This document shows, one piece after another, positions 1-64,000 of a DNA stretch of 64,000 nucleotides. Position numbers and translations under genes: made by a program. The DNA is from Verrucomicrobiia bacterium (GTDB lineage: Bacteria; Desulfobacterota; Binatia; UBA9968). How positions within the stretch are numbered: the stretch's first letter is position 1; the number at the start of each line of letters is the position of its first letter. The stretch covers positions 64,122 to 128,121 of the forward strand of contig DATJFG010000033.1 of NCBI GenBank assembly GCA_035495775.1, in the 5' to 3' direction. The notes beneath the pieces were generated by a model, which searched no databases, was not told the DNA's origin, and was given only the letters and a program-made list of their open reading frames with translations.

Positions 1-63
1 TGGGGGCGCGACGTGATCCCCAGGCTGTAAATTCTCAAATGACGTAAAATTCGCATTGACGGC

Positions 64-1098
64 ATGAAAGCGATCCTGCTCCGGGAATTCGGCGGCCCCG
101 ACGCGCTTCGCCTCGAAGAGGTCGAAACGCCCGTGCCGGCCGCAGGCGAGGTGCTCGTCCGGGTCGAGACCGTCTCGGTCAACCGCACGCTCGACCTCGT
201 CGTGCGCGCCGGCAAATACCCTTCCGACGTCAAGCTCCCGCTCGTGCTCGGCGTCGACCCCGCCGGGGTCGTCGTCGCCGCCGGCGAAGGCGCCATCGAT
301 CCGCCGGTCGGCGCCCGCGTCGCGGTCGTCTCGATGGTCGCCTGCGGCGCCTGCCGCTACTGCGCGGAAGGCGAAGAGGCGAACTGCATGAAGAGCCGCC
401 ACATCGGCGTCCACCGCTGGGGCGGCTACGCGGAATTCGTCGCGGCCCCGGTCTCGAACGCTTACGTCATTCCCGACAACGTCTCCTTCGCCGACGCGAC
501 CGTCATCACGCGCCACTTCCCTATGGCCTTCAACCTGCTCGTCAACAAGGCCGAATTAAAATCCGGCGAATGGGTCCTGATCATGGGCGCGGCCGGCGCG
601 CTCGGCAGCTCGGGCATCCAGGTCGCCAAGATGCTCGGCGCGAATGTTATCGCCGGCGCGGGTTCGGACGAGCGCGTCGCGATCGCCAAAGGCTACGGCG
701 CGGACTACGGCGTCAACTATCGCGCGCAGGATCTCGCCAAATCCGTGATGGAGATCACCGGCGGCCGCGGCGCCGACGTCGTGTACGAGAACATCGCCGA
801 CCCGACGCTCTGGCCGGGCGCCTTCAACAGCCTCGCCTGGGCCGGCCGCCTCGTCACCGCCGGCGGCCACGGCGGCGGCCAGGTCGCGCTCGACGTCAAG
901 CGGCTCTATCTCCGGCGCATGAAAGTCCTCGGCGCCGCCGGCACCAACCGGCGCGACGTCGAGCGCGCGCTTGCGGCGGCCGCCGCGGATAATATCCGCG
1001 CCATCATCGAGCGCACCATGCCGCTCAGCGCCGCCGCAGAGGCGCATCGCATCATGGAAGAAGATCGGATTCTGGGGAAGATCATCCTGACGCCTTGA
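64..1098 (+). CDS. Zn-dependent alcohol dehydrogenase / NADPH:quinone oxidoreductase (MDR superfamily)
   Basis: 344-aa ORF with the MDR architecture (N-terminal GroES-like region, Gly-rich nucleotide-binding GAAGALG motif) and a C-terminal region typical of quinone oxidoreductases. Recognised by eye. Confidence 0.8.
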   Translation: MKAILLREFGGPDALRLEEVETPVPAAGEVLVRVETVSVNRTLDLVVRAGKYPSDVKLPLVLGVDPAGVVVAAGEGAIDPPVGARVAVVSMVACGACRYCAEGEEANCMKSRHIGVHRWGGYAEFVAAPVSNAYVIPDNVSFADATVITRHFPMAFNLLVNKAELKSGEWVLIMGAAGALGSSGIQVAKMLGANVIAGAGSDERVAIAKGYGADYGVNYRAQDLAKSVMEITGGRGADVVYENIADPTLWPGAFNSLAWAGRLVTAGGHGGGQVALDVKRLYLRRMKVLGAAGTNRRDVERALAAAAADNIRAIIERTMPLSAAAEAHRIMEEDRILGKIILTP

Positions 1099-1240
1099 AA
1101 GCTGCGCTTACACCGGCAACCAATTCATGGTAATTGCCTTTTTTATAGGATCGTATTTCCAGGCCGGGCAAAAAGCTCCCAGATACTAGGCGCAATCGCA
1201 GTTCGCGAACCGTCCCTACATCGGCCTGCCAGGAGTAATT

Positions 1241-2083
1241 ATGGCGCAGATCGTCTCCATCATTGGCATCACGCACAACCCCTTCATGCCGCGCCTCTTC
1301 AAGCAGGCGACGCGCCCGCCCGGATGCGAAAAAGTTTTGGAGCGGATCGCGATGATGAAGGCGAAGCTCGCCGAGGCGAAGCCCGACGTGCTGGTCACGA
1401 TCGGCAACGACCATCTGCACCAGTTCTTCATGGACAACATGCCCGCCTTCATGATCGGCAAAATGGACGCCTACGCGGGCACGTTCTACGACGAGACGCG
1501 CGAGTTCGGCCTGCCCTATCACAAGATCCCCGGCGACCTCGAGCTGTCGGACGCGATCATGGAGGGAGCCTTCGAGCGCGGCGTCGACTTCGCCTACTCG
1601 AACGAGCTCACGATCGACCATTCGATCATCGTACCGCTCACCTTCATCCGCCCCGACATGGACATTCCGATCGTGCCGATCCTCACCAACTGCATCGCGC
1701 CGCCGCTGCCGCGCCCGAAACGGTTCTACCAGGTCGGCCAGGCGATCCGCGCCGTCATCGACGGCCTCGAGACCAAGAAGCGCATCGCCGTCATCGTGAG
1801 CGGCCATCTCTCGCTCGAGATCGGCGGCCCGAAGCAGTTCGAGCGCCATTTGACCGATCCCAACTTCGACGCCTCCGCCGTCGGCTGGATCAGCCAGGGC
1901 GACGTCAACGGCGCGGTCAACCACAGCTCGTTCGATCAATTGAAACAATCCGGCAACATGACGCACGGCTTTTTGAACTTTATCATGATGATGGGCGTCG
2001 CCAACGCCAAACGGCCGGCCTACGCCGAAGGGCTTGACGCCGGCTGGCCGGCGATTCCGTTTTTCAGGTACGACAGCGCTTAA
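1241..2083 (+). CDS. class III extradiol ring-cleavage dioxygenase, LigB family catalytic subunit
   Basis: 280-aa ORF with size and motifs (HNPF..., GNDHLHQF, SGHLS) characteristic of LigB/DODA-type extradiol dioxygenases. AGGAG-like SD upstream of the ATG. Confidence 0.7.
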   Translation: MAQIVSIIGITHNPFMPRLFKQATRPPGCEKVLERIAMMKAKLAEAKPDVLVTIGNDHLHQFFMDNMPAFMIGKMDAYAGTFYDETREFGLPYHKIPGDLELSDAIMEGAFERGVDFAYSNELTIDHSIIVPLTFIRPDMDIPIVPILTNCIAPPLPRPKRFYQVGQAIRAVIDGLETKKRIAVIVSGHLSLEIGGPKQFERHLTDPNFDASAVGWISQGDVNGAVNHSSFDQLKQSGNMTHGFLNFIMMMGVANAKRPAYAEGLDAGWPAIPFFRYDSA

Positions 2084-2177
2084 TTGAGATTGTGGATGCG
2101 GGCGCTTGTGAGTTCCTGCTAAGCGACGCGGCGGCTCTGTCTTATCGGTGCGGCGAGCTGAAAGCTGGAATAGAGAA

Positions 2178-2855
2178 TCACAATCCGAATTCAAGAAAAT
2201 ATTGATAAGGCAGAAAGTCGTCCGCCCGCCGGAGCCGATAACCCGCCTGGCCGAGCTCCTTGAGAACCGTCGTCTCGGACACCTTGTCTTCCGGCGCTTC
2301 CGGGCCGATCGGCATCGGCTTTTGATAGAAGTCGACGATCACGATCCGGCCTTTCGGCTTGAGGTTTTTCGAAAGTTTCTTGAAGTAATCGACCCGATTA
2401 CTCAGGTGGTGATAGGTATCGCATAAGAAAATGACGTCCACAGACTGCGGCGCGAGGCCAGGATCATCCGCTTTGACCAGACGCGGCTCATAATTCTTGA
2501 GATTGAGTTTCCGCGCCTCTTCTTTCATGTGTTCGACCATCGACGGCTCGATCTCGACGCCGATCGCCTTTCCACCGGGCGCGACGGCGGCGGCGAAGCG
2601 GCGGGTGAAATAACCCGTGCCGGCACCGATGTCGGCGATGACGTCGCCCGGTTTCAAGTTGAGATGTCTTACGACCTCATCGGGATGCTGCCACTTGTCC
2701 CGCTCGGGCCCTTCGAGCATCTCGCTCCAGCGGCCGACATCGCTGAAGTCGTGATGCGCGTCCGGCACGTGTTGCATCGACTGGGCCGAGCAGAGCGCAG
2801 GAAGGAAAAGAGCGAAAATGATCAGCCACCTCGACACCGAAATCTCTTTTTTCAT
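2178..2855 (-). CDS. secreted class I SAM-dependent methyltransferase
   Basis: N-terminal signal peptide (MKKEISVSRWLIIFALFLPALCSA) followed by the SAM-binding motif DIGAGTGYFT and an MTase fold. Start chosen at the internal Met preceding the signal peptide. Confidence 0.6.
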   Translation of the reverse strand: MKKEISVSRWLIIFALFLPALCSAQSMQHVPDAHHDFSDVGRWSEMLEGPERDKWQHPDEVVRHLNLKPGDVIADIGAGTGYFTRRFAAAVAPGGKAIGVEIEPSMVEHMKEEARKLNLKNYEPRLVKADDPGLAPQSVDVIFLCDTYHHLSNRVDYFKKLSKNLKPKGRIVIVDFYQKPMPIGPEAPEDKVSETTVLKELGQAGYRLRRADDFLPYQYFLEFGL

Positions 2856-2904
2856 AAGCATTCCTCTCGTCATTTCTTATCGCGCCAGCGAGCCGGCACA
2901 CATT

Positions 2905-4269
2905 TCAGCGCGAATCTTCCCCGGTAAGGCCGTACTTCTTGAGCTTGTAACGCAGCGCTCGCTCGGTGATGCCGAGCATCTCCGCCGCGCGGGTCTGGAC
3001 GCCGCCAGCCCGTGCCAGTGCTGTCTTGATCATTCGCCGCTCGACGCCTTCGACCGCCGCCGGCATGTTCGCCTCCACGCTTTCCGTTTCTTCCAGTGTC
3101 TGCGTGCCTAGCGGCAGGTCGGTTATTCCGATAACTTCGTCCCGCGTCAGCACCACCGCCCGTTCGACGATATTTTCCAGCTCGCGAACATTGCCCGGAT
3201 AATCATAGCGCAGCAGCAGTTCGCGCGCCTCGCGCGTGAAGCCGCGGATCGTCTTGCGATTTCTTTCCGCGAAGCGGCGCAGAAAGTGGTCCATCAACAA
3301 GGACAGATCCTCGCGCCGCTCCCTTAGCGGCGGCAGAACGACGGTGACGACGTTCAGGCGGTAATAGAGATCCTCCCGAAATTCACCCGCTTTGACGAGC
3401 GCCTCGAGATTTCGATGCGTCGCCGCGAGCATACGCACATCGACACGGATCGGCTTACTGGAGCCCACGCGCTCGAACTCCCGCTCCTGGAGGACGCGAA
3501 GAAGTTTCGCCTGCAGCGGAAGCGGCAGATCGCCGATCTCGTCGAGGAAAAGCGTCCCCTTGTCGGCCAGTTCGAAGCGCCCTTGGCGCGCCGCCACCGC
3601 GCCGGTAAACGCGCCTTTCTCGTGCCCGAACAACTCGGATTCAAGCAGCGTCTCCGGCAGGGCCGCGCAGTTCACCCGGATCATCGGCCCCGACGCCCGC
3701 GCGCTCGCATAGTGAATCGCCTTGGCGATAAGTTCCTTGCCCGTTCCGCTCTCGCCGCGGATCAAGACCGTCGCCTCGCTCGGCGCTACCCGACGCACGA
3801 GTGACAGGACTTCGATCATTCTGCCGCTCTCGCCGACGATCCCCTCGATCCGGTGGCTTTTCTCCAAAGTCTCGCGCAGGTCTCGATTCTCGGAAATGAG
3901 GCGGCTACGCTCCTTGACCTGATCGATGCGGAAGAGCAGCTCATCGAGATTGACCGGCTTCGCAACGTAATCCGCCGCGCCGGTCTTAATTGCGGCAACC
4001 GCGGTCTCGACGGTACCGTAGGCCGTAATCACGATCACAGCCGCCTCGGGATTGATGGCCCGGATCGCTTTTAGCAGTTCCAGCCCCGACATGTCCGGCA
4101 TCTTTTGGTCGGTGAGAACGAGGTCGATGGCCGCTTCGCGAAATATCTCCAGCGCCCTCGCTCCGCTTTCGGCGCGGGCCGTTTCAAATCCACGCTTTTT
4201 TAAAAAGCCGACGACGAGCTCCAATTGGCTCGGCTCGTCATCGACGACGAGAATGCGAAACGACTCCAC
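2905..4269 (-). CDS. sigma-54-dependent response regulator (NtrC family)
   Basis: REC domain with a phospho-acceptor Asp context, AAA+ sigma-54 activator core (GESGTGKE, GAFTGA, ESELFGHEKGAFTG) and a C-terminal Fis-type HTH. Confidence 0.9.
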   Translation of the reverse strand: MESFRILVVDDEPSQLELVVGFLKKRGFETARAESGARALEIFREAAIDLVLTDQKMPDMSGLELLKAIRAINPEAAVIVITAYGTVETAVAAIKTGAADYVAKPVNLDELLFRIDQVKERSRLISENRDLRETLEKSHRIEGIVGESGRMIEVLSLVRRVAPSEATVLIRGESGTGKELIAKAIHYASARASGPMIRVNCAALPETLLESELFGHEKGAFTGAVAARQGRFELADKGTLFLDEIGDLPLPLQAKLLRVLQEREFERVGSSKPIRVDVRMLAATHRNLEALVKAGEFREDLYYRLNVVTVVLPPLRERREDLSLLMDHFLRRFAERNRKTIRGFTREARELLLRYDYPGNVRELENIVERAVVLTRDEVIGITDLPLGTQTLEETESVEANMPAAVEGVERRMIKTALARAGGVQTRAAEMLGITERALRYKLKKYGLTGEDSR

Positions 4270-4272
4270 CGT

Positions 4273-6009
4273 TTACCTCGCGATCGGCACGGCGATCTCG
4301 AAGCGGCTGCCGCGGCCTGCTTCGCTCTCGGCGGTGAGTTTTCCACCGTGCGCCTCAACGATCCTTCGGGCGATGGCCAGGCCCAGACCGGAGCCGCGCC
4401 CGTTGGTCGTGAAGTAAGGCTCAAAAATCCGAGGCAAAAGTTCTTCGGGAATGCCTGTGCCGGTATCGGTTACCGCAATGATGAAATTGCCGCCGACAGC
4501 TTTCGCTTCCAACACGAGCTTGCCTCCGTCGGGCATCGCCTGAATTGCGTTGAGAATAAGATTGAGCAACGCTTGCTTAATATAGTTTCGATCCAAGCGC
4601 CCGCGTGGAAGATCGGGCGACGCAGCGACCTCGATCTCGACTTTGCCCGACGCAGCATCGCCCCCGACGAGCGTCGCCACCTCATGAAGCAGCTCGTCGA
4701 TCGATATCTCTTCGGTCTTGAACTCCAGCGGCCGAGCGAGCGACAGAAACTCTTCGACAATCGAGTTGAGCCGAGCGACCTCGCCCCGCATCAGCTCGAT
4801 GAAGTGCGCGTACTCTTGTTCGTCGGTCGTCGGACGAAACTCTCCTTTGAGGCGCTGAAGTCCCATCGAAATCGCATTGAGAGGATTTCGGACCTCGTGC
4901 GCAACGGTCGCGGCGAGGTGGCCGAGTGCCGAAAGGCGTTCGCGGAGCGCGACCTCGGCTTCCAGGGTTTTCACTTGTCGGAGATTCGAGTGCTGGTTAT
5001 AAAAGATAACCGCCATACCTAGAATTCCCACGGCCACGATAGTCAAGCCCAACACGAAAACGGAGACGAGGCTGTTGCGCCACGCCGATTCCACCGGGCC
5101 TAAGGAGAGTCCGATCTTCAAAAAGCCGAGCGTCGACCCGTCGAAGCGAATCGGCTTGACGATTTCATAATCCCGCTTTCCCCCCTCACGCGCGACAATG
5201 TGGTCGAGATTGACGCCGTCGGAACGGACCTTCAATAAGAGCGGGTCGGTATCCTGCTGGTTCAACAGGGCGCGGTTGGTGTGCGCGATGATTTTGAAAC
5301 TGCCGTCCAACAGAGCGACATAATCGATGTCGGACTGGCGCCCCAGCTCCTCGATCTGGCGCTCGACGCCGATCTCGTTTTTGAAGTTCAGAATATAGCC
5401 GGCGTCGGCGTGAACCGCGATCACGCCCGGAAAGCTCTGTGCGCCGACGGCGACTCCGAACAGGCTCCCTTCCCAAAATTTTTTTTCCTTCAGTTGAGAA
5501 GGCAGCTTACCGTCTTTCTCCTCGCCGCGGGAGGGAAGCTGCCAGCGTCTCCCCCACATGAACATTCCGAAGGGCGGATGAGGAGGAAAATGTTCTTCGC
5601 CGTGCGCCTCCAACATCCGCGCCCTCATCTCCGCGGGCGTCTTGGGCGGCGGCGGGGGCTCCCAGGGCTGCCCCTGGGCGTCCAGAAGCTCGACTTTTTC
5701 CAGGCGGTTCATTGCGCTGATCCTTTTGAGTGAATCTCGATCCGCCGCGCCGGCAAAAACAAGCTGGTCGATGAGCCGCGCATTGTCGAGCAGGCGCTGG
5801 CCGATCTGCTCTTCCAGCAATGAGTTTCCGAGGATCGCGTTCTTGGCGCCGGTCTCAATCGTCTCGGCGAGCGCCCTGCCCTTGGCTTCTGTCTGCTGCA
5901 TGAGTTCGCCGTAGAGTCTTCGGCTCTCGGAGAACGCGTAGACGGAGACAAGAGCCAAAAGAAGAAAAACCGAGGCCAAGAAGTGGCGCGGTAAAAGAAC
6001 TTTCTTCAT
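4273..6009 (-). CDS. sensor histidine kinase with large periplasmic sensing domain
   Basis: N-terminal TM, ~280-aa periplasmic region, second TM, HisKA H-box ([10 protein letters not shown]) and HATPase_c N/G boxes (NAIQAM, DTGTGI, GSGLGL). Stop is 4 bp before the regulator start. Confidence 0.85.
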
Positions 6010-6124
6010 CAGCGACGACCATTGTAGAAGGTATTCTCCCGCAGCACAAAGCTATCGGTAACGCAACGACCCCCGCGGCCGTTCGGCTGCGGGGGTCGTT
6101 CGCTCAGCGGGATAATAGTACTAA

Positions 6125-6496
6125 CTATGTTCCGCGCGGAGCGCCGAACGGCATCACACCGCCGAAGGGGTTGATGTGGATCGTGCGCAACTCGCCCTTA
6201 TCGTTCTTAAGCTCGACCACGTACATTGTGCGAGGCATCCCGGTCGATGGAAGAACCCGCTCGACCTTGAAGCCGGCCAGGTTTTTATCGGCGTACTGCT
6301 GCGCCAAATCTCTGGCCTGCTGATCGGTGACCTGGGTTTCGTTTGCGCCGAAGCCCGGTCCGCCCATCATGCCACGGCCCATCGGTCCCATCCCAGGGCC
6401 GTGAGGGCCGCCCCATTGCGCAGTAACGACTCCGGCGGCGGCCAAAATGACTACCACAGCAGCCACTACTACGGTCACGCCTAAAAATTTCTTCAT
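6125..6496 (-). CDS. small secreted Met/Gly-rich protein (possible metal-binding accessory protein)
   Basis: 123 aa with a signal peptide, the MGPMGRGMMGGPGFG Met/Gly-rich tract and a C-terminal beta-rich domain. First gene behind a sigma-54 promoter and 5' of the kinase/regulator pair. Confidence 0.5.
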   Translation of the reverse strand: MKKFLGVTVVVAAVVVILAAAGVVTAQWGGPHGPGMGPMGRGMMGGPGFGANETQVTDQQARDLAQQYADKNLAGFKVERVLPSTGMPRTMYVVELKNDKGELRTIHINPFGGVMPFGAPRGT

Positions 6497-6541
6497 GATT
6501 GTTTCCTCCTTTCTGTCGAATTGTGCTCCTACACCGATAGA

Positions 6542-6557
6542 GCAATGGCTGTGCCAT
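6542..6557 (-). promoter_or_regulatory. sigma-54 (RpoN) -24/-12 promoter
   Basis: Minus-strand sequence TGGCAC-AGCCA-TTGCT matches the TGGCAC-N5-TTGCW consensus, about 45 bp upstream of the 6496 start codon. A GGAGG SD is present in the leader. Confidence 0.5.
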
Positions 6558-6762
6558 AGTGCTGATTAACGTAACGGGCTGATTTTCGCATGGTTTCGAA
6601 AATTCTCAGACGACAAAAGAAAATGTATTTCGACCAAATCGTCGAAAACTTCGACGATAACGTCGACTCCTACTGTCGCGTTCACAGAACGGCGAGATTT
6701 CCGCCCTTGAACAACTCAGCCCGTGCGTGGCATTCTGGAGCCTGATTGTTTAAGGAGCCGCC

Positions 6763-7074
6763 ATGAGCAAATACGTGATGAACAAGTTCATCCATCAGGT
6801 GAACATGAGCGAGGCGTTAGAGAAGGAGTACAAGGCGAGCCCCGCCGACTTCGTCGAGAAATGGGAGCAAGACCAGATATTAAAACTCAGCGACGACGAG
6901 CGCGCGGCGCTCGCCGCCCGCGACTACGGCAGGCTCTACGCCCTCGGCGCGCACCCCTTCACCCTGTGGAGCTTCACCGAGGCGATCTGGGCGCACGAAG
7001 TGCCGCGCGAAGAATTAATTAAAGATTACAAGGAAAAGGCCGCGAAGACGGGATATCCGGATTTCAAGACATGA
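6763..7074 (+). CDS. LigA-like small subunit of aromatic ring-opening dioxygenase (PF07746-like)
   Basis: 103 aa. The LSDDERAALAARDYGRLYALG segment parallels LigA LTPAAKAAVLARDYNAMIDEG. Its stop overlaps the downstream start (ATGA). Confidence 0.55.
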   Translation: MSKYVMNKFIHQVNMSEALEKEYKASPADFVEKWEQDQILKLSDDERAALAARDYGRLYALGAHPFTLWSFTEAIWAHEVPREELIKDYKEKAAKTGYPDFKT

Positions 7075-8099
7075 TTAAAAATACTTTGTCTCTACGTTTA
7101 CGCCGCACGACGGTCATCGCGGCACTCTTCCTTCTCGCCGCGCTCTCATCGCCCACCGCCGCCGCGGAGCCGACTGAGGTGGAAGTCGGCATCTCCGCGC
7201 AGGTGGTGACCATGTTTCCTCTGTGGATGGCCGAGGTCGGCGGCCTCTATCAGAAGGAGGGATTGAAGGTCCAGGTGGTCACGATGGAGGGCGGCACGCG
7301 CGGCATCCAGGTGCTTCTCTCCGGCAAGATCCTGGCGATGCACGTCGGGCTCGCGCCCGTGGTCCAGGCGAACAAACAGGGAGCGGACCTCCGCATGATC
7401 GCGTCGAGCGCCAACACGATCCCATTCACGATCTTCTCCGCGCCCGACGTGAAAACCGCCGCGGACCTGAAGGGCGGCACGGTGGGCGTCAGCACCTTCG
7501 GCTCGGAGAGCGACATCGCCGTCACGCTCGCGCTCAAGCGCCTGGGCCTAAGCCGCAAAGACGTCACCATCGTGCAGATGGGCGGCACCTCCCAGCGGCT
7601 GGCCGCGCTGCTCTCCGGCCAGGCCAAGGCGGTGCCGCTGCTCGAGCCCGCGACGACGACCGCGCGCGAGCAGGGGCTCAACGCGCTCGTCGATCTCGCC
7701 GCGGCCAACGTTCCATGGGTATTCGACGGACTCGTGGTCAGGCGCGGCCAGTTGGATAGCCAACGCGCCCTGCTGACGCGTCTTCTCCGGGCTTACATCG
7801 GCGGCGCCTACCTTGCCCTGGCCGACGAGAAGCGCGCCAAGGAGCTGATCGCCGCGCAGTTCAAGACGAGCGATGCCAAGGTGATCAACGCCACTTACAA
7901 CGACTTCAAACGGCTCATGCCGCTCGATGCCGAGCCGTCGCGCGCGGGCGCCGAGAACGTCATCGCAGAGCTTCAGGCGATCGGAGTCGCCGTGGGCAGC
8001 AGAAATCCCGAGGACCATCTGGATTCCGGCATCATCCAGACGCTCAAAAAAGAGGGCTTCTTCACAGCGCTGAAGAGACAGTACGGAATGGCGCAGTAA
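7071..8099 (+). CDS. ABC-type periplasmic substrate-binding protein, NMT1/SsuA/TauA family
   Basis: Signal peptide and a two-lobe NMT1-like fold. Similar to the SBPs at 31841..32830 and 41067..42071. Confidence 0.7.
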   Translation: MIKNTLSLRLRRTTVIAALFLLAALSSPTAAAEPTEVEVGISAQVVTMFPLWMAEVGGLYQKEGLKVQVVTMEGGTRGIQVLLSGKILAMHVGLAPVVQANKQGADLRMIASSANTIPFTIFSAPDVKTAADLKGGTVGVSTFGSESDIAVTLALKRLGLSRKDVTIVQMGGTSQRLAALLSGQAKAVPLLEPATTTAREQGLNALVDLAAANVPWVFDGLVVRRGQLDSQRALLTRLLRAYIGGAYLALADEKRAKELIAAQFKTSDAKVINATYNDFKRLMPLDAEPSRAGAENVIAELQAIGVAVGSRNPEDHLDSGIIQTLKKEGFFTALKRQYGMAQ

Positions 8100-8241
8100 C
8101 CGGGTTGCGGCTTTCTCACCCCACGTGTTCCAGTGCTCTGGAGCTTCATGGAAGGTCCGACTCTCGCAAGTAGTTTAGCGGCTCGATGGCGGGTCGGGAA
8201 GATGGTGGAAACCGAAAAAGACTCCAGCTTCCTCTTAGGCC

Positions 8242-8538
8242 TCAGGCGACTTCAAGCGGATCTAGCATTATAGCGGTGCGCTCCGCGAGGTCGTTGATTT
8301 TCGAAAGGTACTTTTCGAAATGCGGTGTCGCGCGGTGCGCCGCCACGGCCTCATCGTCGGTATAAAGTTCCTCGAGCACGAAACGGCCGGCGTCAGCATG
8401 GTCCCGCCACAGGTTGTACTGTAAGTTCCCCGGCTCGGTCCGGCTCGCAATCACCATACCGTCGAGCAGTGCTCTAAGTTCCTCGGCCCTGCCGCGCCTG
8501 GCGACAAGGATGGCTATGATCTTCACTGGAGTTGACAT
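8242..8538 (-). CDS. antibiotic biosynthesis monooxygenase (ABM) domain protein
   Basis: ~98-aa ferredoxin-like ABM fold (VKIIAILVARRGRAEEL...HFEKY). Start taken at the internal Met. Confidence 0.55.
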   Translation of the reverse strand: MSTPVKIIAILVARRGRAEELRALLDGMVIASRTEPGNLQYNLWRDHADAGRFVLEELYTDDEAVAAHRATPHFEKYLSKINDLAERTAIMLDPLEVA

Positions 8539-8606
8539 GATTATTTTTCCTATCTTCTCGTCGATTTTTGCAGAGGCGGATTCTGTCTCGCGCGATTCGT
8601 CGGCTT

Positions 8607-9620
8607 TCAATTCGGCTCGAAGACATCCACGATTGCCGTCGTGCCCGGCGCGCGCCCGCCCTGAACGATGCTGCCCCCGGGAAGGTAAATCCGCTTTCCC
8701 AGCACCGCGGCGCCGATGGCATGGCGGGCGAGCGGCATCGGCGCGAGCCGCGTCCAGGCGTCGCGGGCCGGATCGTAAAACTCGACCTGGTTGAAGGTTC
8801 CAAGCGACGTGTTGTCGGCGTTGCCTTCGCCGCCGAAGACGTAGAGCCGATTGTTGGCTACGGCTGCAGCGCCGCCGGAGCGGCCGGTCGGCATCGGCGC
8901 CCGCTCGCTCCAGGCGCGCGTCGCGGGATCGTACGCTTCGACATTTTTGAGCGTATAGTTGGGCCGGTTACGCCCGCCCACGGCGTAAATCCGCCCGCCG
9001 AGCGCGCCGGCGACGAGATGATCGCGCCGGTAGCGCAGCGGCGGCAGGATCTCCCACGCGTCGATCTTGGGATCGTAGACCGCGGCGTCGGACACCGGCT
9101 CGTACGCATCCGGCTTTGCGGCGCTAAAGCGCTCGCCCCCGAGCGCGTAGATTTTTCCGTCGAGCACCGCGACCGCGAGCGCGCCGCGCGGCGCCGGCAG
9201 CGGCGCGCGTTTCTCCCAGCGATCGGCGGCAGGATCGTATTGCCAAACCGAAGCGATCGGGTTGCGCTTGGCGAAGACTCCGGTGAAGCCGCCGACGACG
9301 TAGATTTTGCCGTCAACCGCTGCCACGCCGTGGTGATGCATCGCCTGGGGAATCGGCGCGGCCTGCTTCCACTTATTTCCCGCCGTGTCGTACACCTGGA
9401 CGAGGACGCTCGGCACCGTGTCGGAGCCGTAGCCGCTGATGATGTAAATCGTGTCGCCCAACGCGACGATGCCAGCCTCCTGGCGCGCCTCGGGCATGCC
9501 GCCGGCGAGACTCCACGCGCCGCCCTTGGGAAGGACGGCGGCTTCTTCCGCCGCAGCGTCGGTGCGGCAGAAGCCGAGCCCGATGGCCAGCATGAAGAAC
9601 GTTTTGATGGCAAGATTCAT
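8607..9620 (-). CDS. secreted Kelch-repeat beta-propeller protein
   Basis: Signal peptide plus six repeats of the form GxxIYxxGG...W..YDP. Confidence 0.7.
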   Translation of the reverse strand: MNLAIKTFFMLAIGLGFCRTDAAAEEAAVLPKGGAWSLAGGMPEARQEAGIVALGDTIYIISGYGSDTVPSVLVQVYDTAGNKWKQAAPIPQAMHHHGVAAVDGKIYVVGGFTGVFAKRNPIASVWQYDPAADRWEKRAPLPAPRGALAVAVLDGKIYALGGERFSAAKPDAYEPVSDAAVYDPKIDAWEILPPLRYRRDHLVAGALGGRIYAVGGRNRPNYTLKNVEAYDPATRAWSERAPMPTGRSGGAAAVANNRLYVFGGEGNADNTSLGTFNQVEFYDPARDAWTRLAPMPLARHAIGAAVLGKRIYLPGGSIVQGGRAPGTTAIVDVFEPN

Positions 9621-9862
9621 AGCGCTTCTCCTCTCGTTGCGCGCGCACGGACGAGCGCGGGAAAGTTGCGCGCGGGAGGAGAGTAGTCAATCGATTAGGA
9701 AAATGTCAACGGCGGTGATGAGGTCATGACTTACTATCTACCCAGAAGAACCGAAGAATAGGGATAAGCCACCCGAGAAATATCGGCAGCATGATACGTA
9801 AGGCGCGAGCGCGCAGGTATTGGGGGCGTAGTAAAGCGTGATGTGATGTCCATTTTCGTATT

Positions 9863-10648
9863 CTAAGACCTACGCCCTTTTTGCTCCGGCTCTTCTTGCC
9901 TTGGCGGCTCCGCGCTTCGCTTCCTCAGAAACGGAATGAGCATCGGCACCGTGCGCCGGTAATGATCATAGTCCTTGCCGAAGTAACCTTTCAGATCGTG
10001 CTCCTCGAACTGGATGCCGATGAGGATATAGGCCGTGGTCGCGGCGGCGAACAGCAGATGGCCGGCGGTCATCTGCGGCGTCGCCCAGAAGGCGATGATG
10101 AACCCCGCCATAATCGGGTGGCGGATGTGGCGATAGAGGCTCTTGGTCTGAAACTCGATGTGGTGGTACTCCTGACCGCGCAGGTAGTACCACACCTGGC
10201 GAAGCCCGAAGAGATCGAAGTGATCGACGATGAACGTGGAGAAAAGAACCGTGAACCATCCAAGCCAGAAGAGGCCGACCAGAAGCGCGCTGCCGGCGGG
10301 ATTCTCCACGCTCCAAATCACAGACGGCAGCGGACGCCACTGCCAGTAGAGCAGGAGCAGAGCGAGGCTGGCGAGAAGAACGAACGTGCTGCGCTCCGCC
10401 GGAACCGGGACGATCTTCGTCCACGACGCCTTGAAACCGGGACGCGCCATGACGGTGTGCTGAATGGCGAACAGGCCGAGGAGAATGAGATTTATGGCGA
10501 GACTCACTGCAAGACCCGATTCGGCGCCCGAGTCGATCGACTTGGGGACCGCGAGGTTCCCGGTAAATCCGATCGCGTAGAGAAACGCGAAGCCAAATAT
10601 CGCGTAGCAGACCAGACCGTAGAGAAACGTCGCCACCCTGCTCATCAT
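9863..10648 (-). CDS. isoprenylcysteine carboxyl methyltransferase (ICMT/PEMT) family membrane methyltransferase, MddA-like
   Basis: Multi-TM protein with the C-terminal motif RHPIMAGFII...EE typical of the ICMT family. Confidence 0.6.
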   Translation of the reverse strand: MMSRVATFLYGLVCYAIFGFAFLYAIGFTGNLAVPKSIDSGAESGLAVSLAINLILLGLFAIQHTVMARPGFKASWTKIVPVPAERSTFVLLASLALLLLYWQWRPLPSVIWSVENPAGSALLVGLFWLGWFTVLFSTFIVDHFDLFGLRQVWYYLRGQEYHHIEFQTKSLYRHIRHPIMAGFIIAFWATPQMTAGHLLFAAATTAYILIGIQFEEHDLKGYFGKDYDHYRRTVPMLIPFLRKRSAEPPRQEEPEQKGRRS

Positions 10649-10812
10649 GACCCTCCCTCTATTGACCGTCGCAACTATCCCGCCTTGGAATGCGCAACCT
10701 TATGGCTTGGGTCTCGGCTAAAGTCAAACGCCGAGCGCGACTCACTGAGTCGCTGGTGATTCTCGAGCCGCAGCGGCGGTCAGGCGCGGTTTGCGCGGCG
10801 GTAAACAACGTC

Positions 10813-10915
10813 AAACTTTTAATTGTCTTTTCATTTGTTCCCAGACCTCTACGCTCATACATTGTGCCTGCGACGTTCACGCGCCTGGCTTGAACGCGAT
10901 CACCGATGCTCGCTC
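10813..10915 (+). repeat. copy 1 of a ~103-bp intergenic element
   Basis: Aligns without gaps to 13914..14016 at roughly 92% identity. AT-rich 5' part (AAACTTTTAATTGTCTTTTCATTTGTTC) followed by a GC-rich part containing the inverted repeat CGTTCACGC-N7-(T/G)TGAACG. Confidence 0.85.
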
Positions 10916-10949
10916 GCTGAGGAGGGCCCAATGGTCGTGCAAATCGTGA

Positions 10950-12626
10950 TTACTTCGCGGCCGCCTTGCGCCGGCCGATGGCGGCTTCGGCCCGCGGGCT
11001 GATCGCGCGCTCGACGACGATATTGAGCAGCGCGGGCCGGCCGGAAGCGAAGGCGCGCTTCAGCGCGGGCGCCAAATCCTCCGGGCGCTCGACAAACTCA
11101 CCGTGGCCGCCCAGGCCCTGTACGACCTGCTCGTAGCGCGTCTGGAGCAGATCGGTCGCAACCGGCCGGCCGTAGAGACCGAGCTGGATTTGCCGGTCGA
11201 TGCCCCAAGCCGAATCGTTGCCCAGCAGCGCCACGATATTGAGCCGGTGGCGCACCGCGGTATCGAATTCCATCGCGTTGAAACCGAACGCCCCGTCGCC
11301 CGTCATCATGATCACGCGGGAATCCGGGTAGGCCAGCTGGGCGGCGAGAGCCGTGGGCAGCGCAGTGCCCAGCATCCCGAGGCTCGAATGGTGCAGCCAA
11401 CGCTTGGCTCCGAGCGCCGGCAGATAGGCGCGGCCGAAGTGGCAGAAGTCGCCGCCGTCGAACACGACGCAGTCGTCGGCGCCGAGCATGGACTTGACCG
11501 TTTGGTGCACGAACATGGCGTGCATCGGCACGCCCGGCCGCGCCAGCTCCTCGGCCCAGCGCGCTTGCGCCGCTCGCACCGCGCGCAGCTCCTCGATCCA
11601 CGGGAGCTCCGTCCACGCAAAGCCGGCGGCGGCCTCGGTCATCTGCTCCAGGACGCGGGTGACGTTTCCGACGATGCCGACGGCGACCTCGCGATTGCGC
11701 CCGATCTCGCTCGGAGAAGGATCGACCTGGATGATCTTCGCATCCGCCGCGACGTTGGGCGGGCGGCAGAAGCCGATGACGAAGTCCTGCTTGCGGCCGA
11801 GCAGCACGACGACGTCGGCGTCGCGCACCTTGCCCGCGACGCGATTCAGGCCGCGCTCGAAAAAACCGAACACGTAGGGATGATCGTCGGGAACCAGGCC
11901 GCGCGCCTGCTCTTCGGTGACGACCGGCAGGCGGGTGGTTTCGATGAAACGCTTAAGCGCCGCGCCGGAGAGCGTGTAGCCGGCGGCGCTGCCGGCGACG
12001 AGCAGCGGTCTTTGCGCCTCGCGGAGGAGCTCGACGGCCCGGCGCGCGAGCGCGGCGTCTGGCGGCGCCGGCTCTTCCGCCCGCCAATCGTCCGGCCGGG
12101 TGGCGGCGACCTCGTCCTCTTCCACGCTTTGCTCCTGCACGTCGATCGGGATCGTCAGGTGAACCGGACCGCGGCGGCCGGCGAAAGCGAGGCGCAGGGC
12201 GCGCGCGATGAATTCGGGGATCCGGCGGATATCGTCGACCATGAACGAGCCCTTGGTGATCGGCTCCGCCATGCGGACCTGTTCGATCTCCTGCTGCGCG
12301 CCCCGGCCCAGATCCTTGCGGTCGGCACAGCCGGCGATCGAGATCACCGGCGCTTCGGTATGCATCGCGCTGGCGAGGCCGGGGATCGCATTGGCGAAAC
12401 CCGGAGTGGTGTACATGCACACGCCCGGCTGTTCTTTGATCCGCGCCCAGGCGTCCGCCATGTGCACCGCGGCCTGCTCATGGCGCGTATCGATGATGCG
12501 GAAGTCTGCGTCCGCCATCGCGTCGAGCACCGGCAGGATGTGATCGCCGGCCAGGGCGAAGATATTCTTCACGCCCGCGCGCTCGAGCGCTCTACAGATC
12601 AAACGGCTTCCCGTCACTCGCGCCAT
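10950..12626 (-). CDS. thiamine pyrophosphate-dependent enzyme (acetolactate synthase / benzoylformate decarboxylase family)
   Basis: 558 aa with TPP-enzyme N-terminal, central and C-terminal domains (GDG...N TPP-binding motif). Confidence 0.8.
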   Translation of the reverse strand: MARVTGSRLICRALERAGVKNIFALAGDHILPVLDAMADADFRIIDTRHEQAAVHMADAWARIKEQPGVCMYTTPGFANAIPGLASAMHTEAPVISIAGCADRKDLGRGAQQEIEQVRMAEPITKGSFMVDDIRRIPEFIARALRLAFAGRRGPVHLTIPIDVQEQSVEEDEVAATRPDDWRAEEPAPPDAALARRAVELLREAQRPLLVAGSAAGYTLSGAALKRFIETTRLPVVTEEQARGLVPDDHPYVFGFFERGLNRVAGKVRDADVVVLLGRKQDFVIGFCRPPNVAADAKIIQVDPSPSEIGRNREVAVGIVGNVTRVLEQMTEAAAGFAWTELPWIEELRAVRAAQARWAEELARPGVPMHAMFVHQTVKSMLGADDCVVFDGGDFCHFGRAYLPALGAKRWLHHSSLGMLGTALPTALAAQLAYPDSRVIMMTGDGAFGFNAMEFDTAVRHRLNIVALLGNDSAWGIDRQIQLGLYGRPVATDLLQTRYEQVVQGLGGHGEFVERPEDLAPALKRAFASGRPALLNIVVERAISPRAEAAIGRRKAAAK

Positions 12627-12657
12627 CCGCGCTCTCCTCTCACAGTATGTTTTTATC

Positions 12658-13692
12658 TCATGCGCCGAAGAACTCGACGAAGCGCTTCTTGATCTCCTCG
12701 GTCCGGCGCTCGAGTTCGTCCGGGTCGACCGTGAGAAGCTTGAGGTCGCCGAGCTTCGGCTTGTCGGCGGGGTAGGTCACCTCGGGATGCGGCACGTAGA
12801 GTCCCTCGTCGTCGGCGAGGAACTGCTGCACCTCCTTGGTGAAGATAAAATCGGTGAAGAGCCTGGCGGCCGTCGGGTGCGGGGCGAAGCTGGTGATCGC
12901 CGAGGCCGTAGTGACCAGCGGCACGCCGTCCTGCGGATAGACGATGCCGAGCGGATTGCCCTTTTTCTTCTGCGTGTAGAGAAAATATTCCGCGCCGTTG
13001 GCGCCGACCAGGCGCTCGCCCGACGCTACCACCTGCGCGGGATCGTGAACCGACTGCGCGAGATGAGGTTTGTTCTGGGCCAGCTGCTTGAAATAGTCCC
13101 AGCCGTAAAGCTTGACCAACGCCAGCATGTAGGTGGCGATGGCTCCGCTGTAGCCGGGGTGCGCCGTCACGAGCTTTCCTTTCCACTTTGGATCGAGGAG
13201 ATCTTTCCACGCCTTGGGCGCGTCGGTGCTCGCGAGCAGCTTGGAATTGTAAGACATCACGATGAGGAATGCGCGCCAGCCGAAAGCGATCCCGTCCGCG
13301 TCTCGGAAGCTTTCAGGGAAGCGGTCCGCTCCCGCGGGCGTGTATTTGGCCAGCATCCCTTTTTTCTTGAGCAGGACGTAGTGGCTGGCGTCGGAAGAGT
13401 TGAAGACATCGGCGATTTTAAGCCCCGCGCCCGACTCCTGCATGATGCGCTGGAGAATTCGCTCCGAGCCCGAGCGCTGAACGTCCACTTTAAGGCCTTG
13501 ATGGGCTTGCTCAAACAGGCTGGCGACCCGCTGGGCGGTAGAGACGGCCGCGCCCGTGTACCAGACGACGGTCCCTTCCCGCCGCGCTTCGGCGAGCCTC
13601 GAATCCTGCGCCGAGCCCGTCGCGGCCGCAAGCAGCACCGCCGGAAGAGCGGCCATCGATATCCACGCGCGCGCGATTTTTTGACAGCGCAT
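12658..13692 (-). CDS. ABC transporter periplasmic substrate-binding protein, iron(III)/solute-binding family 1 (FbpA/AfuA-like)
   Basis: Signal peptide and SBP_bac_1-like sequence features. Confidence 0.65.
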   Translation of the reverse strand: MRCQKIARAWISMAALPAVLLAAATGSAQDSRLAEARREGTVVWYTGAAVSTAQRVASLFEQAHQGLKVDVQRSGSERILQRIMQESGAGLKIADVFNSSDASHYVLLKKKGMLAKYTPAGADRFPESFRDADGIAFGWRAFLIVMSYNSKLLASTDAPKAWKDLLDPKWKGKLVTAHPGYSGAIATYMLALVKLYGWDYFKQLAQNKPHLAQSVHDPAQVVASGERLVGANGAEYFLYTQKKKGNPLGIVYPQDGVPLVTTASAITSFAPHPTAARLFTDFIFTKEVQQFLADDEGLYVPHPEVTYPADKPKLGDLKLLTVDPDELERRTEEIKKRFVEFFGA

Positions 13693-13913
13693 CGGTCCTC
13701 CTCAATGCTTCCGCATAAATCTTCGAGTGCCTCTCCGATTAACCCAACCCTAGGCAAAAGTCCATCGTGGGCAGTGTCTCGCTTTGACCTAATGTCAGGC
13801 GCGGCCCTTCGAGCTCGCGCCGCCCTGGATTCCGAAGGCGCAGGCATGAAAGCCGCCGGCGAGCTCCTCGGGATTCCAAATCTCAAAACTTCAGATCGGG
13901 AGCAGATTTCATT

Positions 13914-14016
13914 AAACTTTTAATTGTCTTTTCATTTGTTCTCAAACCTCTAAGCTCATACATTGTGCCTGCGACGTTCACGCGCCTGGCGTGAACGCGA
14001 TCGCTGATACGCGCTC
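13914..14016 (+). repeat. copy 2 of the ~103-bp intergenic element (5' leader of mgtE)
   Basis: See copy 1. This copy ends 15 bp before the mgtE GGAGG and ATG and contains the perfect inverted repeat CGTTCACGC-gcctggc-GTGAACG at 13975..13997. Confidence 0.85.
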
Positions 14017-14031
14017 GCCCGGGGAGGAGAC

Positions 14032-15345
14032 ATGGTGGAAACGAGCTTGACGCTTCCGGAGGTTTTCGAGGCCTGGCAGGTCCTTTCGATGGAGGAAAGG
14101 ATCGCGGGATTCGAGCTCCTGCGGCGCGAGGAAGCCGAGAAGCTGTTCCAGTCGCTCAACGCGCAGGATCAAGCGCAGCTCCTGAGCGCGCTGCCCGCGG
14201 CGGAGCGCCGGTTGTGGATCCGATCGCTGGCGCCGGACGAGGTGGCCGACGTCATTCAGGAGGCTCCGGTGGAGGAGCGCGAGGCGCTCATCCAGCTGCT
14301 GGACGATGCGACGCGTCGAGAGGTGAAAGGGTTGCTGGATTACGCGGAGGATCAGGCCGGCGGTCTCATGAACCCGCGCTACGCGCGGCTCCGGCCCGAG
14401 ATGAGCGTCGACGAGGCGATCAGCTATCTTCGGCGCGACGCCCGCGACCGCAAGGAGACCGCTTACTACGCCTACGTCGTCGACCCCGAGGAGCGCCTGC
14501 TGGGAGTGGTCACGTTCCGCGATCTGTTCACGGCGGGGAAAGACAAACTCGTGAAAGAGATCCTGCGCGCCGACGTGATCACGGCGCCCGAGGACCTCGA
14601 TCAGGAGGCGCTCGGGCGGCTGTTCACACGGCATAATTTACAGATGATCCCGGTCGTCGACGCCAACCGCCGCATCAAAGGCATCGTCACGTTGGACGAC
14701 ATCGTCGACGTGATTCAGGAAGAGGCGACCGAGGACATCCAGAAGATCGGCGGCGTCGAGGCCCTGGACGCGCCGTACCTGCAGATTCCGCTGTCGCGCA
14801 TGATCCGCAAGCGCGCCGGCTGGCTCTCCGTCCTGTTTCTGGGCGAGATGTTGACCGCGACCGCCATGGGCTATTTTGAAGTCGAGATCGCGCGCGCCGT
14901 CGTCCTCGCGCTGTTCGTCCCGCTGATCATCAGCAGCGGCGGCAACTCGGGCTCGCAGGCCTCCACGCTGGTCGTGCGCGCGATGGCGTTGGGCGAGGTG
15001 CGGATCGCCGACTGGTGGCGCGTGATCCGGCGCGAGGTCATGACCGGATTGACGCTGGGATCGATCCTGGCGTCCATCGGCCTCGCGCGCATTCTTTCGT
15101 GGCAGATGTTGTTCGGTTCCTACGGCGAGCACTACGTTCTGGTCGCCGCGACCGTCGCGCTCAGCCTGATCGGCGTCGTCCTCTGGGGAACCCTGGCCGG
15201 CTCGATTCTGCCTTTTCTTCTCCGACTCGTCGGTTTCGATCCGGCCAGCGCCTCGGCGCCTTTCGTCGCGACGCTCGTCGACGTTACCGGGCTCATCATC
15301 TACTTCAGCATCGCCGCCGCGGTGCTGCGGGGAACTTTGTTGTAG
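14032..15345 (+). CDS. mgtE: magnesium transporter MgtE
   Basis: N-terminal MgtE_N domain, tandem CBS domains, and a C-terminal five-TM MgtE channel domain (GGNSGSQ motif). Confidence 0.9.
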   Translation: MVETSLTLPEVFEAWQVLSMEERIAGFELLRREEAEKLFQSLNAQDQAQLLSALPAAERRLWIRSLAPDEVADVIQEAPVEEREALIQLLDDATRREVKGLLDYAEDQAGGLMNPRYARLRPEMSVDEAISYLRRDARDRKETAYYAYVVDPEERLLGVVTFRDLFTAGKDKLVKEILRADVITAPEDLDQEALGRLFTRHNLQMIPVVDANRRIKGIVTLDDIVDVIQEEATEDIQKIGGVEALDAPYLQIPLSRMIRKRAGWLSVLFLGEMLTATAMGYFEVEIARAVVLALFVPLIISSGGNSGSQASTLVVRAMALGEVRIADWWRVIRREVMTGLTLGSILASIGLARILSWQMLFGSYGEHYVLVAATVALSLIGVVLWGTLAGSILPFLLRLVGFDPASASAPFVATLVDVTGLIIYFSIAAAVLRGTLL

Positions 15346-15498
15346 CGCCCTTTAACTGACTTGCTTAATTACCGCACCTCGGACAACTCTCCATCCTTGT
15401 CAGAATCGTGAACCAAGTCTTCCAGTCGGCAGTTGTAAGGATGTATCCGCCGACGTTCTTGCACATGCGCATGGACGCGCAAAAGAAGCGCTTCAAAT

Positions 15499-15546
15499 AA
15501 TCGAGCCGGGATCTTTTTTCAAAACCAGTACGACCTGGCCGTCGGA
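15499..15546. repeat. 48-bp near-identical copy of the 3' coding end of gene 19063..19677 (gene-fragment remnant)
   Basis: ATCGAGCCGGGATCTTTTTTCAAAA(C/G)CAG(T/C)ACGACCTGGCCGTCG is shared with 19138..19186 and encodes ...DGQVVL(V/L)LKKDPGSI on the minus strand. Confidence 0.7.
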
Positions 15547-15547
15547 T

Positions 15548-16984
15548 TCAATATTCCCGCGCCCGCTCGACAATGTTCCGCGCCATATCAGGGAAGATGA
15601 AGGCGTGGAACGGGAGCATCGCGTACCAATACAGCGTGCCGAGAGCACCGTCGGGTTGATAGTAAGCGGTCTGAACGAGAGTGGTGCCCTGAAGCCGGAA
15701 CTCCAGCCACGCCTTGCCGAAGACATTCATCTGCGCGGCCAGGAGGAGCCGCTCGTTCTCCACCAGGTCCACCACTCTCCAGACATCCAGCATGTCTCCG
15801 ACGCGCAGCTCGGTGGGCGACCGTCTTCCCAGGGAGGTTCCGAAACCGCCGAGAAGCTTGTCGAGGAAACCCCGCACCCGCCACAGCAGATCGAACTTGA
15901 ACCAGCCATTCTCTCCTCCCAATGCCAGGGCGGAGCGGAAGACCTGCGGCAAGGAGAGACCTCCGATATCCTGCCGCCGCTCGTCGCGGTAGCGGGCGGC
16001 GCGCATGGTGGATTCGTCCTCGCAGTAATCGACATCGGCGAGGCTGTCGGTCCACCGCTCCCCCAATCCTTCGTCGCCGGTGGCCGCCGCTCCTTTGCGG
16101 AGCGCCTCCTCCGCCGAGACCGGTGTCACGCCGGGAAAATAATCATCGGCCGGAGACAACGCGCCGTCACGCGGCCCGTCCCGCGCCTCGCTCAGAAGCT
16201 CGACCAGGGCGCGCGCCATGGGATAGGAAAGCGAAGTCGAAAGCGCCACGACGAGCGCGGAGAGACGCGGGGCCGTGATGAGAACTCGCACCGTCGTTCT
16301 CGTTAAACTTCTTACCCGCGCCGCGAGCCGGAAGAGGTCGGCCAGAGTGACTCCGTCCTCGCCGATCGCGACGGCGACATTCCCGCTCACATCGAGAGAG
16401 GCCGCGCGCGCCAGGTACTCGACCAGATCGGACAACGCGACGGGATAGATCCGCGTCTCCGTCCAGCGTGGGAGGAAGAGAACCGGCGTCTTCTCTACCA
16501 CCGTCGTCACGATCTCGTAAAAGACGCTTCCCGGGCTGAGGATGATTCCCGGGACGAGCGAGACGGTCTGGATCCTGTCGGGATAGGCGCCGAGGATTTC
16601 GGCGATCTCGGGCAGGAGAAATTCCGAGCGCGTCGATTGCCGGGCGCCGGGGCGGACTCCGAGACAGACGATGCGTTTGACCCCCGCTTCGATGCAGGCG
16701 TCCCGGAACAGCGCGGCGAACTCGCGGCTCCGTGCCGCGAAATCGCGCTCCCACGAAACGAAACGGATGGGGAAATAGGCCACATCGATGCCGCGGACGG
16801 CGCGGTTGAGCGCAGCCCGGTCAAGCCGATCGACGGCCACGATCTCGATCTCGGGATGAAGTCCGTCGGGGATGCGGCGGGCGTCTCTCACCAGAAGACG
16901 CAGGCGAACCCGCTCATCCTCCCCCAACCGGCGCAGCAGCCGCCTCCCCACGTAGCCGGCCGGAGCCGCGATCAGCACGTTCAC
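15548..16984 (-). CDS. NAD(P)H-binding (NmrA/SDR-like) domain fused to DUF2867-like domain
   Basis: N-terminal Rossmann region (NVLIAAPAGYVGRRL), then a long C-terminal domain of the kind seen in DUF2867 fusions. Confidence 0.55.
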   Translation of the reverse strand: MNVLIAAPAGYVGRRLLRRLGEDERVRLRLLVRDARRIPDGLHPEIEIVAVDRLDRAALNRAVRGIDVAYFPIRFVSWERDFAARSREFAALFRDACIEAGVKRIVCLGVRPGARQSTRSEFLLPEIAEILGAYPDRIQTVSLVPGIILSPGSVFYEIVTTVVEKTPVLFLPRWTETRIYPVALSDLVEYLARAASLDVSGNVAVAIGEDGVTLADLFRLAARVRSLTRTTVRVLITAPRLSALVVALSTSLSYPMARALVELLSEARDGPRDGALSPADDYFPGVTPVSAEEALRKGAAATGDEGLGERWTDSLADVDYCEDESTMRAARYRDERRQDIGGLSLPQVFRSALALGGENGWFKFDLLWRVRGFLDKLLGGFGTSLGRRSPTELRVGDMLDVWRVVDLVENERLLLAAQMNVFGKAWLEFRLQGTTLVQTAYYQPDGALGTLYWYAMLPFHAFIFPDMARNIVERAREY

Positions 16985-17018
16985 GTCGTGGTCATCCTCG
17001 CCGAAGATCTTCTCTCCC

Positions 17019-17393
17019 TCAAAGGGATACTTTCAGCTTGGTGATTTCGGCGTCGAGCTGGCGGATCCGCTGCGACAAGTGCTGCAGGATGCGGAACGCG
17101 AGCGAGGGATCTTCGTGAACGCGACGAAGAAAACTTTTACGGTCGACGGTGAGCACCTGCGCGTCGCCCACCGCCCGCACGGTGGCGGAGCGGACCTCGT
17201 GATCGAACAGCGCCATCTCGCCGAAGAAATCGGTCTCGTGGAGCACGGCGAGCCGGATCGGCTTGTGTGCACCGTTCTCCCGCACGACCTCGACCTCGCC
17301 CGATTGAATGACGAACATGCAATCGCCGCTCTCTCCCTCGCGGACGATCACCTCGCCGTTGTGAAAAGTTTTGCCTAATGCGCTCGTTTCCAT
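17019..17393 (-). CDS. cyclic nucleotide-binding domain protein
   Basis: cNMP-binding fold motifs (FGEMAL, RSATVRA). Confidence 0.6.
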   Translation of the reverse strand: METSALGKTFHNGEVIVREGESGDCMFVIQSGEVEVVRENGAHKPIRLAVLHETDFFGEMALFDHEVRSATVRAVGDAQVLTVDRKSFLRRVHEDPSLAFRILQHLSQRIRQLDAEITKLKVSL

Positions 17394-18760
17394 GTCAATC
17401 CTCCAACCATATGGCTCCAAGCCGCGGCCGCAATCGCCCATACAAAACCCATCACGAACGCGGGATGGAGCGTCCGCAAAAGAATGTCCTTATACGGAGC
17501 GCTGCCGGTGAAAACATCCCACAGCACCATGCTCATGCGGCGCGGGACGCCTTCCCGGCGCTGCTCGCGCGCGACCATGCGCAGGACGCCGCGCCGGTCG
17601 TGGGGCCATTTTTGGATATGGCGCGTGACGAAGAAGATGAACTTTCCGATCAGATTGTCTTTGGAGATCTTCTCGCAGGCCGGCGCGAAACGGCGGCGAA
17701 AGTCCGCCGCCGAGATGCCCTCGAAGACCGCGGTCACGGCCGCGGCTTTCGCCGTGCGGTAGGCGGCGCCGATGCCGTCCTTGTAGAGCCGGGTCGCTCC
17801 CGAATCGCCGATGAAGACGATGCGGTCGGCGAACGGCTGCACGGCGCTCACGATGTTGATCTTCGGCGAGCAGTGGCAGAATTCCTTCGCCTGGCGCCAG
17901 TCCGGCGGCAGACAGGCGCTCACGACGGGAGTATTGAGAAAATTCTCCACCAGCGCAGCGTCGACATCGTCGCCCAAGAGGACGAGCGTCACGTATTCGC
18001 CTTTCGGGATCAGGGCGGCGAACTCGAGCCGCGGCATATTGAGGAGAAACACATGCATCGAGCTGCCGAGATGCTCCTCGATCGCCTCCTGCCCGAGATA
18101 AAATTCTCGGATGTAGGTCTTTGCCGTCTGCGGCGCCGCGTAGCCGATGTTGAGCTGCTCGAAAAATTTAAGCGCGCCGCTGTTCACGCCGACGGCGACG
18201 GCGAGGAGGTCGTAGATTTCGGCCGTGCCGCCGCGCGTCTTAATCTCCGGCCGGCCGCCGTTCCACGAGACACCGTCGACCCGCTGGTGGAGAGAGCGCG
18301 CGCCTTTGTTGACCGCGAGCTCAAGGAGGTAGCCGTCGAGGCTCCTCCAGCGCTTGTTTTTAATGTCCCGCGGCCCGTTGCCGCGATGGACCGCGGCGAT
18401 CCTTTTCTCGTGCAGCGGCGTCTCGATGCTGACGCTGCCCTCCTCCATGTGCAGCACGTAGGAGTCGATGCCTCTTTGGACGACCGTCGACGGGAGATTG
18501 ATGCCTTCGACGGTAAGCGCCTGGACGAGCGACTCCGAAATGATGCCGCCGCACATGTTGCAGCCTTGGGGAGCGGGCAGAGAGAAATCCCGCGCCTCAT
18601 AAATATCGACCTGGACATCCAGGCCGACGCGCTCAGCCGTCTGCAGCAGAAAATAGCTGAAAAACGCTCCGGCCGGGGCGCCGCCGATGACGCCGACGCG
18701 CGCGCCGTCGTGGAGTTTCAATTCAGTCTTTGGATCCGGAATGGGATGAAGCGCCGGCAT
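17375..18760 (-). CDS. FAD-dependent oxidoreductase
   Basis: N-terminal dinucleotide-binding motif VGVIGGAPAG and the overall length of flavin-dependent reductases. Confidence 0.6.
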   Translation of the reverse strand: MPALHPIPDPKTELKLHDGARVGVIGGAPAGAFFSYFLLQTAERVGLDVQVDIYEARDFSLPAPQGCNMCGGIISESLVQALTVEGINLPSTVVQRGIDSYVLHMEEGSVSIETPLHEKRIAAVHRGNGPRDIKNKRWRSLDGYLLELAVNKGARSLHQRVDGVSWNGGRPEIKTRGGTAEIYDLLAVAVGVNSGALKFFEQLNIGYAAPQTAKTYIREFYLGQEAIEEHLGSSMHVFLLNMPRLEFAALIPKGEYVTLVLLGDDVDAALVENFLNTPVVSACLPPDWRQAKEFCHCSPKINIVSAVQPFADRIVFIGDSGATRLYKDGIGAAYRTAKAAAVTAVFEGISAADFRRRFAPACEKISKDNLIGKFIFFVTRHIQKWPHDRRGVLRMVAREQRREGVPRRMSMVLWDVFTGSAPYKDILLRTLHPAFVMGFVWAIAAAAWSHMVGGLTWKRAH

Positions 18761-19062
18761 AACCTCTCCAGATCTCAGCATTCGACGGCTTCGACCATGC
18801 GCGAAGCCGCATGGAGCTAAAGCCGCCGCTGTGTTGTCCTTGAGTTTTTGTTAGCCCCTCCCAATGGAGGGGTGATGGGGCAGGCGGAGCCGGCAAGGTG
18901 AGGGTGGCGCGAGGGCCGTCCAGCTGATCGCCCGGTCTACGGAGGATTTCAGCCCAGGATTATCATCAAGCGTAATTGTGCGTCAAGTGTTCGGAACAGA
19001 GCGATGTACGCGGGGAGTCTTTTATTTGACGATTGCGGCGACGGCGAAGCAGCTCCACCTTC

Positions 19063-19677
19063 CTAGAACCCCGCCCCTGTCACGCTCACCTGGCTGTAAT
19101 GTTTTTGCAGCGAATCGATGAAGGCGACGGTCGCCGTGATCGAGCCGGGATCTTTTTTCAAAAGCAGCACGACCTGGCCGTCGCTCCATTGCTTCGCATC
19201 GCGATCGGAGCGGAGCGCTTCACCGTATTTCGCAGCGGTCGAGGAGATCAATTTTTCCCAAGTCTCGAAGGCGTCCTCGCGATAGCTCGTCGCGATCGCC
19301 GCGAGCCGGCCGTCCATGTAGACGCCGAGCACGCGCGTGGCGCCTTTCGGCAGGTAGCGCGGCAGCAGCGCGAGCAGCTCGGCGCCCGACGCCCCTTTGC
19401 CCGCATCGATGGCGCGACGCGACGAGCGGAGCGTCGCGATCGGCTCGCCGAGCGTCAAGCCGTTTTGGCTTCGGCTGATCGGCAGCGAAGAGAGACGGCG
19501 CGACGGCGCAACTTGCGACGCGGCGCCCGAGCCGCCGGATTCGAACTGGACGAAACCGTTCTCCTCGCTCTCCTGGCGCATCTGCGCTCCGACGAGGCTT
19601 TTGAGCGCAAGACCGAGAAAGAAGAACACGAACGCAGCGACGATGAAAGCGGTCGTCGACCGAATCGATCTCGCCAT
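19063..19677 (-). CDS. hypothetical membrane-anchored protein
   Basis: N-terminal TM helix (AFIVAAFVFFFLGLAL). No recognisable catalytic motif. A paralogous C-terminal fragment is present at 15499..15546. Confidence 0.4.
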   Translation of the reverse strand: MARSIRSTTAFIVAAFVFFFLGLALKSLVGAQMRQESEENGFVQFESGGSGAASQVAPSRRLSSLPISRSQNGLTLGEPIATLRSSRRAIDAGKGASGAELLALLPRYLPKGATRVLGVYMDGRLAAIATSYREDAFETWEKLISSTAAKYGEALRSDRDAKQWSDGQVVLLLKKDPGSITATVAFIDSLQKHYSQVSVTGAGF

Positions 19678-19911
19678 GGTTGTTCCCTCCGTAGCGGGAT
19701 AGGCGGAGCAACGCATGTGCCAGGCGAAAAGATGTTGCTAATCCAACGCGGCGCGCGCCGAGCTACGGCCGTGATTTGTAACCGGTGAGCTTTTACGTGA
19801 TCCGGCCGCGGCGCGGGCGCGCGCGGGGATGCGCGATGTTATGAATCCACTCCGCGGAGTCCGAGGAGATTCCTTTTCTTCCCTTATCGCTTCCGGCCCG
19901 CGTACTTTTTC

Positions 19912-21456
19912 TTAGCCGCCTCGTTGCAGAGCGTTCAAGAACTCAGCCGCGCTGGGGTACCTCAAAATCATCGCTGCAGTTTGCAGGCCCGATGCGACGA
20001 CTCCGTAAATACCTCCACCCGGCTGCGTCCAATGGCCCGAAAGATAGAGCCCTCGAATGGCGGTTCGATGTGCCAGCCTTTTCCGGCCCACCTGTTCGGG
20101 CGAGACTTCCCATCCGTAAATCGCCCCGGTCAGGTTCAGCGTGTATCGCTCCATCGTTCGTGGCGAGGCGCCCTCGGCGAAAGTGACGTGGTCCCGGAGG
20201 CCAGGAATCACCGCTTCGATCTCGTTCAGGAGCAATTCCGCATAACGGACTTTTTCCCGCCGCCACGACGCGCCGATTTCATAGGGGATGAGCGTCGTCG
20301 CGACGACCAGGTGTTCGCCCGCTGGAGCCAACGAAGGATCGACCAGCGTTGGAATCGTCACGACGATTCCCGACGGCCTTCCCTCGAGGATCTTTTGGTA
20401 GATTTCATCGTGATCCCAGCTCTTATACAAGAAGATCTCGTGCCCGGCGTCCACCCGCCGCACGTCGAGATCCGTCGCCAGATACGCGACGAAGGCGGAG
20501 AGCGAAGGCTTCATCCGTTCGAGGCTGCTTAAGAATCGCCGCGAGAGGTGCTCCGCGCCGATGAGTTCCTCGAACGTCTGCCGAGCGTCGGCGTTCGAGA
20601 TCACGACCGGCGACTCGATGCGCTGACCGTTTTCCAAGAGGACTCCCGCCGCGCACCGGTCCTTGACGAGGATCTGGCGGACCCGGCTGTTGAGCAGGAG
20701 TTCGCCGCCGCTCCGCTCCAGCGCGGAGACGAAGGCGTTGACCAGATTTTGAAAGCTTCCGCGGCAGTAAAAGGCGCCCTCCGCGACAAAGCTCATCAGC
20801 ATCACGGACCAGTAAACAAACGAGAGCCTGGATGGCGGCAGGCCGAGATAAGGCCATGCGGCCCCAAGCACCGCTTTCACCCGAGGATCCGTGAGGTGCT
20901 CCTCCATCACCGCGCCGAGAGTCGCTTTATGATATCGGAACAGCGCTGGGAAACGCCGCGGCATGCGGACGACATCCCAAAACGAAAGGTCGGTCGGGAA
21001 TCGACGAACTTCTTCGTTGATCTGGCTGCAAAGCTCAATGAGCCGACGCAGCCCTCTCTCTTCGCTTGGAAAACAGCGAATATGCGCTTGAAGGTAGTGT
21101 TCGATCTCCAGCGGGGCGTGAAGTTTGAAGCCGGGAAAAACGGCGGTGTAAAAGGGATCGACGCGAACGAAGGCGCAGCGGTCTCGAACGGAAAGCAAAC
21201 GGAGGAGGCCGTCGATCAGCCCTCCCACCTCGAAGCCCACGGGCTCACACCCACCGATCAGATGAACCGCTGCATCGAAATTATACTTTTTCCGCCGGAA
21301 AGCATGGGCATAGCCGCCGGGGCGGTCGTGACGCTCGACCACAAGGACCTTCTTTCCCGCGCGGCCCAACAGCGCGGCGGCCGACAGACCGCCCATCCCG
21401 CTCCCGACAACGACCGCATCATAGGTTTCCGCGCGAGATTCCTTGCGCACGTTCAT
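19912..21456 (-). CDS. phytoene desaturase-family (CrtI-like) FAD/NAD(P)-binding oxidoreductase
   Basis: N-terminal GXGXXG (DAVVVGSGMGGL) and an overall CrtI/amine-oxidase-like fold. Confidence 0.7.
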   Translation of the reverse strand: MNVRKESRAETYDAVVVGSGMGGLSAAALLGRAGKKVLVVERHDRPGGYAHAFRRKKYNFDAAVHLIGGCEPVGFEVGGLIDGLLRLLSVRDRCAFVRVDPFYTAVFPGFKLHAPLEIEHYLQAHIRCFPSEERGLRRLIELCSQINEEVRRFPTDLSFWDVVRMPRRFPALFRYHKATLGAVMEEHLTDPRVKAVLGAAWPYLGLPPSRLSFVYWSVMLMSFVAEGAFYCRGSFQNLVNAFVSALERSGGELLLNSRVRQILVKDRCAAGVLLENGQRIESPVVISNADARQTFEELIGAEHLSRRFLSSLERMKPSLSAFVAYLATDLDVRRVDAGHEIFLYKSWDHDEIYQKILEGRPSGIVVTIPTLVDPSLAPAGEHLVVATTLIPYEIGASWRREKVRYAELLLNEIEAVIPGLRDHVTFAEGASPRTMERYTLNLTGAIYGWEVSPEQVGRKRLAHRTAIRGLYLSGHWTQPGGGIYGVVASGLQTAAMILRYPSAAEFLNALQRGG

Positions 21457-21721
21457 GCTTCGAATCTCTGAGCGGCTCTCGCCCGGCACTCGCTGCTTTT
21501 TCGCTGATTTTTAGGAATATCTACTTTTTCACCGCTTTCTTCAGATAAAAATATTCGCATCGCTTTCCGCCGTCTGAGCCCTTCTGCGAAGCGTCGTCGT
21601 CCCGGATCGTGAGCTTCCGTCCGATGAAATATAGTTGGCATTTTTCACCCTCGCGCATTGGCTCGAAGATCTTATCCGACTTCTGCGTCGAGCCATAGAA
21701 GTGAGAGGGGCGGCGCGTTTA

Positions 21722-22903
21722 CTAGGTGAGCTCGACCGTCAGTGGATTGTAAGAGTAGAGCCACGCGTTCCGCGCCGCGCCTTCTTCGCGGCCGGCGAAC
21801 GCCCGCCGGAGCTTCTCCTGATCGCGCATATGAAACAGCGTGCGGTTCGCGCTCGACCCCGCGACGATGCGCGAGGTCCGCTCGATCCGATTGCGTTCGT
21901 ACAGACGAAGGGCGTCGGCGACGGAGTCGGTCGACTGTAGAGCGCGGGTCAGCACGGCGGCGTCCTCGATCGCCATCGCCGCGCCCTGCGCGAGATAGGG
22001 CAGTGTCGCGTGAACCGCATCCCCGAGCAAAGTCGCGCGGCGGGTGCTCCATTGCTGGATCGGCGGCCGGTAGAACAGCGACCAGCGGTAGCACGCGTCT
22101 TTGTCGGCCTTGTCGATGACGGCCTGGATGTCTTCGTGCCAGCCCGCGAAATCCGCCTTCAGCCGCTCCCAGGGAAATTTGGCGGTCCACGATTCCTCGG
22201 ACACCTCGTCGGTCTCGACAAGCCCGACGAAATTCAGCAAGGCGCCGCCTCGGAGATAGTAACAAACGACGTGCCGTCCTGGACCCATCCAGACCGACAT
22301 GACCCGGCCCATGAAGTCCTCGGGCATCCGGCTCGAGGGCAGCGTCAAACGCCACGCGGCGTCGCCGGTATAACTAGCCTGGTCCGCGCCCGCGATCTGA
22401 GCGCGCACGGCGGATTTGACACCGTCCGCGCCGATCAGGAGGTCGCCCGCGGCCTTGGAGCCGTCGGCGAAGAATACCTCAACGCCGCCCGCGCTTTCAT
22501 CGAAGCCAACGATGCGGCGGTTCAACCGTACGATTTCGCTGTCGAAGTCTCGCGCCTTCGCGGCGAGCAGATCGTGGAGGTCGCCCCGGTGAAGCTGGTT
22601 GTACGGTGCCCCGTTGAGCCTCTCGTGCTCCTCGGCGAGGGGAAACTGGCCGATGATCTCGCCCGTATCGTGCAAACGAAAAACATAAGCGGCGGGTCGG
22701 ACCGATAGTTTGCCTGCGGCTTCTCCGAGGCCGAGATGATTGAGAACATGCATCGCGTTGGCGCTGAGCTGTATGCCCGCGCCGATCTCGCTGAGCTTCG
22801 GCGCCTGCTCGTAGACCTCGACGTCGTACCCCGCCTTCATGAGGCACGAGGCCGCCGTGAGGCCGCCGATGCCGGCGCCGGCGATTAGAACCTTCTTGGC
22901 CAT
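21722..22903 (-). CDS. FAD-dependent aromatic-ring monooxygenase (salicylate / 3-hydroxybenzoate hydroxylase family)
   Basis: KVLIAGAGIGGL, DG..S motif and GDAAH fingerprint (LLGDAVHA). Confidence 0.8.
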   Translation of the reverse strand: MAKKVLIAGAGIGGLTAASCLMKAGYDVEVYEQAPKLSEIGAGIQLSANAMHVLNHLGLGEAAGKLSVRPAAYVFRLHDTGEIIGQFPLAEEHERLNGAPYNQLHRGDLHDLLAAKARDFDSEIVRLNRRIVGFDESAGGVEVFFADGSKAAGDLLIGADGVKSAVRAQIAGADQASYTGDAAWRLTLPSSRMPEDFMGRVMSVWMGPGRHVVCYYLRGGALLNFVGLVETDEVSEESWTAKFPWERLKADFAGWHEDIQAVIDKADKDACYRWSLFYRPPIQQWSTRRATLLGDAVHATLPYLAQGAAMAIEDAAVLTRALQSTDSVADALRLYERNRIERTSRIVAGSSANRTLFHMRDQEKLRRAFAGREEGAARNAWLYSYNPLTVELT

Positions 22904-22966
22904 GAAAACGAACGGGCCGCCGCCCCGCTAGCGACCCAGCGCGAAGGGAGTCGCGCTTGCGGCGGC

Positions 22967-24652
22967 TTACCGGCCGCCTTTCTTCGGATAAAAATATTCG
23001 TATGTCCCCTCTTCCACCTTCTTGAACACCGTCGAGACCGTCTTCCACGGGTCCTTGGCGAAATCTTCGTAGCGTCCCGGCGCGCTGACGCCGGGGATGT
23101 GCGGCACCCAGTCCTCGGACAATAAATCTTTCGGGTCGCCGTAGCGCGACGCGAGCGCGCGCGCCTCGGGGCTGTCGAGCGAGGTCATCCGCCCCTTGTC
23201 GATGATATTGACCCAGGTGTTCTTCGTGCCGCGCACGCGCAGGCGATACGTCGAGAAGTAGTTGTGCACGTGCCACCAGTGGTCGTTCGGCAGGTTGTTC
23301 TTGGTGGTGAAGTCGACCCATTCCTTCGCCCATTCAGCCGAGTCGGGGCTGTGGTGCACGCGGATGCCGTGGCCGTAGTGGAGCACGCCGCTGCGGTTCC
23401 GCTCGGTCACATTGTCGCCGCGCATGTTCTCGTCCGGCCGCTTGTAATATTTGGGGTTGGTCCCGAGCGCGACCTCGTAGAGCTGCCAGTATCCCGGCCG
23501 GTCGTGATAAGGATAGGTCACCTCGTTGATCTTGGGATATTTCAAAAACTCGCGCCACAGATCGCCGTAGACGCCGCCTCCTTTCACGTCGTCGATGTAG
23601 CCGTCTTTTAGATGGACCTCGACGCGAGGGTAATGGCCCGCGTGATTCGCGGTGCCGGCGATGACGCCGCTCACGCGCGGCGTCGGCGACCGCGGGTTCC
23701 ATTTTTTCTGAAACGCCGGATACTCGACGACCGAGTAGGGAAAGCGCCCGGTTGCCTGATTGGGGAACATGTAGAGGTGTCCCTGCTGGTAGACGCCGCG
23801 CGCCCAGCGCGACGCCATGTCTTCGGTCAAATCGGCCGAGAGATTCGTCCCCTCAGGGTCGGCGACCTCCAGACGGTCGGCCCAGGCGATCGGCTCGATC
23901 GCGCGCTCTTCGGTCAAGCGCCAGACGTCGCCGGGAAACGCCGAGATCTTGCTCATCATGGTCCAGCGGTTGTCGAAGACATTGACGCCGAGAAATTTAT
24001 CCTCGTGCGGCCGCATGTAGCGCCTGAGCGTCGTGGTGCCGCCGGTGCCCCAGAAGACGCCCTTCACCGAGGGATTTTTCTCCACATATTCCTTGATGCC
24101 TTTGGCGACGTTCTCCCGCTCCAGTTTCTTGAGCGTCGCGCGCGCCTTCTCCGAAATTTCCGCCCGCGGCGGATACAGCTGCTCGTAGAGATCGGGACGG
24201 CGCTCCTTGAGCCATTTCTTCGGCACCTCGGGATCGGGGAACATCTCCTCCATCCAGCGCCGCGCCTCCATGTAGCCCTGCTCGGCGGTCGTCTGGCGGC
24301 GCGCCTTGATCGCTTCGAGCGCGTCGGCGCGGGAGACGCCGGCGAGCTCGTAGCTCGGCAGCACGTGGAGCTTGACGCCGCGCTCCTCCATCGCGCGGCG
24401 GATCGCCTCGACGACCATATCCTCTGACGACGCCTCGGTCACGAGCGCGACCGACTCGCCGGACTTGAGGCTCCCCAGCCCTTCGCCCTGGAGACCCGTC
24501 GTCTGGCGCGCCACGGCGCGCGCGAACGGCATGATCTCGTCGATCGACTTCGGCGCTGTGAGATACGACGGAAAGCGCGGCTGGCTGTATTTGCCCTCCG
24601 CGGCTAGAGCGAGCGAAGCGAATAATGCGGCCAAGAGGATCAGGCGTTTCAT
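22967..24652 (-). CDS. secreted protein of unknown function, paralog 1 of a three-member family
   Basis: Signal peptide (MKRLILLAALFASLALA). Shares N-terminal PRFPSYL.PKSI.EIMPFARA and C-terminal DPWKTVS...YEYFYPKKGG with 28370..30070 and 30081..31781. Confidence 0.75.
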   Translation of the reverse strand: MKRLILLAALFASLALAAEGKYSQPRFPSYLTAPKSIDEIMPFARAVARQTTGLQGEGLGSLKSGESVALVTEASSEDMVVEAIRRAMEERGVKLHVLPSYELAGVSRADALEAIKARRQTTAEQGYMEARRWMEEMFPDPEVPKKWLKERRPDLYEQLYPPRAEISEKARATLKKLERENVAKGIKEYVEKNPSVKGVFWGTGGTTTLRRYMRPHEDKFLGVNVFDNRWTMMSKISAFPGDVWRLTEERAIEPIAWADRLEVADPEGTNLSADLTEDMASRWARGVYQQGHLYMFPNQATGRFPYSVVEYPAFQKKWNPRSPTPRVSGVIAGTANHAGHYPRVEVHLKDGYIDDVKGGGVYGDLWREFLKYPKINEVTYPYHDRPGYWQLYEVALGTNPKYYKRPDENMRGDNVTERNRSGVLHYGHGIRVHHSPDSAEWAKEWVDFTTKNNLPNDHWWHVHNYFSTYRLRVRGTKNTWVNIIDKGRMTSLDSPEARALASRYGDPKDLLSEDWVPHIPGVSAPGRYEDFAKDPWKTVSTVFKKVEEGTYEYFYPKKGGR

Positions 24653-24665
24653 CCGAGTCCCCCCT

Positions 24666-25367
24666 TCAAACGACGAATCTGCCGTCGCGCATATGATAGA
24701 CCTTTTTGAACTGCTCGACCGCCTTGGGGTCGTGGCTCGCCATGACGACGGTCTTGCCGTGGCGCTCGGCGAGCGAGAGAAAAAGCGCGGCGATCGAAGC
24801 CGTGTTCTCGCTGTCGAGGTTGCCGGTCGGCTCATCCGCTAAAATCAGCGCCGGGTCGTTGGCGAGCGCCAGTGCCACCGCGACGCGCTGCTGCTCGCCG
24901 CCGCTCAATTCTTCCGGCCGCTTGTGCATCTTTTCCGCCAGACCCACCATGCCGAGCAGCCCCTCGCAGCGGCGCGCGCGCTCGCCCGGCGTCGTGCCCG
25001 CGATCAGCATCGGCAGCTCGAGATTCTCGGCGGCGGTGAGCGTCGGGATCAGATTGAAGAATTGAAAGACGAAGCCGATCTTCAGCAGCCGATAGCGCTC
25101 GAGCTCGCGCTCGCCGAGCATGCCGATGGTGTCACCGCCGACGACGATCTCGCCCGCCGATGCGTGATCGACGCCGCCGAGAATATTCAGCAGCGTCGTC
25201 TTGCCGCAGCCCGACGGACCCATGAGGGCGATCGCCTCGCCCGCCGCGATCCGCCAGTCGATGCCCTTCAGCGCGCGGACCTCCTCCGCCGAGGTGCGGT
25301 AGCTCTTCGCAAGCCCCGCCACCTTGACGTCGACGCCGCGGTTGGTGAAAAAGCCGTTGCCTTCCAT
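24666..25367 (-). CDS. ABC transporter ATP-binding protein, MacB/LolD family
   Basis: Walker A GPSGCGKTT, LSGGEQQR signature, Walker B ILADEPTGNLD, H-loop. Confidence 0.9.
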   Translation of the reverse strand: MEGNGFFTNRGVDVKVAGLAKSYRTSAEEVRALKGIDWRIAAGEAIALMGPSGCGKTTLLNILGGVDHASAGEIVVGGDTIGMLGERELERYRLLKIGFVFQFFNLIPTLTAAENLELPMLIAGTTPGERARRCEGLLGMVGLAEKMHKRPEELSGGEQQRVAVALALANDPALILADEPTGNLDSENTASIAALFLSLAERHGKTVVMASHDPKAVEQFKKVYHMRDGRFVV

Positions 25368-25382
25368 GAGACCTCCGAAAGT

Positions 25383-28328
25383 CTATTCCAGCATCCGCTC
25401 GCGCGCCGAGCGGCGGAAAACCCACAGGCTGAAGAGCAGCGCGATGCCGCCGATCACGACGAAGATCCCCGCGCCGATCCCAATCGTCGCGCCGGAAATC
25501 ACGAGATGGGTCGGCAGCAGGTGCACGACCGATTTGATCTCTCGGAGATTCCAGATGAGATTCGTGAGCCCGAATCCGGCGACCGCTGCGATGGCGACGC
25601 CGATCAAGAGTCCGGCGAGCGCGGGCGCGAGCAGCATCGAGGCGAAAAACTTGAACAGGAGCTTGGGCGACGCGCCGCGCACGCGCAGAAGGCCGAGCGT
25701 GCGCCGGTCTTCGAGATAGTTCGTAAGCGCGATCGCGGCGATCGCGATCAGCGCGAGCAGCATGCCGCCCGCCAGATAGATGCGCATGTTTTCGAGCGCG
25801 AGGAAGATGAACATGTCGCCGCCGATCTTCTTGAGCTCGCGGCCGAGTTCGCGCACCTCCAGCGGGCGCGCGCGGAGCGCGGTCGTGATCGCCTTCACCG
25901 CGGCGTCCGACCCCTCTTCGCGCTTTAAACGCACGAGCAGCAGGACGCGCGGCACGAGCACTTTGAGATTAGCGATCTTCGCGTTGTCGGCGGTCGCGAC
26001 CAGATAGGCGTCGGTACTGGAGAGGTAATTCAAATAGTCAATGCGCGCCGAGACGAAGCTCTGCCGGTCGGCGATGCTGCGCGGCGGCATGCCGGGCAGA
26101 AAGCCGATTACGCCGCCGCCGGGAACGAGCACCGGCTTTTTGTCCATATCCGCGCCGAGCAGGACCGGATCGCCGGAGGCGAGGTTCCAGAACTCCGCCA
26201 CCGGCGGCGAGGCGGCGACCTTTTCTGTCTTCAAGTCGCGCACGATGGCGCTGAAGTTGCCGCCGACGCCCAGCTTCTCGTCGAAGAAGACGGTTTTGAG
26301 ATAGCGCTCTGGGTCGTCGATGAGATAGAGCGGCACGCCGCTTAGGCCGTAGCCGGGGAAAAAAAATCCCGGCAGGAGCGCCTCGATGATCGTATCGATC
26401 GAGACGATGTTGTCGTCGCGGACCGCGCCGAGACGCTCCTTGACCGCGGTCCTGATCGCCTGCGCCTGCGCGCCGAGTCCCTGATCGAGTTTTTCCGCCG
26501 GGACGAGATCGCCCGGGCCGAGGGCGATGTGAAGCTCGCTCCCGACCTCGACGGTGGCGCCGCGGAGCGCTTTGTCCTCGAAGGATTTCGCGCCGATGCT
26601 CGGATAGAGGCTGACGCTTGCCATGAGCGCGACGATGAGCAAAAAGCTCGCGATGCGGTGCGGCTTGAACGACATGTGGCGTAACGACAGGCGCCTGAGC
26701 GGCCCGCCGAGAATACGCGAAACCAAGTCGAGCAAAGCCGTCATCAAGCCCTGCCGCGAGACCAACAACGAGACCAGGCCGTAGACGATGAGCGGCAGCG
26801 CGACGAAATCGAGCGCGCGGTCGAGCACCAGGATCGTCCTGACGAAGATCGTCCACGACGCGGAGGCATCCTCGGCGAGCGCCATGTGGCGCGCCGGATC
26901 GAAGTCGACGGCCCAGCTCATTAGCTTGTAGAGCCCGACGAGCAGAGCGGCCATCTGGAGCGGGCCGAAGCGCATGCCGGCTTCGCTGGATTCCGAGGCG
27001 GCGACGCGGCGCGAGGCCTCGAGCGGCGAGATCGTCGTCGCGTAGCGCACCAGGCGCCGGCTCGACCACAGGGCGAAGAGAACTCCCACGACGAGAAAGA
27101 AAAGCATCTGCAGCGGCCCCTGGACGTGCGAGAGAACCGTCCAGGAGAGCGCGCCGCGCTCGTAGAGAACGAGCGGCAGCAGCGTGCCGAGGATAAGTCC
27201 GATGACGCCGCCGATCAGGCCGCCGGCGCCGATCGAGAGCATGAGGCTCTGCCCCAGCAGCGCGCCGGGCACGCCGCGAAGCCGCATGAGGCCGAGTTTG
27301 CGCCGCTCGTTCAGGATGAGCAGCGCGGAGAGATTGGACGCCAGCATCCAGGCGATCGCGAGCAGCGGGATCGCGATCAACAGCGTCGCGAAATAGAGCA
27401 GGCGCGAGATCTCCGCCATGCGGTTCAAGAGCACGAGGATCGCGTTGTCGACGAAGATCGTCGGCCCGAGCGAGCTCACCTGCGCCTCGATGTCTTTCTG
27501 GAGCTTTTGAAGATTGGCGAGCGAGCCGCGGATATCCCAGCCGGAGATCAATTTTTTCCGGTCGACGCGCGCGAGATGAATCACCTCCGGCAGATATTCG
27601 CCCGCGGTCGTGTGGATATCCCCCTGCCCGCCGAGCGCGCCGCGCGAGAGCGCGTCGAACCAGCGGAGCCGCTCGAAGTCGTGCGGCATCACGAGAACGA
27701 TGCCGATGTAGGGGACGAACGAGATCGTGCCGATCTCGTCCATGAAGTAGCGGTTGACCTCGGCGCGCTCCAGACGGACGACACCGTGGACCGGCAGGGC
27801 GAACAAGTCCTGCTCGCTTCGCTTGCCGCCGTGGCTGTGCACGGTTACGGAAAAATTCTTCGCCTGCTGGAGCGCGAGAAAGGCGTGGCCCATCTGCTGC
27901 TCCGGGCCGACGAGCGCGAGATGCGCGCCGCGGTCGCCCGCGCTCGGCCGCACCTCGGACGGCAGCAGCGAGAGATCGGTCGCCGCGAGGATCGACACCC
28001 AAGGCGAGGCGAGCGGCTTGCCGTCGACCGCGAGCGCCGCCTCGGGCGGCGGCTTGGAGCGGAGGAACGTCAGCGTCTCGACGCGCTGGATGCCCGCGAC
28101 GGCGGCGAGCCTCGGCGTGATCTCTTTCGAGAGCGGGAACTCGGTCGTCTGGTAGAGCGCCACGTCCCAGGAGAGGCGCGAGAGCTGATCTTCGATGTAG
28201 AGTTTGAGCGCGTGGCGCGACGCGACGTTGATCGCGGCGAGCAGCCCGGCGATCAGGAGCGTCACGATGCCGAAGGCGAGCGCCGCGCGGCGCCCGAGGA
28301 TCTTTGCGAGACGAAGCTTGATGCTCAT
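25383..28328 (-). CDS. dual FtsX-domain ABC permease (MacB/YbbP-like, type VII mechanotransmission family)
   Basis: 981 aa with two repeats of (TM, large periplasmic domain, three-TM FtsX domain with RLRGV / LRVRGAS motifs). Confidence 0.8.
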   Translation of the reverse strand: MSIKLRLAKILGRRAALAFGIVTLLIAGLLAAINVASRHALKLYIEDQLSRLSWDVALYQTTEFPLSKEITPRLAAVAGIQRVETLTFLRSKPPPEAALAVDGKPLASPWVSILAATDLSLLPSEVRPSAGDRGAHLALVGPEQQMGHAFLALQQAKNFSVTVHSHGGKRSEQDLFALPVHGVVRLERAEVNRYFMDEIGTISFVPYIGIVLVMPHDFERLRWFDALSRGALGGQGDIHTTAGEYLPEVIHLARVDRKKLISGWDIRGSLANLQKLQKDIEAQVSSLGPTIFVDNAILVLLNRMAEISRLLYFATLLIAIPLLAIAWMLASNLSALLILNERRKLGLMRLRGVPGALLGQSLMLSIGAGGLIGGVIGLILGTLLPLVLYERGALSWTVLSHVQGPLQMLFFLVVGVLFALWSSRRLVRYATTISPLEASRRVAASESSEAGMRFGPLQMAALLVGLYKLMSWAVDFDPARHMALAEDASASWTIFVRTILVLDRALDFVALPLIVYGLVSLLVSRQGLMTALLDLVSRILGGPLRRLSLRHMSFKPHRIASFLLIVALMASVSLYPSIGAKSFEDKALRGATVEVGSELHIALGPGDLVPAEKLDQGLGAQAQAIRTAVKERLGAVRDDNIVSIDTIIEALLPGFFFPGYGLSGVPLYLIDDPERYLKTVFFDEKLGVGGNFSAIVRDLKTEKVAASPPVAEFWNLASGDPVLLGADMDKKPVLVPGGGVIGFLPGMPPRSIADRQSFVSARIDYLNYLSSTDAYLVATADNAKIANLKVLVPRVLLLVRLKREEGSDAAVKAITTALRARPLEVRELGRELKKIGGDMFIFLALENMRIYLAGGMLLALIAIAAIALTNYLEDRRTLGLLRVRGASPKLLFKFFASMLLAPALAGLLIGVAIAAVAGFGLTNLIWNLREIKSVVHLLPTHLVISGATIGIGAGIFVVIGGIALLFSLWVFRRSARERMLE

Positions 28329-28369
28329 GCGTCGGGCTGGAGGAAATTTTCTATCGAATCGACTCGCGC

Positions 28370-30070
28370 CTAACGCTTATCGCCGCCGCCTTTTTTCGGA
28401 TAAAAATATTCGTAGCTGCCGTCTTCGATTTTTTTCATCACCATGGAGACGGTCTTCCACGGGTCCTTGGCGTAGTCCTCGTAGCGGCCCGGCGCGTTGA
28501 TGCCCGGGAGATACGGCGCCCAATCGTCACTGAGGACTTCGTTCGGATCGCCGTATCTGGATGCCAGCGCGCGGATCTCCGGCGATTTGAGCGAGGTGAG
28601 CTCACCTTTGTCGATGAGCGTTACCCAGGTACTTTTCGTCCCGCGGATTTTGACCTGATAGGTAGGCAGCGTGTTGTGAATGTGCCACCAGTGGTCGTTC
28701 GGTAGGTTGTTCTGCTTCGCGAAATCCATCCACTCCTTGGATTCCACCGGGCCCTGCGGACCGTGGTCTAATCTCAGGCCGAAGCCCCAGTGGATCGTCC
28801 CCGCGTTGTTGCGCTCGGAGCTGTTCTCCCCTTCCATGTTTTCGTCGGGGCGCTTGAAGAATTTCGGATTGGTGCCCGTGCCCGCCTCGTAGATCCACCA
28901 GTAGCCGGGCTGATCGTAATAAGGATATTTCAGCTCGTTGATCTTGGGATATTTGAGAAACTCGCGCCACGCTTCGCCGTAAAGCCCGCCGCCTTTCACC
29001 TCGCTCACGTAGCCGTCCTTGACGTGAACCTCGATGCGCGGATAGTTGCCGGCGTGATTGCCGGTGCCGGCGAAAACGCCGTTCACTTTCACGAGGGAAG
29101 GATACAGGTATTCCTTCGTGAACGCCGGATAATCGACCGCGGAATAGGGAAAGCGGCCCATCGCCTGATGCGGGAACATGAAGAGATGTCCCTGCTGGTA
29201 GGCGCCCTTCGCCCACGCGAGCGCCTGCTTCTCGTCGATTTCGAAATTGAAGTTCGTCCCTTCGGGATCGCTCACGCGCACCTGGTCGATCCAGCGGAGC
29301 GGCTCGATGACCCGCTCTTCCACCAGCCGCCACACGTCGCCCGGGAAGGTCGAGGCCTTGTTCATCAGCTCGTAGCGGTTATCGAAGATGAAGTTGCCGT
29401 ACAATTTATTGTGGTACGGCTCGATCTGCCTGCGCGTGTTGGTGCGGCCGCCGCGGCGCCAGAAAACCATGTCGACTTCTTTGTGCTGATCGAGATACTT
29501 GACGATCGCCTGCGCGACGTTCCGGCCGCCGAACTTCCGCGCCAGATCGACCTGCTCTTGCGACATCGCCTCTTCTTTCTCGAACATCGCCTTGTAGAGA
29601 TCGGGCCGCTTCTCCTTGAGCCATTTCTTCGGCACCGAAGGATCGGAGAACGCGTTCAAGATCCAGCGGTGCGCCTCCATATAGCCCTGCTCGGAGGTGA
29701 ACCAGCGGAGCGCCTTCACCGCCTTCAGCGCCTCGTCTTTGCTGACGCCGAGAAGCTGGTATTCGGGCACGATCTGGATTTTCACGCCGCGCTCTTCGTA
29801 CGCGCGCTTGATCGCCTGCAAGACCATCTCGTCGGCCTTGGGCTCGGTGAAAATCGCGACGGTCTGACCTTTTTCCGCCAGACCGAGCGGCGTCCGTCCG
29901 CCGGTCTGCCTGACCGCGGCGCGCGCGAATGGCATGATGTCCTCGATCGATTTCGGCGGCTTTAAATACGACGGGAAGCGCGGCGCCGGATACTTCGCCT
30001 GCTCCGCGCTCCAGACATATCCGAACGCCGCGCATGCGACGAAGATCGCAGAGATGATCCAGCGCTTCAT
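28370..30070 (-). CDS. secreted protein of unknown function, paralog 2
   Basis: Signal peptide (MKRWIISAIFVACAAFG). Roughly 65-70% identical to paralog 3 over the N-terminal 150 aa. Confidence 0.75.
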   Translation of the reverse strand: MKRWIISAIFVACAAFGYVWSAEQAKYPAPRFPSYLKPPKSIEDIMPFARAAVRQTGGRTPLGLAEKGQTVAIFTEPKADEMVLQAIKRAYEERGVKIQIVPEYQLLGVSKDEALKAVKALRWFTSEQGYMEAHRWILNAFSDPSVPKKWLKEKRPDLYKAMFEKEEAMSQEQVDLARKFGGRNVAQAIVKYLDQHKEVDMVFWRRGGRTNTRRQIEPYHNKLYGNFIFDNRYELMNKASTFPGDVWRLVEERVIEPLRWIDQVRVSDPEGTNFNFEIDEKQALAWAKGAYQQGHLFMFPHQAMGRFPYSAVDYPAFTKEYLYPSLVKVNGVFAGTGNHAGNYPRIEVHVKDGYVSEVKGGGLYGEAWREFLKYPKINELKYPYYDQPGYWWIYEAGTGTNPKFFKRPDENMEGENSSERNNAGTIHWGFGLRLDHGPQGPVESKEWMDFAKQNNLPNDHWWHIHNTLPTYQVKIRGTKSTWVTLIDKGELTSLKSPEIRALASRYGDPNEVLSDDWAPYLPGINAPGRYEDYAKDPWKTVSMVMKKIEDGSYEYFYPKKGGGDKR

Positions 30071-30080
30071 GTGAACCTCT

Positions 30081-31781
30081 TTACTGCCGCACCTTTTTGA
30101 TCGGCGGGTAGAAATATTCGTAGCTGCCGTCCTCGATCTTCTTAATGACCGTCGAGACGGTCTTCCACGGGTCCTTGGCGTAATCCTCGTAGCGTCCCGG
30201 CGCGTTGATTCCCGGCAGATACGGCGACCAGTCCTCCGCCAGCACTTCGTTGGGATCGCCGTAGCGCGAGGCGAGCGCGCGGATCTCGGGACTCTTGTAC
30301 GCCGGCATCTCGCCCTTATCGATGATCGTGAGCCAGGTGTTCTTCGTGCCACGGACGTGCATGCGATAGGTGAGCAGCGTGTTGTGGACATGCCACCAGT
30401 GGTCCTTCGGCAGCCCATGCTCTTTGGGGAAATCGATCCAAGCCTTCGACTCCTCCGGCTTGTCGGGATCGTGGATCACACTGCCGCCGAAGCCCCAATG
30501 GATCACGCCGGCGTTGTTGCGCTCGGACTGGTTGTTTCCCTCCATGTTTTCGTCCGGCCGTTTGAAGAATTTCGGGTTCGTGCCGAGCCCGGCTTCGTAG
30601 AACCACCAGTAGCCGGGGCGGTCCTGATAGGGATATTTAAGGTCGTTGATGCCGGGATATTTCATGAACTCGCGCCACAGCTCGCCGTAGGTGCCGCCGC
30701 CTTTCACGTCGGTGACGTAACCGTCCTTTACGGTGACTTCGATGCGCGGATAGCTGCCGGCGTGATTGCTGGTGCCGGCGAAGACGCCGTTGACGCGGCT
30801 GATGATCGGCGCGTTCCACTTTTTCTGGATCGCCGGGTAATCGACGACGGAAAACGGAAAGCGGCCGGTCGCCTGATAAGGCGAGAGAAAGAGATGGCCC
30901 TGGTTATAGGCGCCGGAGGCCCAGATCTTCGCCTCCTCTTCGGTCACCTCGAAGTTCATGTGTGTGCCCTCGGGGTCGAAGGCCTCGACGCGATCGGTCC
31001 AGGGAATCGCCTCCAGCACGCGCTCCTCCGCGAGGCGCCAGACGTCGCCGGGAAAGCCCGAGGCCTTGTTCATCAGCTCGTAGCGGTTGTCGAAGATGAA
31101 GTTGCCGTAGAACTTCGCGCTGTGCTGCTTCAACAGCCGCGCCGTGCGCGGCCGGCCGCCGCGGCGCCAGAAGACCGACTTCACGTCCGGATGCTCGTCG
31201 AGGAATTTGATGATGCCGGCGGCGACGTTCGGTCCGCCGAACTGCTTCGCGATCTCGCGCTGCTTCTGCGGCGCCTGCTCGGTCGTGGCGTAGATTGCGT
31301 TGTAGAGATCGGGCCGGCGCTCCTTGAGCCATTTCTTCGGCACTTCGGGATCGATAAAAAGGTCGTTGATCCAGTGCGCGGCTTCCATGTAGCCCTTCTC
31401 GGACGTGTAGCCGCGAGTCGCCTTGATCGCCTTCAGAGCCTCGTCGCGGCCGATGCCAAGCAGCTCGTGCTCGCCGATGATGTAAATCTTGACGCCGCGC
31501 TCCTCGAAGGCGCGCTTGATCGCTTGCATGATCATCGGGTCGGCGCCCGCCTCCGTGACGATCAGCGTCGCCGTGCCTTTTTCCACCAGGCCCAGCGGCG
31601 TGCGGCCGCCGGTCTGGCGCACGGCGGCGCGCGCGAACGGCATGACGTCCTCGATCGATTTCGGCGGCTTTAGATAGGAGGGAAAGCGCGGCGGCGGGTA
31701 GTTGCCTTTCTCGGCGGCGTCGGCGAGAAAGATCGCCGTCGCGAAAACGGCGGCGCTGATCGCAATCAGATAATGTCGCAT
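30081..31781 (-). CDS. secreted protein of unknown function, paralog 3
   Basis: Signal peptide (MRHYLIAISAAVFATAIFLADA). Same family motifs as paralogs 1 and 2. Stop is 10 bp before the paralog 2 start. Confidence 0.75.
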   Translation of the reverse strand: MRHYLIAISAAVFATAIFLADAAEKGNYPPPRFPSYLKPPKSIEDVMPFARAAVRQTGGRTPLGLVEKGTATLIVTEAGADPMIMQAIKRAFEERGVKIYIIGEHELLGIGRDEALKAIKATRGYTSEKGYMEAAHWINDLFIDPEVPKKWLKERRPDLYNAIYATTEQAPQKQREIAKQFGGPNVAAGIIKFLDEHPDVKSVFWRRGGRPRTARLLKQHSAKFYGNFIFDNRYELMNKASGFPGDVWRLAEERVLEAIPWTDRVEAFDPEGTHMNFEVTEEEAKIWASGAYNQGHLFLSPYQATGRFPFSVVDYPAIQKKWNAPIISRVNGVFAGTSNHAGSYPRIEVTVKDGYVTDVKGGGTYGELWREFMKYPGINDLKYPYQDRPGYWWFYEAGLGTNPKFFKRPDENMEGNNQSERNNAGVIHWGFGGSVIHDPDKPEESKAWIDFPKEHGLPKDHWWHVHNTLLTYRMHVRGTKNTWLTIIDKGEMPAYKSPEIRALASRYGDPNEVLAEDWSPYLPGINAPGRYEDYAKDPWKTVSTVIKKIEDGSYEYFYPPIKKVRQ

Positions 31782-31840
31782 GGCGCTAAACCATAGAAAG
31801 TTTAGCGCGGGGTTGTCAAGGAAGAAGGGTCGAGGCACGC

Positions 31841-32830
31841 TCAGCGCGGGTAGAGCTGCTTGATGAAACCTTCCTTGGCGAGTTGCTCGATGGGTCCCGT
31901 GTCGTAAAACGCGCGCTGATCGGCGGTCTTCGCGCGCGGATTGCGCGCCGCGATATCCTCGAAGGCGTTCTCGATCTCACTCGCGCTGACCGTCGGCACG
32001 TCGCGGATGTAGCCCAGGACATAGGTGCGAAAGGCGCTTTCGAGCAGCTTCTTATCGTCGGTGCGCGTATATTTCGCGAGAATTTTCACCGTAAACTCGG
32101 GATTGGCCTTGGCGTATTTGATCCCTTCGAGCGTCGCCTTGAGAAAGCGGTTGAGCGTCGCCGCGCGGTTCTTGATGAAGGCGTCGGTCGCCACCAGCGC
32201 CGTGCCGGGGTAGCGGTAGTTGATGTTGGCGAGATTCACCATCTCCTTATAGCCCAGCTCCTTCGCCTTCTCTAGCGTGGGCGAGGAGATGAGACCGCCT
32301 TTGATCACCCCCTGCTGCATGAACATGAGGTTCTCCGGCACGCCGCCGGTCTGAATCATCTTGATATCCTTGTTCGGGTCGAGGCCCCATTCGCTCACCG
32401 CCTTGCGGAGCCCTAGGTCGGTCAGCGAGCCGAAGCGGCTGACGCCGAAGGTCTTGCCTTTGAGGTCCTCCGGCTTGGTGATATCAGGCGTCGTCACGAG
32501 GCTCATCGGAATAACGTTGATCACGCTGCCGATGATCTTGACCTCCGAGCCGGCCAACCGAGCCAGGATTGCGGCAGCTCCGGAACCCTGGGCGATTTGA
32601 GTATCCCCGGAAACCAGGGTGGTGATCGCCTGGGAGCCGGCGATGTAGATCAGGTTCACGTCCAGGCCGTACTTTTTATAGATCCCCGCATCTTTGGGTA
32701 CCCAGCTCGAGACCGACGCGCCGGCGATCGTGGAGTAAACGATGTTCAGCCTCTCGAGCTCGGCGGCGGCCGCAGGCGAAGGGGAAAGCAGGGCGACCGC
32801 TAGTAAAAAAACCGTTGAAAAGTTAAGCAT
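31841..32830 (-). CDS. periplasmic substrate-binding protein, NMT1/SsuA/TauA family (first gene of the six-gene cluster)
   Basis: Signal peptide and NMT1-like two-lobe sequence. No TauC/SsuC-type permease follows. Confidence 0.7.
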   Translation of the reverse strand: MLNFSTVFLLAVALLSPSPAAAAELERLNIVYSTIAGASVSSWVPKDAGIYKKYGLDVNLIYIAGSQAITTLVSGDTQIAQGSGAAAILARLAGSEVKIIGSVINVIPMSLVTTPDITKPEDLKGKTFGVSRFGSLTDLGLRKAVSEWGLDPNKDIKMIQTGGVPENLMFMQQGVIKGGLISSPTLEKAKELGYKEMVNLANINYRYPGTALVATDAFIKNRAATLNRFLKATLEGIKYAKANPEFTVKILAKYTRTDDKKLLESAFRTYVLGYIRDVPTVSASEIENAFEDIAARNPRAKTADQRAFYDTGPIEQLAKEGFIKQLYPR

Positions 32831-32839
32831 CTGCAGGCA

Positions 32840-32869
32840 ATCTACGGCTTGCTGTTACGACTTGTCAAG
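32840..32869 (-). promoter_or_regulatory. candidate sigma-70 promoter of the six-gene cluster
   Basis: Minus-strand TTGACA-18 nt-TAGATT ends about 8 nt before the ATG, which would imply a leaderless or very short-leader transcript. Weak. Confidence 0.25.
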
Positions 32870-32921
32870 CGGCTGGTTGATTGTTTCGGCGGACTCTTGT
32901 ACCCTGGCGAGGTTGTCAGCC

Positions 32922-34334
32922 ATGCGGGTATCAGTAGCCATAGCGCTTGTCGCGCTCCCGCCCTGGTTCGCCACTGCCTGCGGCACGGCGCCTTATGTAC
33001 AGACCGGTTCTCAGCCGGGCGCGGCCGCGGAAAACCGGGTGGTCAGCACGCCTCCTGCGGCGGCGCCGGCGGAAACCTTGACCCCGCCTACCGATCCGAC
33101 CCCTTCCGCGCGCGTCCCGAGCGACATCATCACAACTCCGCCGGCCGCTGAAGTGAAACCCGTCGCAGCGGAAGCCGTCAAACCCGAGGAGCCGTCCGCC
33201 ACAGTCCTGCAGGAGATCGCCGGACCCAAGGCGGACGACAGGCTTGTCGGCCTGCTCCAAAAAGAGATCGAAGAAGCGATGCAGCTGCCGTCCGGACGGC
33301 GCAAGATTCAGTTCTCCATGACGCTCGTCGAGAACGAGCGGGTGCGTTACTTTATCGATGCGTTCTGCGGCAAGCTGCGGGATTTTTTCGTCCAGGCGCT
33401 GGCGCGCTCGGGTAAATACATCCCGATGATGGCCTCCATCCTACAGCAGGCCGGCCTGCCGCAGGACCTCGTCTACCTGTCGCTGATCGAGAGCGGCTTC
33501 GCGCCTTCGGCCTATTCCAAGGCGAAGGCGGTCGGTCCATGGCAGTTCATCCGCTCGACCGGCGTGCGCTACGGCCTCAGGATCGACAACTGGGTCGACG
33601 AGCGGCGCGACCCGGTGAAATCGACGCGTGCGGCTGCCGCCTATTTAAAGGATCTGCATCAGCAGTTCGGCGAATGGTTCCTTGCCGCCGCCGCCTACAA
33701 CGCCGGGGAGCACCGGGTCGAATACGCTATGCAACGGACCAACACCAGCGACTTCTGGGATTTGAGCGAGCGGCGGACGATCCTAAAACAGGAGACGCGT
33801 AATTACGTCCCGAAGTTCGTCGCCGCGGCACTGATCGCCGGCGCTCCGGAGAAATACGGCTTCGCCGATCTCGTCTACGAAGCCCCGATGGATTACGACG
33901 AGGTGGTCACTCACCGCCCGCTGACGCTTACGATGATCGCGCGCCTGGCGCAGACAACGGCCGCCAATGTCAAGGAGCTGAATCCGGCGCTGCTTAAAAG
34001 CGTCACGCCGGCAAGCGAGCAGGGTTTCACCGTGCGTGTTCCGTCCGGCAGCGGCGAGATTTTTAACCAAGCTTATAAAAGCCAGTACGATTCGCCGAAC
34101 ATCAAAGTCATCAGCTATACGGTGAAAAAGGGCGAGAGCCTGGCGATGATCGCCCGGCGCTATCACGTCCGCGCAAGTCAGATTATCGAGACCAACGAGC
34201 TCAAGACGGCGCAAGTCCGGGCCGGGCAGCAGTTGACGATTGTCCAGGACGGATCGGCGCCCGTCGAGGCGGCGAAAGAGCCCAAAGCGGCGCCGCGGCC
34301 CCAGGCAACTCAGAAAAAAACCAAATCCAGATAA
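32922..34334 (+). CDS. membrane-bound lytic murein transglycosylase D-like (SLT domain + LysM)
   Basis: Signal/lipoprotein-like N-terminus, Pro/Ala-rich linker, SLT catalytic region (LSLIESGF, AAYNAGE) and a C-terminal LysM. Confidence 0.75.
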   Translation: MRVSVAIALVALPPWFATACGTAPYVQTGSQPGAAAENRVVSTPPAAAPAETLTPPTDPTPSARVPSDIITTPPAAEVKPVAAEAVKPEEPSATVLQEIAGPKADDRLVGLLQKEIEEAMQLPSGRRKIQFSMTLVENERVRYFIDAFCGKLRDFFVQALARSGKYIPMMASILQQAGLPQDLVYLSLIESGFAPSAYSKAKAVGPWQFIRSTGVRYGLRIDNWVDERRDPVKSTRAAAAYLKDLHQQFGEWFLAAAAYNAGEHRVEYAMQRTNTSDFWDLSERRTILKQETRNYVPKFVAAALIAGAPEKYGFADLVYEAPMDYDEVVTHRPLTLTMIARLAQTTAANVKELNPALLKSVTPASEQGFTVRVPSGSGEIFNQAYKSQYDSPNIKVISYTVKKGESLAMIARRYHVRASQIIETNELKTAQVRAGQQLTIVQDGSAPVEAAKEPKAAPRPQATQKKTKSR

Positions 34335-34350
34335 GGCGGAAAAGCGGCGC

Positions 34351-35643
34351 TTATTGACGCTGTGAAAGCGGCACGTAGCCGCGCTTCTCGGCGCCTTTAT
34401 AAATCTGCCGCGGGCGGGCGATCCTGTTCTTCTGCTCGGGGTCGAGCAGCATCTCCTGCCAATGCGCGATCCAGCCGATCGTGCGCGCGATCGCGAACAG
34501 CACCGAGAACATATCGATCGGCAGACCCATCGACTGGTAGATGAGACCCGAGTAAAAGTCGACGTTCGGATAGAGCTTCCGCTTGATGAAGTACTCGTCT
34601 TCGAGCGCGATCTTTTCCAGCTCGAGCGCGATATCGAGCAGCGGGTTGCGCCCCTTCACATCGAAGACCTCGTAGGCGACCCGCTTGATGATCTTGGCCC
34701 GCGGGTCGTAATTCTTGTAAACGCGGTGGCCGAAGCCCATCAACCGGCCTTCGCCGGATTTCACTCGTTTGATAAACGCCGGGACGTTGTCCTTGTGCCC
34801 GACCTCGCTCAGCATGCGGAGCACCATCTCGTTGGCGCCGCCGTGGAGCGGTCCGTAAAGCGCCGCAGCGGCCGCCGCCACCGAGCAGTATGGATCCGAA
34901 TGGGCGCTGCCCACGCCGCGCATCACGTTCGTGCTAATATTCTGCTCGTGATCGGCATGCAGAATAAATAAAATGTCGAGCGCCCGCTCCAGCACCGGAT
35001 GCGGCTGGTACTTGAGCTCCGTCATCTTGAACAGCATGTTCAAGAAATTGCCGGCATAGCTTAAATCGTTGTCGGGATAGGCGTACGGCATACCGATGCT
35101 GTGGCGGTAGGCGAAGCCGGCGATGGTGGGCATTTTTGCAACCAGTCGATAGGTCTGCTTTTGCCGCGACTCGGCGTTGTAGATGTCTTTCGCTTCGCTG
35201 TAAAAGGTCGACAGCGCCGCGACCGTGCTCACCAGCATGCTCATCGGATGCGCGTCGTGGTGAAAGCCGTCGATGAACTTTTTGATATTCTCGTGCAGGA
35301 TCGAATGATGCGTGATGTTATAGTTCCACTCGTCGAGCTGGGATTTGTTCGGCAGCTCGCCGTTTAAAACGAGATAGGCGGTTTCGAGATAAGTGCTTTT
35401 CTCCGCCAGCTCTTCAATCGGATAGCCGCGGTAGCGCAGGATCCCGGCGTCGCCGTCGATATAGGTGATCCGGCTGGTGCACGCAGCCGTGTTCATGAAG
35501 CCGGGGTCGAAGCTGCCGAGGCCGAAATCGTCCTCGCCGGTCTTGATCTGGCGCAGATCGGTCGCGTTGATCATCCCGTCATGGATGGGAATGTCATACT
35601 TTTTGCCCGTTCGGTTATCGATGACCGTGATCGTATCCGGCAT
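34351..35643 (-). CDS. gltA: citrate synthase
   Basis: 430 aa with the citrate synthase signature GFGHRVYK and catalytic His/Asp context. Confidence 0.95.
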   Translation of the reverse strand: MPDTITVIDNRTGKKYDIPIHDGMINATDLRQIKTGEDDFGLGSFDPGFMNTAACTSRITYIDGDAGILRYRGYPIEELAEKSTYLETAYLVLNGELPNKSQLDEWNYNITHHSILHENIKKFIDGFHHDAHPMSMLVSTVAALSTFYSEAKDIYNAESRQKQTYRLVAKMPTIAGFAYRHSIGMPYAYPDNDLSYAGNFLNMLFKMTELKYQPHPVLERALDILFILHADHEQNISTNVMRGVGSAHSDPYCSVAAAAAALYGPLHGGANEMVLRMLSEVGHKDNVPAFIKRVKSGEGRLMGFGHRVYKNYDPRAKIIKRVAYEVFDVKGRNPLLDIALELEKIALEDEYFIKRKLYPNVDFYSGLIYQSMGLPIDMFSVLFAIARTIGWIAHWQEMLLDPEQKNRIARPRQIYKGAEKRGYVPLSQRQ

Positions 35644-35719
35644 AAACTGCCCCCGTTGACCGCCGCGTTAAGACCGTGTCTATCTTCTTATGATATCCTT
35701 CACCGCCGGTCAACTGCGC

Positions 35720-36178
35720 CTATAGCTCTTCCGGGCTAAGACTCCATGCAAATTTCCAGCAATTCGCGCTCCAGGTGAGGCAAACGACCGTCGCCGTCGT
35801 GAACTCGATCGTCTGCCGTTGGCTATCGCCGGTGAGCAGCAGCGACGCGAGCCGGGCCAAGTGGGGCAAGTGGCCGACGAGCATGACCGGGGCCTCGGCG
35901 GCCTCCAGTTCCGCCCGGGCGATCTCCGGATCGTCCTCCGGCGCGAGCCCGGCGATCTCGCGTACGGTACACTTCGGCGCAGCGACGCGCGCGAAGATCT
36001 CGGCGGTCTCTCGCGCGCGCAATTTATCGGAATGAAGAATCGCCGCGACCTCGATATCCTGCGCCGCCGCGGCGCGCGCGACCGTCTCGACATCGTCGCG
36101 GCCGCGCGAACTGAGCGGCCGGCGCGCGTCCTCGGATTCATGCTCCGCCTCCCCGTGCCTGACAAGAAAGAATTCCAT
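35720..36178 (-). CDS. sixA: phosphohistidine phosphatase SixA (histidine phosphatase superfamily)
   Basis: N-terminal RHG motif (LVRHGEA) and ~150-aa length. Confidence 0.75.
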   Translation of the reverse strand: MEFFLVRHGEAEHESEDARRPLSSRGRDDVETVARAAAAQDIEVAAILHSDKLRARETAEIFARVAAPKCTVREIAGLAPEDDPEIARAELEAAEAPVMLVGHLPHLARLASLLLTGDSQRQTIEFTTATVVCLTWSANCWKFAWSLSPEEL

Positions 36179-36283
36179 AGAAGGATTCTGCCGCCGTTTT
36201 TAGTCGAGGAAAGCGGCTAGACTCGCTCTCAACGATGCTATAGTATCCCGACGGCTCTTTCCAATGGAGCGGGCAACCGAGCA

Positions 36284-37012
36284 ATGGTCGAGTTCCATAA
36301 AGTTAATAAATGGTTCGGCAAGCTGCATGTCCTGAACGATATCGACCTGCGCATCGAGCGCGCCGAAGTCGTCGTTATCTGCGGTCCCAGCGGAAGCGGC
36401 AAAAGCACGCTGATCCGCTGCATCAACGCCCTGGAGACAATCCAGTCGGGTGACATCGTCGTCGACGGCAAGCGGCTGTCGGACCCCGCGCTCGATCTGC
36501 GCGCGCTGCGCGCGGAGGTCGGTTTCGTCTTCCAGCAGTTCAATCTCTATCCGCACCTCTCGGTGATGGACAACATCGTGCTCGCGCCGATGAAAGTGCG
36601 GAAGTCGGCGCGCGGGGCCGCGGAGAAGCGCGCGGCGGAACTGCTCGAGCGAGTCGGCATTCACGACAAGGCGACGGCTTACCCGGCGAATCTCTCCGGC
36701 GGCCAGCAGCAGCGAGTCGCCATCGCGCGCGCGCTGGCGATGCAGCCGAAGATCATGCTCTTCGACGAGCCGACCTCCGCGCTCGACCCCGAGATGATCG
36801 GCGAAGTGCTGGAGGTCATGACCGATCTCGCCCGCGACGGCATGACGATGGTCGTCGTGACGCACGAGATGGGATTCGCCCGCCGCGTGGCCGGCCGCGT
36901 GATCTTTATGGACGAAGGGGGGCTCGTGGAAGAAGGAAAGCCCGATGATTTTTTCACCGCGCCGAAATCGGAGCGCGCGAAGCAGTTTTTGAGCAAGATT
37001 CTCACGCGTTGA
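36284..37012 (+). CDS. polar amino-acid ABC transporter ATP-binding protein
   Basis: Walker [19 protein letters not shown], Walker [11 protein letters not shown]. GlnQ/HisP-like. Confidence 0.9.
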
Positions 37013-37021
37013 GGAGGTGCC

Positions 37022-37903
37022 ATGAAGCGCGCGTTCGTTTTTTTCTTAGTCATGCTGATGTTCGATATCGCCCCGGCACTAGCCGAGTCGACGCTCGAGA
37101 AGATCGGCCGCACCGGCACGCTCACGATCGGCACGCGCACCGGCTCGCCGCCGTTCGCGTACGTCGATAAGAACAACCGCTGGGTCGGATTTTCGATCGA
37201 TCTCGTCGAGCAGTTCGTCGCGGCCGCGGTCTCGAAAAAAATCGGCAAGCCGATCAAAGTCGCGAAGAAGGAGTCGACGCCGCCGACGCGGATACCGCTC
37301 CTGACTTCCAACGCCGTCGATCTCATCGCCGAGACCATGACGGATACGAAAGAGCGCAGGGAGAGCGTCGATTTCAGCATCACTTTTTTTTACACCGGCG
37401 CTCAGTTCCTGGTGAAGAAAGGCGGCCCAATCACCGGCATCGACTCGGTCGGCGGCAAGCGCGTCGCCGCGCAGCAGGGATCGACCAACGCGCGCATCCT
37501 CCGCGAAAAGGTGCCGACCGTTAAGCTGGTCGAGTTTCCCGATCAGCCGGCGGCGTTCCAGGCGTTGGCGCAAGGCCGCGTCGAAGCCTACACGAACGAC
37601 GGCATTCAACTCGCTGGCCTCAAAGCGAAGGCGCCGAAGCCGGATGATTGGGCGATCGTCGGCGGCTTTTATTCGAACGAGCCTTACGGCATGGCGATGC
37701 GGAAGAACGAAGCGGGCTTCCGCAGTCTCGTTAATCAGGGTTTGGCCGACGCGATCGAATCGGGCAGATACTTCGAGCTTTACGAGAAATATTTCGGCCC
37801 GAAGGGCGAGCTGCCCTATCCGATGAGCGCCGAGATGAAGCGGCTGCTGCAAGCCTCCGCGACGGAGGTGCGCAAAGCTTCCGGCGCCGCGGCAAAGCAA
37901 TGA
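37022..37903 (+). CDS. amino-acid ABC transporter substrate-binding protein (SBP family 3)
   Basis: Signal peptide and family-3 SBP features. Confidence 0.8.
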   Translation: MKRAFVFFLVMLMFDIAPALAESTLEKIGRTGTLTIGTRTGSPPFAYVDKNNRWVGFSIDLVEQFVAAAVSKKIGKPIKVAKKESTPPTRIPLLTSNAVDLIAETMTDTKERRESVDFSITFFYTGAQFLVKKGGPITGIDSVGGKRVAAQQGSTNARILREKVPTVKLVEFPDQPAAFQALAQGRVEAYTNDGIQLAGLKAKAPKPDDWAIVGGFYSNEPYGMAMRKNEAGFRSLVNQGLADAIESGRYFELYEKYFGPKGELPYPMSAEMKRLLQASATEVRKASGAAAKQ

Positions 37904-38619
37904 ACTACCGGTTCGATTGGTCGGTTCTCTGGACCGGGCAGTCGGGAGCGTGGCTGCTCCAAGGCCTTCTCACCACGCTCGCGATCTCCGCCATCGCGTG
38001 GATTGTCGCCCTCGTGCTGGGGATCCTCGCCGGCGCGCTCCGCACAACGCGATTCGCACCGCTGCGCGCGCTCGCCGCCTTTTACGTCGAGTTCTTCCGC
38101 AATGTGCCGCTGCTCGTCTGGATGTTCTTTTTCTATTTCGCCGTCCCGTCGCTGCTGCCGCAACCGCTGCAGGAGTGGCTCTTCAATCATGGCGCGGAGT
38201 TCTCCGCCGGCACGGCTGCGCTCGGCGTGTATCACGGCGCCCGCTTTTCCGAGATGATCCGCGCCGGCATCCAGTCGATTCCAAAGACTCAGCTCGAGGC
38301 CTCGCTCTCCACGGGCCTCAGCGTCGCGCAGGCCTATCGGCTGGTGATTTTGCCGATCGCGCTCCGGCTCATCATCCCGCCGCTCACCAACGAGACGCTG
38401 AACCTGTTCAAGAACTCCTCGGTCGCGCTCACGATCGGGGTCGCGGAGCTGACCTTTCAGACGCGCCAGATCGAAACCTATACGGCGAAGGCGATCGAGG
38501 CATTGACGGCGGGAACACTGATCTATCTGATAATCTGCCTCGCGATCGCGCGGACGATGGCGCGCGTCGAGCGCCGCTTCGCGATTCCCGGAATGGTCGG
38601 ATCGCCGACGGAAAGCTAG
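37900..38619 (+). CDS. amino-acid ABC transporter permease
   Basis: HisM/GlnP-type permease with an EAA-loop region. Confidence 0.8.
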   Translation: MNYRFDWSVLWTGQSGAWLLQGLLTTLAISAIAWIVALVLGILAGALRTTRFAPLRALAAFYVEFFRNVPLLVWMFFFYFAVPSLLPQPLQEWLFNHGAEFSAGTAALGVYHGARFSEMIRAGIQSIPKTQLEASLSTGLSVAQAYRLVILPIALRLIIPPLTNETLNLFKNSSVALTIGVAELTFQTRQIETYTAKAIEALTAGTLIYLIICLAIARTMARVERRFAIPGMVGSPTES

Positions 38620-38621
38620 CG

Positions 38622-39296
38622 ATGGACTTCGGCGTCATCGAGCGCAATTGGAGCTTTCTGCTTAGCCAAGGCCTCGTCGGCATCGGCGGCTTTGCCGGCG
38701 GGACGCTGCGGCTCGCGATTCCCGCGCTGCTGCTGGGATTCGCCCTGGGACTTTTGATCGGCTTGGCACGCCTCGCGCGGTCGCGCTGGGTGCGCGTGCC
38801 CGCGACGATTTACGTGGAGTTTTTCCGCGGCGTGCCGCTCGTGATGGTAATCTTCTGGTTCTGGTTCATTCTGCCCGTCGCGCTCGGCATCGCGCTGCCC
38901 GAATACGGCATCGCGCTCGCGGCGTTCGTGTTCTTCGAAGCGGCCTACCTGGCCGAGATCGTGCGCGCCGGCATTCAATCGGTGCCGCGCGGACAGGTCG
39001 AAGCGGCGGTCTCGACAGGACTAGACCGTGCGCAGACGACGCGCCATGTCGTTCTGCCGCAGGCGCTGCGCAATATGATTCCGGCGCTTGTCACGCAGTT
39101 CATCGTTCTCTTTAAGGATACTTCTCTCGCCTCGATCATCGGCTACGTCGACCTCACCAAGGCGGCGCAGATCGTCAACAACCGCGAAATCCGACCCTTC
39201 GAGCTTTATCTCTTTATCGCCGTGATCTATTGGCTCTGCGCGTACGGCATGTCGCGCTACGCCGGATATCTCGAGCGGCGGCTCGCGACGGCGTAA
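38622..39296 (+). CDS. amino-acid ABC transporter permease (second subunit)
   Basis: Starts MDFGVIERNW. EAA loop EAAYLAEIVRAGIQSV. The track merged it into a longer out-of-frame ORF. Confidence 0.75.
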   Translation: MDFGVIERNWSFLLSQGLVGIGGFAGGTLRLAIPALLLGFALGLLIGLARLARSRWVRVPATIYVEFFRGVPLVMVIFWFWFILPVALGIALPEYGIALAAFVFFEAAYLAEIVRAGIQSVPRGQVEAAVSTGLDRAQTTRHVVLPQALRNMIPALVTQFIVLFKDTSLASIIGYVDLTKAAQIVNNREIRPFELYLFIAVIYWLCAYGMSRYAGYLERRLATA

Positions 39297-39311
39297 ATAT
39301 TCGCCGGCGTC

Positions 39312-39890
39312 TCACTGTTGGGGCGGTTGAGCGCTCGCCGGAATTGGTGTCGGCACCTGATTTTTGACGGCGGGAATGCTTCTGAGATACGCCCACACCG
39401 CCTTCAAGTCCTCATCGGTCGCGTCCTTGTAATCCTGCAGGGGCATCGGCGGCAAAATGTCGCGGCCGTTCGGCTGCCCTTGGTGCTTGCCGGTGCGGAT
39501 CGCGCTGATAAAGGTCTCTTCGCTCCACTCACCGAGCCCCGTCTCTTTGTCGGGCGTCAGATTGGCGGCAAAGCTGACGCCCCACGGCCCCGCCCAGGCG
39601 GTCAGCATCGGCGTCGTGAAAACCGGCGCGTTCACCTCTTTAGGGTCCTGGGACATGAAAGTCGGATAACCGAGGTTTTCCGGATGACCCGAGAGCAGGC
39701 GCGCGGTGTCGAGCGCGGGCGGAGCGCCGGGCTTGAGGATCTTAGGCGTGTGGCAATCGTTGCAGCCGCCGAATCGGACGAGATATTCACCGCGCTTGAC
39801 TGCGTCGACCTTTTTCTCGCAGGCGCCGAGCGCGCCAACAATCGCGACGAGAAATGAAACGACGGCGAGAGCGCGCAGATGGTGCGCCAT
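39312..39890 (-). CDS. c-type cytochrome (mono-haem, CXXCH)
   Basis: N-terminal TM/signal and a single haem-binding motif CNDCH. Confidence 0.7.
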   Translation of the reverse strand: MAHHLRALAVVSFLVAIVGALGACEKKVDAVKRGEYLVRFGGCNDCHTPKILKPGAPPALDTARLLSGHPENLGYPTFMSQDPKEVNAPVFTTPMLTAWAGPWGVSFAANLTPDKETGLGEWSEETFISAIRTGKHQGQPNGRDILPPMPLQDYKDATDEDLKAVWAYLRSIPAVKNQVPTPIPASAQPPQQ

Positions 39891-40288
39891 CAGCCGTTCG
39901 CGGCGACTTTTTCGGGGCGGATCTTGTAGATCACGCGCACCTCGCCGGGCTGGCGGAACGGGTATTTGTCCTTGCCGAGATATTTCTTCGCCAGCGAATC
40001 GATGTGCGCGTCGGCGCCCTGCTCCGTCACTTCCTCCACGTGGCCGCGGACGGCGAGATGACGATAGGGGTTTTCGGGATCGATGATCGAGAGCGCGACT
40101 TTCTTGTTCTGCCGCATGTTCTTATCCTTGACGCGCCCCTTCGCGGTGTTCACGCGGATGAAGCCGTCGTCGTAATCGACCCACACGGGCGTGACCTGCG
40201 GGCTTCCGTCGGGCATGAGCGTGCCGAGGTGCGCGAACGCCTGCTTGGTGAAGAGATCGCGATACTTGTCGGGAATTTGCACCGCCAT
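39890..40288 (-). CDS. pyridoxamine 5'-phosphate oxidase-family (FMN-binding split-barrel) protein
   Basis: 132-aa PNPOx-like split-barrel signature (AHLGTLMPDGSPQVTPVW). Confidence 0.6.
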   Translation of the reverse strand: MAVQIPDKYRDLFTKQAFAHLGTLMPDGSPQVTPVWVDYDDGFIRVNTAKGRVKDKNMRQNKKVALSIIDPENPYRHLAVRGHVEEVTEQGADAHIDSLAKKYLGKDKYPFRQPGEVRVIYKIRPEKVAANG

Positions 40289-40308
40289 AGTTTATTCCTC
40301 CTTTTTTA

Positions 40309-40956
40309 TCAGTCGATGTAATCCGCCAGCTCGCTCAAGTCGCCAAGCGCGAAATCCGGCCGCGCGGCCAATAATTCCTCCGCGTTGCATAAGCCGTAAG
40401 TGACCGCGCAGGTATGAACCCCGGCGGCCTTGCCCGCCTGGATATCGGGCGCGCCGTCGCCGATCATCAACGCTCGCGCCGCAGCGATTTTGAGCTTATC
40501 GAGCACATGGCGGAGACAGCTCGGATCGGGCTTTTTCTCAAGCCCGCAGTCGCCGCCGATGATCGCGTTGAAGCAGTCCTCGATGCCGAGGCCGCGCAAG
40601 ATCGCGACGGAGAGGTTGAGGCGCTTGTTCGTAACCACGGCTTTTTTCTTGGCGCGGAAGCGATCGAGAGCATCCTTCACGTGCGGATACAGCACGGTGG
40701 TGTCGAGTAGATGCTCTTCATAGTGCTTTAGAAAGCGCGCCAGCACCTCATCGAAGCGATTTTCGTAGCCTTCGGGCAGCGACTTTCTGATGAGATGTTC
40801 GGTGCCGTAGCCGACGCGGCTGTAGACGTAGGCCTCCTCCAACGGTTCGAGACCCAGGGTCGAGCGCACGTAGTTGACCGAGTTCGCCAGGTCGCGTCCC
40901 GTAGCCGCCAGCGTGCCGTCGAGATCGAACATCAGCAAATCTATTTGTTTCTTCAT
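40309..40956 (-). CDS. HAD-superfamily hydrolase (phosphoglycolate phosphatase-like)
   Basis: Motif I DLDGTL, motif III K, motif IV GDGAPD. Confidence 0.8.
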   Translation of the reverse strand: MKKQIDLLMFDLDGTLAATGRDLANSVNYVRSTLGLEPLEEAYVYSRVGYGTEHLIRKSLPEGYENRFDEVLARFLKHYEEHLLDTTVLYPHVKDALDRFRAKKKAVVTNKRLNLSVAILRGLGIEDCFNAIIGGDCGLEKKPDPSCLRHVLDKLKIAAARALMIGDGAPDIQAGKAAGVHTCAVTYGLCNAEELLAARPDFALGDLSELADYID

Positions 40957-41066
40957 GCGCACAAGACTGGAAGTCAAGATAGAGGCCGGGTGGAGGCCTG
41001 TCAATGCAAATTGGCCGTTTGCGCGCGCGCCGGGAAGTGCTAGCATCGGGCCGAACAGGAGGACCT

Positions 41067-42071
41067 ATGCGTCCATCGCGTGTTCGAGCCGTCGGTGCTG
41101 TCGCTGTCGCTCTCGCCGTCCTGCTGACCTATCTCCACCCGGGCTTGGCGGCGGACAAAATCAACACGTCATACATCTCGGTCTCGCCGGGCTCGTCGTC
41201 GATCATCTGGGTCGCCAAGGATGCGCGGATCTTCGAAAAATACGGCCTCGACGCCACGATCATTTTTATCTCGGGGAGCGTGCGCGGCATCCAGGCGATC
41301 CTCGCGGGCGAAATCCCGATCGGGGAAGGGGGCGGGCCGGGATTGGCGAGCGCCAAGCTCGCCGGCGGCGACGTCGTCGCGATCGCCGGCAACGTGAACG
41401 TCCTGCCCTACTATCTGGTGTCGCAGCCGAGCATCAAGCGGCCGGAGGATCTCCGCGGCAAGATCGGCGGCAATCACATCGCGGGCACGACCGCGGAGTT
41501 CGCGCTCCGCATGGGGCTGAAGAAGCTCGGCATCGATCCACTGAAGGACGTCAATCTGCGCGTGATCGGCGGCACGATGGACCGCATGATCGCGCTCCAG
41601 AAAGGCATCGTCAATTTCACCGTCGCCACCGAGCCGGGAAAAGCGATTGCGGAAAAGCTCGGCTTCCCGACGCTCGTCGATATGGCCGCGCTGCAAATCC
41701 CCTTTCCGCAGAACGGCGTCTATACGTCCACGCGATTCATCCGCGAGCATGGAGACATCGTCCGCCGGTATATGCGCGCGTACGTCGAGGCGATCCATTT
41801 TTACAAGACGCGCAAGGAAGAGGCGATCAAGATCTCGCAGAAATATTCGCGCCTCGACGACCGCAAGGCGCAGGAAGAAACCTGGGAATGGCACACCCGC
41901 TATATTCCCAACGCTCCGTACCCGCCGATCGAAGGCTACCAGCTGATTCTCCAGGACATGGCGGAGAAAAATCCTAAAGCAGCGCAGGCGAACGCCAAAG
42001 ACTACGTCGATCTCCGCTTCGTGAAGGAATTGGAAGACTCGGGCTTCATTAAGAGCTTGTACGGAAAATGA
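41067..42071 (+). CDS. periplasmic substrate-binding protein, NMT1/SsuA/TauA family
   Basis: Signal peptide and NMT1-like fold. Third orphan SBP of this type in the window. Confidence 0.7.
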   Translation: MRPSRVRAVGAVAVALAVLLTYLHPGLAADKINTSYISVSPGSSSIIWVAKDARIFEKYGLDATIIFISGSVRGIQAILAGEIPIGEGGGPGLASAKLAGGDVVAIAGNVNVLPYYLVSQPSIKRPEDLRGKIGGNHIAGTTAEFALRMGLKKLGIDPLKDVNLRVIGGTMDRMIALQKGIVNFTVATEPGKAIAEKLGFPTLVDMAALQIPFPQNGVYTSTRFIREHGDIVRRYMRAYVEAIHFYKTRKEEAIKISQKYSRLDDRKAQEETWEWHTRYIPNAPYPPIEGYQLILQDMAEKNPKAAQANAKDYVDLRFVKELEDSGFIKSLYGK

Positions 42072-42077
42072 GCCGGA

Positions 42078-42635
42078 TCAAGACGAGAATTTATGGTGGG
42101 CGAGAAAGCTCTCGGCGTCCAAAGATTGAAAAAAGACCAGCCGCACTTCACGAATCGTCGAATCGTTTTGCAAAAAGTTTTCGATCGCGGTCGATGCGAC
42201 CGCGGCGGCGCCCTCGCGCGGATAGCCGTAGATGCCGGTCGAGATCGCGGGAAAGGCGATCGTCCTGACCCTATTTTCCACGGCAACGGCGAGTGAATTT
42301 TTGTAGCACGCTGCGAGGAGCGCGGATTTGTCTTTACCCTGGCTGTAAACCGGGCCGACGGTGTGGATGACGTATCGCGCGGTCATCTTTCCCGCCGTCG
42401 TCAGCACCGCGTGGCCGGTCGGCAGCCCCTCGGGATAGCGCGCGCGGCGGATCTCCTCGCAGGCCGCGACAATCTCCCGGCCGCCGGCGCGATGGATGGC
42501 GCCGTCGACCCCGCCGCCACCCATGAGCGTGCTGTTCGCTGCATTGACGACCGCATCGACGTCCTCGCGGGTGATGTCGCCGACCTTCACGATCGCGCGG
42601 CCGCCTAAAAGCTGGACGACGTCCGCGTTCGTCAT
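42078..42635 (-). CDS. macro-domain protein (O-acetyl-ADP-ribose deacetylase, YmdB-like)
   Basis: Macro motifs VVNAANSTLMGGGGVDGAIHRAGG and ISTGIYGYP. Confidence 0.85.
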   Translation of the reverse strand: MTNADVVQLLGGRAIVKVGDITREDVDAVVNAANSTLMGGGGVDGAIHRAGGREIVAACEEIRRARYPEGLPTGHAVLTTAGKMTARYVIHTVGPVYSQGKDKSALLAACYKNSLAVAVENRVRTIAFPAISTGIYGYPREGAAAVASTAIENFLQNDSTIREVRLVFFQSLDAESFLAHHKFSS

Positions 42636-42922
42636 TCGTGATTCCTCATCTCCCAGGCGAATCCGTGTTTCTTTTTATTGTTGCATTCCTTGCACGCGGC
42701 GACGATGTTGCCCTTGGTGCTCCTGCCGCCGCGAGCGATGGGCACAATATGGTCCATCGTCAGCGCGGCGGGCGGAAACTTCTTGCCACAATAATGGCAG
42801 ATGCCGGAGCCGCGCCGGCGCTTCCACCACTGGCTGGCGCGCAGCTCGCGCGCCTTTTCGCGCTCGCGCCGGATCTCCTCACCGCTGACAACGATTAGAA
42901 AATCGGATTGTTTTTCGATCAT
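42632..42922 (-). CDS. HNH endonuclease (His-Me finger)
   Basis: CHYCG...DHIVP...CKECNNKK motif. 4-bp overlaps with both neighbouring genes. Confidence 0.75.
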   Translation of the reverse strand: MIEKQSDFLIVVSGEEIRREREKARELRASQWWKRRRGSGICHYCGKKFPPAALTMDHIVPIARGGRSTKGNIVAACKECNNKKKHGFAWEMRNHE

Positions 42923-43113
42923 AATCGGACCCACTTCGTCAGCGATCTCAAGTAAACGCCGAAGCCGCAGGCGATGACGAGGTAAAAGATCGCGCCCGCC
43001 ATCGACCATCCGTTCGCCGTCTCGAGATAATCCCTGAATTCCCACGCGGCAAAGCCGAAGAAAAACACCACGGCGGCCGAAATCAGGATTTTATGCGCCG
43101 TCAGCAGCCTCAT
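42919..43113 (-). CDS. small two-TM membrane protein
   Basis: 64 aa, two hydrophobic helices. Its stop overlaps the HNH start. Confidence 0.4.
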   Translation of the reverse strand: MRLLTAHKILISAAVVFFFGFAAWEFRDYLETANGWSMAGAIFYLVIACGFGVYLRSLTKWVRL

Positions 43114-43211
43114 AAGTGGATTTTAGCACAGCGCTCGTCAAGACCGGAATGGGCAATTGCCGCCGCGAGCGCTCTCATGTAGGTTGGTTTCGCTACCCGA
43201 AGGAGGAAGAG

Positions 43212-43592
43212 ATGCAGAAAGAAGCGATTCGCACCGATGCGGCGCCCAAGGCGATCGGTCCTTACGAGCAGGCGATCCGCGTCAATGGCTTTGTCTTCAC
43301 CGCCGGCCAGATTCCGCTTGACCCGAAGACGGGCAACATCGTCGAGGGCGGCATCGCCGCGCAGACGCGCCAAGTGCTGGAGAACCTACGCGCGGTGCTC
43401 GAAGCCGCCGGCGCCTCCATGCAATCGGTCGTCAAGGCCACGGTGTTTTTAAAAAACATGGCGGATTTCACGGCGATGAACGAAGTTTATTCGGAGTATT
43501 TCGCCGCCTCGAAGCCCGCGCGCTCGACGGTCGCGGTGGCGGAATTGCCGCGCGGCGCGCTGGTGGAGATCGATCTCTGCGCGGCTCTTTGA
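43212..43592 (+). CDS. ridA: RidA/YjgF family reactive-intermediate deaminase
   Basis: 126 aa with the YjgF signature and the conserved R near the C-terminus. AGGAGG SD upstream. Confidence 0.85.
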
Positions 43593-43598
43593 GGCGAT

Positions 43599-44036
43599 TT
43601 ATTTCCGCGCTGCGGGCTTACCCGGCGCCTCGGCCTGCGCGGCGATGGCGATCTCCGATGCGCCGGCCTTCTTGATCACCGACATCACCCAGACCGCCTC
43701 GCCCAGAGGCACGTTGCGGTCGCCGCGGAGGATCACGACTTTGTCGGCGCCGGCGCTTAAAATATCGCGCAGCGCCGCTTCGAGATCATCCTGACCGACT
43801 TTCTTCTGATTCACAAAGATGTCGCGCTCCGGCGTGATCGTGACGGCAATGCCGCGCGGCGCCGTCTCGGTGCGCGCCGCCGCCGGCAGATTCACCTTGC
43901 CGCCGGACTCGATGATCGCGGAGCTCGTGATCATGAAAATGATCAGCAGGACGAGAAAGATATCCGTCAGCGGCGTGATATTGATCTCCGCGACGATGTT
44001 GTCGGGCTGATTCGGATCTACGGGGCTGAAGGCCAT
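43599..44036 (-). CDS. biopolymer transport protein ExbD/TolR
   Basis: Single N-terminal TM and the ExbD fold. Confidence 0.8.
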   Translation of the reverse strand: MAFSPVDPNQPDNIVAEINITPLTDIFLVLLIIFMITSSAIIESGGKVNLPAAARTETAPRGIAVTITPERDIFVNQKKVGQDDLEAALRDILSAGADKVVILRGDRNVPLGEAVWVMSVIKKAGASEIAIAAQAEAPGKPAARK

Positions 44037-44038
44037 GC

Positions 44039-44662
44039 TTACGCCATCACGCTGTAGAGGAGCTTCATCGCCTGGATGCGGCAGAGATTGCTCAAATTCG
44101 AGACCCGGACTTGAAAGTAATTGTAGAAGACAAGCGCGATGATGGCAACGCCAAGGCCGAGAGCGGTGGCGACGAGCGCCTCGGAGATTCCCGCCGCCAC
44201 GACGGAAAAGCCGCCGGTGCCGACAACCGCCATATTCTCGAACGATTTGATGATGCCGACGACGGTCCCAAGCAGGCCGATGAATGGGGCGCTGCTCGCG
44301 ACGGTGCCGAGAATCCAGAGATTCTTTTTGAGCTTCAGCCCCTCCTCGTAAATCGCCTCGTTCATGAAAGCGGTCGAGCGCTCGAGGCTGTCGGAGCCGC
44401 TTTGCGTGAGCGCAGCGAGAAAGAGCCGCGCTGCGGGCATCTCCTGGTTCTGCCGGCAGAGCGCCATCGCGAGATCGTTCCGCCCTTGGCGGATGGAATC
44501 GAGGATCGACGCAGCGAGTCTTTCGGTTAAGCCGCCCGCATTGCGCAGCGACCAGAGCCGCTCGAGAATCACCGCCAGGCTCAGGATCGAAAGAACGATC
44601 AGCGGATAGGTGGCGATCGCGCCGCGCTGAATAATCTGGAAAAAATTAAGCCCCGACTCCAT
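44039..44662 (-). CDS. MotA/TolQ/ExbB proton-channel protein
   Basis: Three-TM MotA/TolQ/ExbB signature. 2-bp gap to exbD. Confidence 0.8.
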   Translation of the reverse strand: MESGLNFFQIIQRGAIATYPLIVLSILSLAVILERLWSLRNAGGLTERLAASILDSIRQGRNDLAMALCRQNQEMPAARLFLAALTQSGSDSLERSTAFMNEAIYEEGLKLKKNLWILGTVASSAPFIGLLGTVVGIIKSFENMAVVGTGGFSVVAAGISEALVATALGLGVAIIALVFYNYFQVRVSNLSNLCRIQAMKLLYSVMA

Positions 44663-44758
44663 CCATGCCCCCTTGAATTTAAGGACCCAGAGTACCGACG
44701 GTGTGGAAGATCGTCAAGCGCGCGCCGTCAAAGCGGTGGAAAAATGCTGCGGAGACAA

Positions 44759-45790
44759 CTATCGGTGACCGTTATTGGCGGATTCGGAAATCAGAATCGC
44801 CTCGGAGATGTCGGCGACCGAGGCCGTGCCGGTCATCATGAGCACGCGGCGCATCTCCTCGGTGAGGAGATCGATGACGCGCGCGACGCCGTCGGCGCCG
44901 GCCGCGCCGACGCCCCAGCCGATCGGCCGGCCGACCAAAACCGCGCTCGCGCCGAGCGCCCGCGCCTTGACGATGTCGCCGCCGCTGCGGATGCCGCTGT
45001 CGAGCAGGACCGTGGCCTTCTTTCCCACAGCGTCCACCACCTCGGGCAGCGCCTCGATCGCCGCGCGATTGGAATCGAGAATCCTGCCGCCGTGGTTCGA
45101 CACAATGAGCGCGTCGGCGCCCGATGCGACAGCGTCGCGCGCATCGGCGGCGCCCATGATGCCTTTGATCACGACCGGGAGCGACACGCGCTGTTTGAGC
45201 CATTCGATGTCTTTGAGCGACGCCCGCTGTCCCCTTCTCGGCTTTCCGTCCTTGGTCGAGAGCGGCACCTCATCGCCCAGCTTGACGGGCATCACGACGT
45301 CCATCGTGATGCCGACCGCGGCGAAGCCCAACTCCTCGGCGTATTTCGCCTGCTCCAGCACGGCGTCGCGCCCGCGGCTCAAATAACCCATGAAAACGAG
45401 CGGAGTCTGCGTCGCTCTGGCCCAGTCGCGCACTTCGAATTTCGCCGCGTGGCTTACGAACATCATGACGCCGCGCCGGCCGGCGCCTTCGGCGACTTGC
45501 CGCTCGGCATCCTCGCCGATAAGGCTGAAGCTTCCGACCGGAGCGACGAGCGCCGGGAGCGGCAGCTTGCGGCCGAAAAGCTCGATCGATAGATCGGGAT
45601 CGGCGATGTCGTGGAAGATTCTTTGCCGGAAGACATAGCGGCTAAGAGCGCGCTGGTTTCGCCTCATGGTCCCGGCGCTCTCCGCCGCGCCCATGAAGTG
45701 ATGCCAGGCCTCGGCGGGCATTCTCCGGCGCGCGAGCTCGCGGAGATCGCGGAGCCCCATCGCCGAAAGCGGTTTTTCAACGATCGCCAT
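44759..45790 (-). CDS. FMN-dependent alpha-hydroxy-acid dehydrogenase (L-lactate dehydrogenase / glycolate oxidase family)
   Basis: FMN_dh barrel motifs (SNHGGR, catalytic region). Start set at the Met overlapping the upstream stop (TGATG). Confidence 0.7.
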   Translation of the reverse strand: MAIVEKPLSAMGLRDLRELARRRMPAEAWHHFMGAAESAGTMRRNQRALSRYVFRQRIFHDIADPDLSIELFGRKLPLPALVAPVGSFSLIGEDAERQVAEGAGRRGVMMFVSHAAKFEVRDWARATQTPLVFMGYLSRGRDAVLEQAKYAEELGFAAVGITMDVVMPVKLGDEVPLSTKDGKPRRGQRASLKDIEWLKQRVSLPVVIKGIMGAADARDAVASGADALIVSNHGGRILDSNRAAIEALPEVVDAVGKKATVLLDSGIRSGGDIVKARALGASAVLVGRPIGWGVGAAGADGVARVIDLLTEEMRRVLMMTGTASVADISEAILISESANNGHR

Positions 45791-46641
45791 CAATTGCGGG
45801 AGGCGATCTCCCACCAGTTGCGATCGGGATCGCTGAACAAAAACGCCGCGCGGCCGTTGTCGCGCGTGACGTCGCGAAGCTCGGTGACTCCGGCCTCTTT
45901 GCCCGACGAGGCGAAATCGCGGTGCGCCGCTTCGACCGCGCCGGCGGATTCCAAGGCGATGGTGAAGCGGAAATTCGGCGAGAAGTTCCGCCACTCCGGC
46001 CGCACGGCGCAGACGACGTAAGGCTTGGTGTTGGGATGCTTCACGTAGACGACATGCGGATTCGCCTGGTGGACTTCCAGACCGAGCACATCGCGATAAA
46101 AGTCCCAGGACTTTTTAAGATCCGAGCACGCGAGCGTGCCGTGGGTGAATCCCTGCGGCACGTAGCCGCGGCCCGGGAAGCGCTCGGCGGGAAAATCGTT
46201 TTGCCAATGCGGCGCGCGCACGCCGCCGATGCGCGTTTTCCACGCCTCGTTGCGCAGCGCCTCGGCGTAACATTCGATCTCCCAGCCGTTCGTGCCGGGC
46301 TCGATAAAATACACCGAATACGAGCCGTGATTGTACGTCGGCTTGCCGATCTGATCGATCTTGTATTTTTGCTTGTTCGCCGTGAGATACTCGTACGCCG
46401 CGTCCACCTCCGCCGGGCTCGCGACGCGAACGCCCCAGTGATTGTGCATCATCTTCGCCGGCGCGTCGGGGCCGGCGTCGTGCATGGTCAAAAGCCAGTC
46501 GGTGTTCGGATGCTTCAGCGTGACCTCGCCCGGCCGCTCGCCGATTTTTTCGAAGGCGAGCAAGTCGGTCGCCACCGGCACGCTGTCTTTCAAGGACCGG
46601 CACTCCATGTGAGTCTCGGTCAATCCGATCGAGCGCAGCAT
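45790..46641 (-). CDS. two-domain VOC (glyoxalase / bleomycin-resistance / extradiol dioxygenase) family protein
   Basis: Tandem VOC modules of about 130 aa each. Confidence 0.6.
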   Translation of the reverse strand: MLRSIGLTETHMECRSLKDSVPVATDLLAFEKIGERPGEVTLKHPNTDWLLTMHDAGPDAPAKMMHNHWGVRVASPAEVDAAYEYLTANKQKYKIDQIGKPTYNHGSYSVYFIEPGTNGWEIECYAEALRNEAWKTRIGGVRAPHWQNDFPAERFPGRGYVPQGFTHGTLACSDLKKSWDFYRDVLGLEVHQANPHVVYVKHPNTKPYVVCAVRPEWRNFSPNFRFTIALESAGAVEAAHRDFASSGKEAGVTELRDVTRDNGRAAFLFSDPDRNWWEIASRN

Positions 46642-46719
46642 CGCATTCCTCCGCGAATAATCTAATCGAATTTACTAGGCGGTCGGCGGGGTGTCAAATG
46701 GCGGCATGCAAAGCGCTCA

Positions 46720-47508
46720 CTAACGTGATTTTCGCGGCTTGTGCTCAACGCGCCCCATGGATGATTGATCGAGCAACCGGTCAAGCATCCGCTTGGGGTT
46801 TGCTAAAAAGTCATGCATCACCTGGTAATGCTCCGTTTGGTAGTAATCCATTCTCTCGATTCCTGTGGTGGAAAAACTGTAGATGGACGCGTCTGGATAC
46901 GCCATGAGAAGCGGTGAGTGTGTGGCGATGATAAATTGCGAATTGTCGTTCACGAGATCGTGGATTCGCGAAAGCACTGCAAGCTGCCTTTGCGGCGATA
47001 GAGCGGCTTCTGGTTCGTCCAGAAGATAAAATCCATCACCCCTAAAGCGATTCACCATGAGGGCGAGGAACGATTCTCCATGAGACTGTTCATGCAGAGA
47101 CTGACCGCCATAGGAATCGATGATCGGCGGCCCAAAAGATGGTTCGGAATCGAGCTTTTCTATTTCCGTCGCAACGTTAAAAAAGCTTTCGGCGCGAAAG
47201 AAAAAGCCGTCTCGTGGCCGGCGAACCGTTTTCTCGACGCGCATATATCGATGCAGCTCCGAATGTGAGGCACGGGTAGCAAAAGCGAAATTTTTGGTCC
47301 CGCCTTCCGGGTTGAACCCCCAGGAGACCGCGATCGCCTCAAGCAGCGTTGATTTGCCAGAGCCATTCTCACCTATCAGAAAAGTTATTTTGGGGTGGAG
47401 TTCCAGTACGTCGAGATGGCGCACTGCGGGAAGAGAAAACGGATATCGGTCAAAAGAAGAGACATCATCGCGCCTCAGTCGGACTCGTGACACGTAATGC
47501 ATCGGCAT
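46720..47508 (-). CDS. stand-alone ABC-fold ATPase (AAA_21/COG3910-like)
   Basis: Walker A GENGSGKST, Q-loop, signature-like SHGES, Walker B LLDEPEAALSP, H-loop ATHSP. Gene GC is clearly lower than the flanks (estimated by eye at ~50% against ~67%; not computed). Confidence 0.7.
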   Translation of the reverse strand: MPMHYVSRVRLRRDDVSSFDRYPFSLPAVRHLDVLELHPKITFLIGENGSGKSTLLEAIAVSWGFNPEGGTKNFAFATRASHSELHRYMRVEKTVRRPRDGFFFRAESFFNVATEIEKLDSEPSFGPPIIDSYGGQSLHEQSHGESFLALMVNRFRGDGFYLLDEPEAALSPQRQLAVLSRIHDLVNDNSQFIIATHSPLLMAYPDASIYSFSTTGIERMDYYQTEHYQVMHDFLANPKRMLDRLLDQSSMGRVEHKPRKSR

Positions 47509-47514
47509 CCTAAA

Positions 47515-48261
47515 CTAGATCATCACCGTGCCGCAGTTGACGTTCACCGCTTGGCCGGTGATGTAGCGGGCGGCATCGCTGGCTAGAAACAGGATCGTCC
47601 CGACGAGATCTTCGGGCTCCATTGCGTGGCCGAGCGGATTGCGGATCAAGCGCTCGTGCAGCTCGGCCGCCGTGCGGTGGCTCCGCGGCAGCTCGGTGTT
47701 GATGATGTTCGGACAGATCGCGTTGGCCGTGATCCCGTCGGGCCCGAGCTCGCGCGCGAGCGCCTTGATGAAGCCGACGATGCCGGCCTTCGACGCCGCG
47801 TAATGCGCGCCGGCGATCCCGCCGGTGTGCGCGATGCCGGAGGCGATGCTGATGATGCGGCCGCTTTTTTGCGCGCGCATCGATGGCGCGAAGGCGCGGC
47901 AGCAGAGGAAATTGCCGCCGAGGTTCACATCCAGGACGCGGTCCCAATCGTCCTCCGACATCTCCGTCACCCGCGCCTGGGGGAAAATGCCCGCGTCATT
48001 GACGAGGATATCTATCTGATTAAAGCGGCCGAGCGCCTGTCCCGCGAGATTGTCGACGGACCTCTCGCTCGCGACGTCGGTCTCGACGGCGAGCGCCTGG
48101 ACACCGAGCGCGCGCGTTTCGCCCGCAGCGGCTTCGGCCTTGCCCCCTTGGAGATCGGCGATGACGACGCTCGCGCCCTCGCGCGCGAGGCCGAGCGCGA
48201 TCGCGCGGCCGATTCCCTGCGCGCCGCCGGTGATCACCGCGGTCTTGCCTTGAAGTCGCAT
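47515..48261 (-). CDS. SDR-family oxidoreductase
   Basis: TGGAQGIG cofactor motif and YxxxK active site. Confidence 0.85.
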   Translation of the reverse strand: MRLQGKTAVITGGAQGIGRAIALGLAREGASVVIADLQGGKAEAAAGETRALGVQALAVETDVASERSVDNLAGQALGRFNQIDILVNDAGIFPQARVTEMSEDDWDRVLDVNLGGNFLCCRAFAPSMRAQKSGRIISIASGIAHTGGIAGAHYAASKAGIVGFIKALARELGPDGITANAICPNIINTELPRSHRTAAELHERLIRNPLGHAMEPEDLVGTILFLASDAARYITGQAVNVNCGTVMI

Positions 48262-48266
48262 CGAGG

Positions 48267-49007
48267 TCACGGCGTCACCCAGCCGCCGTTCACGTGCAGC
48301 GTCTGCCCGGTCATGCACGCGCTTGCGGCGCTCGTGAGAAAGTAAAATGCCTCGGCCATGTCTTCCGGCGTGCCGTTCCGCCCGAGCGGAATTTCCGCCG
48401 CGCGCTTTTGTCTCAGCTCCGGGTCCCAGCCTTCCAAGACGCGCGGCGTGTCGGTCGGACCCGGCGCGACGACGTTGACGAGCACGCCGTAGGGCGCGAG
48501 CTCCAGCGCGAGCGATTTGCTGAAGCCGATGATTCCCGCCTTCGACGCCGAATAGGGCGTACGCAGCGGAGAGCCGGTGACGCCGTAGTTGGATGCCGTG
48601 TTGACGATGCGACCGCGCTTCTGCCCGATCATGATCGGCGCGGCCTCGCGGCAAAAGAGAAAGGTGCCTTTAAGATTGATGTCGAGGACCTCTTTCCACT
48701 CCGCCCAGCTGAGCTCCTCGATCCGTTTTCGATGGATGGCGCCGCCGGCGATGTTGGCGAGTATGTCGAGCCGGCCGTGGCGCTCCACAACGCGCGCGAC
48801 GGCGGCTTTGACTTCCGCCGAACGCCGCACGTCGACGCGCGCGGCGTCGGCGCGACCGCCGCGGGTACGGATTTCACGGCATGCCTCCGCCGCGCCTTTC
48901 TCATCCCAGTCGACGATCTCGACGGCGATGCCCTCGGCGGCGAGTTTGAGCGCGACGGCGTGGCCGATGCCGTTGCCGCCTCCCGTGACGAGCGCTACCT
49001 CCGACAC
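48267..49007 (-). CDS. SDR-family oxidoreductase
   Basis: TGGGNGIG and YSASK motifs. In tandem with the previous SDR. Confidence 0.85.
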   Translation of the reverse strand: MSEVALVTGGGNGIGHAVALKLAAEGIAVEIVDWDEKGAAEACREIRTRGGRADAARVDVRRSAEVKAAVARVVERHGRLDILANIAGGAIHRKRIEELSWAEWKEVLDINLKGTFLFCREAAPIMIGQKRGRIVNTASNYGVTGSPLRTPYSASKAGIIGFSKSLALELAPYGVLVNVVAPGPTDTPRVLEGWDPELRQKRAAEIPLGRNGTPEDMAEAFYFLTSAASACMTGQTLHVNGGWVTP

Positions 49008-49010
49008 TGC

Positions 49011-50768
49011 CTACTTGCCTTCGTAGATTTTTTGGATGTCGCCGGCGTAAAGCTCCTGGACGGCCTTGCGGTCGATCTTCACTTTGAAGCCGGTCACGCT
49101 TCTGACGCGCTCGGGAAAATTCCCATTGACGATCGCGATATCGCGGATGCGCTCGTGTTCGTCGAGATGGCGGTTGATCTCCTCGACGCGGCGCATGATC
49201 GCCTGGCGCGCGTCCGCGTCCGTCACCGCGGCGGCCGACTTGCCGAGCGCCGCGGCGATCGCGTCGATTTCCGGGACAGCCAAGGCGGCCATGAACGGCT
49301 TACGGTCGCCGAGGAGGAGCGCCTGGCGGATCAGCGCGTCGCCCTCGAGGAGTATCTCGAGGTGGCGCGGATCGATGTTCGAGCCGTCGGTGCAATAGAA
49401 GACGTCTTTTTTCCGCCCGACGATCCGCAGCGTGCCGTCGGATTCGATCGCGCCGAGATCCCCGGTGTGAAACCAGCCGTCGGCATCGAGCACCTCGTTG
49501 GTCGCACGAGCGTCATTGAAATAGCCGCGCGTGACGGTCGGTCCGCGGACGAGGATTTCGCCGTCCTCGGCGATGCGGATCTCGATATTCGCGAACGGCT
49601 TGCCGAGATTTCCCGGCCGGTTCTCGCCGATGCCGGAGAGCGTCACCCCGCCGCATTCCGTGGAACCGTAGGAACCCAGCAGCGGCACCCCCACGAGCTC
49701 GAAGAAGCGCATGATTCGGGGCGCCATCGGCGCTCCGCTGTAGGTGATGTATTTGATCCGGCCGCCGAGCGCGCGCCGGACCGATTCTCTGAGGCTTCGC
49801 TTGAGCTCGTCGAAGCGCGCCGCCGCGGCGGCGTCGAGCGCGCCGGCTTCCGCGCGCCGGCGGTCGAGCCGCTCCAGCTCTGCCCATTGCGCGGCGTTCT
49901 CGCCCGCCGCTAAAAGCGCGGCCCAGATCTTCTCCATCACGCGCGGCACGATCGTCATCGACGTGGGCGACAGCGCCGCGATGCTGGCGAGATCGACGTC
50001 GAGCTCGGTCGCCTCCAACATCGCCGTCGTCCGTCCCGTCGCCGCGCCCTTGTGAAAGCAGAACCGCCCGAGCAGGTGGTTCGTGGTCAGCACCATCGCC
50101 GCGACCTCGTCGGGCTTGCTGAGAACGATCGGGCCGCCGGAGGAAATATTGGAGAGTATATTCTTCTGCGTCTTCATGACGCCCTTGGGATCGCCCGTCG
50201 AGCCCGAAGTGTACATGATCGTCGCAAGATCGTCTTCATGGACCCCCTCGAGCATCTTCCTCAGCTTCTCCTCGGGAGCACGCCGGCCGCGGGCGCGCAG
50301 ATCGTCAAAGGAGATCGTGTTCGGCAGCGCGCCGCCAATGCCCTTGAATGTTATGATATGTTCGAGGCCGGGCAGTTGGCCTTTCATGTTGAGCAGTCTG
50401 CCGGCTGCGGTCTCGTCCTCGACGAACGCCGCGCGCGCGCCGGCATGGGCGAGTTGCTTGAGCAACGTGAGCTCCGACAGGCGCGAGGAGATCACGACAT
50501 TGGCCAGTCCCGACGCGAGCGTCGCCAGGTCGGCGCAGAGCCACGCAAGGCTGTTCTCGCCGATAATCGCCACACGGTCGCCGGCGCGAAGCCCCAGCGC
50601 ATCGAGGCCGAGCACCGTCTCGCGCACCATCTCGCCGAAGTCGCGCCAGGAAATCTCCTCGAAGCGCCCGGCGCTCTGAAGCTTGAGAAACGTCTGTCCG
50701 CCCAGCTGAGCCGCGCGATGGAAAAAGACTTCGCCCAGATGGCGATAATTCGGCTCGGTGTGGCTCAT
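49011..50768 (-). CDS. AMP-dependent synthetase/ligase (long-chain fatty-acid--CoA ligase-like)
   Basis: AMP-binding motifs YTSGSTGDPKG and TGD. Start set at MSHTEP. Confidence 0.8.
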   Translation of the reverse strand: MSHTEPNYRHLGEVFFHRAAQLGGQTFLKLQSAGRFEEISWRDFGEMVRETVLGLDALGLRAGDRVAIIGENSLAWLCADLATLASGLANVVISSRLSELTLLKQLAHAGARAAFVEDETAAGRLLNMKGQLPGLEHIITFKGIGGALPNTISFDDLRARGRRAPEEKLRKMLEGVHEDDLATIMYTSGSTGDPKGVMKTQKNILSNISSGGPIVLSKPDEVAAMVLTTNHLLGRFCFHKGAATGRTTAMLEATELDVDLASIAALSPTSMTIVPRVMEKIWAALLAAGENAAQWAELERLDRRRAEAGALDAAAAARFDELKRSLRESVRRALGGRIKYITYSGAPMAPRIMRFFELVGVPLLGSYGSTECGGVTLSGIGENRPGNLGKPFANIEIRIAEDGEILVRGPTVTRGYFNDARATNEVLDADGWFHTGDLGAIESDGTLRIVGRKKDVFYCTDGSNIDPRHLEILLEGDALIRQALLLGDRKPFMAALAVPEIDAIAAALGKSAAAVTDADARQAIMRRVEEINRHLDEHERIRDIAIVNGNFPERVRSVTGFKVKIDRKAVQELYAGDIQKIYEGK

Positions 50769-52120
50769 GGGATGGGAGTGAACAAGCCCGGATCGTACTT
50801 CGAGCGGCCCGGCTTCTCGATGGACTTGAGACCGCGGATATCTTCGCGGTGATCGTAGGCGTACAAAACCGCGTCGGCCACATCGTCCATATGTTCTTTT
50901 AAATATCGCCGCGCCGGCACCGCGAGACGAAGGAGGTCGACGCCGCGCTCGATCTGTCTCCGCGTGAGCGGCGGCCCTTTGGTCGCGCGCACGCCGGAGA
51001 CCGCGTAGAGAAAAGCCGCCAGCGCTTCCGCCGGGTGCCGCTCGGGCGGCATCTCGGGTAAAAATTTTCGCGTGTCGATAAACACGCCGTGCCCGCCCGC
51101 GGGACGCAGGACCGGCACGCGCTCGGCGAGTCTTCGCCATAGATGTTCGACCTGGCGCACGCGGCTGGCGACGTACTCCGGCGTGGAAAATATTTCCGCG
51201 AGCGACAAGGAGAGACTTGCAAGTGCGTTCGGCGGCGGCTGTCCGCCGTCCAACAACTGCTGAAAGGATGCCCGGTGGTAGCTCTTTTCATCGCGCGTCG
51301 CAATGAAGCCGCCGACCGGCACGAGAAAATCTTTCAGCGCGCTCATGGTGAGGCCGTCGGCGAGTGCGCAGGTTTCGCGCGCAATCTCTTGGATCGAGCG
51401 CTCTTGGTACCCCGGCTCGCGCTGCTGGATGAAGTAGCTGTTTTCTAGAATGCGGCAGCCGTCGAGAAAGACCGGAATCTTATGTTTTTCGGCAATCGCG
51501 CGCACGCCACGGAGGTTCGCTAGTGACACGGGGTGGCCGCCCGCGGAGTTGACGCACACTTCGACGTAAATACAGGAAATCTTCTCTGCGCCCTGCTCGC
51601 CGATAACTTTTTCGAGCTTATCGAGATCGAGATCGCCCTTGAAAGGCTCGTCGGAAAAAAGATCGTCAGCCTTTTCCGCGATGACGTCGATGACCTTTCC
51701 CCCGTTCGCATCGATATGATAGCGCGTGGAAGGAAACAGCATGTTGCCCGGCACGACCGTGCCCTGCCGGACATTGATCTTCATCCATACCCGCTCGGCC
51801 GCGCGCCCCTGGACGCACGGGACGACGAAGGGAAAGCCGAAGATCTCGCGAAACCGGCGGACGGCATCGGACCCGGCTGAATCCTTGTCGGTTCCCGGCA
51901 CATTGCCGGCGACCGAGGCCGCCGCCTGCGCGACGCTCGGCGCGCCCATGCCGCTGTCGCTCTGGAGATCGATGTAGACCAGGTCGGCGGAGATCAGCTC
52001 GCTATTATGACTGGCGCGCTCGAGCTCCGCCTCGCGCTCGGCGCGCGTCGTGCGACGGATCGGCCGCGCCACCGCGATGTCATAGGGGACCGAGAAGCCT
52101 ATTTCGGTAAGGCTCTTCAT
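50765..52120 (-). CDS. beta-eliminating lyase (tryptophanase / tyrosine phenol-lyase family, PLP-dependent)
   Basis: ~450 aa with TnaA/Tpl family-like features. 4-bp overlap with the ligase start. Confidence 0.6.
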   Translation of the reverse strand: MKSLTEIGFSVPYDIAVARPIRRTTRAEREAELERASHNSELISADLVYIDLQSDSGMGAPSVAQAAASVAGNVPGTDKDSAGSDAVRRFREIFGFPFVVPCVQGRAAERVWMKINVRQGTVVPGNMLFPSTRYHIDANGGKVIDVIAEKADDLFSDEPFKGDLDLDKLEKVIGEQGAEKISCIYVEVCVNSAGGHPVSLANLRGVRAIAEKHKIPVFLDGCRILENSYFIQQREPGYQERSIQEIARETCALADGLTMSALKDFLVPVGGFIATRDEKSYHRASFQQLLDGGQPPPNALASLSLSLAEIFSTPEYVASRVRQVEHLWRRLAERVPVLRPAGGHGVFIDTRKFLPEMPPERHPAEALAAFLYAVSGVRATKGPPLTRRQIERGVDLLRLAVPARRYLKEHMDDVADAVLYAYDHREDIRGLKSIEKPGRSKYDPGLFTPIP

Positions 52121-52169
52121 TTTTTCCTAAGGGAATCCGCCGGACCTGCCGGCTCAGTCGTCGAGCGCG

Positions 52170-52679
52170 TCAGTCTTTATTTTCGGGCTGGAGCGTTGAT
52201 GATTGCTTAGCGCTTTTCTCCGCCAGCAGCGCCGCCGCCTTGGCGACGATTTTTCTTTCCGTCGGATAAGAGATTTGTTTCTCGGCTTCCGCCATGGAAA
52301 ACCAGCGGACTTCGTCGACTTCCTGATCGTGGCGCGAGACGTCGCCTTTCAAGTAGCGGAACAAATAAAAATAAACGCGCTTAAAAATCCGGACCGTCTC
52401 GCCCCCGTCTCCCTTTTGGGTGTACCAATAGGTGATATCGTCCAGTTTTGCAACTATTTTGCCTTCGAGACCGGTCTCCTCGCGCACCTCGCGGAGCGCC
52501 GTGTTCTGCAGCGACTCACCCTCTTCGACCTGACCTTTGGGAAGTCCCCAGCGGTCGCGCACGCGGATAAGCGCGACTTCGACATCGGCTTTAAATTTGC
52601 GATATATGACGCCGCCGGATGAAATCACCCGGACCGTAGGAGCGCCGGCGGCGGATTCACTTTTTCGCGAGCTCTTCAT
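52170..52679 (-). CDS. NUDIX hydrolase
   Basis: Nudix box GLPKGQVEEGESLQNTALREVREETGL. Confidence 0.8.
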   Translation of the reverse strand: MKSSRKSESAAGAPTVRVISSGGVIYRKFKADVEVALIRVRDRWGLPKGQVEEGESLQNTALREVREETGLEGKIVAKLDDITYWYTQKGDGGETVRIFKRVYFYLFRYLKGDVSRHDQEVDEVRWFSMAEAEKQISYPTERKIVAKAAALLAEKSAKQSSTLQPENKD

Positions 52680-52980
52680 CGAGCCACTTAAGATAGGGTT
52701 CGGCGCCTTCGACGATCGGCAGCGCGACGATCTCGGGCACGGAATAGCTGTGGAGCGCGGCAACTCTCTGCTTCAGTCGATCGAAAAGATCACGGCGGCT
52801 TTTGATGATGAGCAGCACTTCCTCCGCGGTTTCGACCTTCCCCTCCCAACGATAGATGGACCGAACACCGCCCACGCGGTTGACGCAGGCGGCGAGGCGC
52901 TCTTCGACGAGCGCGCTCGCGATGCGCTCGCCCTCATCCGCCGATCCGACCGTTACGTACACCACGACGAACTCGGTCAT
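52657..52980 (-). CDS. cutA: divalent-cation tolerance protein CutA
   Basis: 107-aa CutA1 fold (AACVN...VETAEE...). Confidence 0.85.
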   Translation of the reverse strand: MTEFVVVYVTVGSADEGERIASALVEERLAACVNRVGGVRSIYRWEGKVETAEEVLLIIKSRRDLFDRLKQRVAALHSYSVPEIVALPIVEGAEPYLKWLDEELAKK

Positions 52981-53060
52981 ACTCGTGAGTTTACAACCGA
53001 GGTTCTGCGGCAGTCAATGTGGGCTTTTCGGCCGCTGAAGCGGCGCCGGGCGGCGGGGGC

Positions 53061-53447
53061 TTATTTGCCCCGACTCAAGACGCTGAGAACGTCTTTGATC
53101 GTTTTCGTCTTTTCGCGATTCTTCCCGTGCAGGAGCTTTCTCAGCTTTTCAACCCAAAGCTCCTCGTCGGTTTTCTTCCTGGCGCCGCGCCCGGCACGGC
53201 CGTAGCGCGCCGGCTGCTCGGCGACATAGCCCGCGCCCGCCCGGCTTTCGCTGCCTAAGAGCAGCCAGTCGACGCTTTTTCCCGAGAGCTTGGCGATCCG
53301 GAGTAAAATGCGCGCGGTCGGGACATGGCCGTTGAGACACTTGGAAACCGTCCCCTGAGGAATTTTTGCGCGGCGGGCGAACTCGGTCGGATTGACGCCC
53401 ATCGAGTCGACGATTTGCGCGAAGCGCGCCGAAAATTGTTTGTTCAT
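53061..53447 (-). CDS. XRE-family helix-turn-helix transcriptional regulator
   Basis: N-terminal HTH (FARRAKIPQGTVSKCLNG). Confidence 0.65.
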   Translation of the reverse strand: MNKQFSARFAQIVDSMGVNPTEFARRAKIPQGTVSKCLNGHVPTARILLRIAKLSGKSVDWLLLGSESRAGAGYVAEQPARYGRAGRGARKKTDEELWVEKLRKLLHGKNREKTKTIKDVLSVLSRGK

Positions 53448-53624
53448 TCGTTTAGGAATGTTTCGCTAAAAATGGTTGAAGAAATTATAGAAATCCCGAT
53501 GCTCCGCGACGACTTTCTGTCATGCTAGCAATGCACCGGGATAAAATCAACATCCATGGCATGGTTTCACGACGCTTCGCGTTTCTCTGGCGATCGCGTA
53601 TCATGGCGAAGTCGGTCGAGTCGC

Positions 53625-54332
53625 ATGAAGACAAAGGAGGAGATCCGCCGAGCCGTTTGGCGTCTGTTGCGCGACAGAAAGGCCGCGCGCTTCCCCGGCG
53701 CCGAGGGGCGCATTCCAAATTTTGTCGGCGCCGAGGCGTGCGCAAAGTTTCTTTCGGCCCTATCGGTCTGGAACAAGGCGAAAGTGGTCAAGATCAATCC
53801 CGATTCGCCGCAGCGCGCCGTCCGACAAAGGGCCCTGGAAGAGGGAAAAATCCTTTACATGCCCGCGCCGCGCTTGGCCGAGGCCAAACCCTTTATCGAG
53901 CTCGATCCCAAGCGTCTCAAAGTATCGCCGTACGCCGCCTCGTCGATCAAGGGCGCCTTTCAACACGGCCGCCCCGTCGCGCTCGAGGAAATGAAGAAGA
54001 TCGACCTCATCGTCTGCGGCTCGGTCGCCGTCGACCTCGAAGGCAGGCGCGTCGGCAAGGGCGGCGGCTATTCGGATCTCGAGTACGCGCTGCTGCGCGA
54101 GGCGAAGAAGGTCGGCGCGCGAACGCCGATCATCACCACCGTCCATCCGCTGCAGATCGTCTCCGATGAAATTCCCATGACCGAGCACGACATCCCGCTC
54201 GACGCGGTCGTTACGCCGGAAACAGCGCTGACGCTTAAGCGCAAGCATGATAAGCCGCGCGGCATCTACTGGGACCTGCTGCCGAGCGACAAAATCGATG
54301 CGATTCCGGTTTTAAGGAACCATGCCCGGTGA
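53625..54332 (+). CDS. 5-formyltetrahydrofolate cyclo-ligase-family protein
   Basis: GKGGGYSD matches the 5-FCL family G.GGGYYD motif. Confidence 0.6.
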
Positions 54333-54786
54333 GCCTGAATTTGAAAGGCCGCCCGAGGTGTGTTTTACTAGGGAGAATTTCCACGATATTTTTATGCAGA
54401 AGATCGATTTCGCCAAGGGGAACGGGCTCGTGCCCGTCATCGTGCAGGACTACCGGAGCCGGGAGGTCCTAATGATGGCTTATATGAACGAGGCGGCCTG
54501 GGAGAAGACCAAGAAAACCGGCAAGGCGCATTTTTACAGCCGCTCGCGCGGCGGCCTGTGGTTCAAGGGCGAAGAGTCCGGCCACTACCAAGAGGTGAAG
54601 GACATTCTCGTCGACTGCGACAACGATACGCTGCTCTTGCGGGTAAAGCAGATGGGCGGCGGCGCGTGCCACATGGGATACAAGAGCTGCTTTTATAGGA
54701 AGAAATCCGGCAGCGGCTGGAAGACCGCGGCGAAAAGAATTTTCGACCCGGCGAAAGTATATAAGAAGAGCGAAACGACCAAATGA
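54322..54786 (+). CDS. hisI: phosphoribosyl-AMP cyclohydrolase
   Basis: HisI motifs ([22 protein letters not shown]). An alternative start at 54394 is possible. Confidence 0.85.
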
Positions 54787-55688
54787 AATCCGCCGCTCAA
54801 CAAGAACTCAAGCTCGGGCTTCCCAAGGGGAGCCTCGAGTCGATGACGATCGAGCTGTTTAAAAAATCCGGCTGGAAAATCTCCACGACGAGCCGGAGCT
54901 ATTTTCCATCCGTCGACGACAAGACGCTACGCTGCAGCCTCGTGCGGCCGCAGGAGATGTCGCGCTATGTGGAGAGCGGCACGCTCGACGCCGGCATCAC
55001 CGGAAAAGACTGGACGATCGAGAACGACTCCGATATCGAGGTCGTCGCGGAAATGGTCTATTCCAAGACGAGCTTCAAGCCGACCTATTGGGTGCTCGCC
55101 GTGCCGCAGGATTCTGAGATCAAATCGATCGAGGAGTTGAAGGGCAAGCGGATCGCGACAGAGATGGTGAATTTCACCCGGCGCTATTTCGCCGAGCGGA
55201 AGATTCCGGTGGAAGTGGAGTTCTCCTGGGGCGTCACCGAGGCGAAGGCCGCCGAGGGACTGGTCGACGCGATTGTGGAGGTTACCGAAACCGGCACCAC
55301 GATCCGCGCGCACGGCCTCAAGATCATCGCCGAGCTGCTGGAGTCGAGCCCCCAGCTCATCGCCAACAAGAAGGCCTGGCGCGATTCCTGGAAGAAAGAG
55401 AAGATCGAGCAGATCAAGATGTTGCTTCAGGGCGCGCTGTCGGCCGAGAACAAGGTCGGCATCAAGATGAACGTCACCGAGGCGGAGCTCGACAAGATCG
55501 TCAAGCTTATCCCCAGCATCACCGCGCCGACGGTCTCGCCGCTCTACGCGACCGCCGCGCTCCACGGCGTCAAATGGTTCTCGATCGAGAGCGTCATCGC
55601 GGAGGACGTCGTGCGCGATCTGATCCCGAAGCTGATCCAGAACGGCGCCGTGGGGATTATCGAATATCCGCTGAATAAAGTGATCTGA
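54783..55688 (+). CDS. hisG: ATP phosphoribosyltransferase (long form with C-terminal regulatory domain)
   Basis: HisG catalytic region plus the C-terminal HisG_C domain. 4-bp overlap with hisI. Confidence 0.9.
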
Positions 55689-55727
55689 GAGATACGGCGC
55701 GGCGGGTGAAGGGGTGCGTCCGAAAAG

Positions 55728-56276
55728 CTAGTACAGCTCTTTCTGCTTCTCCTCCAGCTCTTCTTTTTCTTCTGGCTCGATCACGTAGAGGCCGTTCATC
55801 GTCTTGATCTTTTCCGGCTCGTAAAAGTACTTCGAAACCTCCGCGCCTTCTTCGAACTCGTACATCCGGATCGCATCCCACGGGCAGATCTTCTTGTCCA
55901 GGCGGTCCTCGGACTCCGTGCCGACCAGCTGGAGCTGGAATTTCTTCGGCATTTTGTCGGCTTCGATGGGCTTTTTCGCGCTGTCGTAAAACCTGCCGCC
56001 GTATTCGTAGAAGATCTCGCCGGTCTCCTTGTGCTGGTGAATCTTGGTGAGATCGTCGCTGTAGCACATCTGACAGCCGATGCATTTATCGTTGTCGACC
56101 CACACGCGGTATGGCTTTAAGCCGCCCTGCGGGAGCTCTTCGTACAAAAGGTTGATGCAGCCGTCCACCGGGCAGTGCACCTCGCAGAGGGGTGAACCCG
56201 CGCAACTCGAGCAGTTCTCGTTCATCACGGCGAGAAGCGCCGTGCCCTTACGCTTTTTTGCCGTCGGGTCCGCCAT
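55728..56276 (-). CDS. 4Fe-4S dicluster ferredoxin-domain protein
   Basis: Two Cys clusters (CSSCAGSPLCEVHCP and CIGCQMC...CP). Start uncertain; the alternative Met at 56225 would avoid overlap with the TPR gene. Confidence 0.6.
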   Translation of the reverse strand: MADPTAKKRKGTALLAVMNENCSSCAGSPLCEVHCPVDGCINLLYEELPQGGLKPYRVWVDNDKCIGCQMCYSDDLTKIHQHKETGEIFYEYGGRFYDSAKKPIEADKMPKKFQLQLVGTESEDRLDKKICPWDAIRMYEFEEGAEVSKYFYEPEKIKTMNGLYVIEPEEKEELEEKQKELY

Positions 56277-57090
56277 CGAGTTCTCTCCTTGTGCGTAGGT
56301 AGCGGGAGTTCAAGTAAAGCAAGAGCGCCGCCACGAGCAGCACCCAATAATAGTGTACCAGCTTCACCTGCCCCCATTCCAGCCAGTAAACGAAATTGGG
56401 GGCGCGCGCGATGAGCCGCTTGAGCGTCCCTTCGGCGGCGGAATAATCGCGCATCTCACGCTGCGCCTCCGCGAGGCCGTAAAGCGCGCCCTCGTCGTTG
56501 GGATTGCTCTTCAGCGCCTGCTCGAACTCTTTGCGCGCCTCGCGCCATTTTTTCTCCTCGGCGTAGACCCAGCCGAGATTGCTGCGCGCCTCGCTGTACC
56601 CGGGACGAAGCTCAACCGCGTGGTTGAAGCTGGCGGCGGCCTTATCGAGCTCGCCCGCTTTCTTGTAAGCGACGCCGAGGTTGTTGTGCGCCTCGGCGAG
56701 ATCGGGCTTCAGCTCGACGACCTTGGCGTAATCGGCGGCGGCCGCGGCATAATCGCGCTTGACCTCGAGCTCGATCCAGCCGCGGAGCGTCCGCGCCTCG
56801 ACGTGATCGGGATCGAGGCTGAGAGTTTTTTCGACTTCCGCCGCCGCCCTTTGCGCGTCGCGCGTCCGCAAGGCCGCCAGCGCGACAAAAAGATGCGGGT
56901 CGGGCTCGCGCGGATATTTTTGCGCGACGCGGCTTAACAGCTCCTGCGCTTCCTGGCTTTTGCCTTCGGCGAGATATTTTCTGCCGAGCTCCCAATCGGG
57001 GTCGCGAACGAGTGCCGTGTCTGCGGCGAAGGCGGCGGACGCACAAAGGCCCACGACTCCCAGGAGCGCCGCCGCCCAGGAACGCCGCAT
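56248..57090 (-). CDS. secreted/membrane TPR-repeat protein
   Basis: Signal peptide, five or six TPR units, and a C-terminal TM segment. Confidence 0.7.
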   Translation of the reverse strand: MRRSWAAALLGVVGLCASAAFAADTALVRDPDWELGRKYLAEGKSQEAQELLSRVAQKYPREPDPHLFVALAALRTRDAQRAAAEVEKTLSLDPDHVEARTLRGWIELEVKRDYAAAAADYAKVVELKPDLAEAHNNLGVAYKKAGELDKAAASFNHAVELRPGYSEARSNLGWVYAEEKKWREARKEFEQALKSNPNDEGALYGLAEAQREMRDYSAAEGTLKRLIARAPNFVYWLEWGQVKLVHYYWVLLVAALLLYLNSRYLRTRRELDGGPDGKKA

Positions 57091-57091
57091 G

Positions 57092-57277
57092 CTATTTCCA
57101 CATCTCTTCTGGAATTTCGTCCTTTCGTCCTTCTTCGATGAGCTTGTCGTTACGAAAGGCCTGCTTGAGGCCGATCCAGGTGAAGAAGAGGACGAGAAGC
57201 AGCATCCCGACGATCGGAATGTTGTCGGGCTTGGTCACGATCTCTAAAAAGTTATGTAATCCACTCGGCTCGGGCAT
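57092..57277 (-). CDS. small single-TM membrane protein
   Basis: 61 aa with a central hydrophobic helix. Ends 2 bp before the TPR gene. Confidence 0.4.
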   Translation of the reverse strand: MPEPSGLHNFLEIVTKPDNIPIVGMLLLVLFFTWIGLKQAFRNDKLIEEGRKDEIPEEMWK

Positions 57278-57398
57278 AGAATCAACACCGCCTTTTCACA
57301 GGTAAATATTAGAAAGCAGTGCTCAAGTCAAACCTAGCTTTCGCCGGGCCGAACATGCTAGGAATTGAGCAGGAGGTCGCCTGAAAAATACGATTTCG

Positions 57399-58163
57399 AT
57401 GACGGATCTCAGCGGCAAAATCGCGCTGGTCACGGGCGGCGGAACGGGGATCGGCAAAGCGATCGCCGAAGCGCTGGCCGAAAGCGGAGCGCGCGTCGCC
57501 GTGGCGTCGCGCAATCCTTCGCATCTTCAATTCGCGAAAGCGGACGGTTCCTTTATAGCGATCGAAATGGACGTGCGCAATAAGGCGCAGGTCCAGACCG
57601 GCGTTGGTAAAATCAGCGAGCGTTTGGGACCCATCGATATTTTGATCAATAATGCCGGCGTTTCGGGCCTGACGACGATGGACGATCCCGAAGACGGCCG
57701 CTGGCGCGACATCATCGAGACGAACCTCACCGGCTCGTATCTGGTGACCAAGGAAGTTCTGAAGTTTATGAAGAACAATACCCACGGCCGGATCATCAAC
57801 GTGTCGTCGGTCCTCGGGAAGTTCGGCGTGCCCGGCTATGCCGCATACTGCTCCGCGAAGCACGGCATCATCGGCTTCACGCGCGCCGTCGCGCTCGAAG
57901 TCGTCGGCCGCGGCATCACCGTGAACGCGATCTGCCCCGGCTGGGTCGAGACCGACATGGCGCGCCAGGGGATCGAGGAAAGCGCCGCCTTCGAAGGCAT
58001 CACCGCCGAGGCTTTCCGCAAACGCGCGGTCGAGATGGTGCCGATCAAAAGATTCCTCGACGCCGATGAAATCGCAGGGCTCGTGCTTTATCTCGTCTCG
58101 AAGAAAGCGTCAGGAATCACGGGCCAGGCGATCAACATCTGCGGCGGGCAGACGATGGTTTGA
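57399..58163 (+). CDS. SDR-family oxidoreductase (FabG-like)
   Basis: TGGGTGIG and YCSAK motifs. Confidence 0.85.
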   Translation: MTDLSGKIALVTGGGTGIGKAIAEALAESGARVAVASRNPSHLQFAKADGSFIAIEMDVRNKAQVQTGVGKISERLGPIDILINNAGVSGLTTMDDPEDGRWRDIIETNLTGSYLVTKEVLKFMKNNTHGRIINVSSVLGKFGVPGYAAYCSAKHGIIGFTRAVALEVVGRGITVNAICPGWVETDMARQGIEESAAFEGITAEAFRKRAVEMVPIKRFLDADEIAGLVLYLVSKKASGITGQAINICGGQTMV

Positions 58164-58193
58164 GCCGCCTCGGCTCTGCGCGCAGCGAAACTC

Positions 58194-59714
58194 GTGAACG
58201 AAAATATCCTCGAAATTCATAATCCGGCGACCGGCGCTAAGCTCGCGGATGTGCCCGCCGCCTCCGTCGAAGACGTCCGGCGCGCCATCGAGGACGCGCG
58301 CGCGGCGCAAGCCCGCTGGGCGCAAAAAAGCTTTGATGACCGCGCGGAGATCCTCTATCGCTACCGCGATCTTTTGATCGATCACCAGGAAAAGATGGCC
58401 GATCTCGTCACCGGCGAGACCGGCAAGCCGCGCAGCGAGGTTTACGGCAACGAGCTGTTTTATCTCTATGACGCGATCGGATTCTGGGCCAAGCATGCGG
58501 TAAAGTACTTGAAGCCCGAAAACATCCGGCCCCATCTCTTCAAAAGCAAGAAGGTCGTATCGATTTATAGCCCGATCGGCGTCGTCGGCGTCATCGGGCC
58601 GTGGAATTTTCCCCTCGTGCTCACGATCGGCGACGCGGTCCCGGCGCTGATGGCGGGTAACGCAGTGATCATCAAGCCGTCGGAGCTGACGCCGCTTTCC
58701 GCCCGTTTCGCCGCCGAGCTGGCGGAAAAAGCCGGCTGGCCGGAAAAGCTCCTGCAGGTCCTGCCGGGCTACGGCGCCACGGCCGAGGCGCTGATCGACC
58801 ATGCCGACATGATCTTGTTTACCGGCAGCGTCGAGACCGGCAAGAAAGTAATGCGCCGGGCGGCCGAGCGGCTCATTCCGGTCGCGCTCGAACTCGGCGG
58901 CAAGGACGCCATGATCGTGCTCAAGGACGCCGACCTCGACCGCGCGGCGGGCGCGTGCGTCTGGGGCGCGCTCATGAACTCGGGCCAGGTCTGCACCTCG
59001 ATCGAGCGCGTCTATGTCGAGGAAGCGGTCTACCAGCCGTTCGTCGATCGGGTCCTCGAACGGGTCCGGAAACTCCGCCAGGGGCCGAGCGAAGCCGTCG
59101 TCGAGCTCGGCAGCATGACTTCGTCGGCCCAGCTCGACAAGGTCGCGGCGCAAATCCACGACGCCGTCGACAAAGGCGCTAAGATCTTGCATGGGGGGAG
59201 AAAAAATCCGAGCCTGAACGGCTTTTATTACGAGCCGACCGTGCTGGTCGACGTCGACCATCGCATGAGCGTCATGACAGAAGAGACGTTCGGTCCGGTG
59301 ATTCCGATCATGAAGGTCTCCGACGCGGAGGAAGCGATCCGGCTCGCGAACGATTCTCGCTATGGACTCGACGGCAGTGTGTTTACCGCCGACCGCGAAC
59401 GTGGCCGGCTGATCGCCGAAAGGATTGAAGCCGGCGCGGTCTGTGTGAACGACGGGCTGGTTAATTTCGTCATTACGGAGGCACCGATGGGGGGCGTCAA
59501 GCAAAGCGGCATCGGCAGACGCCACGGCGTGGAAGGCATTCGAAAATACTGCCGGCAAAAGACCATCGTCATCGACCGTTTTGGGATGAAGAGCGAGCCA
59601 AATTGGTTTCCGGCATCCAAGCTTAAAACTCAGGCCGTGCGCTCCGCGCTCAGGCTTTTCTATCGGTCGGGATGGAGCAATAAGCTCTTCGGATGGCGGC
59701 GCGGCGCAGGTTGA
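58194..59714 (+). CDS. NAD(P)-dependent aldehyde dehydrogenase
   Basis: ALDH catalytic motifs ELGGKD and GQVCTS. Confidence 0.9.
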   Translation: MNENILEIHNPATGAKLADVPAASVEDVRRAIEDARAAQARWAQKSFDDRAEILYRYRDLLIDHQEKMADLVTGETGKPRSEVYGNELFYLYDAIGFWAKHAVKYLKPENIRPHLFKSKKVVSIYSPIGVVGVIGPWNFPLVLTIGDAVPALMAGNAVIIKPSELTPLSARFAAELAEKAGWPEKLLQVLPGYGATAEALIDHADMILFTGSVETGKKVMRRAAERLIPVALELGGKDAMIVLKDADLDRAAGACVWGALMNSGQVCTSIERVYVEEAVYQPFVDRVLERVRKLRQGPSEAVVELGSMTSSAQLDKVAAQIHDAVDKGAKILHGGRKNPSLNGFYYEPTVLVDVDHRMSVMTEETFGPVIPIMKVSDAEEAIRLANDSRYGLDGSVFTADRERGRLIAERIEAGAVCVNDGLVNFVITEAPMGGVKQSGIGRRHGVEGIRKYCRQKTIVIDRFGMKSEPNWFPASKLKTQAVRSALRLFYRSGWSNKLFGWRRGAG

Positions 59715-59812
59715 AATTAAGATCAAAAGCTATTGACTTAAATATCGATTGAGGCAATATCACCAGAACCGGACAGACCAGTCCCGGGTCCGGGTTCTAC
59801 GAAGGAGAATCT

Positions 59813-61189
59813 ATGAGCAAAGATTTACGGAGCTTTATCGCTCAGGAAGAAAAAAAACATCCGGGTTCCGTACTTCACGTTAAAGACCCGATCGATCCCA
59901 ACAAGCACGAGACGATGGCGTATCTGAAGCATCTCGACCAGCGCGGCGAGCAGAAAATGGTTTGGTTCGAGAACATCGTCAACTTAAACGGCGATGCGAC
60001 GCCCTTCACGCTTTTTTATAATCCCTGGGTTACGCGCCACTACGTCGCCGACTCGCTCGACATGAACGATCTCAGAGCGCCGATGGACGTGAGCCTCGAG
60101 GTCGCTCGCCGCGAGCTTCGCAAGGGCGAGATCGAGGCCGTCGCGCCGTCCCGGGCGCCGTGCAAGGAAGTCGTCAAGAAGGGCGGCGAGGCCGACTTGA
60201 GGACGCTGCCGATTCCCATGCACCAGAAAGACGACATCGGCGCCTATCTCACGATGGTCTGCGTGATGAAAGGCATGGACAAGGATTTCTACGACATCAC
60301 GTTCACCAAAAATATGTATTTCGGGCCGCGCCGCATGAGCTTCTCGGCCCATCCGCACCACCATCTCGAGGCGATGACGACGGAATACGAGAAGCATAAC
60401 CGCCGCGCGCCGGTCGTCGTCGTCCTCGGGCATCATCCCGCGTTTTTCCTCTCGTGTTGCGCGATGACGCCGTACGGCAACAACGATTATATGACCGCGT
60501 CGGGCTTTTTGGGCGAGCCGCTCAGGATGACACCGTCGGAGACCTGGGGCGAGGATTTTCTCGTGCCGGCCGATGCGGAAGTCGTCATCGAGGGCGAAGT
60601 GCCGCCCAACATGCGCGAGTCGCAGAATCCCTTCGGCGAGATCCTCGGCTATTATCAGGGCGAGATGAAAATGCCCGTGATCGAAGTCACGGCGATCACC
60701 TATCGAAAAAACGGCATCGTGGAGGACTTCTGGCCGGGCCAGATGGACCATTGGAATCTCGGCAGCATCCCGAAAGAGGGCAGCGTCTATAACGTCATCA
60801 AAAAGAATGTCCCGGGCATCAAGGCGATTCACCTGCCCGCCTCTGGCTGCGGCCGCCTCATCTGCTACATCTCGATCAAGAAGGAATTCATCAACGATCC
60901 GAACAAAGCGGCGATGCAGGCGTTCGTCGAGATGCCGAACCTAAAACTCTGCGTCGTCGTCGACGACGACATCGACGTCTTCAATGAGCGCGAGGTCATG
61001 TGGGCAGTGAGCACGCGGACGCACTGGGACAAGGACATCGAGATCGTGCGCAAGGTACAGAGCTTCCGCGGCTGGCTCGGCGACGCGGTCGCCATGATCG
61101 ATGCGACCAAACCGCTCAAGGGGGAATTCCCAAAGCGCAACGAGATTCCCGAAGAGGCGCTGCAACGGGTGAGCCGGTTCTTTAAGTAG
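59813..61189 (+). CDS. UbiD-family (prenylated-FMN-dependent) decarboxylase
   Basis: The 458-aa length and overall sequence look UbiD-like. No UbiX is present in the window. Confidence 0.7.
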   Translation: MSKDLRSFIAQEEKKHPGSVLHVKDPIDPNKHETMAYLKHLDQRGEQKMVWFENIVNLNGDATPFTLFYNPWVTRHYVADSLDMNDLRAPMDVSLEVARRELRKGEIEAVAPSRAPCKEVVKKGGEADLRTLPIPMHQKDDIGAYLTMVCVMKGMDKDFYDITFTKNMYFGPRRMSFSAHPHHHLEAMTTEYEKHNRRAPVVVVLGHHPAFFLSCCAMTPYGNNDYMTASGFLGEPLRMTPSETWGEDFLVPADAEVVIEGEVPPNMRESQNPFGEILGYYQGEMKMPVIEVTAITYRKNGIVEDFWPGQMDHWNLGSIPKEGSVYNVIKKNVPGIKAIHLPASGCGRLICYISIKKEFINDPNKAAMQAFVEMPNLKLCVVVDDDIDVFNEREVMWAVSTRTHWDKDIEIVRKVQSFRGWLGDAVAMIDATKPLKGEFPKRNEIPEEALQRVSRFFK

Positions 61190-61197
61190 GGGGGAAG

Positions 61198-61317
61198 ATG
61201 GAAAAGTGGGTGCCGATCTTCTGGATCGTGGGACTCTGCGTCGCTTTTTTCGCGGTGCTGATGATCATGGACTATCTGAAGATGAAAAGAAAAAAGCCCG
61301 ACCACAGGATCCGTTAA
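61198..61317 (+). CDS. small membrane peptide (39 aa) downstream of the UbiD-family gene
   Basis: Absent from the ORF track because it is under 60 aa. ATG 9 bp after the UbiD stop with a G-rich SD. Sequence MEKWVPIFWIVGLCVAFFAVLMIMDYLKMKRKKPDHRIR, one TM helix. Confidence 0.35.
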   Translation: MEKWVPIFWIVGLCVAFFAVLMIMDYLKMKRKKPDHRIR

Positions 61318-61335
61318 CTTGATATCTATGCATCG

Positions 61336-62208
61336 ATGAACTCGAACGTCATTCCCGGACTGAAGCTTTTAAAAAGCGGCAAAGTGCGCGAGATGTACGA
61401 TCTCGGCGACCAGCTCTTGATGGTCGCCTCCGACCGCATCTCGTGCTTCGATGTCGTCCTACCGACCGAAATCCCCGAGAAGGGAAAAATCCTGACCGCG
61501 CTCTCGGCCTACTGGTTCAAGGCGATGGAAGACATCATCCCGCATCACCTTGTCACCACCGACGTGACGAAATTTCCCGCCGAGTGCCGGGCGCACAGCG
61601 GGCTGCTCGAGGGTCGCAGCATGCTGGTGAAGCGCACCGACCCTGCGCCGGTCGAGTGCATCGTGCGCGGCTATCTCGTGGGATCCGGCTGGAAGGAATA
61701 TCAGGAGACCGGCAAAGTCTGCGGCATCCCGCTCGCGGCGGGACTGGTCGAGGCCTCGCGCCTGGACGAGCCCATCTTCACGCCGTCGACCAAGGCCGAA
61801 GTCGGCGAACACGACATCAATATCGATTTCAATAAGATGGTCGACATGGTCGGCAGAAAATACGCCGAGCAGCTCCGTGACTCGAGCCTTGCGATTTATG
61901 TCCGCGCGCGCAAGATGGCCGAAGAAAAAGGCATCATCATCGCCGACACCAAGTTCGAGTTCGGCGTGCGCGACGGAAGACTGATCCTGATCGATGAGGT
62001 TTTGACGCCCGACTCTTCGCGCTTCTGGCCCATGGAAGGCTACCGTCCGGGCAGTTCGCCCGAGAGCTTCGATAAACAGTACGTCCGCGACTATCTCGTC
62101 TGCAGCAACTGGGACCCGAACAACCCGCCCGACCTGCCGCCGGAAGTGATCCGCAAGACGCAGAATAAATACGCCGAGGCGCTGCGCCGTCTCACCGCGA
62201 AGAACTAG
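61336..62208 (+). CDS. purC: phosphoribosylaminoimidazole-succinocarboxamide synthase (SAICAR synthetase)
   Basis: SAICAR synthetase signatures across the full length. Confidence 0.9.
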   Translation: MNSNVIPGLKLLKSGKVREMYDLGDQLLMVASDRISCFDVVLPTEIPEKGKILTALSAYWFKAMEDIIPHHLVTTDVTKFPAECRAHSGLLEGRSMLVKRTDPAPVECIVRGYLVGSGWKEYQETGKVCGIPLAAGLVEASRLDEPIFTPSTKAEVGEHDINIDFNKMVDMVGRKYAEQLRDSSLAIYVRARKMAEEKGIIIADTKFEFGVRDGRLILIDEVLTPDSSRFWPMEGYRPGSSPESFDKQYVRDYLVCSNWDPNNPPDLPPEVIRKTQNKYAEALRRLTAKN

Positions 62209-62245
62209 CCTTATCCATCTGCAAAGACGCGCCTGAAGGCCGGAA

Positions 62246-63490
62246 GTGATCACCTTCCCCCCGGAACACGACTTTGCACTGTTTCTTCTGCAGCTCTCGA
62301 TCGTCCTTTCGTTCGTGCTCGCGCTCGGCGGTCTGTTCCGCCGTATAGGACAGGCCGCCGTCGTCGGCGAGATCTGCGCCGGCGTGATTCTCGGTCCATC
62401 CGGTCTCGGCTTCGTCGCCCCTGGCATCTTCAATACGATCTTCGCTCCCGGCAGCACACAGATCCTCGGCAGCGTCGCCTGGCTCGGCAGCATCTTTTTG
62501 CTGTTCGCCGCGGGCATGGAGGTGGACCTCGATCTCCTGACGAAAAAACGCGGCGTCATCCTGAACACCAGCGTCTTCGCGATCGGAGTTCCTTTTGCTC
62601 TGGGTCTCGTCTTCGGCATCTTCGTGCCGGACGCCCATCTGGTTGATCCCGAAAAGCGCTGGATCTTCGTCCTGTTCGCCGCGACCGCGATGTCGATATC
62701 GGCGATCCCGCTAGTCGCCAAAGTCCTGATGGATCTCGACCTCCTCAAGCTGGAGGTCGGGCAGCTGATCATCGGGGCCGCCGTGGTCAACGATATCGTC
62801 GGCTGGCTTTTCTTCGCTACGCTGTTGAGCCTCATGACCGGCGGAGTCGTCGGCGGAGGCTCCGTCGTCTGGATCGTCGCGCTGACGTTGGTATTCACCG
62901 CTTTTTGCCTGACGCTCGGCAGAAGATTGGTGAGCCAGCTGTTTGCCGGCGTAAGGCGCCTCGGCGTCGAACGCGAAGGCGTGCTCGGCATCGCGCTGCT
63001 GATCGCGTTTATCTGCGCCGCGTTCACGCAGTGGATCGGCATTCATGCGGTGTTCGGCGCATTTCTCGCCGGCGCCATGGTCGGCGCCACGGGAGATATC
63101 AAAGACAGCCTGCACTGGTCGCTGCGCGATTTCGTCTTTTATCTATTCGCGCCTATATTCTTTGCGTCGATGGGCTTGCGCGTTAATTTCATCGCGAATT
63201 TCGACGCTCCGCTCGTCCTCTCGATGGTCGCGATCGCCTGCGTCGGCAAAGCGGCGGGCGCCGCGTCCGGCGGCTTGGTCGGCGGCCTCACGCGCCGGGA
63301 CGCGCTGACGGTCGGCTTCGGTCTCATGCCGACCGGCGCGATGGGACTTATTCTAGCTTTCCTCGCGCTCGAAAATGGGCTGATTAAAGAATCGATTTTC
63401 GTCGGCCTCACGGCCGTGGCGATTGTCACCTCATGGCTGAGCGGACCGCTGATCCAATGGGCGAGAGGGAACGCCAAGGCGACCGAATAG
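62246..63490 (+). CDS. monovalent cation:proton antiporter (CPA family, Na+/H+ exchanger)
   Basis: Twelve or more TM helices of the Na_H_Exchanger family. Confidence 0.8.
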   Translation: MITFPPEHDFALFLLQLSIVLSFVLALGGLFRRIGQAAVVGEICAGVILGPSGLGFVAPGIFNTIFAPGSTQILGSVAWLGSIFLLFAAGMEVDLDLLTKKRGVILNTSVFAIGVPFALGLVFGIFVPDAHLVDPEKRWIFVLFAATAMSISAIPLVAKVLMDLDLLKLEVGQLIIGAAVVNDIVGWLFFATLLSLMTGGVVGGGSVVWIVALTLVFTAFCLTLGRRLVSQLFAGVRRLGVEREGVLGIALLIAFICAAFTQWIGIHAVFGAFLAGAMVGATGDIKDSLHWSLRDFVFYLFAPIFFASMGLRVNFIANFDAPLVLSMVAIACVGKAAGAASGGLVGGLTRRDALTVGFGLMPTGAMGLILAFLALENGLIKESIFVGLTAVAIVTSWLSGPLIQWARGNAKATE

Positions 63491-63507
63491 GATGCGGTGT
63501 CGAAAAG

Positions 63508-64000
63508 TTAGTCGCGGCTCGCTTCCCGGATCGCGCGACGGATGAGTCTGAATGCGCGACTAAACGGATAATCGTGCGGGATATGGATGAAGCCGCAGCG
63601 GACTTCCGGATAGTTCCGGTGAAGATAATCTAAACCTATGTACATCAAAAAGTTGCAGACATAATCTCCAGCATCACTTGATATTTCCGCGGCCCCATCG
63701 AAAGTTGCTTTATTGATTTGCAGCGTCGCTTTGAGCGATTTCGGTCCGCCGCGACGGATCGCCCTGCCCTTCTCTTCCTTGTTGTTTCGCCTTCGATTCA
63801 TCGCACGCCGCTCGATCCTGAGCTTGGTTCCCGACGAGCATTGCCCCAGGCCGAGAATGACGCCAGGATTATTTTTCCGAATCGCGGCGATGAATTGAGC
63901 TTTGTTGAAGCGAACGGGAAAAACGATCTTCTTGAGACTGGCCGAGCGCGGGAGCTTTCGTACGATTTTACTCGTGATGTTCGATTTGAATTGTTTGTAC
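63508..64000 (-). CDS. pcp: pyroglutamyl-peptidase I (peptidase C15), 5' end runs off the window
   Basis: Motifs ILGLGQ (nucleophile elbow region), DAGDYVCNF and FIHIPH. The reading frame stays open to position 64000, so the N-terminus is missing. Confidence 0.65.
   Translation of the reverse strand, partial: YKQFKSNITSKIVRKLPRSASLKKIVFPVRFNKAQFIAAIRKNNPGVILGLGQCSSGTKLRIERRAMNRRRNNKEEKGRAIRRGGPKSLKATLQINKATFDGAAEISSDAGDYVCNFLMYIGLDYLHRNYPEVRCGFIHIPHDYPFSRAFRLIRRAIREASRD

Follow-up and report, generated by a model that had tools for sequence, protein, structure and literature searches.

A sequence element of about 125 bases, present twice in a 64,000-nucleotide stretch of bacterial DNA (the window), is probably the promoter and 5' untranslated leader of the magnesium transporter gene mgtE in a narrow lineage, with one of the two copies its truncated relic at a rearrangement junction (probability about 0.7). 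The copy directly upstream of mgtE (copy 2) would be the working one. The other (copy 1), consisting of the element and the first 7 nt of mgtE, would be what a segmental rearrangement left behind at its junction when an operon of a TPP-enzyme gene and a solute-binding protein (SBP) gene came to lie between two mgtE 5' regions.

The finding holds but is an ordinary one, because the element, here called E, is neither a riboswitch nor a mobile repeat. Its importance beyond annotation is small: it provides a candidate mgtE promoter and leader in a poorly known soil lineage, and it shows that mgtE of the window is not under M-box control. It also offers a clear local case of operon-sized blocks being reshuffled, with truncated copies of control regions left at the junctions. 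Such relics may mimic conserved intergenic elements or riboswitch candidates in scans, and their signature, first codons of the parent gene within the copy and a synteny break at its end, could be used to filter out false leads.

The repeat pair and the surrounding features

The first-pass annotation had described a same-orientation repeat of about 103 bp with roughly 92% identity. Positions 10813-10917 and 13914-14018 are indeed ungapped direct repeats, identical at 97 of 105 positions (92%), and the homology is longer than claimed, extending past the SD and ATGGT(C/G)G (ATGGTSG) to 10937 and 14038, respectively, with 107 of 125 positions identical. At this length E takes in GGAGG and 7 nt of coding sequence at the start of mgtE. 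The longest identical runs between the copies are 37 and 28 nt, and shuffling of the window gave an expectation of 0 matches to either half of E. Also the AT-rich character of the 5' half was described correctly, the GC content of the first 50 nt being 28% compared with 62% for the window. The same holds for copy 2 running into the SD and ATG of mgtE (ATG at 14032), for the ATG and short open reading frame antisense to the TPP-enzyme gene after copy 1 (ATG at 10931, 23 aa), and for the distances to the divergent minus-strand starts, which are 165 nt (10648) and 222 nt (13692). The features, compared where indicated with the sister contig L001, are the following:

9863..10648, minus strand: mddA-like methanethiol S-methyltransferase gene (ICMT family; NF045656 at 351 bits, cut-off 270)
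10649-10812: spacer between the mddA-like gene and copy 1
10813..10937, plus strand: E copy 1, duplicating the mgtE 5' region in truncated form (107/125 against 13914-14038), with SD, ATG at 10931 and ATGGTCG
10835-10840 and 10858-10863, plus strand: copy 1 equivalents of the candidate -35 and -10 hexamers
10874-10896, plus strand: copy 1 equivalent of the inverted repeat, with one mismatch
10931..11002, plus strand: 23-codon open reading frame and stop after copy 1, antisense to the TPP-enzyme C-terminus (translation MVVQIVITSRPPCAGRWRLRPAG*)
about 10936-10938: point at which copy 1 passes into the 3' flank of the TPP-enzyme gene; 10936 is also the first base of the TPP block that is homologous to L001
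10936..13776, minus strand: TPP-enzyme and SBP operon block with its own 84-nt upstream region (Pfam and NCBIfam matches)
10950-12626, minus strand: TPP-enzyme gene
12658-13692, minus strand: SBP gene
13777..13913, no strand: spacer of 137 nt, lineage-specific, separating the SBP upstream block from E (alignment with L001)
13912-15362: conserved E-mgtE block, 92.3% nucleotide identity to L001
13914..14031, plus strand: E copy 2, 118 nt long and abutting the mgtE ATG at 14032; 88% conserved and in the same position in L001
13936-13941 and 13959-13964, plus strand: candidate -35 TTGTTC and candidate -10 TACATT, separated by a 17-nt spacer, read from the sequence
13975..13997, plus strand: inverted repeat CGTTCACGC-N5-GCGTGAACG with perfectly pairing 9-bp arms, in the presumed 5' UTR
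14032..15345, plus strand: mgtE, reaching the curated cut-offs of Pfam MgtE_N, CBS and MgtE and of TIGR00400 (331 bits, cut-off 233)

The repeat pair is real and the copy 1 junction is no assembly artefact: an independent contig (L054), obtained from a different sample, matches the junction at 100%, and in a third sample the gene order and the 301-nt gap of the copy 1 locus are the same.

Mosaic history of the locus

In copy 1 the mgtE SD and the initial 7 nt of the mgtE frame, the ATG among them, are joined to the sequence that flanks the TPP-enzyme gene on its 3' side. Its ATGGTCG (10931-10937) matches the mgtE starts of L001 and of another relative (L049), and the switch to the TPP-enzyme flank takes place at 10936, the very base where the TPP block of L001 begins. 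As it contains this start of the mgtE frame, copy 1 is a truncated mgtE 5' region and no independent element, which supports the earlier suggestion of a relocated or decayed duplicate of the leader. The 23-codon open reading frame was judged to be a consequence of the fusion; at the position equivalent to 10931, L001 lacks an ATG. Copy 1 thus has the coding start of mgtE and ends at a synteny break, and it is absent from the closest relative.

In that relative, L001, mgtE is 95% identical to that of the window at the amino acid level and the TPP enzyme 97% identical. The TPP-SBP block shows 96.7% nucleotide identity to positions 870-3709 of L001 and has sharp borders. Homology of the E-mgtE block runs from 13912, the left edge of E, to 17 nt past the mgtE stop, so that the block has the footprint of a transcription unit. 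Synonymous divergence (dS) between the window and L001 is 0.077 for the TPP-enzyme gene, 0.096 for the SBP gene and 0.229 for mgtE (Fisher p = 1.6e-7), the change occurring across the spacer 13777..13913. The spacers between the two blocks could not be aligned: L001 has an unrelated one of about 50 nt (about 3710-3759) in this place, so that the recombination breakpoint lies within 13777..13913. No other copy of the 137-nt spacer was found in the window or in the related loci.

Copy 1 is a derived state, L001 having the order TPP-SBP-E-mgtE without copy 1 and with a different left flank. It appears to mark a rearrangement junction, since copy 1 is lacking from L001, the blocks differ in dS and the gene order of the relatives is scrambled. 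Two further contigs (L057 and L058) have the same SBP-TPP block near ABM and Kelch genes, in another order and orientation and without mgtE. A 45-nt gene fragment lies immediately outside the mgtE block on its right, and L001 has a 26-nt direct repeat of its own (25/26 identical) around its TPP-SBP module, with a sequence unlike that of E. With the block contexts of L057 and L058, the gene fragment and the L001 repeat, the neighbourhood is prone to rearrangement. E itself is confined to a narrow, uncultured lineage of soil bacteria: it was not found upstream of mgtE in four relatives with 75-83% protein identity, and nothing is conserved there.

Three routes would each give the observed architecture, and the exact one can be proposed only with reservation. 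In the first (a), the 3.1-kb unit TPP-SBP-spacer-E-ATGGTCG would have been duplicated in tandem and most of the first copy then deleted. In the second (b), a TPP-SBP-E-mgtE fragment would have been integrated by one-sided homologous (homology-facilitated illegitimate) recombination, and in the third (c), a circularised fragment by a single crossover within E. Tandem duplication followed by a remodelling deletion is known from amplification-remodelling in Salmonella and E. coli. The present case resembles it in that the relic is the terminal piece of the 3.1-kb unit and stands immediately before the start of the unit, as a footprint of the join point, but the route also needs a second event whose end-point happens to fall on the left edge of E. 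On the left, copy 1 starts within 2 nt of where the homology between copy 2 and L001 starts, which argues against route (a), as this would require a lucky deletion end-point. Routes (b) and (c) need the recipient arrangement mddA-E-mgtE, and none was found among the relatives.

Relic duplications at junctions arise by homology-facilitated illegitimate recombination or by single-crossover integration of circularised DNA (de Vries & Wackernagel 2002, cited in PMC5361080; PMC3240628). The orphan arrays in Vibrio T6SS and Rhs loci are comparable relics (PMC5361080). As in the junction relics of these two sources, a new module stands here beside a conserved anchor with a truncated copy of the anchor on its far side, and block divergence is mosaic in the absence of recombinase genes. 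The present case differs from them in that the donor and recipient arrangements were not recovered and the microhomology at the junction is minimal (CG).

Promoter, leader and operator readings

The first approximately 50 AT-rich nucleotides of E would hold the promoter, with TTGTTC-N17-TACATT as candidate hexamers and a T/A-rich tract upstream of them, and the last approximately 60 GC-rich nucleotides would form an ordinary leader ending in the SD GGAGGAG. Between copy 2 and L001, eight differences (10%) are found in the first 77 nt and ten (24%) in the last 41 nt before the ATG, the proportion of synonymous differences (pS) in mgtE being 0.197. The GC-rich transcribed part has accordingly diverged about as fast as synonymous sites and the AT-rich 5' part about half as fast, which fits a promoter followed by an unconstrained leader, although the contrast (8/77 vs 10/41, p = 0.06) comes from small counts, E being represented by no more than three versions. 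Neither hexamer varies among copy 1, copy 2 and L001, the changes being located in the spacer, where five positions vary, and in the leader.

E resembles a sigma-70-type promoter with a 5' UTR in its position directly upstream of the gene, in being AT-rich in a GC-rich genome and in the 17-nt distance between the hexamers. Also the SD 6-7 nt before the ATG and the conservation among close relatives only are those of an ordinary promoter and leader. However, the hexamers agree with the sigma-70 consensus at only 7 of 12 positions, this being the consensus of E. coli and perhaps not that of the present phylum, and the consensus scan of 10600-14100, with its threshold of 9/12, reported no site. 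The promoter activity of E is thus putative.

The inverted repeat had been reported as perfect in copy 2, which is correct, but its arms are 9 bp long and the loop is N5 instead of N7, and in copy 1 a single G->T mismatch interrupts it. The alternative that survives best, although unlikely, takes E as a transcription-factor operator or promoter module functional in both copies. The factor would bind either this palindrome or a tandem CTTTTnATT(T)GT direct repeat, and copy 1 would drive regulated antisense transcription into the convergent TPP-SBP operon or act on the divergent mddA gene. The tandem repeat, as read from the sequence, is located in the AT-rich half, has a period of 11-12 bp typical of OmpR/PhoB-type sites, and overlaps the candidate -35. 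Copy 1 was stable in three independent samples, and its promoter half is nearly intact: copies 1 and 2 differ at 3 of the first 77 positions and at 16 of the remaining 49 (p < 0.0001), and also without the junction-proximal columns the difference is retained (3/77 vs 5/28, p = 0.03). Such a pattern is unlike that of a neutral relic and could reflect selection acting on the promoter half of copy 1; however, gene conversion of one copy by the other would yield the same pattern. Outside the junction cluster the copy-specific changes are few, approximately 4-5 in each copy, and numbers so low and so similar cannot show selection on copy 1.

The neighbouring genes do not favour the operator either. 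The SBP gene has its own conserved 84-nt upstream block, which excludes E, and in the mddA homologues of two relatives (L055 and L056) the 200-275 nt of upstream sequence are devoid of E, homology ending 8 nt upstream of the start. Of the three versions only copy 2 has a perfect dyad, one pair being broken in copy 1 and one in L001, and neither another palindrome site at three or fewer mismatches nor any other operator-like site was found in the window. The shared operator for divergent genes suggested in the first-pass annotation is hence not supported. Nor is a palindromic transcription-factor operator, its dyad being unconserved, not recurring in the window and of a kind expected by chance: perfect 9-bp inverted repeats with a loop of 3-10 nt number eight in the window, with 5.6 expected from Markov simulations. 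There is a slim chance, somewhat below that of the operator, that copy 1 is alive in another sense, with its promoter half under selection and an mgtE-type, possibly Mg2+-responsive antisense transcript entering the convergent TPP-enzyme/SBP operon, or that the 3.1-kb module is excisable or amplifiable. If the former were true, antisense transcription from copy 1 would couple the expression of an enzyme dependent on Mg2+ and thiamine diphosphate to the Mg2+ uptake regulon.

Mobile repeat and structured RNA readings

A small mobile or recombinogenic repeat (MITE-like or att-like), flanking a translocatable or excisable 3.1-kb TPP-SBP segment, is a very improbable reading of E. The two-gene module is bracketed by direct repeats, as it is in L001, and the left border of TPP-SBP is equally sharp in these two closely compared contexts; the block also occurs in the other contexts of L057 and L058. 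The repeat in L001 is, however, a different sequence, and the block borders are those of an operon, as expected of any operon found in varied contexts. Copy 1 includes the mgtE start and first codons, which makes it gene-derived and not something inserted beside mgtE, and the right end of E is the SD and start codon of that gene. The small non-autonomous repeat proposed earlier is not supported by the search for further copies: the 64-kb window has only the two, GTDB representative genomes, JGI metagenome contigs and viral contigs, when scanned for exact patterns, yielded nothing beyond chance matches, and blastn of plasmids with E gave no match. Terminal inverted repeats are lacking, the ends AAACTTTTAATT... 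and ...GGAGGAGACATGG not being complementary. The repeat-flanked segment encodes only the TPP enzyme and SBP, with no integrase, transposase or recombinase, and its neighbours are mddA, Kelch, mgtE and DUF2867. A MITE, a dispersed repeat and a site-specific integrative element are disfavoured by the copy number in the window and in the collections scanned, the lack of terminal inverted repeats and the lack of a recombinase. Excision of TPP-SBP by RecA-dependent recombination between the copies would be physically possible because of the identical runs of 37 and 28 nt.

In other phyla mgtE is often preceded by an M-box riboswitch, and the M-box (ykoK leader, RF00380), found upstream of mgtE and mgtA, resembles E in being the leader of a Mg2+ transporter gene. 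Least probable of all is nevertheless that E is a new cis-regulatory RNA (riboswitch-like or attenuator) controlling mgtE by Mg2+ with the 9-bp hairpin as its core. With approximately 60 transcribed nucleotides E is much shorter than the M-box and has neither a conserved multi-helix structure nor a terminator. The Rfam covariance search found no match at the gathering threshold anywhere in the window, M-box included; at E <= 10, copy 1 gave nothing and the region of copy 2 a single chance snoRNA match of 10 bits inside mgtE. The whole leaders fold no better than shuffled sequences (z-scores from +0.84 to -1.48). The copy 2 hairpin alone is stable (-18 kcal/mol, z = -3.8), but the energy is -12.2 kcal/mol in copy 1 and, with an internal mismatch, -14.5 kcal/mol in L001. 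Relative to copy 2, the L001 stem has one compensatory change (T-A to C-G) and one disrupting change (G.G), and copy 1 one disrupting change (C.U), a comparison of three versions with low power; the minimum-energy fold of L001 skips the stem. The intrinsic terminator scan found none in either copy, the hairpin at 13975-13997 being followed by CGCGATCGCTGATACG and no U-tract. Together with the near-synonymous divergence of the transcribed part, the unconserved upstream regions of the four mgtE relatives and the chance frequency of such inverted repeats, these results speak against the riboswitch-like leader of the first-pass annotation. M-box or riboswitch identity is disfavoured, as there is no covariance-model match, no excess of folding and a leader diverging about as fast as synonymous sites.

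Many named relatives of the mgtE and TPP-enzyme genes carry the label Candidatus Binatia; the NCBI source label is Verrucomicrobiae.

Extent and distribution of the repeated element

The repeated element, here called E, is judged from sequence comparison to be the lineage-specific leader and putative promoter of mgtE, an ordinary object, of which copy 1 would be a truncated relic at a rearrangement junction. In a pairwise alignment within the window, 10813-10917 (copy 1) and 13914-14018 (copy 2) were identical at 97 of 105 positions with no gaps, and dinucleotide shuffles of the window gave no matches to either half of E. The two direct repeats of about 103 bp, 3.1 kb apart, described by the first-pass annotation were thus real, and the similarity extends past the limits set there, taking in the Shine-Dalgarno sequence and ATGGT(C/G)G and ending at 10937 and 14038, respectively (107 of 125 positions). 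The GC content of the first 50 nt of E is 28%, compared to 62% in the window. The inverted repeat also noticed there, CGTTCACGC-N5-GCGTGAACG, is indeed perfect in copy 2 (13975-13997), but copy 1 differs by one G-to-T mismatch and the loop is N5. After copy 1 come an ATG at 10931 and an ORF of 23 codons, antisense to the thiamine-diphosphate (TPP) enzyme gene. The genes around the two copies are the following:

9863-10648, minus strand: mddA-type methanethiol S-methyltransferase, ICMT family (NF045656 above cut-off)
10950-12626, minus strand: thiamine-diphosphate enzyme, acetolactate-synthase-like superfamily (no NCBIfam equivalog cut-off reached)
12658-13692, minus strand: periplasmic solute-binding protein, SBP (domain/family search)
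14032-15345, plus strand: mgtE (TIGR00400 above cut-off)

Homologues of the mgtE protein run to thousands. The best two are 95% identical (on the 6.8-kb sister contig L001) and 83% identical (L002); many more lie at about 75%, and the named ones of these come from MAGs under various labels, one of which is Candidatus Binatia. In L001 the order is TPP(-), SBP(-), E, mgtE(+); its E occupies the same position as copy 2, to which it is 88% identical. Upstream of mgtE in four more distant loci (L002, L049, L050 and L053; 75–83% at the amino acid level) no trace of E was found, and the upstream neighbours differ from those of the window.

Exact-pattern scans with two conserved sub-patterns of E covered GTDB representative genomes, JGI metagenome contigs and viral contigs, the coverage being incomplete as the JGI collection evidently does not contain L001. 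The AT-rich pattern had 34 matches in the GTDB genomes, the -10-region pattern 12 in the JGI metagenomes, and the two sub-patterns 0 and 8 in the viral contigs. All of these were rejected as chance matches of 20–25 nt, mostly in AT-rich DNA, which blastn confirmed. Since the scans gave chance matches only and the distant mgtE loci lack E, the element appears confined to a very narrow lineage and, as far as can be seen from the sequences, to the mgtE locus and one extra copy. With no true matches in these collections and no blastn match of E in plasmids, the suggestion of a small mobile repeat was not supported. Also, according to the gene annotation of the window, no integrase or transposase lies within or adjoins the repeat-flanked segment.

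Constraint and folding of the mgtE leader

The first 77 nt of E, which take in the AT-rich tract and the candidate hexamers and reach into the leader, differ between copy 2 and L001 at eight positions (10%), and the 41 nt before the ATG at ten (24%). Synonymous sites of mgtE differ at a proportion of 0.197 in the same comparison, so that the leader evolves at a near-neutral rate and the 5' part at about half of it. The hexamers TTGTTC (13936-13941) and TACATT (13959-13964), 17 nt apart, are invariant in copy 1, copy 2 and L001, while five positions of the spacer between them vary among the three versions. Such a pattern would be that of a promoter with an unconstrained leader. TTGTTC-N17-TACATT is a weak match to the consensus, which is that of E. 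coli (7 of 12 positions), and a consensus promoter scan found no promoter; for these reasons we infer promoter activity only from position, composition and conservation.

A riboswitch-like leader was the first of the roles proposed for E in the first-pass annotation. When both copies were folded on both strands, and sub-regions as well, the isolated copy 2 hairpin (-18 kcal/mol) was the only fold that beat shuffled sequences. In the L001 stem one compensatory change (T-A to C-G) is found together with one G.G mismatch relative to copy 2. Folds of the whole E or of the presumed leader were no better than shuffles (z from +0.84 to -1.48), and the minimum-energy fold of the L001 leader leaves the hairpin unused. 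Perfect 9-bp inverted repeats with short loops number eight in the window against 5.6 expected. No U-tract follows the copy 2 hairpin, and a consensus scan found no terminator within E. The Rfam scan named in the first-pass annotation gave no match in the whole window at the gathering threshold and nothing relevant for either copy at E<=10, and E is therefore no M-box. With no Rfam match, folds close to shuffles and a leader evolving about neutrally, the riboswitch reading was not supported, the conservation pattern being the opposite of what a riboswitch would lead one to expect. Neither was a shared operator for the divergent genes supported. By eye, no convincing sigma-54, IHF or PhoP-box matches were seen.

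Copy 1 at a synteny break

Copy 1 includes the Shine-Dalgarno sequence, the ATG and the whole ATGGTCG, which also opens mgtE in L001 and in L049. Because L049 has this opening and no E, ATGGTCG belongs to mgtE and not to a portable element. Directly after it, at 10936-10938, the sequence switches to the 3' flank of the TPP gene, and the switch point is the base where the alignment of the TPP-SBP block to L001 starts (10936-13776 in the window, 870-3709 in L001, 96.7%). L001 has no copy 1, and its left flank is unrelated and AT-rich. As the gene start is included, the block border coincides and L001 lacks copy 1, copy 1 is a shortened duplicate of the region 5' of and into mgtE, placed on a synteny break, which bears out and sharpens the first-pass suggestion of a decayed duplicate leader.

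The junction is not an assembly artefact. Over window 10395-11439, which takes in the start of mddA, the spacer, copy 1 and the 3' end of TPP, identity to L054, a 2.4-kb contig of a near-identical strain in another sample, is 100%. Outside this stretch it is 98.9%, and L054 has a 92-bp deletion in mddA, which corresponds to window 10303-10394; the mddA product called in L054 has 230 aa, compared to 261. In a third sample TPP, a 301-nt gap, mddA, Kelch and ABM follow each other in the order and spacing of the window.

The architecture to be explained is mddA, spacer, E-ATGGTCG / TPP-SBP, spacer, E, mgtE. We infer the mechanism, and three routes would each yield exactly this arrangement. In route (b), a foreign TPP-SBP-E-mgtE fragment would integrate through a homologous exchange in mgtE together with an illegitimate join at codon 2-3 of the recipient's mgtE, the process known as homology-facilitated illegitimate recombination (summarised in PMC5361080 and PMC3240628). 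In route (c), such a fragment would circularise and integrate within E by a single crossover; PMC3240628 describes this fate for linear DNA. Under both, copy 1 would once have been the head of a complete mgtE unit. In route (a), the 3.1-kb unit 10938-14038 would have been duplicated in tandem, most of the first copy being deleted later. Routes (b) or (c) are favoured, because the left end of copy 1 falls at the left edge of the E-mgtE block. A relative with mddA adjoining E-mgtE was not found among the contigs with mddA homologues (L054-L056), of which L054 has the arrangement of the window and the other two, too short as contigs, lack E. The distances to L001 are 9/77 for copy 1 and 8/77 for copy 2 in the first part, and 14/49 and 11/49 in the rest. 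Since the copies are about equally distant from L001 and no such relative was found, no route was chosen.

The two copies differ from each other at 3/77 positions in the first part and 16/49 in the rest, or 5/28 when the junction-proximal columns are left out (p = 0.03 vs 3/77). This skew could reflect selection on a still-active copy 1 promoter, gene conversion or small numbers; that copy 1 drives regulated antisense transcription into the TPP-SBP operon, a reading based on the same skew, is improbable. The TPP-SBP genes could be lost through recombination between the copies, which share identical runs of 37 and 28 nt; no deletion allele was observed among the loci compared.

Mosaic history of the neighbourhood

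Between the window and L001, dS is 0.077 for TPP, 0.096 for SBP and 0.229 for mgtE (Fisher p = 1.6e-7), and the spacers between the TPP-SBP and E-mgtE blocks, 137 nt in the window and about 50 nt in L001, are unalignable. The values of 0.08–0.10 in 10936-13776 against 0.23 in 13912-15362, a nearly three-fold difference between adjacent operons, indicate recombination between close lineages, with a breakpoint in the 137-nt spacer. Two more distant contigs, L057 and L058 (TPP 84%), also carry the SBP-TPP block in the vicinity of ABM and Kelch genes, the Kelch sharing 89% identity with window 8607-9620; they lack mgtE, and the genes are ordered and oriented differently. Operon-sized blocks, each bounded by an upstream region of its own and by its stop codon, are reshuffled here.

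Block borders also carry two other short direct duplications. The first, of 45 nt (43/45), pairs window 15500-15544 with 19139-19183. The latter falls inside the ORF 19063-19716(-), where it encodes SDGQVVL[V/L]LKKDPGSI; the former closely follows the stop codon of the DUF2867 gene, immediately beyond the right edge of the E-mgtE block, and looks like another gene-fragment relic at a junction between blocks. The second, of 26 nt (25/26), flanks the TPP-SBP module in L001 (471-496 and 3708-3733); its right copy begins exactly where homology to the window breaks, and a 20-nt stretch matches window 19030-19049 (19/20).

The short dispersed motif GGGTCAGGTCTTGRATCTTGA, absent from the window at <=3 mismatches, occurs in intergenic DNA of L001 (513-533), L055 (1-21) and L056 (62-82, upstream of the mddA homologue), and in L058 at 5380-5400(-) and 9313-9333(+) and, in degenerate form, at 1618-1641(-). 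In this clade the motif may represent a REP-like element. Elsewhere in the window, three paralogous genes of about 1.7 kb, two of them adjacent, were seen at 22985-24605, 28397-30008 and 30105-31716 (62–84% nucleotide identity).

Follow-up and report, generated by a model that had tools for sequence, protein, structure and literature searches.

We identified, in a 64,000-nucleotide stretch of DNA (the window) from a soil bacterium of the Binatia, a gene cluster in which a fused double-FtsX ABC permease and its ATPase are encoded together with three paralogous secreted proteins of NicX/M29 fold. The core unit of this cluster, which consists of the enzyme gene or genes, the permease and the ATPase, recurs across three phyla. 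On balance, the cluster probably encodes a type VII ABC mechanotransducer for which a variable array of secreted NicX/M29-branch metalloenzymes serves as the extracytoplasmic partners. This reading builds on observed gene content, on the fold and profile homology of the enzymes, on their His/Asp/Glu cluster, on their extracytoplasmic targeting and on synteny across the three phyla.

Organization of the gene cluster

Six open reading frames, which form a candidate single operon, lie co-directionally on the minus strand at positions 22967-32830 (Table 1). They are arranged in the order substrate-binding protein (SBP), paralogue 3, paralogue 2, permease, ATPase and paralogue 1, with intergenic gaps (SBP to paralogue 1) of 59, 10, 41, 15 and 13 bp. 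The coordinates confirm the order and the minus-strand orientation given in the preliminary description of this DNA, with gaps of 10-59 bp. The gene types proposed there also agree with Pfam, in which the SBP matches NMT1, the ATPase ABC_tran, the permease FtsX, and the divergent upstream gene SLT and LysM. The SLT/LysM lipoprotein probably begins at Met61 of its open reading frame (base 32922); the end coordinate in the preliminary description, 32921, is the preceding base. Between the divergent genes, a sigma-70-like site on the minus strand (32868-32839) has 10/12 matches, which is not above chance expectation for the region. The hairpin that follows paralogue 1 (9-bp stem, 6 GC pairs) is a consensus match only, and terminator-like sites around the cluster are no more frequent than in shuffled sequence.

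Table 1. Features of the gene cluster in the window
Feature	Position	Strand	Remarks
NMT1/SsuA-type periplasmic SBP, first gene	31841..32830	-	329 aa, signal peptide; accessory, non-core
Paralogue 3, secreted NicX/M29-fold putative metalloenzyme	30081..31781	-	566 aa; start MRHYLIA
Paralogue 2, secreted NicX/M29-fold putative metalloenzyme	28370..30070	-	566 aa; directly upstream of permease
Fused double-FtsX ABC permease, putative type VII, YbbP-like predicted topology	25383..28328	-	981 aa, ~10 TM helices
MacB/LolD/YbbA-type ABC ATPase	24666..25367	-	233 aa
Paralogue 1, secreted NicX/M29-fold putative metalloenzyme	22967..24652	-	561 aa; downstream of ATPase
Divergent intergenic region, SBP versus SLT/LysM gene; probable promoter region	32831..32921	.	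91 bp
Terminator-like GC-rich hairpin and T-rich tail, TTCGTTTTCA	22913..22938	-	directly 3′ of paralogue 1

The secreted paralogues

The three paralogues are 57-69% identical over their full length: paralogue 3 shares 69% identity with paralogue 2 and 58% with paralogue 1, and paralogue 1 is 57-58% identical to the other two. Each carries a Sec signal peptide, an N-terminal hydrophobic leader that ends in an AxA-like site, and a conserved AE..KYPxPRFPSY motif lies just past this site in all three. No match to the paralogues was found in Pfam, NCBIfam or the PDB sequences; hmmscan against Pfam returned neither Peptidase_M29 nor PF26233, the latter not even at E ≤ 10. By contrast, the only structural matches of the AlphaFold model were NicX and M29 aminopeptidases, and the two-domain fold of these proteins is present in the paralogues. 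Alignment by hhalign of the superfamily profile with one PF26233 NicX-family protein gave a probability of 99.5% (E 3e-23, 321 columns), and some family members carry faint precomputed PF26233 matches. Because the hhalign match to one member is strong but hmmscan gives none, the relationship to NicX is best read as superfamily homology and not as PF26233 family membership. Profile and model together place the paralogues in a long, secreted, previously undescribed branch of the NicX/M29 superfamily. The family to which they belong comprises at least 674 clusters at 50% identity and has no Pfam model of its own. The preliminary description called them an uncharacterised secreted family; the Sec leaders bear out the secretion, and the NicX/M29 fold and the profile match show that they are not fold orphans.

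Nine residues (D268, H295, H339, E395, E419, H427, H460, H463 and H465) form a putative catalytic site. Among 35 sequences, with identities as low as 27%, each of them is retained in 26-34, and none varies among the three paralogues of the window. In the hhalign alignment, H427 falls on the His and H463-x-H465 on the H-x-D motif of the NicX-family protein, the carboxylate being replaced by His. The Fe(II) ligands of NicX are His265, Ser302, His318 and Asp320, and H463-x-H465 would correspond, in P. putida numbering, to the Fe ligands H318 and D320 (PMC7910607). This conserved His-rich set suggests that the paralogues are metalloenzymes. Because they represent a NicX/M29 superfamily branch with a conserved His-rich putative metal site, they are probably enzymes and not generic ‘effectors’.

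The permease and ATPase

The permease matches FtsX (PF02687) at residues 852-973 with an E value of 4.7e-7 and 30.3 bits, against a cut-off of 25.5. Pfam detects the C-terminal FtsX unit only, and the N-terminal unit is assigned from topology. The hydropathy profile exhibits about 10 hydrophobic segments in a 4+2+4 pattern, which leaves two extracytoplasmic domains of 275 and 270 aa (34-309 and 581-849). These are placed as expected for a type VII permease, in which a large domain of MacB-like (Porter/Sabre) fold lies between TM1 and TM2. The AF2 model is poor (pLDDT 48); its helix map and the hydropathy profile fit the published YbbP topology. Foldseek searches with this low-confidence model ranked LolE, Spr0695, MacB, BceB and HrtB first, with LolE as the top match, at TM-scores of only 0.1-0.3. 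No sequence similarity to E. coli YbbP was detectable (BLASTP E 0.22), and searches of NCBIfam and of PDB sequences returned no match. Across phyla, the full-length permease shares 45% identity with its Vicinamibacterales counterpart in locus L045; the periplasmic domains, at 40-46% cross-phylum identity, are nearly as conserved as the TM regions, at 46-57%. The weak Pfam match, the topology and the low-TM Foldseek matches are consistent with a type VII permease.

The ATPase matches ABC_tran at 5.9e-32. Its best NCBIfam matches are LolD (1.1e-63), MacB (4.8e-57), FtsE (9.5e-56) and YbbA (1.7e-54), all of which are below their equivalog cut-offs. Its translation shows intact Walker A, signature, Walker B and H-loop motifs.

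Synteny of the enzymes and the ABC module

When loci were anchored on the enzyme, the enzyme(s)-permease-ATPase arrangement recurred in Binatia, ‘Acidiferrales’ (L004/L016), a Chloroflexota MAG (L034) and a Vicinamibacterales MAG (L045). Anchoring on the permease gave the same picture: an enzyme gene is present in 27/27 metagenome loci whose upstream flank is 5 kb or longer, and it lies on the same strand within 5 kb in 17/17 close loci and in 10/10 distant ones (44-49% permease identity). Two further permease look-ups revealed the same pairing. The pairing is tight and bidirectional, it spans three phyla, and the proposal that the secreted paralogues and the double-FtsX ABC module form a conserved unit holds clearly, since they are syntenic in enzyme-anchored and permease-anchored loci alike. 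The number of enzyme copies ranges from 1 to 5 per locus, and orthologues of paralogue 1 occupy the same post-ATPase position in more than four other loci. The ABC-linked enzymes carry Sec leaders in Binatia and lipoboxes in Chloroflexota and the distant branch. Leaderless relatives adjoin NMT1 importers or NicX and never FtsX or this ABC module; one secreted distant relative (L044) has no FtsX neighbour, and the pairing is not universal in the superfamily. Genes for UbiD, Amidohydro_3, an FAD monooxygenase and LigB occur nearby, anecdotal hints of aromatic or heterocycle catabolism.

The same pairing could reflect a shared pathway without a complex: a periplasmic compound would be converted by the secreted enzymes, while the MacB-like ABC would work on its own as an efflux or detoxification pump that removes the hydrophobic substrate or a toxic product. 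The ATPase resembles those of MacB, DevA and the bacteriocin and darobactin exporters, and the distant-branch cluster, with its TonB-dependent receptor, NHL/SGL propellers and amidohydrolase, resembles a catabolic uptake locus. However, no annotated locus contains a MacA/HlyD-type adaptor or a TolC-type duct, and the cross-phylum conservation of the periplasmic domains, together with the fixed position of the enzyme beside the permease, argues for a specific partner. We consider an independent pump unlikely, though worth keeping in view.

We regard as more doubtful the idea that the ABC module is devoted to the biogenesis or trafficking of the enzymes, acting by Lol-like release of anchored precursors or by delivery of a metal or cofactor, as NosDFY does for NosZ. 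The lipoprotein nature of the enzymes in Chloroflexota and the distant branch, the LolE match of the permease model and a putative His-rich site that needs metallation outside the cytoplasm would fit such a role. However, in Binatia the leaders of the enzymes are of signal-peptidase-I type and lack a conserved Cys, and therefore lipoprotein extraction cannot be the conserved function; moreover, nothing analogous to the chaperone-like LolA or to NosD/NosL was seen in the clusters.

Neighbouring genes

The SLT-LysM gene and a citrate synthase gene accompany the cluster only inside Binatia, as a synteny block with an amino-acid ABC importer, and both are absent from the L004/L016, L034, L045, L109 and L129 contexts. 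They represent Binatia-only synteny, and the MltD-like gene is only a neighbour; the cell-wall link previously drawn through it is not supported. A cell-wall machine, in which an FtsEX-like activator would control peptidoglycan-active M29-fold peptidases alongside the divergent MltD-like lytic transglycosylase, has the precedent of FtsEX, the aminopeptidase character of the M29 fold and the SLT+LysM neighbour in the window and many Binatia loci in its favour. It is nevertheless very improbable, given the confinement of SLT/LysM to the Binatia block, a permease that is a fused 10-TM protein and not a 4-TM FtsX, the lack of a coiled-coil/LytM adaptor in the cluster and the small-molecule catabolic contexts of the leaderless relatives.

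The SBP matches NMT1 (PF09084, 8.9e-24) and NMT1_2 (2.5e-13) in Pfam and, below the cut-off, SsuA_fam (1.3e-17) in NCBIfam. An orthologue (83-87% identity) is found in this position only in the closest relatives, at six loci; most loci, all 12 distant ones among them, lack the SBP. As the preliminary description had it, no TauC-type (BPD_transp_1) permease gene lies within the cluster; but the window holds two further NMT1 SBPs, three in total, so the background for SBP adjacency is high, and such SBPs are dense in these genomes. Complete NMT1 importers were found only beside leaderless enzyme relatives, and their SBPs are about 25% identical to that of the window. Thus, although the SBP is present at the locus, the case for it as a component of the system is weak, its position being kept in the closest relatives only. 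An unconventional importer, in which the SBP and possibly the paralogues feed a solute to the FtsX-type ABC, could draw on an SBP that heads a cluster lacking a TauC-type permease and on the importers beside leaderless relatives, but deserves little credence because importers are not known among type VII ABCs (PMC12646458), most loci have no SBP, adjacency is often expected by chance with three NMT1 SBPs in the window, and the importer-context SBPs are so dissimilar.

Proposed mechanism

In the reading that we favour, a type VII mechanotransducer with secreted enzymes as partners, cytoplasmic ATP hydrolysis would drive movement of the two conserved periplasmic domains of the permease. These movements might pull a membrane-partitioned substrate out of the outer leaflet and present it to a docked enzyme, as proposed for YbbAP-TesA, the most plausible substrate here being a (hetero)aromatic or amide compound of hydrophobic character; alternatively, they might switch the enzyme on allosterically, as in FtsEX-EnvC. 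Because copy number varies from 1 to 5 per locus, the several paralogues are most likely isoenzymes that have different specificities and share one motor. The NMT1 SBP would be an optional addition, perhaps for the capture of a soluble substrate or product.

What points to a physical complex between enzyme and permease is synteny only. We advance as a tentative proposal, one that may well prove too strong, that the cluster represents a type VII ABC machine of a new class, in which an extracytoplasmic array of NicX/M29-fold metalloenzymes docks physically to a YbbP-like double-FtsX motor. Such a machine would use ATP hydrolysis either to withdraw (hetero)aromatic or amide substrates from the membrane, so that ring cleavage or hydrolysis can take place outside the cytoplasm, or to gate by mechanical means a periplasmic enzyme that is otherwise inactive. 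Uncultured soil members of Binatia, Acidobacteriota and Chloroflexota would carry it widely.

Comparison with known systems

It is the periplasmic partner that defines a type VII ABC system; known partners are EnvC, LolA, MacA-TolC and, since 2025 only, TesA. The present locus would provide, independently, the second pairing of a double-FtsX ABC with secreted enzymes, and its partner family is unrelated and uncharacterised. If the coupling is physical, an ABC motor that feeds or activates an extracytoplasmic enzyme would be a general design and not an E. coli curiosity, and a multi-copy gene set conserved in Binatia, an abundant soil lineage that, to our knowledge, has no cultured members, would gain its first functional clue. 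We know of the NicX/M29 fold only from cytoplasmic aminopeptidases and a pyridine-ring dioxygenase, and the secreted branch would be its first extracytoplasmic representative.

The paralogues exceed the 2,5-dihydroxypyridine 5,6-dioxygenase NicX/Hpo (PF26233; PDB 7CN3) in length by about 200 aa; they have a C-terminal extension and, around residues 115-200, a helical insertion, and they are secreted, whereas NicX is cytoplasmic. The H-x-D of NicX becomes H-x-H, further conserved His residues appear (H295, H339 and H460), and the genes lie beside an ABC module, outside any nic (nicotinate or pyridine catabolic) cluster. The modelled likeness to peptidase family M29 (the aminopeptidases AmpS, AmpT and PepS) is in fold only: the M29 site is carboxylate-rich, whereas that of the paralogues is His-rich, and the paralogues are secreted and ABC-linked.

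Among ABC systems, FtsEX-EnvC/PcsB/RipC shares with the cluster an FtsX-family membrane component, the ATPase family and the concept of cytoplasmic ATP hydrolysis that controls extracytoplasmic hydrolysis. FtsX is a 4-TM homodimer whose small periplasmic domain binds coiled-coil adaptors; here, by contrast, the permease is fused with a predicted 10 TM helices, the partners have no coiled coils and the peptidoglycan link is not conserved. As for LolCDE and MacAB-TolC, a MacB-type fold is the top structural match of the N-terminal half of the low-confidence permease model, and the ATPase scores best, below the equivalog cut-off, against LolD, but LolC and LolE are not present as separate subunits, and the cluster lacks LolA, MacA and TolC partners.

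The closest parallel is YbbAP-TesA of E. coli, a type VII ABC transporter-lipid hydrolase complex in which a periplasmic hydrolase docks to a 10-TM double-FtsX ABC (PMC12646458). Both systems appear to have one fused 10-TM permease with large periplasmic domains at TM1-2 and TM7-8, as judged here from hydropathy and the helix map of a poor model, a MacB-type ATPase (the one here shares 41% identity with YbbA) and a secreted hydrolase-type enzyme, putative here, encoded beside the ABC genes without a MacA adaptor or TolC duct. They differ in that the permease here is 180 aa longer than YbbP, with no detectable sequence similarity, and in that the partner is a NicX/M29-fold putative metalloenzyme and not an SGNH esterase such as TesA; no SGNH hydrolase was found in the cluster or in the related loci examined. 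Furthermore, 1-5 co-directional partner paralogues take the place of one divergent gene, and the complex here is putative. We view the system as analogous to YbbAP-TesA and not as homologous to it in permease sequence or partner.

Organization of the gene cluster

ORF coordinates and Pfam matches bear out exactly the gene content, order and strand given in the preliminary description. The intergenic gaps along the cluster, from the SBP to paralog 1, are 59, 10, 41, 15 and 13 bp. The divergent gene encodes a lipoprotein with SLT and LysM domains (Pfam), and its probable start at base 32922 leaves a divergent intergenic region of 91 bp. In a promoter and terminator scan of the cluster, sites did not exceed shuffled-sequence expectation, and the operon boundaries are therefore still inferred. 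An Rfam scan of positions 21000–36000 yielded no riboswitch able to name a ligand, and no tRNAs occur within the window.

Features of the cluster and its surroundings in window coordinates
Feature	Position	Strand	Remarks
NMT1-type SBP	31841–32830	minus	329 aa; Pfam NMT1 8.9e-24
Paralog 3	30081–31781	minus	566 aa
Paralog 2	28370–30070	minus	566 aa
Permease	25383–28328	minus	981 aa; Pfam FtsX 4.7e-7, C-terminal unit
ABC ATPase	24666–25367	minus	233 aa; Pfam ABC_tran 5.9e-32
Paralog 1	22967–24652	minus	561 aa
FAD_binding_3 monooxygenase	21722–22903	minus	salicylate-hydroxylase/NicC/HspB type; leaderless; 63 bp after paralog 1
Amino_oxidase-family flavoprotein	19912–21489	minus	leaderless
Synteny block beside cluster	34351–39300		citrate synthase, His_Phos_1 phosphatase, polar-amino-acid ABC importer, with the SLT/LysM gene
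Importer ATPase	36284–37012
Importer SBP_bac_3	37022–37903
Importer BPD_transp_1	37900–38619
NMT1-type SBP	7071–8099	plus	28% identical to cluster SBP
NMT1-type SBP	41004–42071	plus	32% identical to cluster SBP

The secreted paralogs as putative metalloenzymes

The three paralogs share 57–69% pairwise identity; the best matches, at 92–95% identity, come from Candidatus Binatia MAGs. Each paralog carries a cleavable-looking, Sec-type leader, which is followed by a conserved AE..KYPxPRFPSY motif. The leader of paralog 2 contains a marginal lipobox-like string, FVAC, that is missing from paralogs 1 and 3 and shows no conservation among orthologs; it is unlikely to act as a lipoprotein signal. Searches of Pfam (E ≤ 10), of NCBIfam and, with phmmer and profile hmmsearch, of the PDB returned no match to the window paralogs, and distant relatives (27–38% identity) likewise lacked Pfam matches. 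An exhaustive profile search placed the family at 674 cluster representatives at E ≤ 1e-3.

At the related locus L048, a distant family member adjoins a genuine PF26233 'NicX' protein, and alignment of the superfamily profile with this protein by hhalign gave a probability of 99.5% (E 3e-23, 321 columns). On the strength of the distant members and this match, the family is placed in the NicX/M29 superfamily as a long branch, with about 100 aa of inserted helical sequence and an extended C-terminus. The best-conserved polar residues (paralog 2 numbering) are D268, H295, H339, E395, E419/R420, H427, H460, H463 and H465, each present in 26–34 of the 35 sequences counted across the superfamily; none varies among the three window paralogs. 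The hhalign alignment places H427 on a His and H463-x-H465 on an H-x-D of the NicX-family protein. The Fe(II) ligands of NicX include Ser302, His318 and Asp320 (PMC7910607), and by transfer of numbering through the alignment we infer that the H427 and H463/H465 positions correspond to Ser302 and His318/Asp320. The conserved polar residues, together with their alignment onto NicX Fe(II) ligand positions, suggest that the paralogs are probable metalloenzymes, which may be either hydrolases or oxygenases.

The permease and ATPase

The closest NCBIfam similarities of the ATPase are to LolD, MacB, FtsE and YbbA, with every equivalog cut-off missed; the translation shows intact Walker A, signature, Walker B and H-loop motifs. 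By hydropathy, the permease has about ten TM segments arranged 4+2+4, and its two extracytoplasmic domains each span about 270 aa. Between phyla, the periplasmic domains (40–46%) are conserved nearly as well as the TM regions (46–57%). The AF2 model of the permease is of low quality (pLDDT 48), too poor for a domain-level comparison with YbbP; the best PDB matches of this model were LolE, Spr0695, MacB, BceB and HrtB.

Conserved pairing of the enzymes with the ABC module

Conservation of the permease, ATPase and paralog family as neighbours was looked for in other genomes and was found repeatedly from both anchors. The enzyme-anchored survey (35 GTDB loci and contig look-ups) revealed one or more enzymes with permease and ATPase in Binatia, in a MAG carrying the label Acidiferrales (L004/L016) and in one from Chloroflexota (L034; DATGVV010000203.1, 465–10449), where the order is two lipoprotein paralogs, permease, ATPase and second permease. 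This second permease is a full-length double-FtsX protein, 43–48% identical to the window permease, giving two permeases per ATPase gene. A Vicinamibacterales MAG (L045, 115–11139) encodes a TonB-dependent receptor, a lipoprotein family member, two NHL/SGL propellers, a 1009-aa FtsX permease 45% identical to that of the window over its full length and an ATPase 62% identical. The same Acidobacteriota-type order occurs at L109 (2521–14035), and at both loci the receptor is SusC-like (CarboxypepD_reg + Plug + barrel). Such an arrangement suggests that uptake across the outer membrane supplies the system.

For the permease-anchored survey, 80 metagenome loci were fetched and scored if the upstream flank was at least 5 kb. 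Upstream of the permease, no more than 5 kb away and on its strand, a family member lay at every close locus (17/17) and at every distant locus (10/10), where permeases are 44–49% identical to that of the window; two more look-ups that started from permeases on contigs of over 100 kb showed the same pairing. Distant-branch enzymes are lipoproteins, and the recurrent neighbours of their clusters are TBDR/NHL or UbiD/Amidohydro_3. A secreted distant member at L044 has no ABC neighbour.

ABC-linked loci hold 1 to 5 enzyme copies. In L009, the closest relative, a fourth paralog (8230–9906) separates the counterparts of paralogs 3 and 2, which in the window are just 10 bp apart; this points to a copy lost or gained recently. 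This copy range and the fourth copy in L009 disfavour an obligatory hetero-oligomer of three paralogs. Equivalents of this fourth paralog, which shares 68% identity with paralog 2, occur at L001, L018, L053 and L092.

We give a true functional partnership of the ABC module and the enzymes somewhat better than an even chance. In such a partnership, the motor would present a membrane-partitioned substrate to docked NicX/M29-fold enzymes or, alternatively, would activate them. Among the rival readings, an independent efflux or detoxification role of the ABC module appears unlikely, and a service in enzyme biogenesis, trafficking or metallation less likely still.

Neighbouring genes outside the core

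The cell-wall link once proposed through the divergent MltD-like gene was not supported, as this SLT/LysM gene is absent from non-Binatia contexts. It always accompanies citrate synthase and the polar-amino-acid importer in one Binatia synteny block, which keeps its place beside the cluster throughout Binatia at 75–91% identity. The gene was rejected as a core component, its position reflecting lineage synteny only, and a cell-wall machine is very improbable. The same low standing applies to SBP-dependent import. An orthologous SBP in first position is confined to the closest relatives. At 13 of 27 close loci and at none of 12 distant loci, more divergent NMT1 SBPs lie no farther than 8 kb away. 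Given that the window holds three NMT1 SBPs in 64 kb, such a frequency is close to background, and the SBP was likewise rejected as a core component. The SBP gene at 41004 has no adjoining transporter permease, its neighbours being a HAD hydrolase and a 185-aa ORF. Runs of 3–5 orphan NMT1 or SBP_bac_1 genes occur at Binatia loci such as L014, L072 and L097.

Leaderless relatives and substrate hints

Five family members (P0398, P0396, P0392, P0255 and P0274) lack a leader, and FtsX never adjoins them. Two adjoin a complete importer (NMT1 SBP, two BPD_transp_1 and ATPase) with a GntR/FCD regulator, and one adjoins NicX; the SBPs in the importer contexts share only about 25% identity with that of the window cluster. 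At L042 (10001–15005) and L046 (1797–6780), a leaderless relative is followed by NMT1 SBP, BPD_transp_1, ABC_tran and BPD_transp_1. Neighbours there include GntR/FCD regulators, UbiD, a TPP enzyme, DHO_dh, M20, OCD/mu-crystallin and SDR, surroundings that look like a small-molecule catabolic island.

UbiD decarboxylases, Amidohydro_3, NHL/SGL propellers, TBDRs and LigB are repeated or occasional neighbours at related loci and, with the window flavoproteins, lean anecdotally towards (hetero)aromatic or amide catabolism. The two flavoproteins and a NicX-fold enzyme form a trio reminiscent of pyridine/nicotine degradation gene sets; they follow paralog 1 directly on its downstream side, an adjacency shared only with L009, and compartments differ between trio members.

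Comparison with type VII ABC systems

Type VII ABC systems, which are not known to import, combine a mechanotransmitting ABC module with a periplasmic partner (PMC12646458). The published topology of YbbP, the permease of E. coli YbbAP-TesA (PMC12646458), is the same as that of the window permease. Orthology of the two was rejected (BLASTP against E. coli YbbP, E 0.22). By analogy, the most economical reading is that the window cluster would follow the same type VII design with another permease lineage and another enzyme family. The searchable literature (Binatia with FtsX; type VII ABC partners) holds no description of this enzyme–ABC pairing, in keeping with the initial impression of an undescribed system, and no curated family covers the enzymes. 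Because a type VII ABC module working with a periplasmic enzyme has precedent, the pairing is not categorically new; what is new in this cluster is the unrelated partner fold, the multi-paralog array and the distinct permease lineage.

Follow-up and report, generated by a model that had tools for sequence, protein, structure and literature searches.

A 64,000-nucleotide window of a Candidatus Binatia contig, the whole stretch of DNA that was analysed, carries three paralogous genes for putatively secreted proteins on either side of the genes of an ABC transporter. To which superfamily do these proteins belong, and what would they do beside such a transporter? Candidatus Binatia is an uncultured lineage common in soils, and a conserved multi-gene envelope module in it likely matters for the compounds that it consumes. 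In the type VII ABC superfamily, function is defined by the periplasmic partner, and the first enzyme partner, TesA, was described only in 2025. We report that the three proteins, P1-P3, belong to a previously undescribed family within the M29-aminopeptidase/NicX-dioxygenase superfamily, and that the exported branch of this family offers testable candidates for the partner of a type VII ABC transporter class that is still uncharacterised.

Three paralogs in a transporter gene cluster

The cluster lies on the minus strand and begins with the gene for an NMT1/SsuA-family periplasmic solute-binding protein (31841-32830; 329 aa with a signal peptide; Pfam NMT1, 8.9e-24; NCBIfam SsuA_fam match below the cut-off). 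The first family gene after it is P3 (30081-31781; 566 aa), delimited by its open reading frame, start choice and signal-like N-terminus, and placed by orthogroup in a lineage that occupies the same position in loci L001, L004 and L012. P2 (28370-30070; 566 aa) is the copy directly upstream of the gene for an FtsX-domain permease, and the span 28370-31781 consists of exactly the two complete genes P2 and P3. The permease (25383-28328; 981 aa; Pfam FtsX and hydropathy) is followed by an ABC ATPase of the LolD/MacB/FtsE/YbbA type, that is, of a type VII ABC system (24666-25367; Pfam ABC_tran and NCBIfam), and by P1 (22967-24652; 561 aa), a member of a 'post-ABC' lineage encoded after the ATPase gene.

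These assignments confirm the three paralogous secreted proteins of the preliminary description. P2 and P3 are 68.5% identical, within the approximately 65-70% given there. P1 indeed lies beyond the ABC genes, but it shares 58% identity with P2 or P3 rather than about 50%. The two shared blocks that had been pointed out, KYPxPRFPSYLKPPKSIE..MPFARAAVRQT at the N-terminus and GRYEDYAKDPWKTVS...YEYFYP at the C-terminus, are identical or nearly so in P1, P2 and P3.

The operon may start at a promoter-like site (TTGACA-18-TAGATT; 32839-32868, minus strand) a short way ahead of the NMT1 gene, as judged by a consensus match in a region where the number of such sites does not exceed chance. Likewise, a terminator-like hairpin with a 9-bp stem, six G-C pairs and a T-rich tail (22913-22938, minus strand; consensus match only), placed between the P1 stop codon and a FAD-monooxygenase gene, possibly marks the operon end. 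Downstream of P1, the FAD-monooxygenase gene and a CrtI-like gene might encode pathway partners, but this is a weak lead, as both lie behind the hairpin and L012 is the only locus that conserves them.

Predicted export to the periplasm

P1, P2 and P3 all start with an n-region containing K/R, followed by a hydrophobic core of 19 residues and, immediately ahead of the conserved mature N-terminus, an AxA-like site. In P2, the predicted Sec signal peptide comprises residues 1-22 (30005-30070, minus strand; MKRWIISAIFVACAAFGYVWS, cleaved before A), with a hydropathy peak at residues 4-22 followed by the conserved mature start KYPxPRFP; P1 and P3 open with equivalent segments. A similar N-terminus was found in 111 of 119 close homologues, most of the remainder being truncated, in agreement with the secretion proposed earlier, and signal peptides are thus a predicted feature of the Binatia branch. 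Lipidation of P2 at the FVAC within its signal peptide was rejected, the Cys being conserved neither in P1 and P3 nor in orthologues. Tat export was also rejected: most 'RR' cases turned out to be KRR n-regions lacking the consensus, and Pfam TAT_signal matched in only one distant member.

A large family without annotation

The preliminary description gave the proteins no confident assignment, and rightly so, as P1-P3 have no Pfam, NCBIfam or PDB sequence match. Family conservation is nonetheless far beyond chance, given 512 homologues at E<=1e-3 in a 90% clustered database and approximately 670 clusters at 50% identity, none annotated, which form exported and cytoplasmic branches. Only chance-level matches (WYL, glycosyltransferase and the like) came from scanning P1-P3, PF26233-flagged homologues, distant members and, at E 10, the 61 diverse members of family alignment A2 against Pfam and NCBIfam. 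Even at that threshold, the Pfam Peptidase_M29 model matched none of the 61. As for the NicX model PF26233, hmmscan returned no match for P1-P3 or for the members flagged by precomputed matches; those matches, present on some homologues, are only 'faint' or 'weak', whereas true NicX proteins all carry PF26233. PDB sequence searches with a single sequence, family profiles A1 and A2, the catalytic-domain profile A3 and homologue P0114 gave nothing usable, NicX appearing only at E 1.8. The top PDB matches (mS22, HIV RNase H at E ~0.01, arsenate reductase and prolyl endopeptidase) were discarded as short generic alpha/beta stretches unsupported by fold searches. Our literature search found no paper on the P1-P3 family, which has no name in any source. 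A family model would clear several hundred 'hypothetical protein' labels.

An M29/NicX fold with additions

Profile-profile comparison and fold search placed the family. Using hhalign, alignment A2 matched an 80-sequence M29 profile at 97.6% (E 4e-12), and the family alignment matched a NicX alignment at 80% (E 1.4e-5); both alignments were full-length and colinear, with the same family residues falling on known metal ligands. Scores varied with the alignments used: A2 against a single NicX sequence reached 24%, A1 against the deep M29 profile 6% and A5 against a three-sequence M29 alignment 1.5%, showing that detection needs diverse profiles on both sides. A structure model was made for P2; it has the two-lobed AmpS/AmpT fold and the overall fold of NicX, the nearest structure in the fold search. 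The family therefore has the two-lobed M29/NicX fold, to which it adds a helical insertion and, at the C-terminus, a conserved extension of approximately 75 aa. The preliminary description had suggested distant M29-like motifs, to be checked by HHpred or HMMER and structure search. The profile homology and the M29/NicX fold were found in this way, although no Pfam match was, and the M29-like reading holds for fold and remote homology but not for the M29 metal-ligand set or catalytic Glu.

A His-rich candidate metal site

The dinuclear ligands of AmpS are reportedly Glu253, Glu319, His348, His381 and Asp383 (Odintsov et al. 2005), and the invariant columns of our M29 alignment agree with this set. 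In P2, the HWWHIH motif (28676-28693, minus strand; His460, His463, His465) places His463 and His465 at the H-x-D metal positions of M29 (H381/D383) and NicX (H318/D320), as had been proposed for HWWHVHN. EAGTGTNP (28865-28888, minus strand), within the family motif ExxxGTNPK, carries Glu395 at the position of the AmpS bridging Glu319 and of NicX His265. In ERNNAGTIH (28790-28816, minus strand), Glu419 and His427 align with AmpS Asp342 and His348; at the catalytic Glu343 stands Arg420. These assignments were made from the translation, the alignments and conservation.

The core site keeps residues of metal-binding type (Glu395, Glu419, His427, His463 and His465). D268, E270, H295, H339, E395, H427, H460, H463 and H465 are retained in 64 of 64 copies from 30-odd loci and E419 in 62 of 64; P1 keeps all ten. 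In the 61-sequence broad alignment, conservation of the site is 80-98%, with His460 in 60, His463 in 57 and His465 in 54 sequences, and Glu in 48 and Asp in 4 at position 395. Further invariant histidines are 295, 339 and 460.

As judged from these alignments, P1-P3 carry the active-site signature of neither M29 nor NicX. The M29 Glu343 position is occupied by Arg420, which matches NicX Arg293. This Arg is kept in 52 of 61 and 111 of 120 sequences; the substrate-trapped PepS structure differs in sequence here by a change of Glu343 to Asp. From the M29 dinuclear set, Glu319, His348 and His381 correspond to Glu395, His427 and His463, but Asp383 is replaced by His465, and Glu253, the first Glu of the site, aligns with a non-acidic loop, Asp/Glu313 being a mere candidate counterpart confined to the close branch. 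NicX holds a mononuclear Fe(II) through His265, Ser302, His318 and Asp320 (PMC7910607). Of this set only His318 is kept (His463). Glu395 and His465 take the places of His265 and Asp320, and His427 is offset by two columns from Ser302.

The proteins could still be exported M29-type metallo-aminopeptidases, whose Co/Zn dinuclear centre would remove N-terminal residues of periplasmic peptides. The M29 homology and fold point this way, as do metal-binding residues at five of the six M29/CgnB dinuclear-site positions (E395, E419, H427, H463, H465), an E395-E419 spacing of 24 compared with 23 (E319-D342) and 24 (E319-E343) in AmpS, and the record of type VII ABC partners, so far hydrolases or hydrolase activators; exported relatives linked to TonB receptors suit oligopeptide scavenging. 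The substituted catalytic Glu and Asp383, the missing Glu253 counterpart and the lack of a Pfam M29 match argue against it, however. Furthermore, the nearest structure is NicX, and NicX and Hpo, which share the AmpS-like domain, showed no Leu-pNA aminopeptidase activity (PMC3831237), nor did CgnB and CgnE show aminopeptidase activity (PMC10070186, where the CgnB dinuclear-site ligands are also described). We regard an aminopeptidase as quite improbable.

As non-catalytic periplasmic receptors or adaptors, the proteins would bind a ligand (metal, peptide or small molecule) and either deliver it to the ABC transporter or modulate the transporter. Parallels exist in CgnB/CgnE, which bind a precursor peptide without cleaving it, and in EnvC, which adapts FtsEX. 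Such a role appears improbable given the near-complete retention of the candidate catalytic and metal residues; in the CgnB/E family, a duplicated copy regularly loses the metal site, and cytoplasmic relatives of P1-P3 are encoded in catabolic gene clusters, as would be expected of enzymes.

Gene linkage to a YbbP-like transporter

The ATPase matched LolD best in NCBIfam (1e-63), followed by MacB, FtsE and YbbA. The permease has approximately ten predicted TM helices and two periplasmic domains of about 270 aa; its hydropathy peaks (15-33, three at 310-420, ~499-580 and three at 850-971) follow the same pattern as predicted for E. coli YbbP. The two show no detectable sequence similarity (BLASTP best E 0.22), and NCBIfam and PDB sequence searches with the permease returned no match.

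Across Candidatus Binatia, one to five tandem family copies lie directly upstream of a permease of this kind (~1000 aa) and a LolD/MacB-type ATPase. Family genes abut permease and ATPase genes in 21 non-redundant loci, one from Chloroflexota, and also in the context of homologue P0332. At least four paralog lineages occur in a fixed gene order, one always adjoining the permease and another always following the ATPase. An NMT1-type gene is often in the cluster, at the same position in L001, L004, L012 and L028; an NMT1 protein would suit an importer rather than a type VII system.

Elsewhere the contexts of distant members are heterogeneous. Cytoplasmic relatives adjoin ABC importers with NMT1 or other binding proteins, as well as UbiD, Amidohydro_2, TauD, a dihydropyrimidine-dehydrogenase-like pair and CbbQ/NorQ-type AAA+ proteins. 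The genes of exported acidobacterial relatives follow that of a TonB-dependent receptor, with a molybdenum hydroxylase gene nearby, and such TonB receptor loci fit an oligopeptide-degrading peptidase equally well.

The proteins may alternatively work independently of the FtsX-type ABC system, as periplasmic catabolic enzymes for a compound entering through the outer membrane, with NMT1 capturing substrate or product and the transporter only co-regulated, for example for efflux of a toxic product. Members without an FtsX gene do occur beside NMT1-like genes (L032, L033, L040, L041) or TonB receptors, and cytoplasmic members pair with ordinary ABC importers. We consider independence unlikely, however: only 10-60 bp separate family and permease genes, their order is kept across the 21 loci, Chloroflexota included, and the lineages keep their fixed places beside permease and ATPase. 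The annotated contexts moreover contain no membrane-fusion or outer-membrane-factor genes, so that the idea of the ABC system as an efflux pump lacks support.

Proposed function

Collectively, these findings suggest a model, to which we give an even chance of being correct, in which P1-P3 are exported periplasmic metalloenzymes partnering a YbbP-like type VII ABC transporter. Following Sec export, each paralog would bind one or two metal ions at the His-rich site and, by analogy with known systems, may serve as a periplasmic catalytic partner of the transporter. Cytoplasmic ATP hydrolysis would move the two large periplasmic domains of the permease, and this movement might hand substrate to the enzymes or gate their activity, for which YbbAP with the hydrolase TesA and FtsEX with cell-wall hydrolases provide precedents.

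A small organic compound is a likelier substrate than a protein N-terminus, because relatives sit with uptake systems and aromatic or N-heterocyclic catabolic genes and because the Glu that acts as general base in M29 has given way to the Arg found in NicX. At the level of sequence, a hydrolytic, M29-like reaction and an O2-dependent, NicX-like ring cleavage seem about equally likely.

A more elaborate version of the metalloenzyme model, which we offer tentatively as a possibility, is a new type VII ABC machine. Several different M29/NicX-fold metalloenzymes would ride on the two periplasmic domains of a mechanotransmitting YbbP-like transporter. Driven by ATP hydrolysis, the transporter would extract a compound from the membrane or envelope or present it there, the enzymes would open its ring or hydrolyse it in a metal-dependent reaction, and the NMT1-type protein would collect the product. 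Such a machine, if real, would represent the fifth functional class among type VII ABC systems and the first whose partner comes from a metalloenzyme family, one with an active site unlike that of either characterised relative.

Comparison with known systems

Only three offshoots of the M29/NicX fold have been characterised, namely aminopeptidases, a pyridine-ring dioxygenase and crocagin peptide binders. The P1-P3 family would be the fourth, a large one without a Pfam or NCBIfam model, whose His-rich candidate site matches neither known chemistry.

Compared with the M29 enzymes (AmpS, 1ZJC; AmpT, 2AYI; PepS, 4ICQ; PF02073), P1-P3 differ at Glu343, Asp383 and Glu253, are predicted to be exported rather than cytoplasmic, and carry the helical insertion and C-terminal extension. 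NicX/Hpo (2,5-dihydroxypyridine 5,6-dioxygenase; PF26233; PDB 7CN3) is a cytoplasmic homohexamer of 350-aa subunits, whereas P1-P3 are approximately 200 aa longer, putatively exported and equipped with three extra invariant His, and Glu395, approximately His427, His463 and His465 occupy the ligand positions. No family residue clearly corresponds to His105, Glu177 or His189, which position the substrate in NicX; in a low-confidence alignment they fall opposite Tyr218, a gapped stretch and Ala285. CgnB and CgnE of crocagin biosynthesis (PDB 6ZSV, 6ZSU) are cytoplasmic, non-catalytic peptide binders encoded in a RiPP cluster rather than with an envelope transporter. Their hallmark, a paralog pair of approximately 300 aa without added domains in which the second copy loses the metal site, is absent here: the mature family proteins have approximately 545 aa, and the copies keep the candidate site.

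YbbAP-TesA is an established case of a periplasmic hydrolase paired with a type VII ABC transporter (PMC12646458). Because the permease lacks detectable sequence similarity to YbbP, the analogy is one of architecture and ATPase type only. The proposed partner is an M29/NicX-like metalloprotein, whereas TesA is an SGNH esterase; the paralogous partners would number three to five, compared with one for YbbAP, and an NMT1 gene often joins the cluster. The two systems nevertheless share a LolD/MacB/YbbA-type ATPase, a single permease of about ten TM helices with two large periplasmic domains, and a secreted-enzyme gene adjoining the transporter genes, and for both, mechanotransmission serving a periplasmic enzyme is proposed.

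Gene cluster of the three paralogs

P1–P3, the three secreted paralogs of the window, are encoded in a minus-strand cluster that begins with a gene for an NMT1/SsuA-type binding protein (31841-32830) and continues with P3 (30081-31781, 566 aa), P2 (28370-30070, 566 aa), an FtsX-domain permease (25383-28328, 981 aa), an ABC ATPase of the LolD/MacB/FtsE/YbbA type (24666-25367) and, beyond these two transporter genes, P1 (22967-24652, 561 aa), with intergenic gaps of 10-59 bp. P2 and P3 are complete genes. Upstream of the NMT1 gene is a promoter-like site, and downstream of P1 a hairpin resembling a terminator, both recognized by consensus match only. The permease is predicted to contain approximately ten TM helices, along with a pair of periplasmic domains that each span about 270 aa; E. 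coli YbbP gave the same helix and domain pattern in the same analysis, and no sequence similarity was detectable between the two permeases.

The preliminary description had placed a three-member family at 28370-31781. The three paralogs are real, but this span holds only P2 and P3, with P1 lying outside it. The identity between P2 and P3, estimated at ~65-70%, was measured at 68.5%, and P1 is indeed more divergent, although its 58% identity to both P2 and P3 is slightly above the ~50% estimated for it. The N-terminal and C-terminal blocks previously described were found in all three proteins, and their proposed secretion agrees with the predicted features of their N-termini: a hydrophobic core of 19 residues follows a basic n-region, and an AxA-like site stands just ahead of the conserved mature start KYPxPRFPSY. 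The same signal-like N-terminus is present in 111 of 119 close homologues. P1–P3 matched no Pfam or NCBIfam model, so that the original lack of a confident assignment stands, and a PDB sequence search with the three proteins gave no match. Every homologue bearing a name was labelled "hypothetical protein". Taken as a whole, the earlier observation is confirmed.

Directly downstream of P1 lies a gene for a cytoplasmic FAD monooxygenase (21722-22903, minus strand), whose best match is 3-hydroxybenzoate 6-monooxygenase and which belongs to Pfam FAD_binding_3, presumably together with NicC. This gene also follows the P1 orthologue in the related locus L012 and is absent from that position in L004. 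A CrtI/phytoene-desaturase-family oxidoreductase gene is next (19912-21489, minus strand). Upstream of the cluster are a divergent SLT-LysM lytic transglycosylase gene (32742-34334, plus strand) and a citrate synthase gene (34351-35643, minus strand); a dozen Binatia loci show both in synteny with the cluster, which may reflect the lineage backbone or hint at a cell-wall connection. Two more NMT1/THI5-type binding-protein genes (7071-8099 and 41004-42071, both plus strand) have no obvious cognate permease nearby, and NMT1-like genes are numerous near family members on Binatia contigs generally. Long overlapping ORFs of 468 and 480 aa occupy both strands at 17375-18781, the minus-strand product being without a Pfam match. 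An ordinary sigma-54-dependent two-component pair at 2905-6009 (histidine kinase, 4273-6009; NtrC-type response regulator, 2905-4269; both minus strand) has no evident link to the cluster.

Conserved gene linkage with a type VII ABC transporter

The window proteins were used to scan 35 loci from a species-level genome collection, along with contigs carrying exact homologues. In 21 non-redundant loci, one of them from Chloroflexota, between one and five tandem family genes stand immediately upstream of an FtsX permease of about 1000 aa and an ATPase, often with one or two extra family copies downstream of the ATPase; most permease-less loci stop at a contig edge. The distant family member P0332 also adjoins a 1042-aa FtsX protein. 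In roughly a dozen loci, NMT1-like genes flank members of the family.

A neighbour-joining tree resolved four or more old lineages of paralogs, each bound to one gene position: the P2 lineage always abuts the permease, the P3 lineage comes first after the NMT1 gene, the P1 lineage follows the ATPase, and a fourth, "middle" lineage is absent from the window. Three family genes separate the NMT1 gene from the permease in L001 (8241-13406), L004 (1030-6248) and L012 (6406-11698), and two do so in the window; as the tree shows, the missing copy is that of the "middle" lineage, either lost from this genome or sited elsewhere in it. The Chloroflexota locus L037 (381-10446) carries two family genes, followed in order by an FtsX permease, an ATPase and another FtsX permease. 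In L001, a 503-aa fusion of an NMT1-type binding domain with a LysM peptidoglycan-binding domain (19988-21499) lies a few genes past the downstream end of the cluster, adjoining an AAA_16/AAA_22 ATPase and an sCache-HAMP protein. Given the positional constancy of the family genes, it is unlikely that P1–P3 are enzymes acting independently of the transporter.

Fold and homology

With 42 close sequences as input, the first AlphaFold model of P2 had a mediocre pLDDT of 70; a second, built with 120 sequences including the distant branch, was confident (pLDDT 94.1, pTM 0.91). The fold search ranked NicX (2,5-dihydroxypyridine 5,6-dioxygenase; 7CN3) first, with a score of 16.6 and 297 of 348 residues aligned, followed by AmpT (2AYI, 12.2), CgnE (6ZSU, 10.7), CgnB (6ZSV, 9.8) and AmpS (1ZJC, 9.4), before an unrelated protein at 7.7. 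The only hits of an independent Foldseek search were AmpT, PepS and NicX (E 2e-10 to 9e-9, probability 1.0). An AmpS-like domain is present in NicX and Hpo (PMC3831237), and the crocagin proteins CgnB/E have been described as derivatives of M29 aminopeptidases (PMC10070186); the five fold relatives are one superfamily. The suggested M29 relationship is therefore right as regards fold and superfamily, with NicX as the nearest solved relative.

Profile comparison supported the same relationship. The broad 61-sequence family alignment A2 matched three M29 sequences (AmpS, whose residues were taken from the PDB entry, and the PepS and AmpT sequences also returned by the AmpS query) with a probability of 85% (E 5.9e-6), and 24 NicX sequences with 80% (E 1.4e-5), the NicX sequence used being an exact match to chain 7CN3_A. 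Against 80 M29 sequences, 77 of them from metagenome loci, A2 reached 97.6% (E 4e-12, 347 columns) and a second family alignment, A5, 94.3% (E 1e-7). Narrower profiles scored weakly, and the homology signal therefore requires diversity on both sides. Every alignment was colinear along the entire M29 or NicX chain, with concordant key positions.

A constrained candidate metal site

In P2 numbering, the alignments pair Glu395 with AmpS Glu319 and NicX His265, Glu419 with Asp342 and Ala292, Arg420 with Glu343 and Arg293, His463 with His381 and His318, and His465 with Asp383 and Asp320; His427 corresponds to AmpS His348 and falls within two columns of NicX Ser302. The DPEGT motif (268-272) is the counterpart of GTD(L), which is invariant in M29. 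As for the N-lobe block singled out beforehand, it does align to the AmpS N-terminal lobe, but the pairing of RPDENM with FDEN fails: positions D409 and E410 show free variation among family members, and the true D-E-N counterpart is E419-R420-N.

Across the 61 sequences, D268, H295, H339, E395, E419, R420, H427, H460, H463 and H465 are 80-98% conserved, with an acidic residue (Glu/Asp) at 395 in 52 and at 419 in 55. Among 64 copies from genomic loci, covering all paralog lineages, nine of the ten candidate residues (the same set with E270 in place of R420) are invariant, and the sole exception at E419 is Gln in the two Chloroflexota copies, which are those of L037. Because it is so strongly constrained in every copy, the candidate site is, judged from sequence, clearly functional. 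Beside this constraint, the alternative that P1–P3 are non-catalytic adaptors appears improbable.

In CgnB and the M29 enzymes, the dinuclear Zn site is built from three acids, two of them Glu, along with two His and one Asp (PMC10070186). In comparison, the family has metal-binding residue types at five of the six positions, with Asp replaced by His; the first Glu lacks an aligned acid, and only the close branch offers a candidate for it, Asp/Glu313. The NicX ligands are His, Ser, His and Asp (PMC7910607), of which only one is identical here, whereas the active-site Arg is common to both. This Arg occupies the position of the M29 catalytic Glu343, which was mutated in the substrate complex of PepS (its two sequences differ at this residue). 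As read from these alignments, the candidate site fits neither the M29 nor the NicX signature, and we therefore file P1–P3 as neither M29 peptidases nor NicX dioxygenases. That they are true exported aminopeptidases, as their M29 homology and fold might suggest, is improbable.

Family size and settings of distant members

A word-indexed search yielded 512 homologues. When 1.84 billion cluster representatives were searched exhaustively with HMMER, 670 clusters were obtained at E<=1e-3, 185 of them scoring below 1e-30. Almost all sequences of the close branch (56-95% identity) derive from metagenome-assembled genomes of Candidatus Binatia and "Deltaproteobacteria"; distant members (25-40% identity, 460-550 aa) are spread over Chloroflexota, Acidobacteria, Actinobacteria and Nitrososphaerales. 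About 70% of the distant members are without a hydrophobic N-terminus, and the family thus has cytoplasmic and exported branches.

Cytoplasmic relatives adjoin ordinary ABC importers whose binding proteins are of the NMT1 or another type (L125, L126, L127, L007 and L008). Other genes in their surroundings encode UbiD decarboxylases, an IclR or FCD regulator, Amidohydro_2, TauD, a dihydropyrimidine-dehydrogenase-like pair with M20 and RidA, short-chain dehydrogenases and ornithine-cyclodeaminase-like proteins. In two unrelated contigs, a CbbQ/NorQ-type AAA+ gene (AAA_5 + CbbQ_C), of a class that often serves metal-centre assembly, lies downstream: immediately so in L126 (7473-10503), followed by a 730-aa protein without a Pfam match, and one gene away in L127 (8764-9633), after an SBP gene. 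In the acidobacterial-type contigs L129 (544-6819; taxonomy unstated) and L130 (2731-9275; an Acidobacteria MAG), a TonB-dependent receptor of ~1050 aa (CarboxypepD_reg, Plug and barrel) directly precedes two tandem exported family genes, with a molybdenum hydroxylase and TetR regulator upstream in L130. The common theme is small-compound uptake and catabolism, with details too varied to name a compound.

Discussion

P1–P3 represent a new and sizeable family, on which our literature search found no paper, within the known M29/NicX superfamily. Its active-site signature is distinct, it carries additional structural elements and has an exported branch, and its association with a transporter is of a new kind. 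The data establish its fold, its homology, the constraint on its site of metal-binding type, export and the constant linkage to the transporter genes; its roles as enzyme and transporter partner are inferred. Because the M29 base has given way to the Arg found in NicX, and because relatives occur in catabolic settings, we tilt towards a small-molecule reaction over aminopeptidase action, hydrolysis and O2-dependent cleavage being about equally likely.

Type VII ABC systems act via a periplasmic partner, the newest example being YbbAP-TesA, in which a 10-TM FtsX-type permease is joined by a secreted hydrolase whose active site is oriented toward the transporter (PMC12646458). By analogy with YbbAP-TesA, we propose that P1–P3 would serve as periplasmic catalytic partners of their adjoining transporter.
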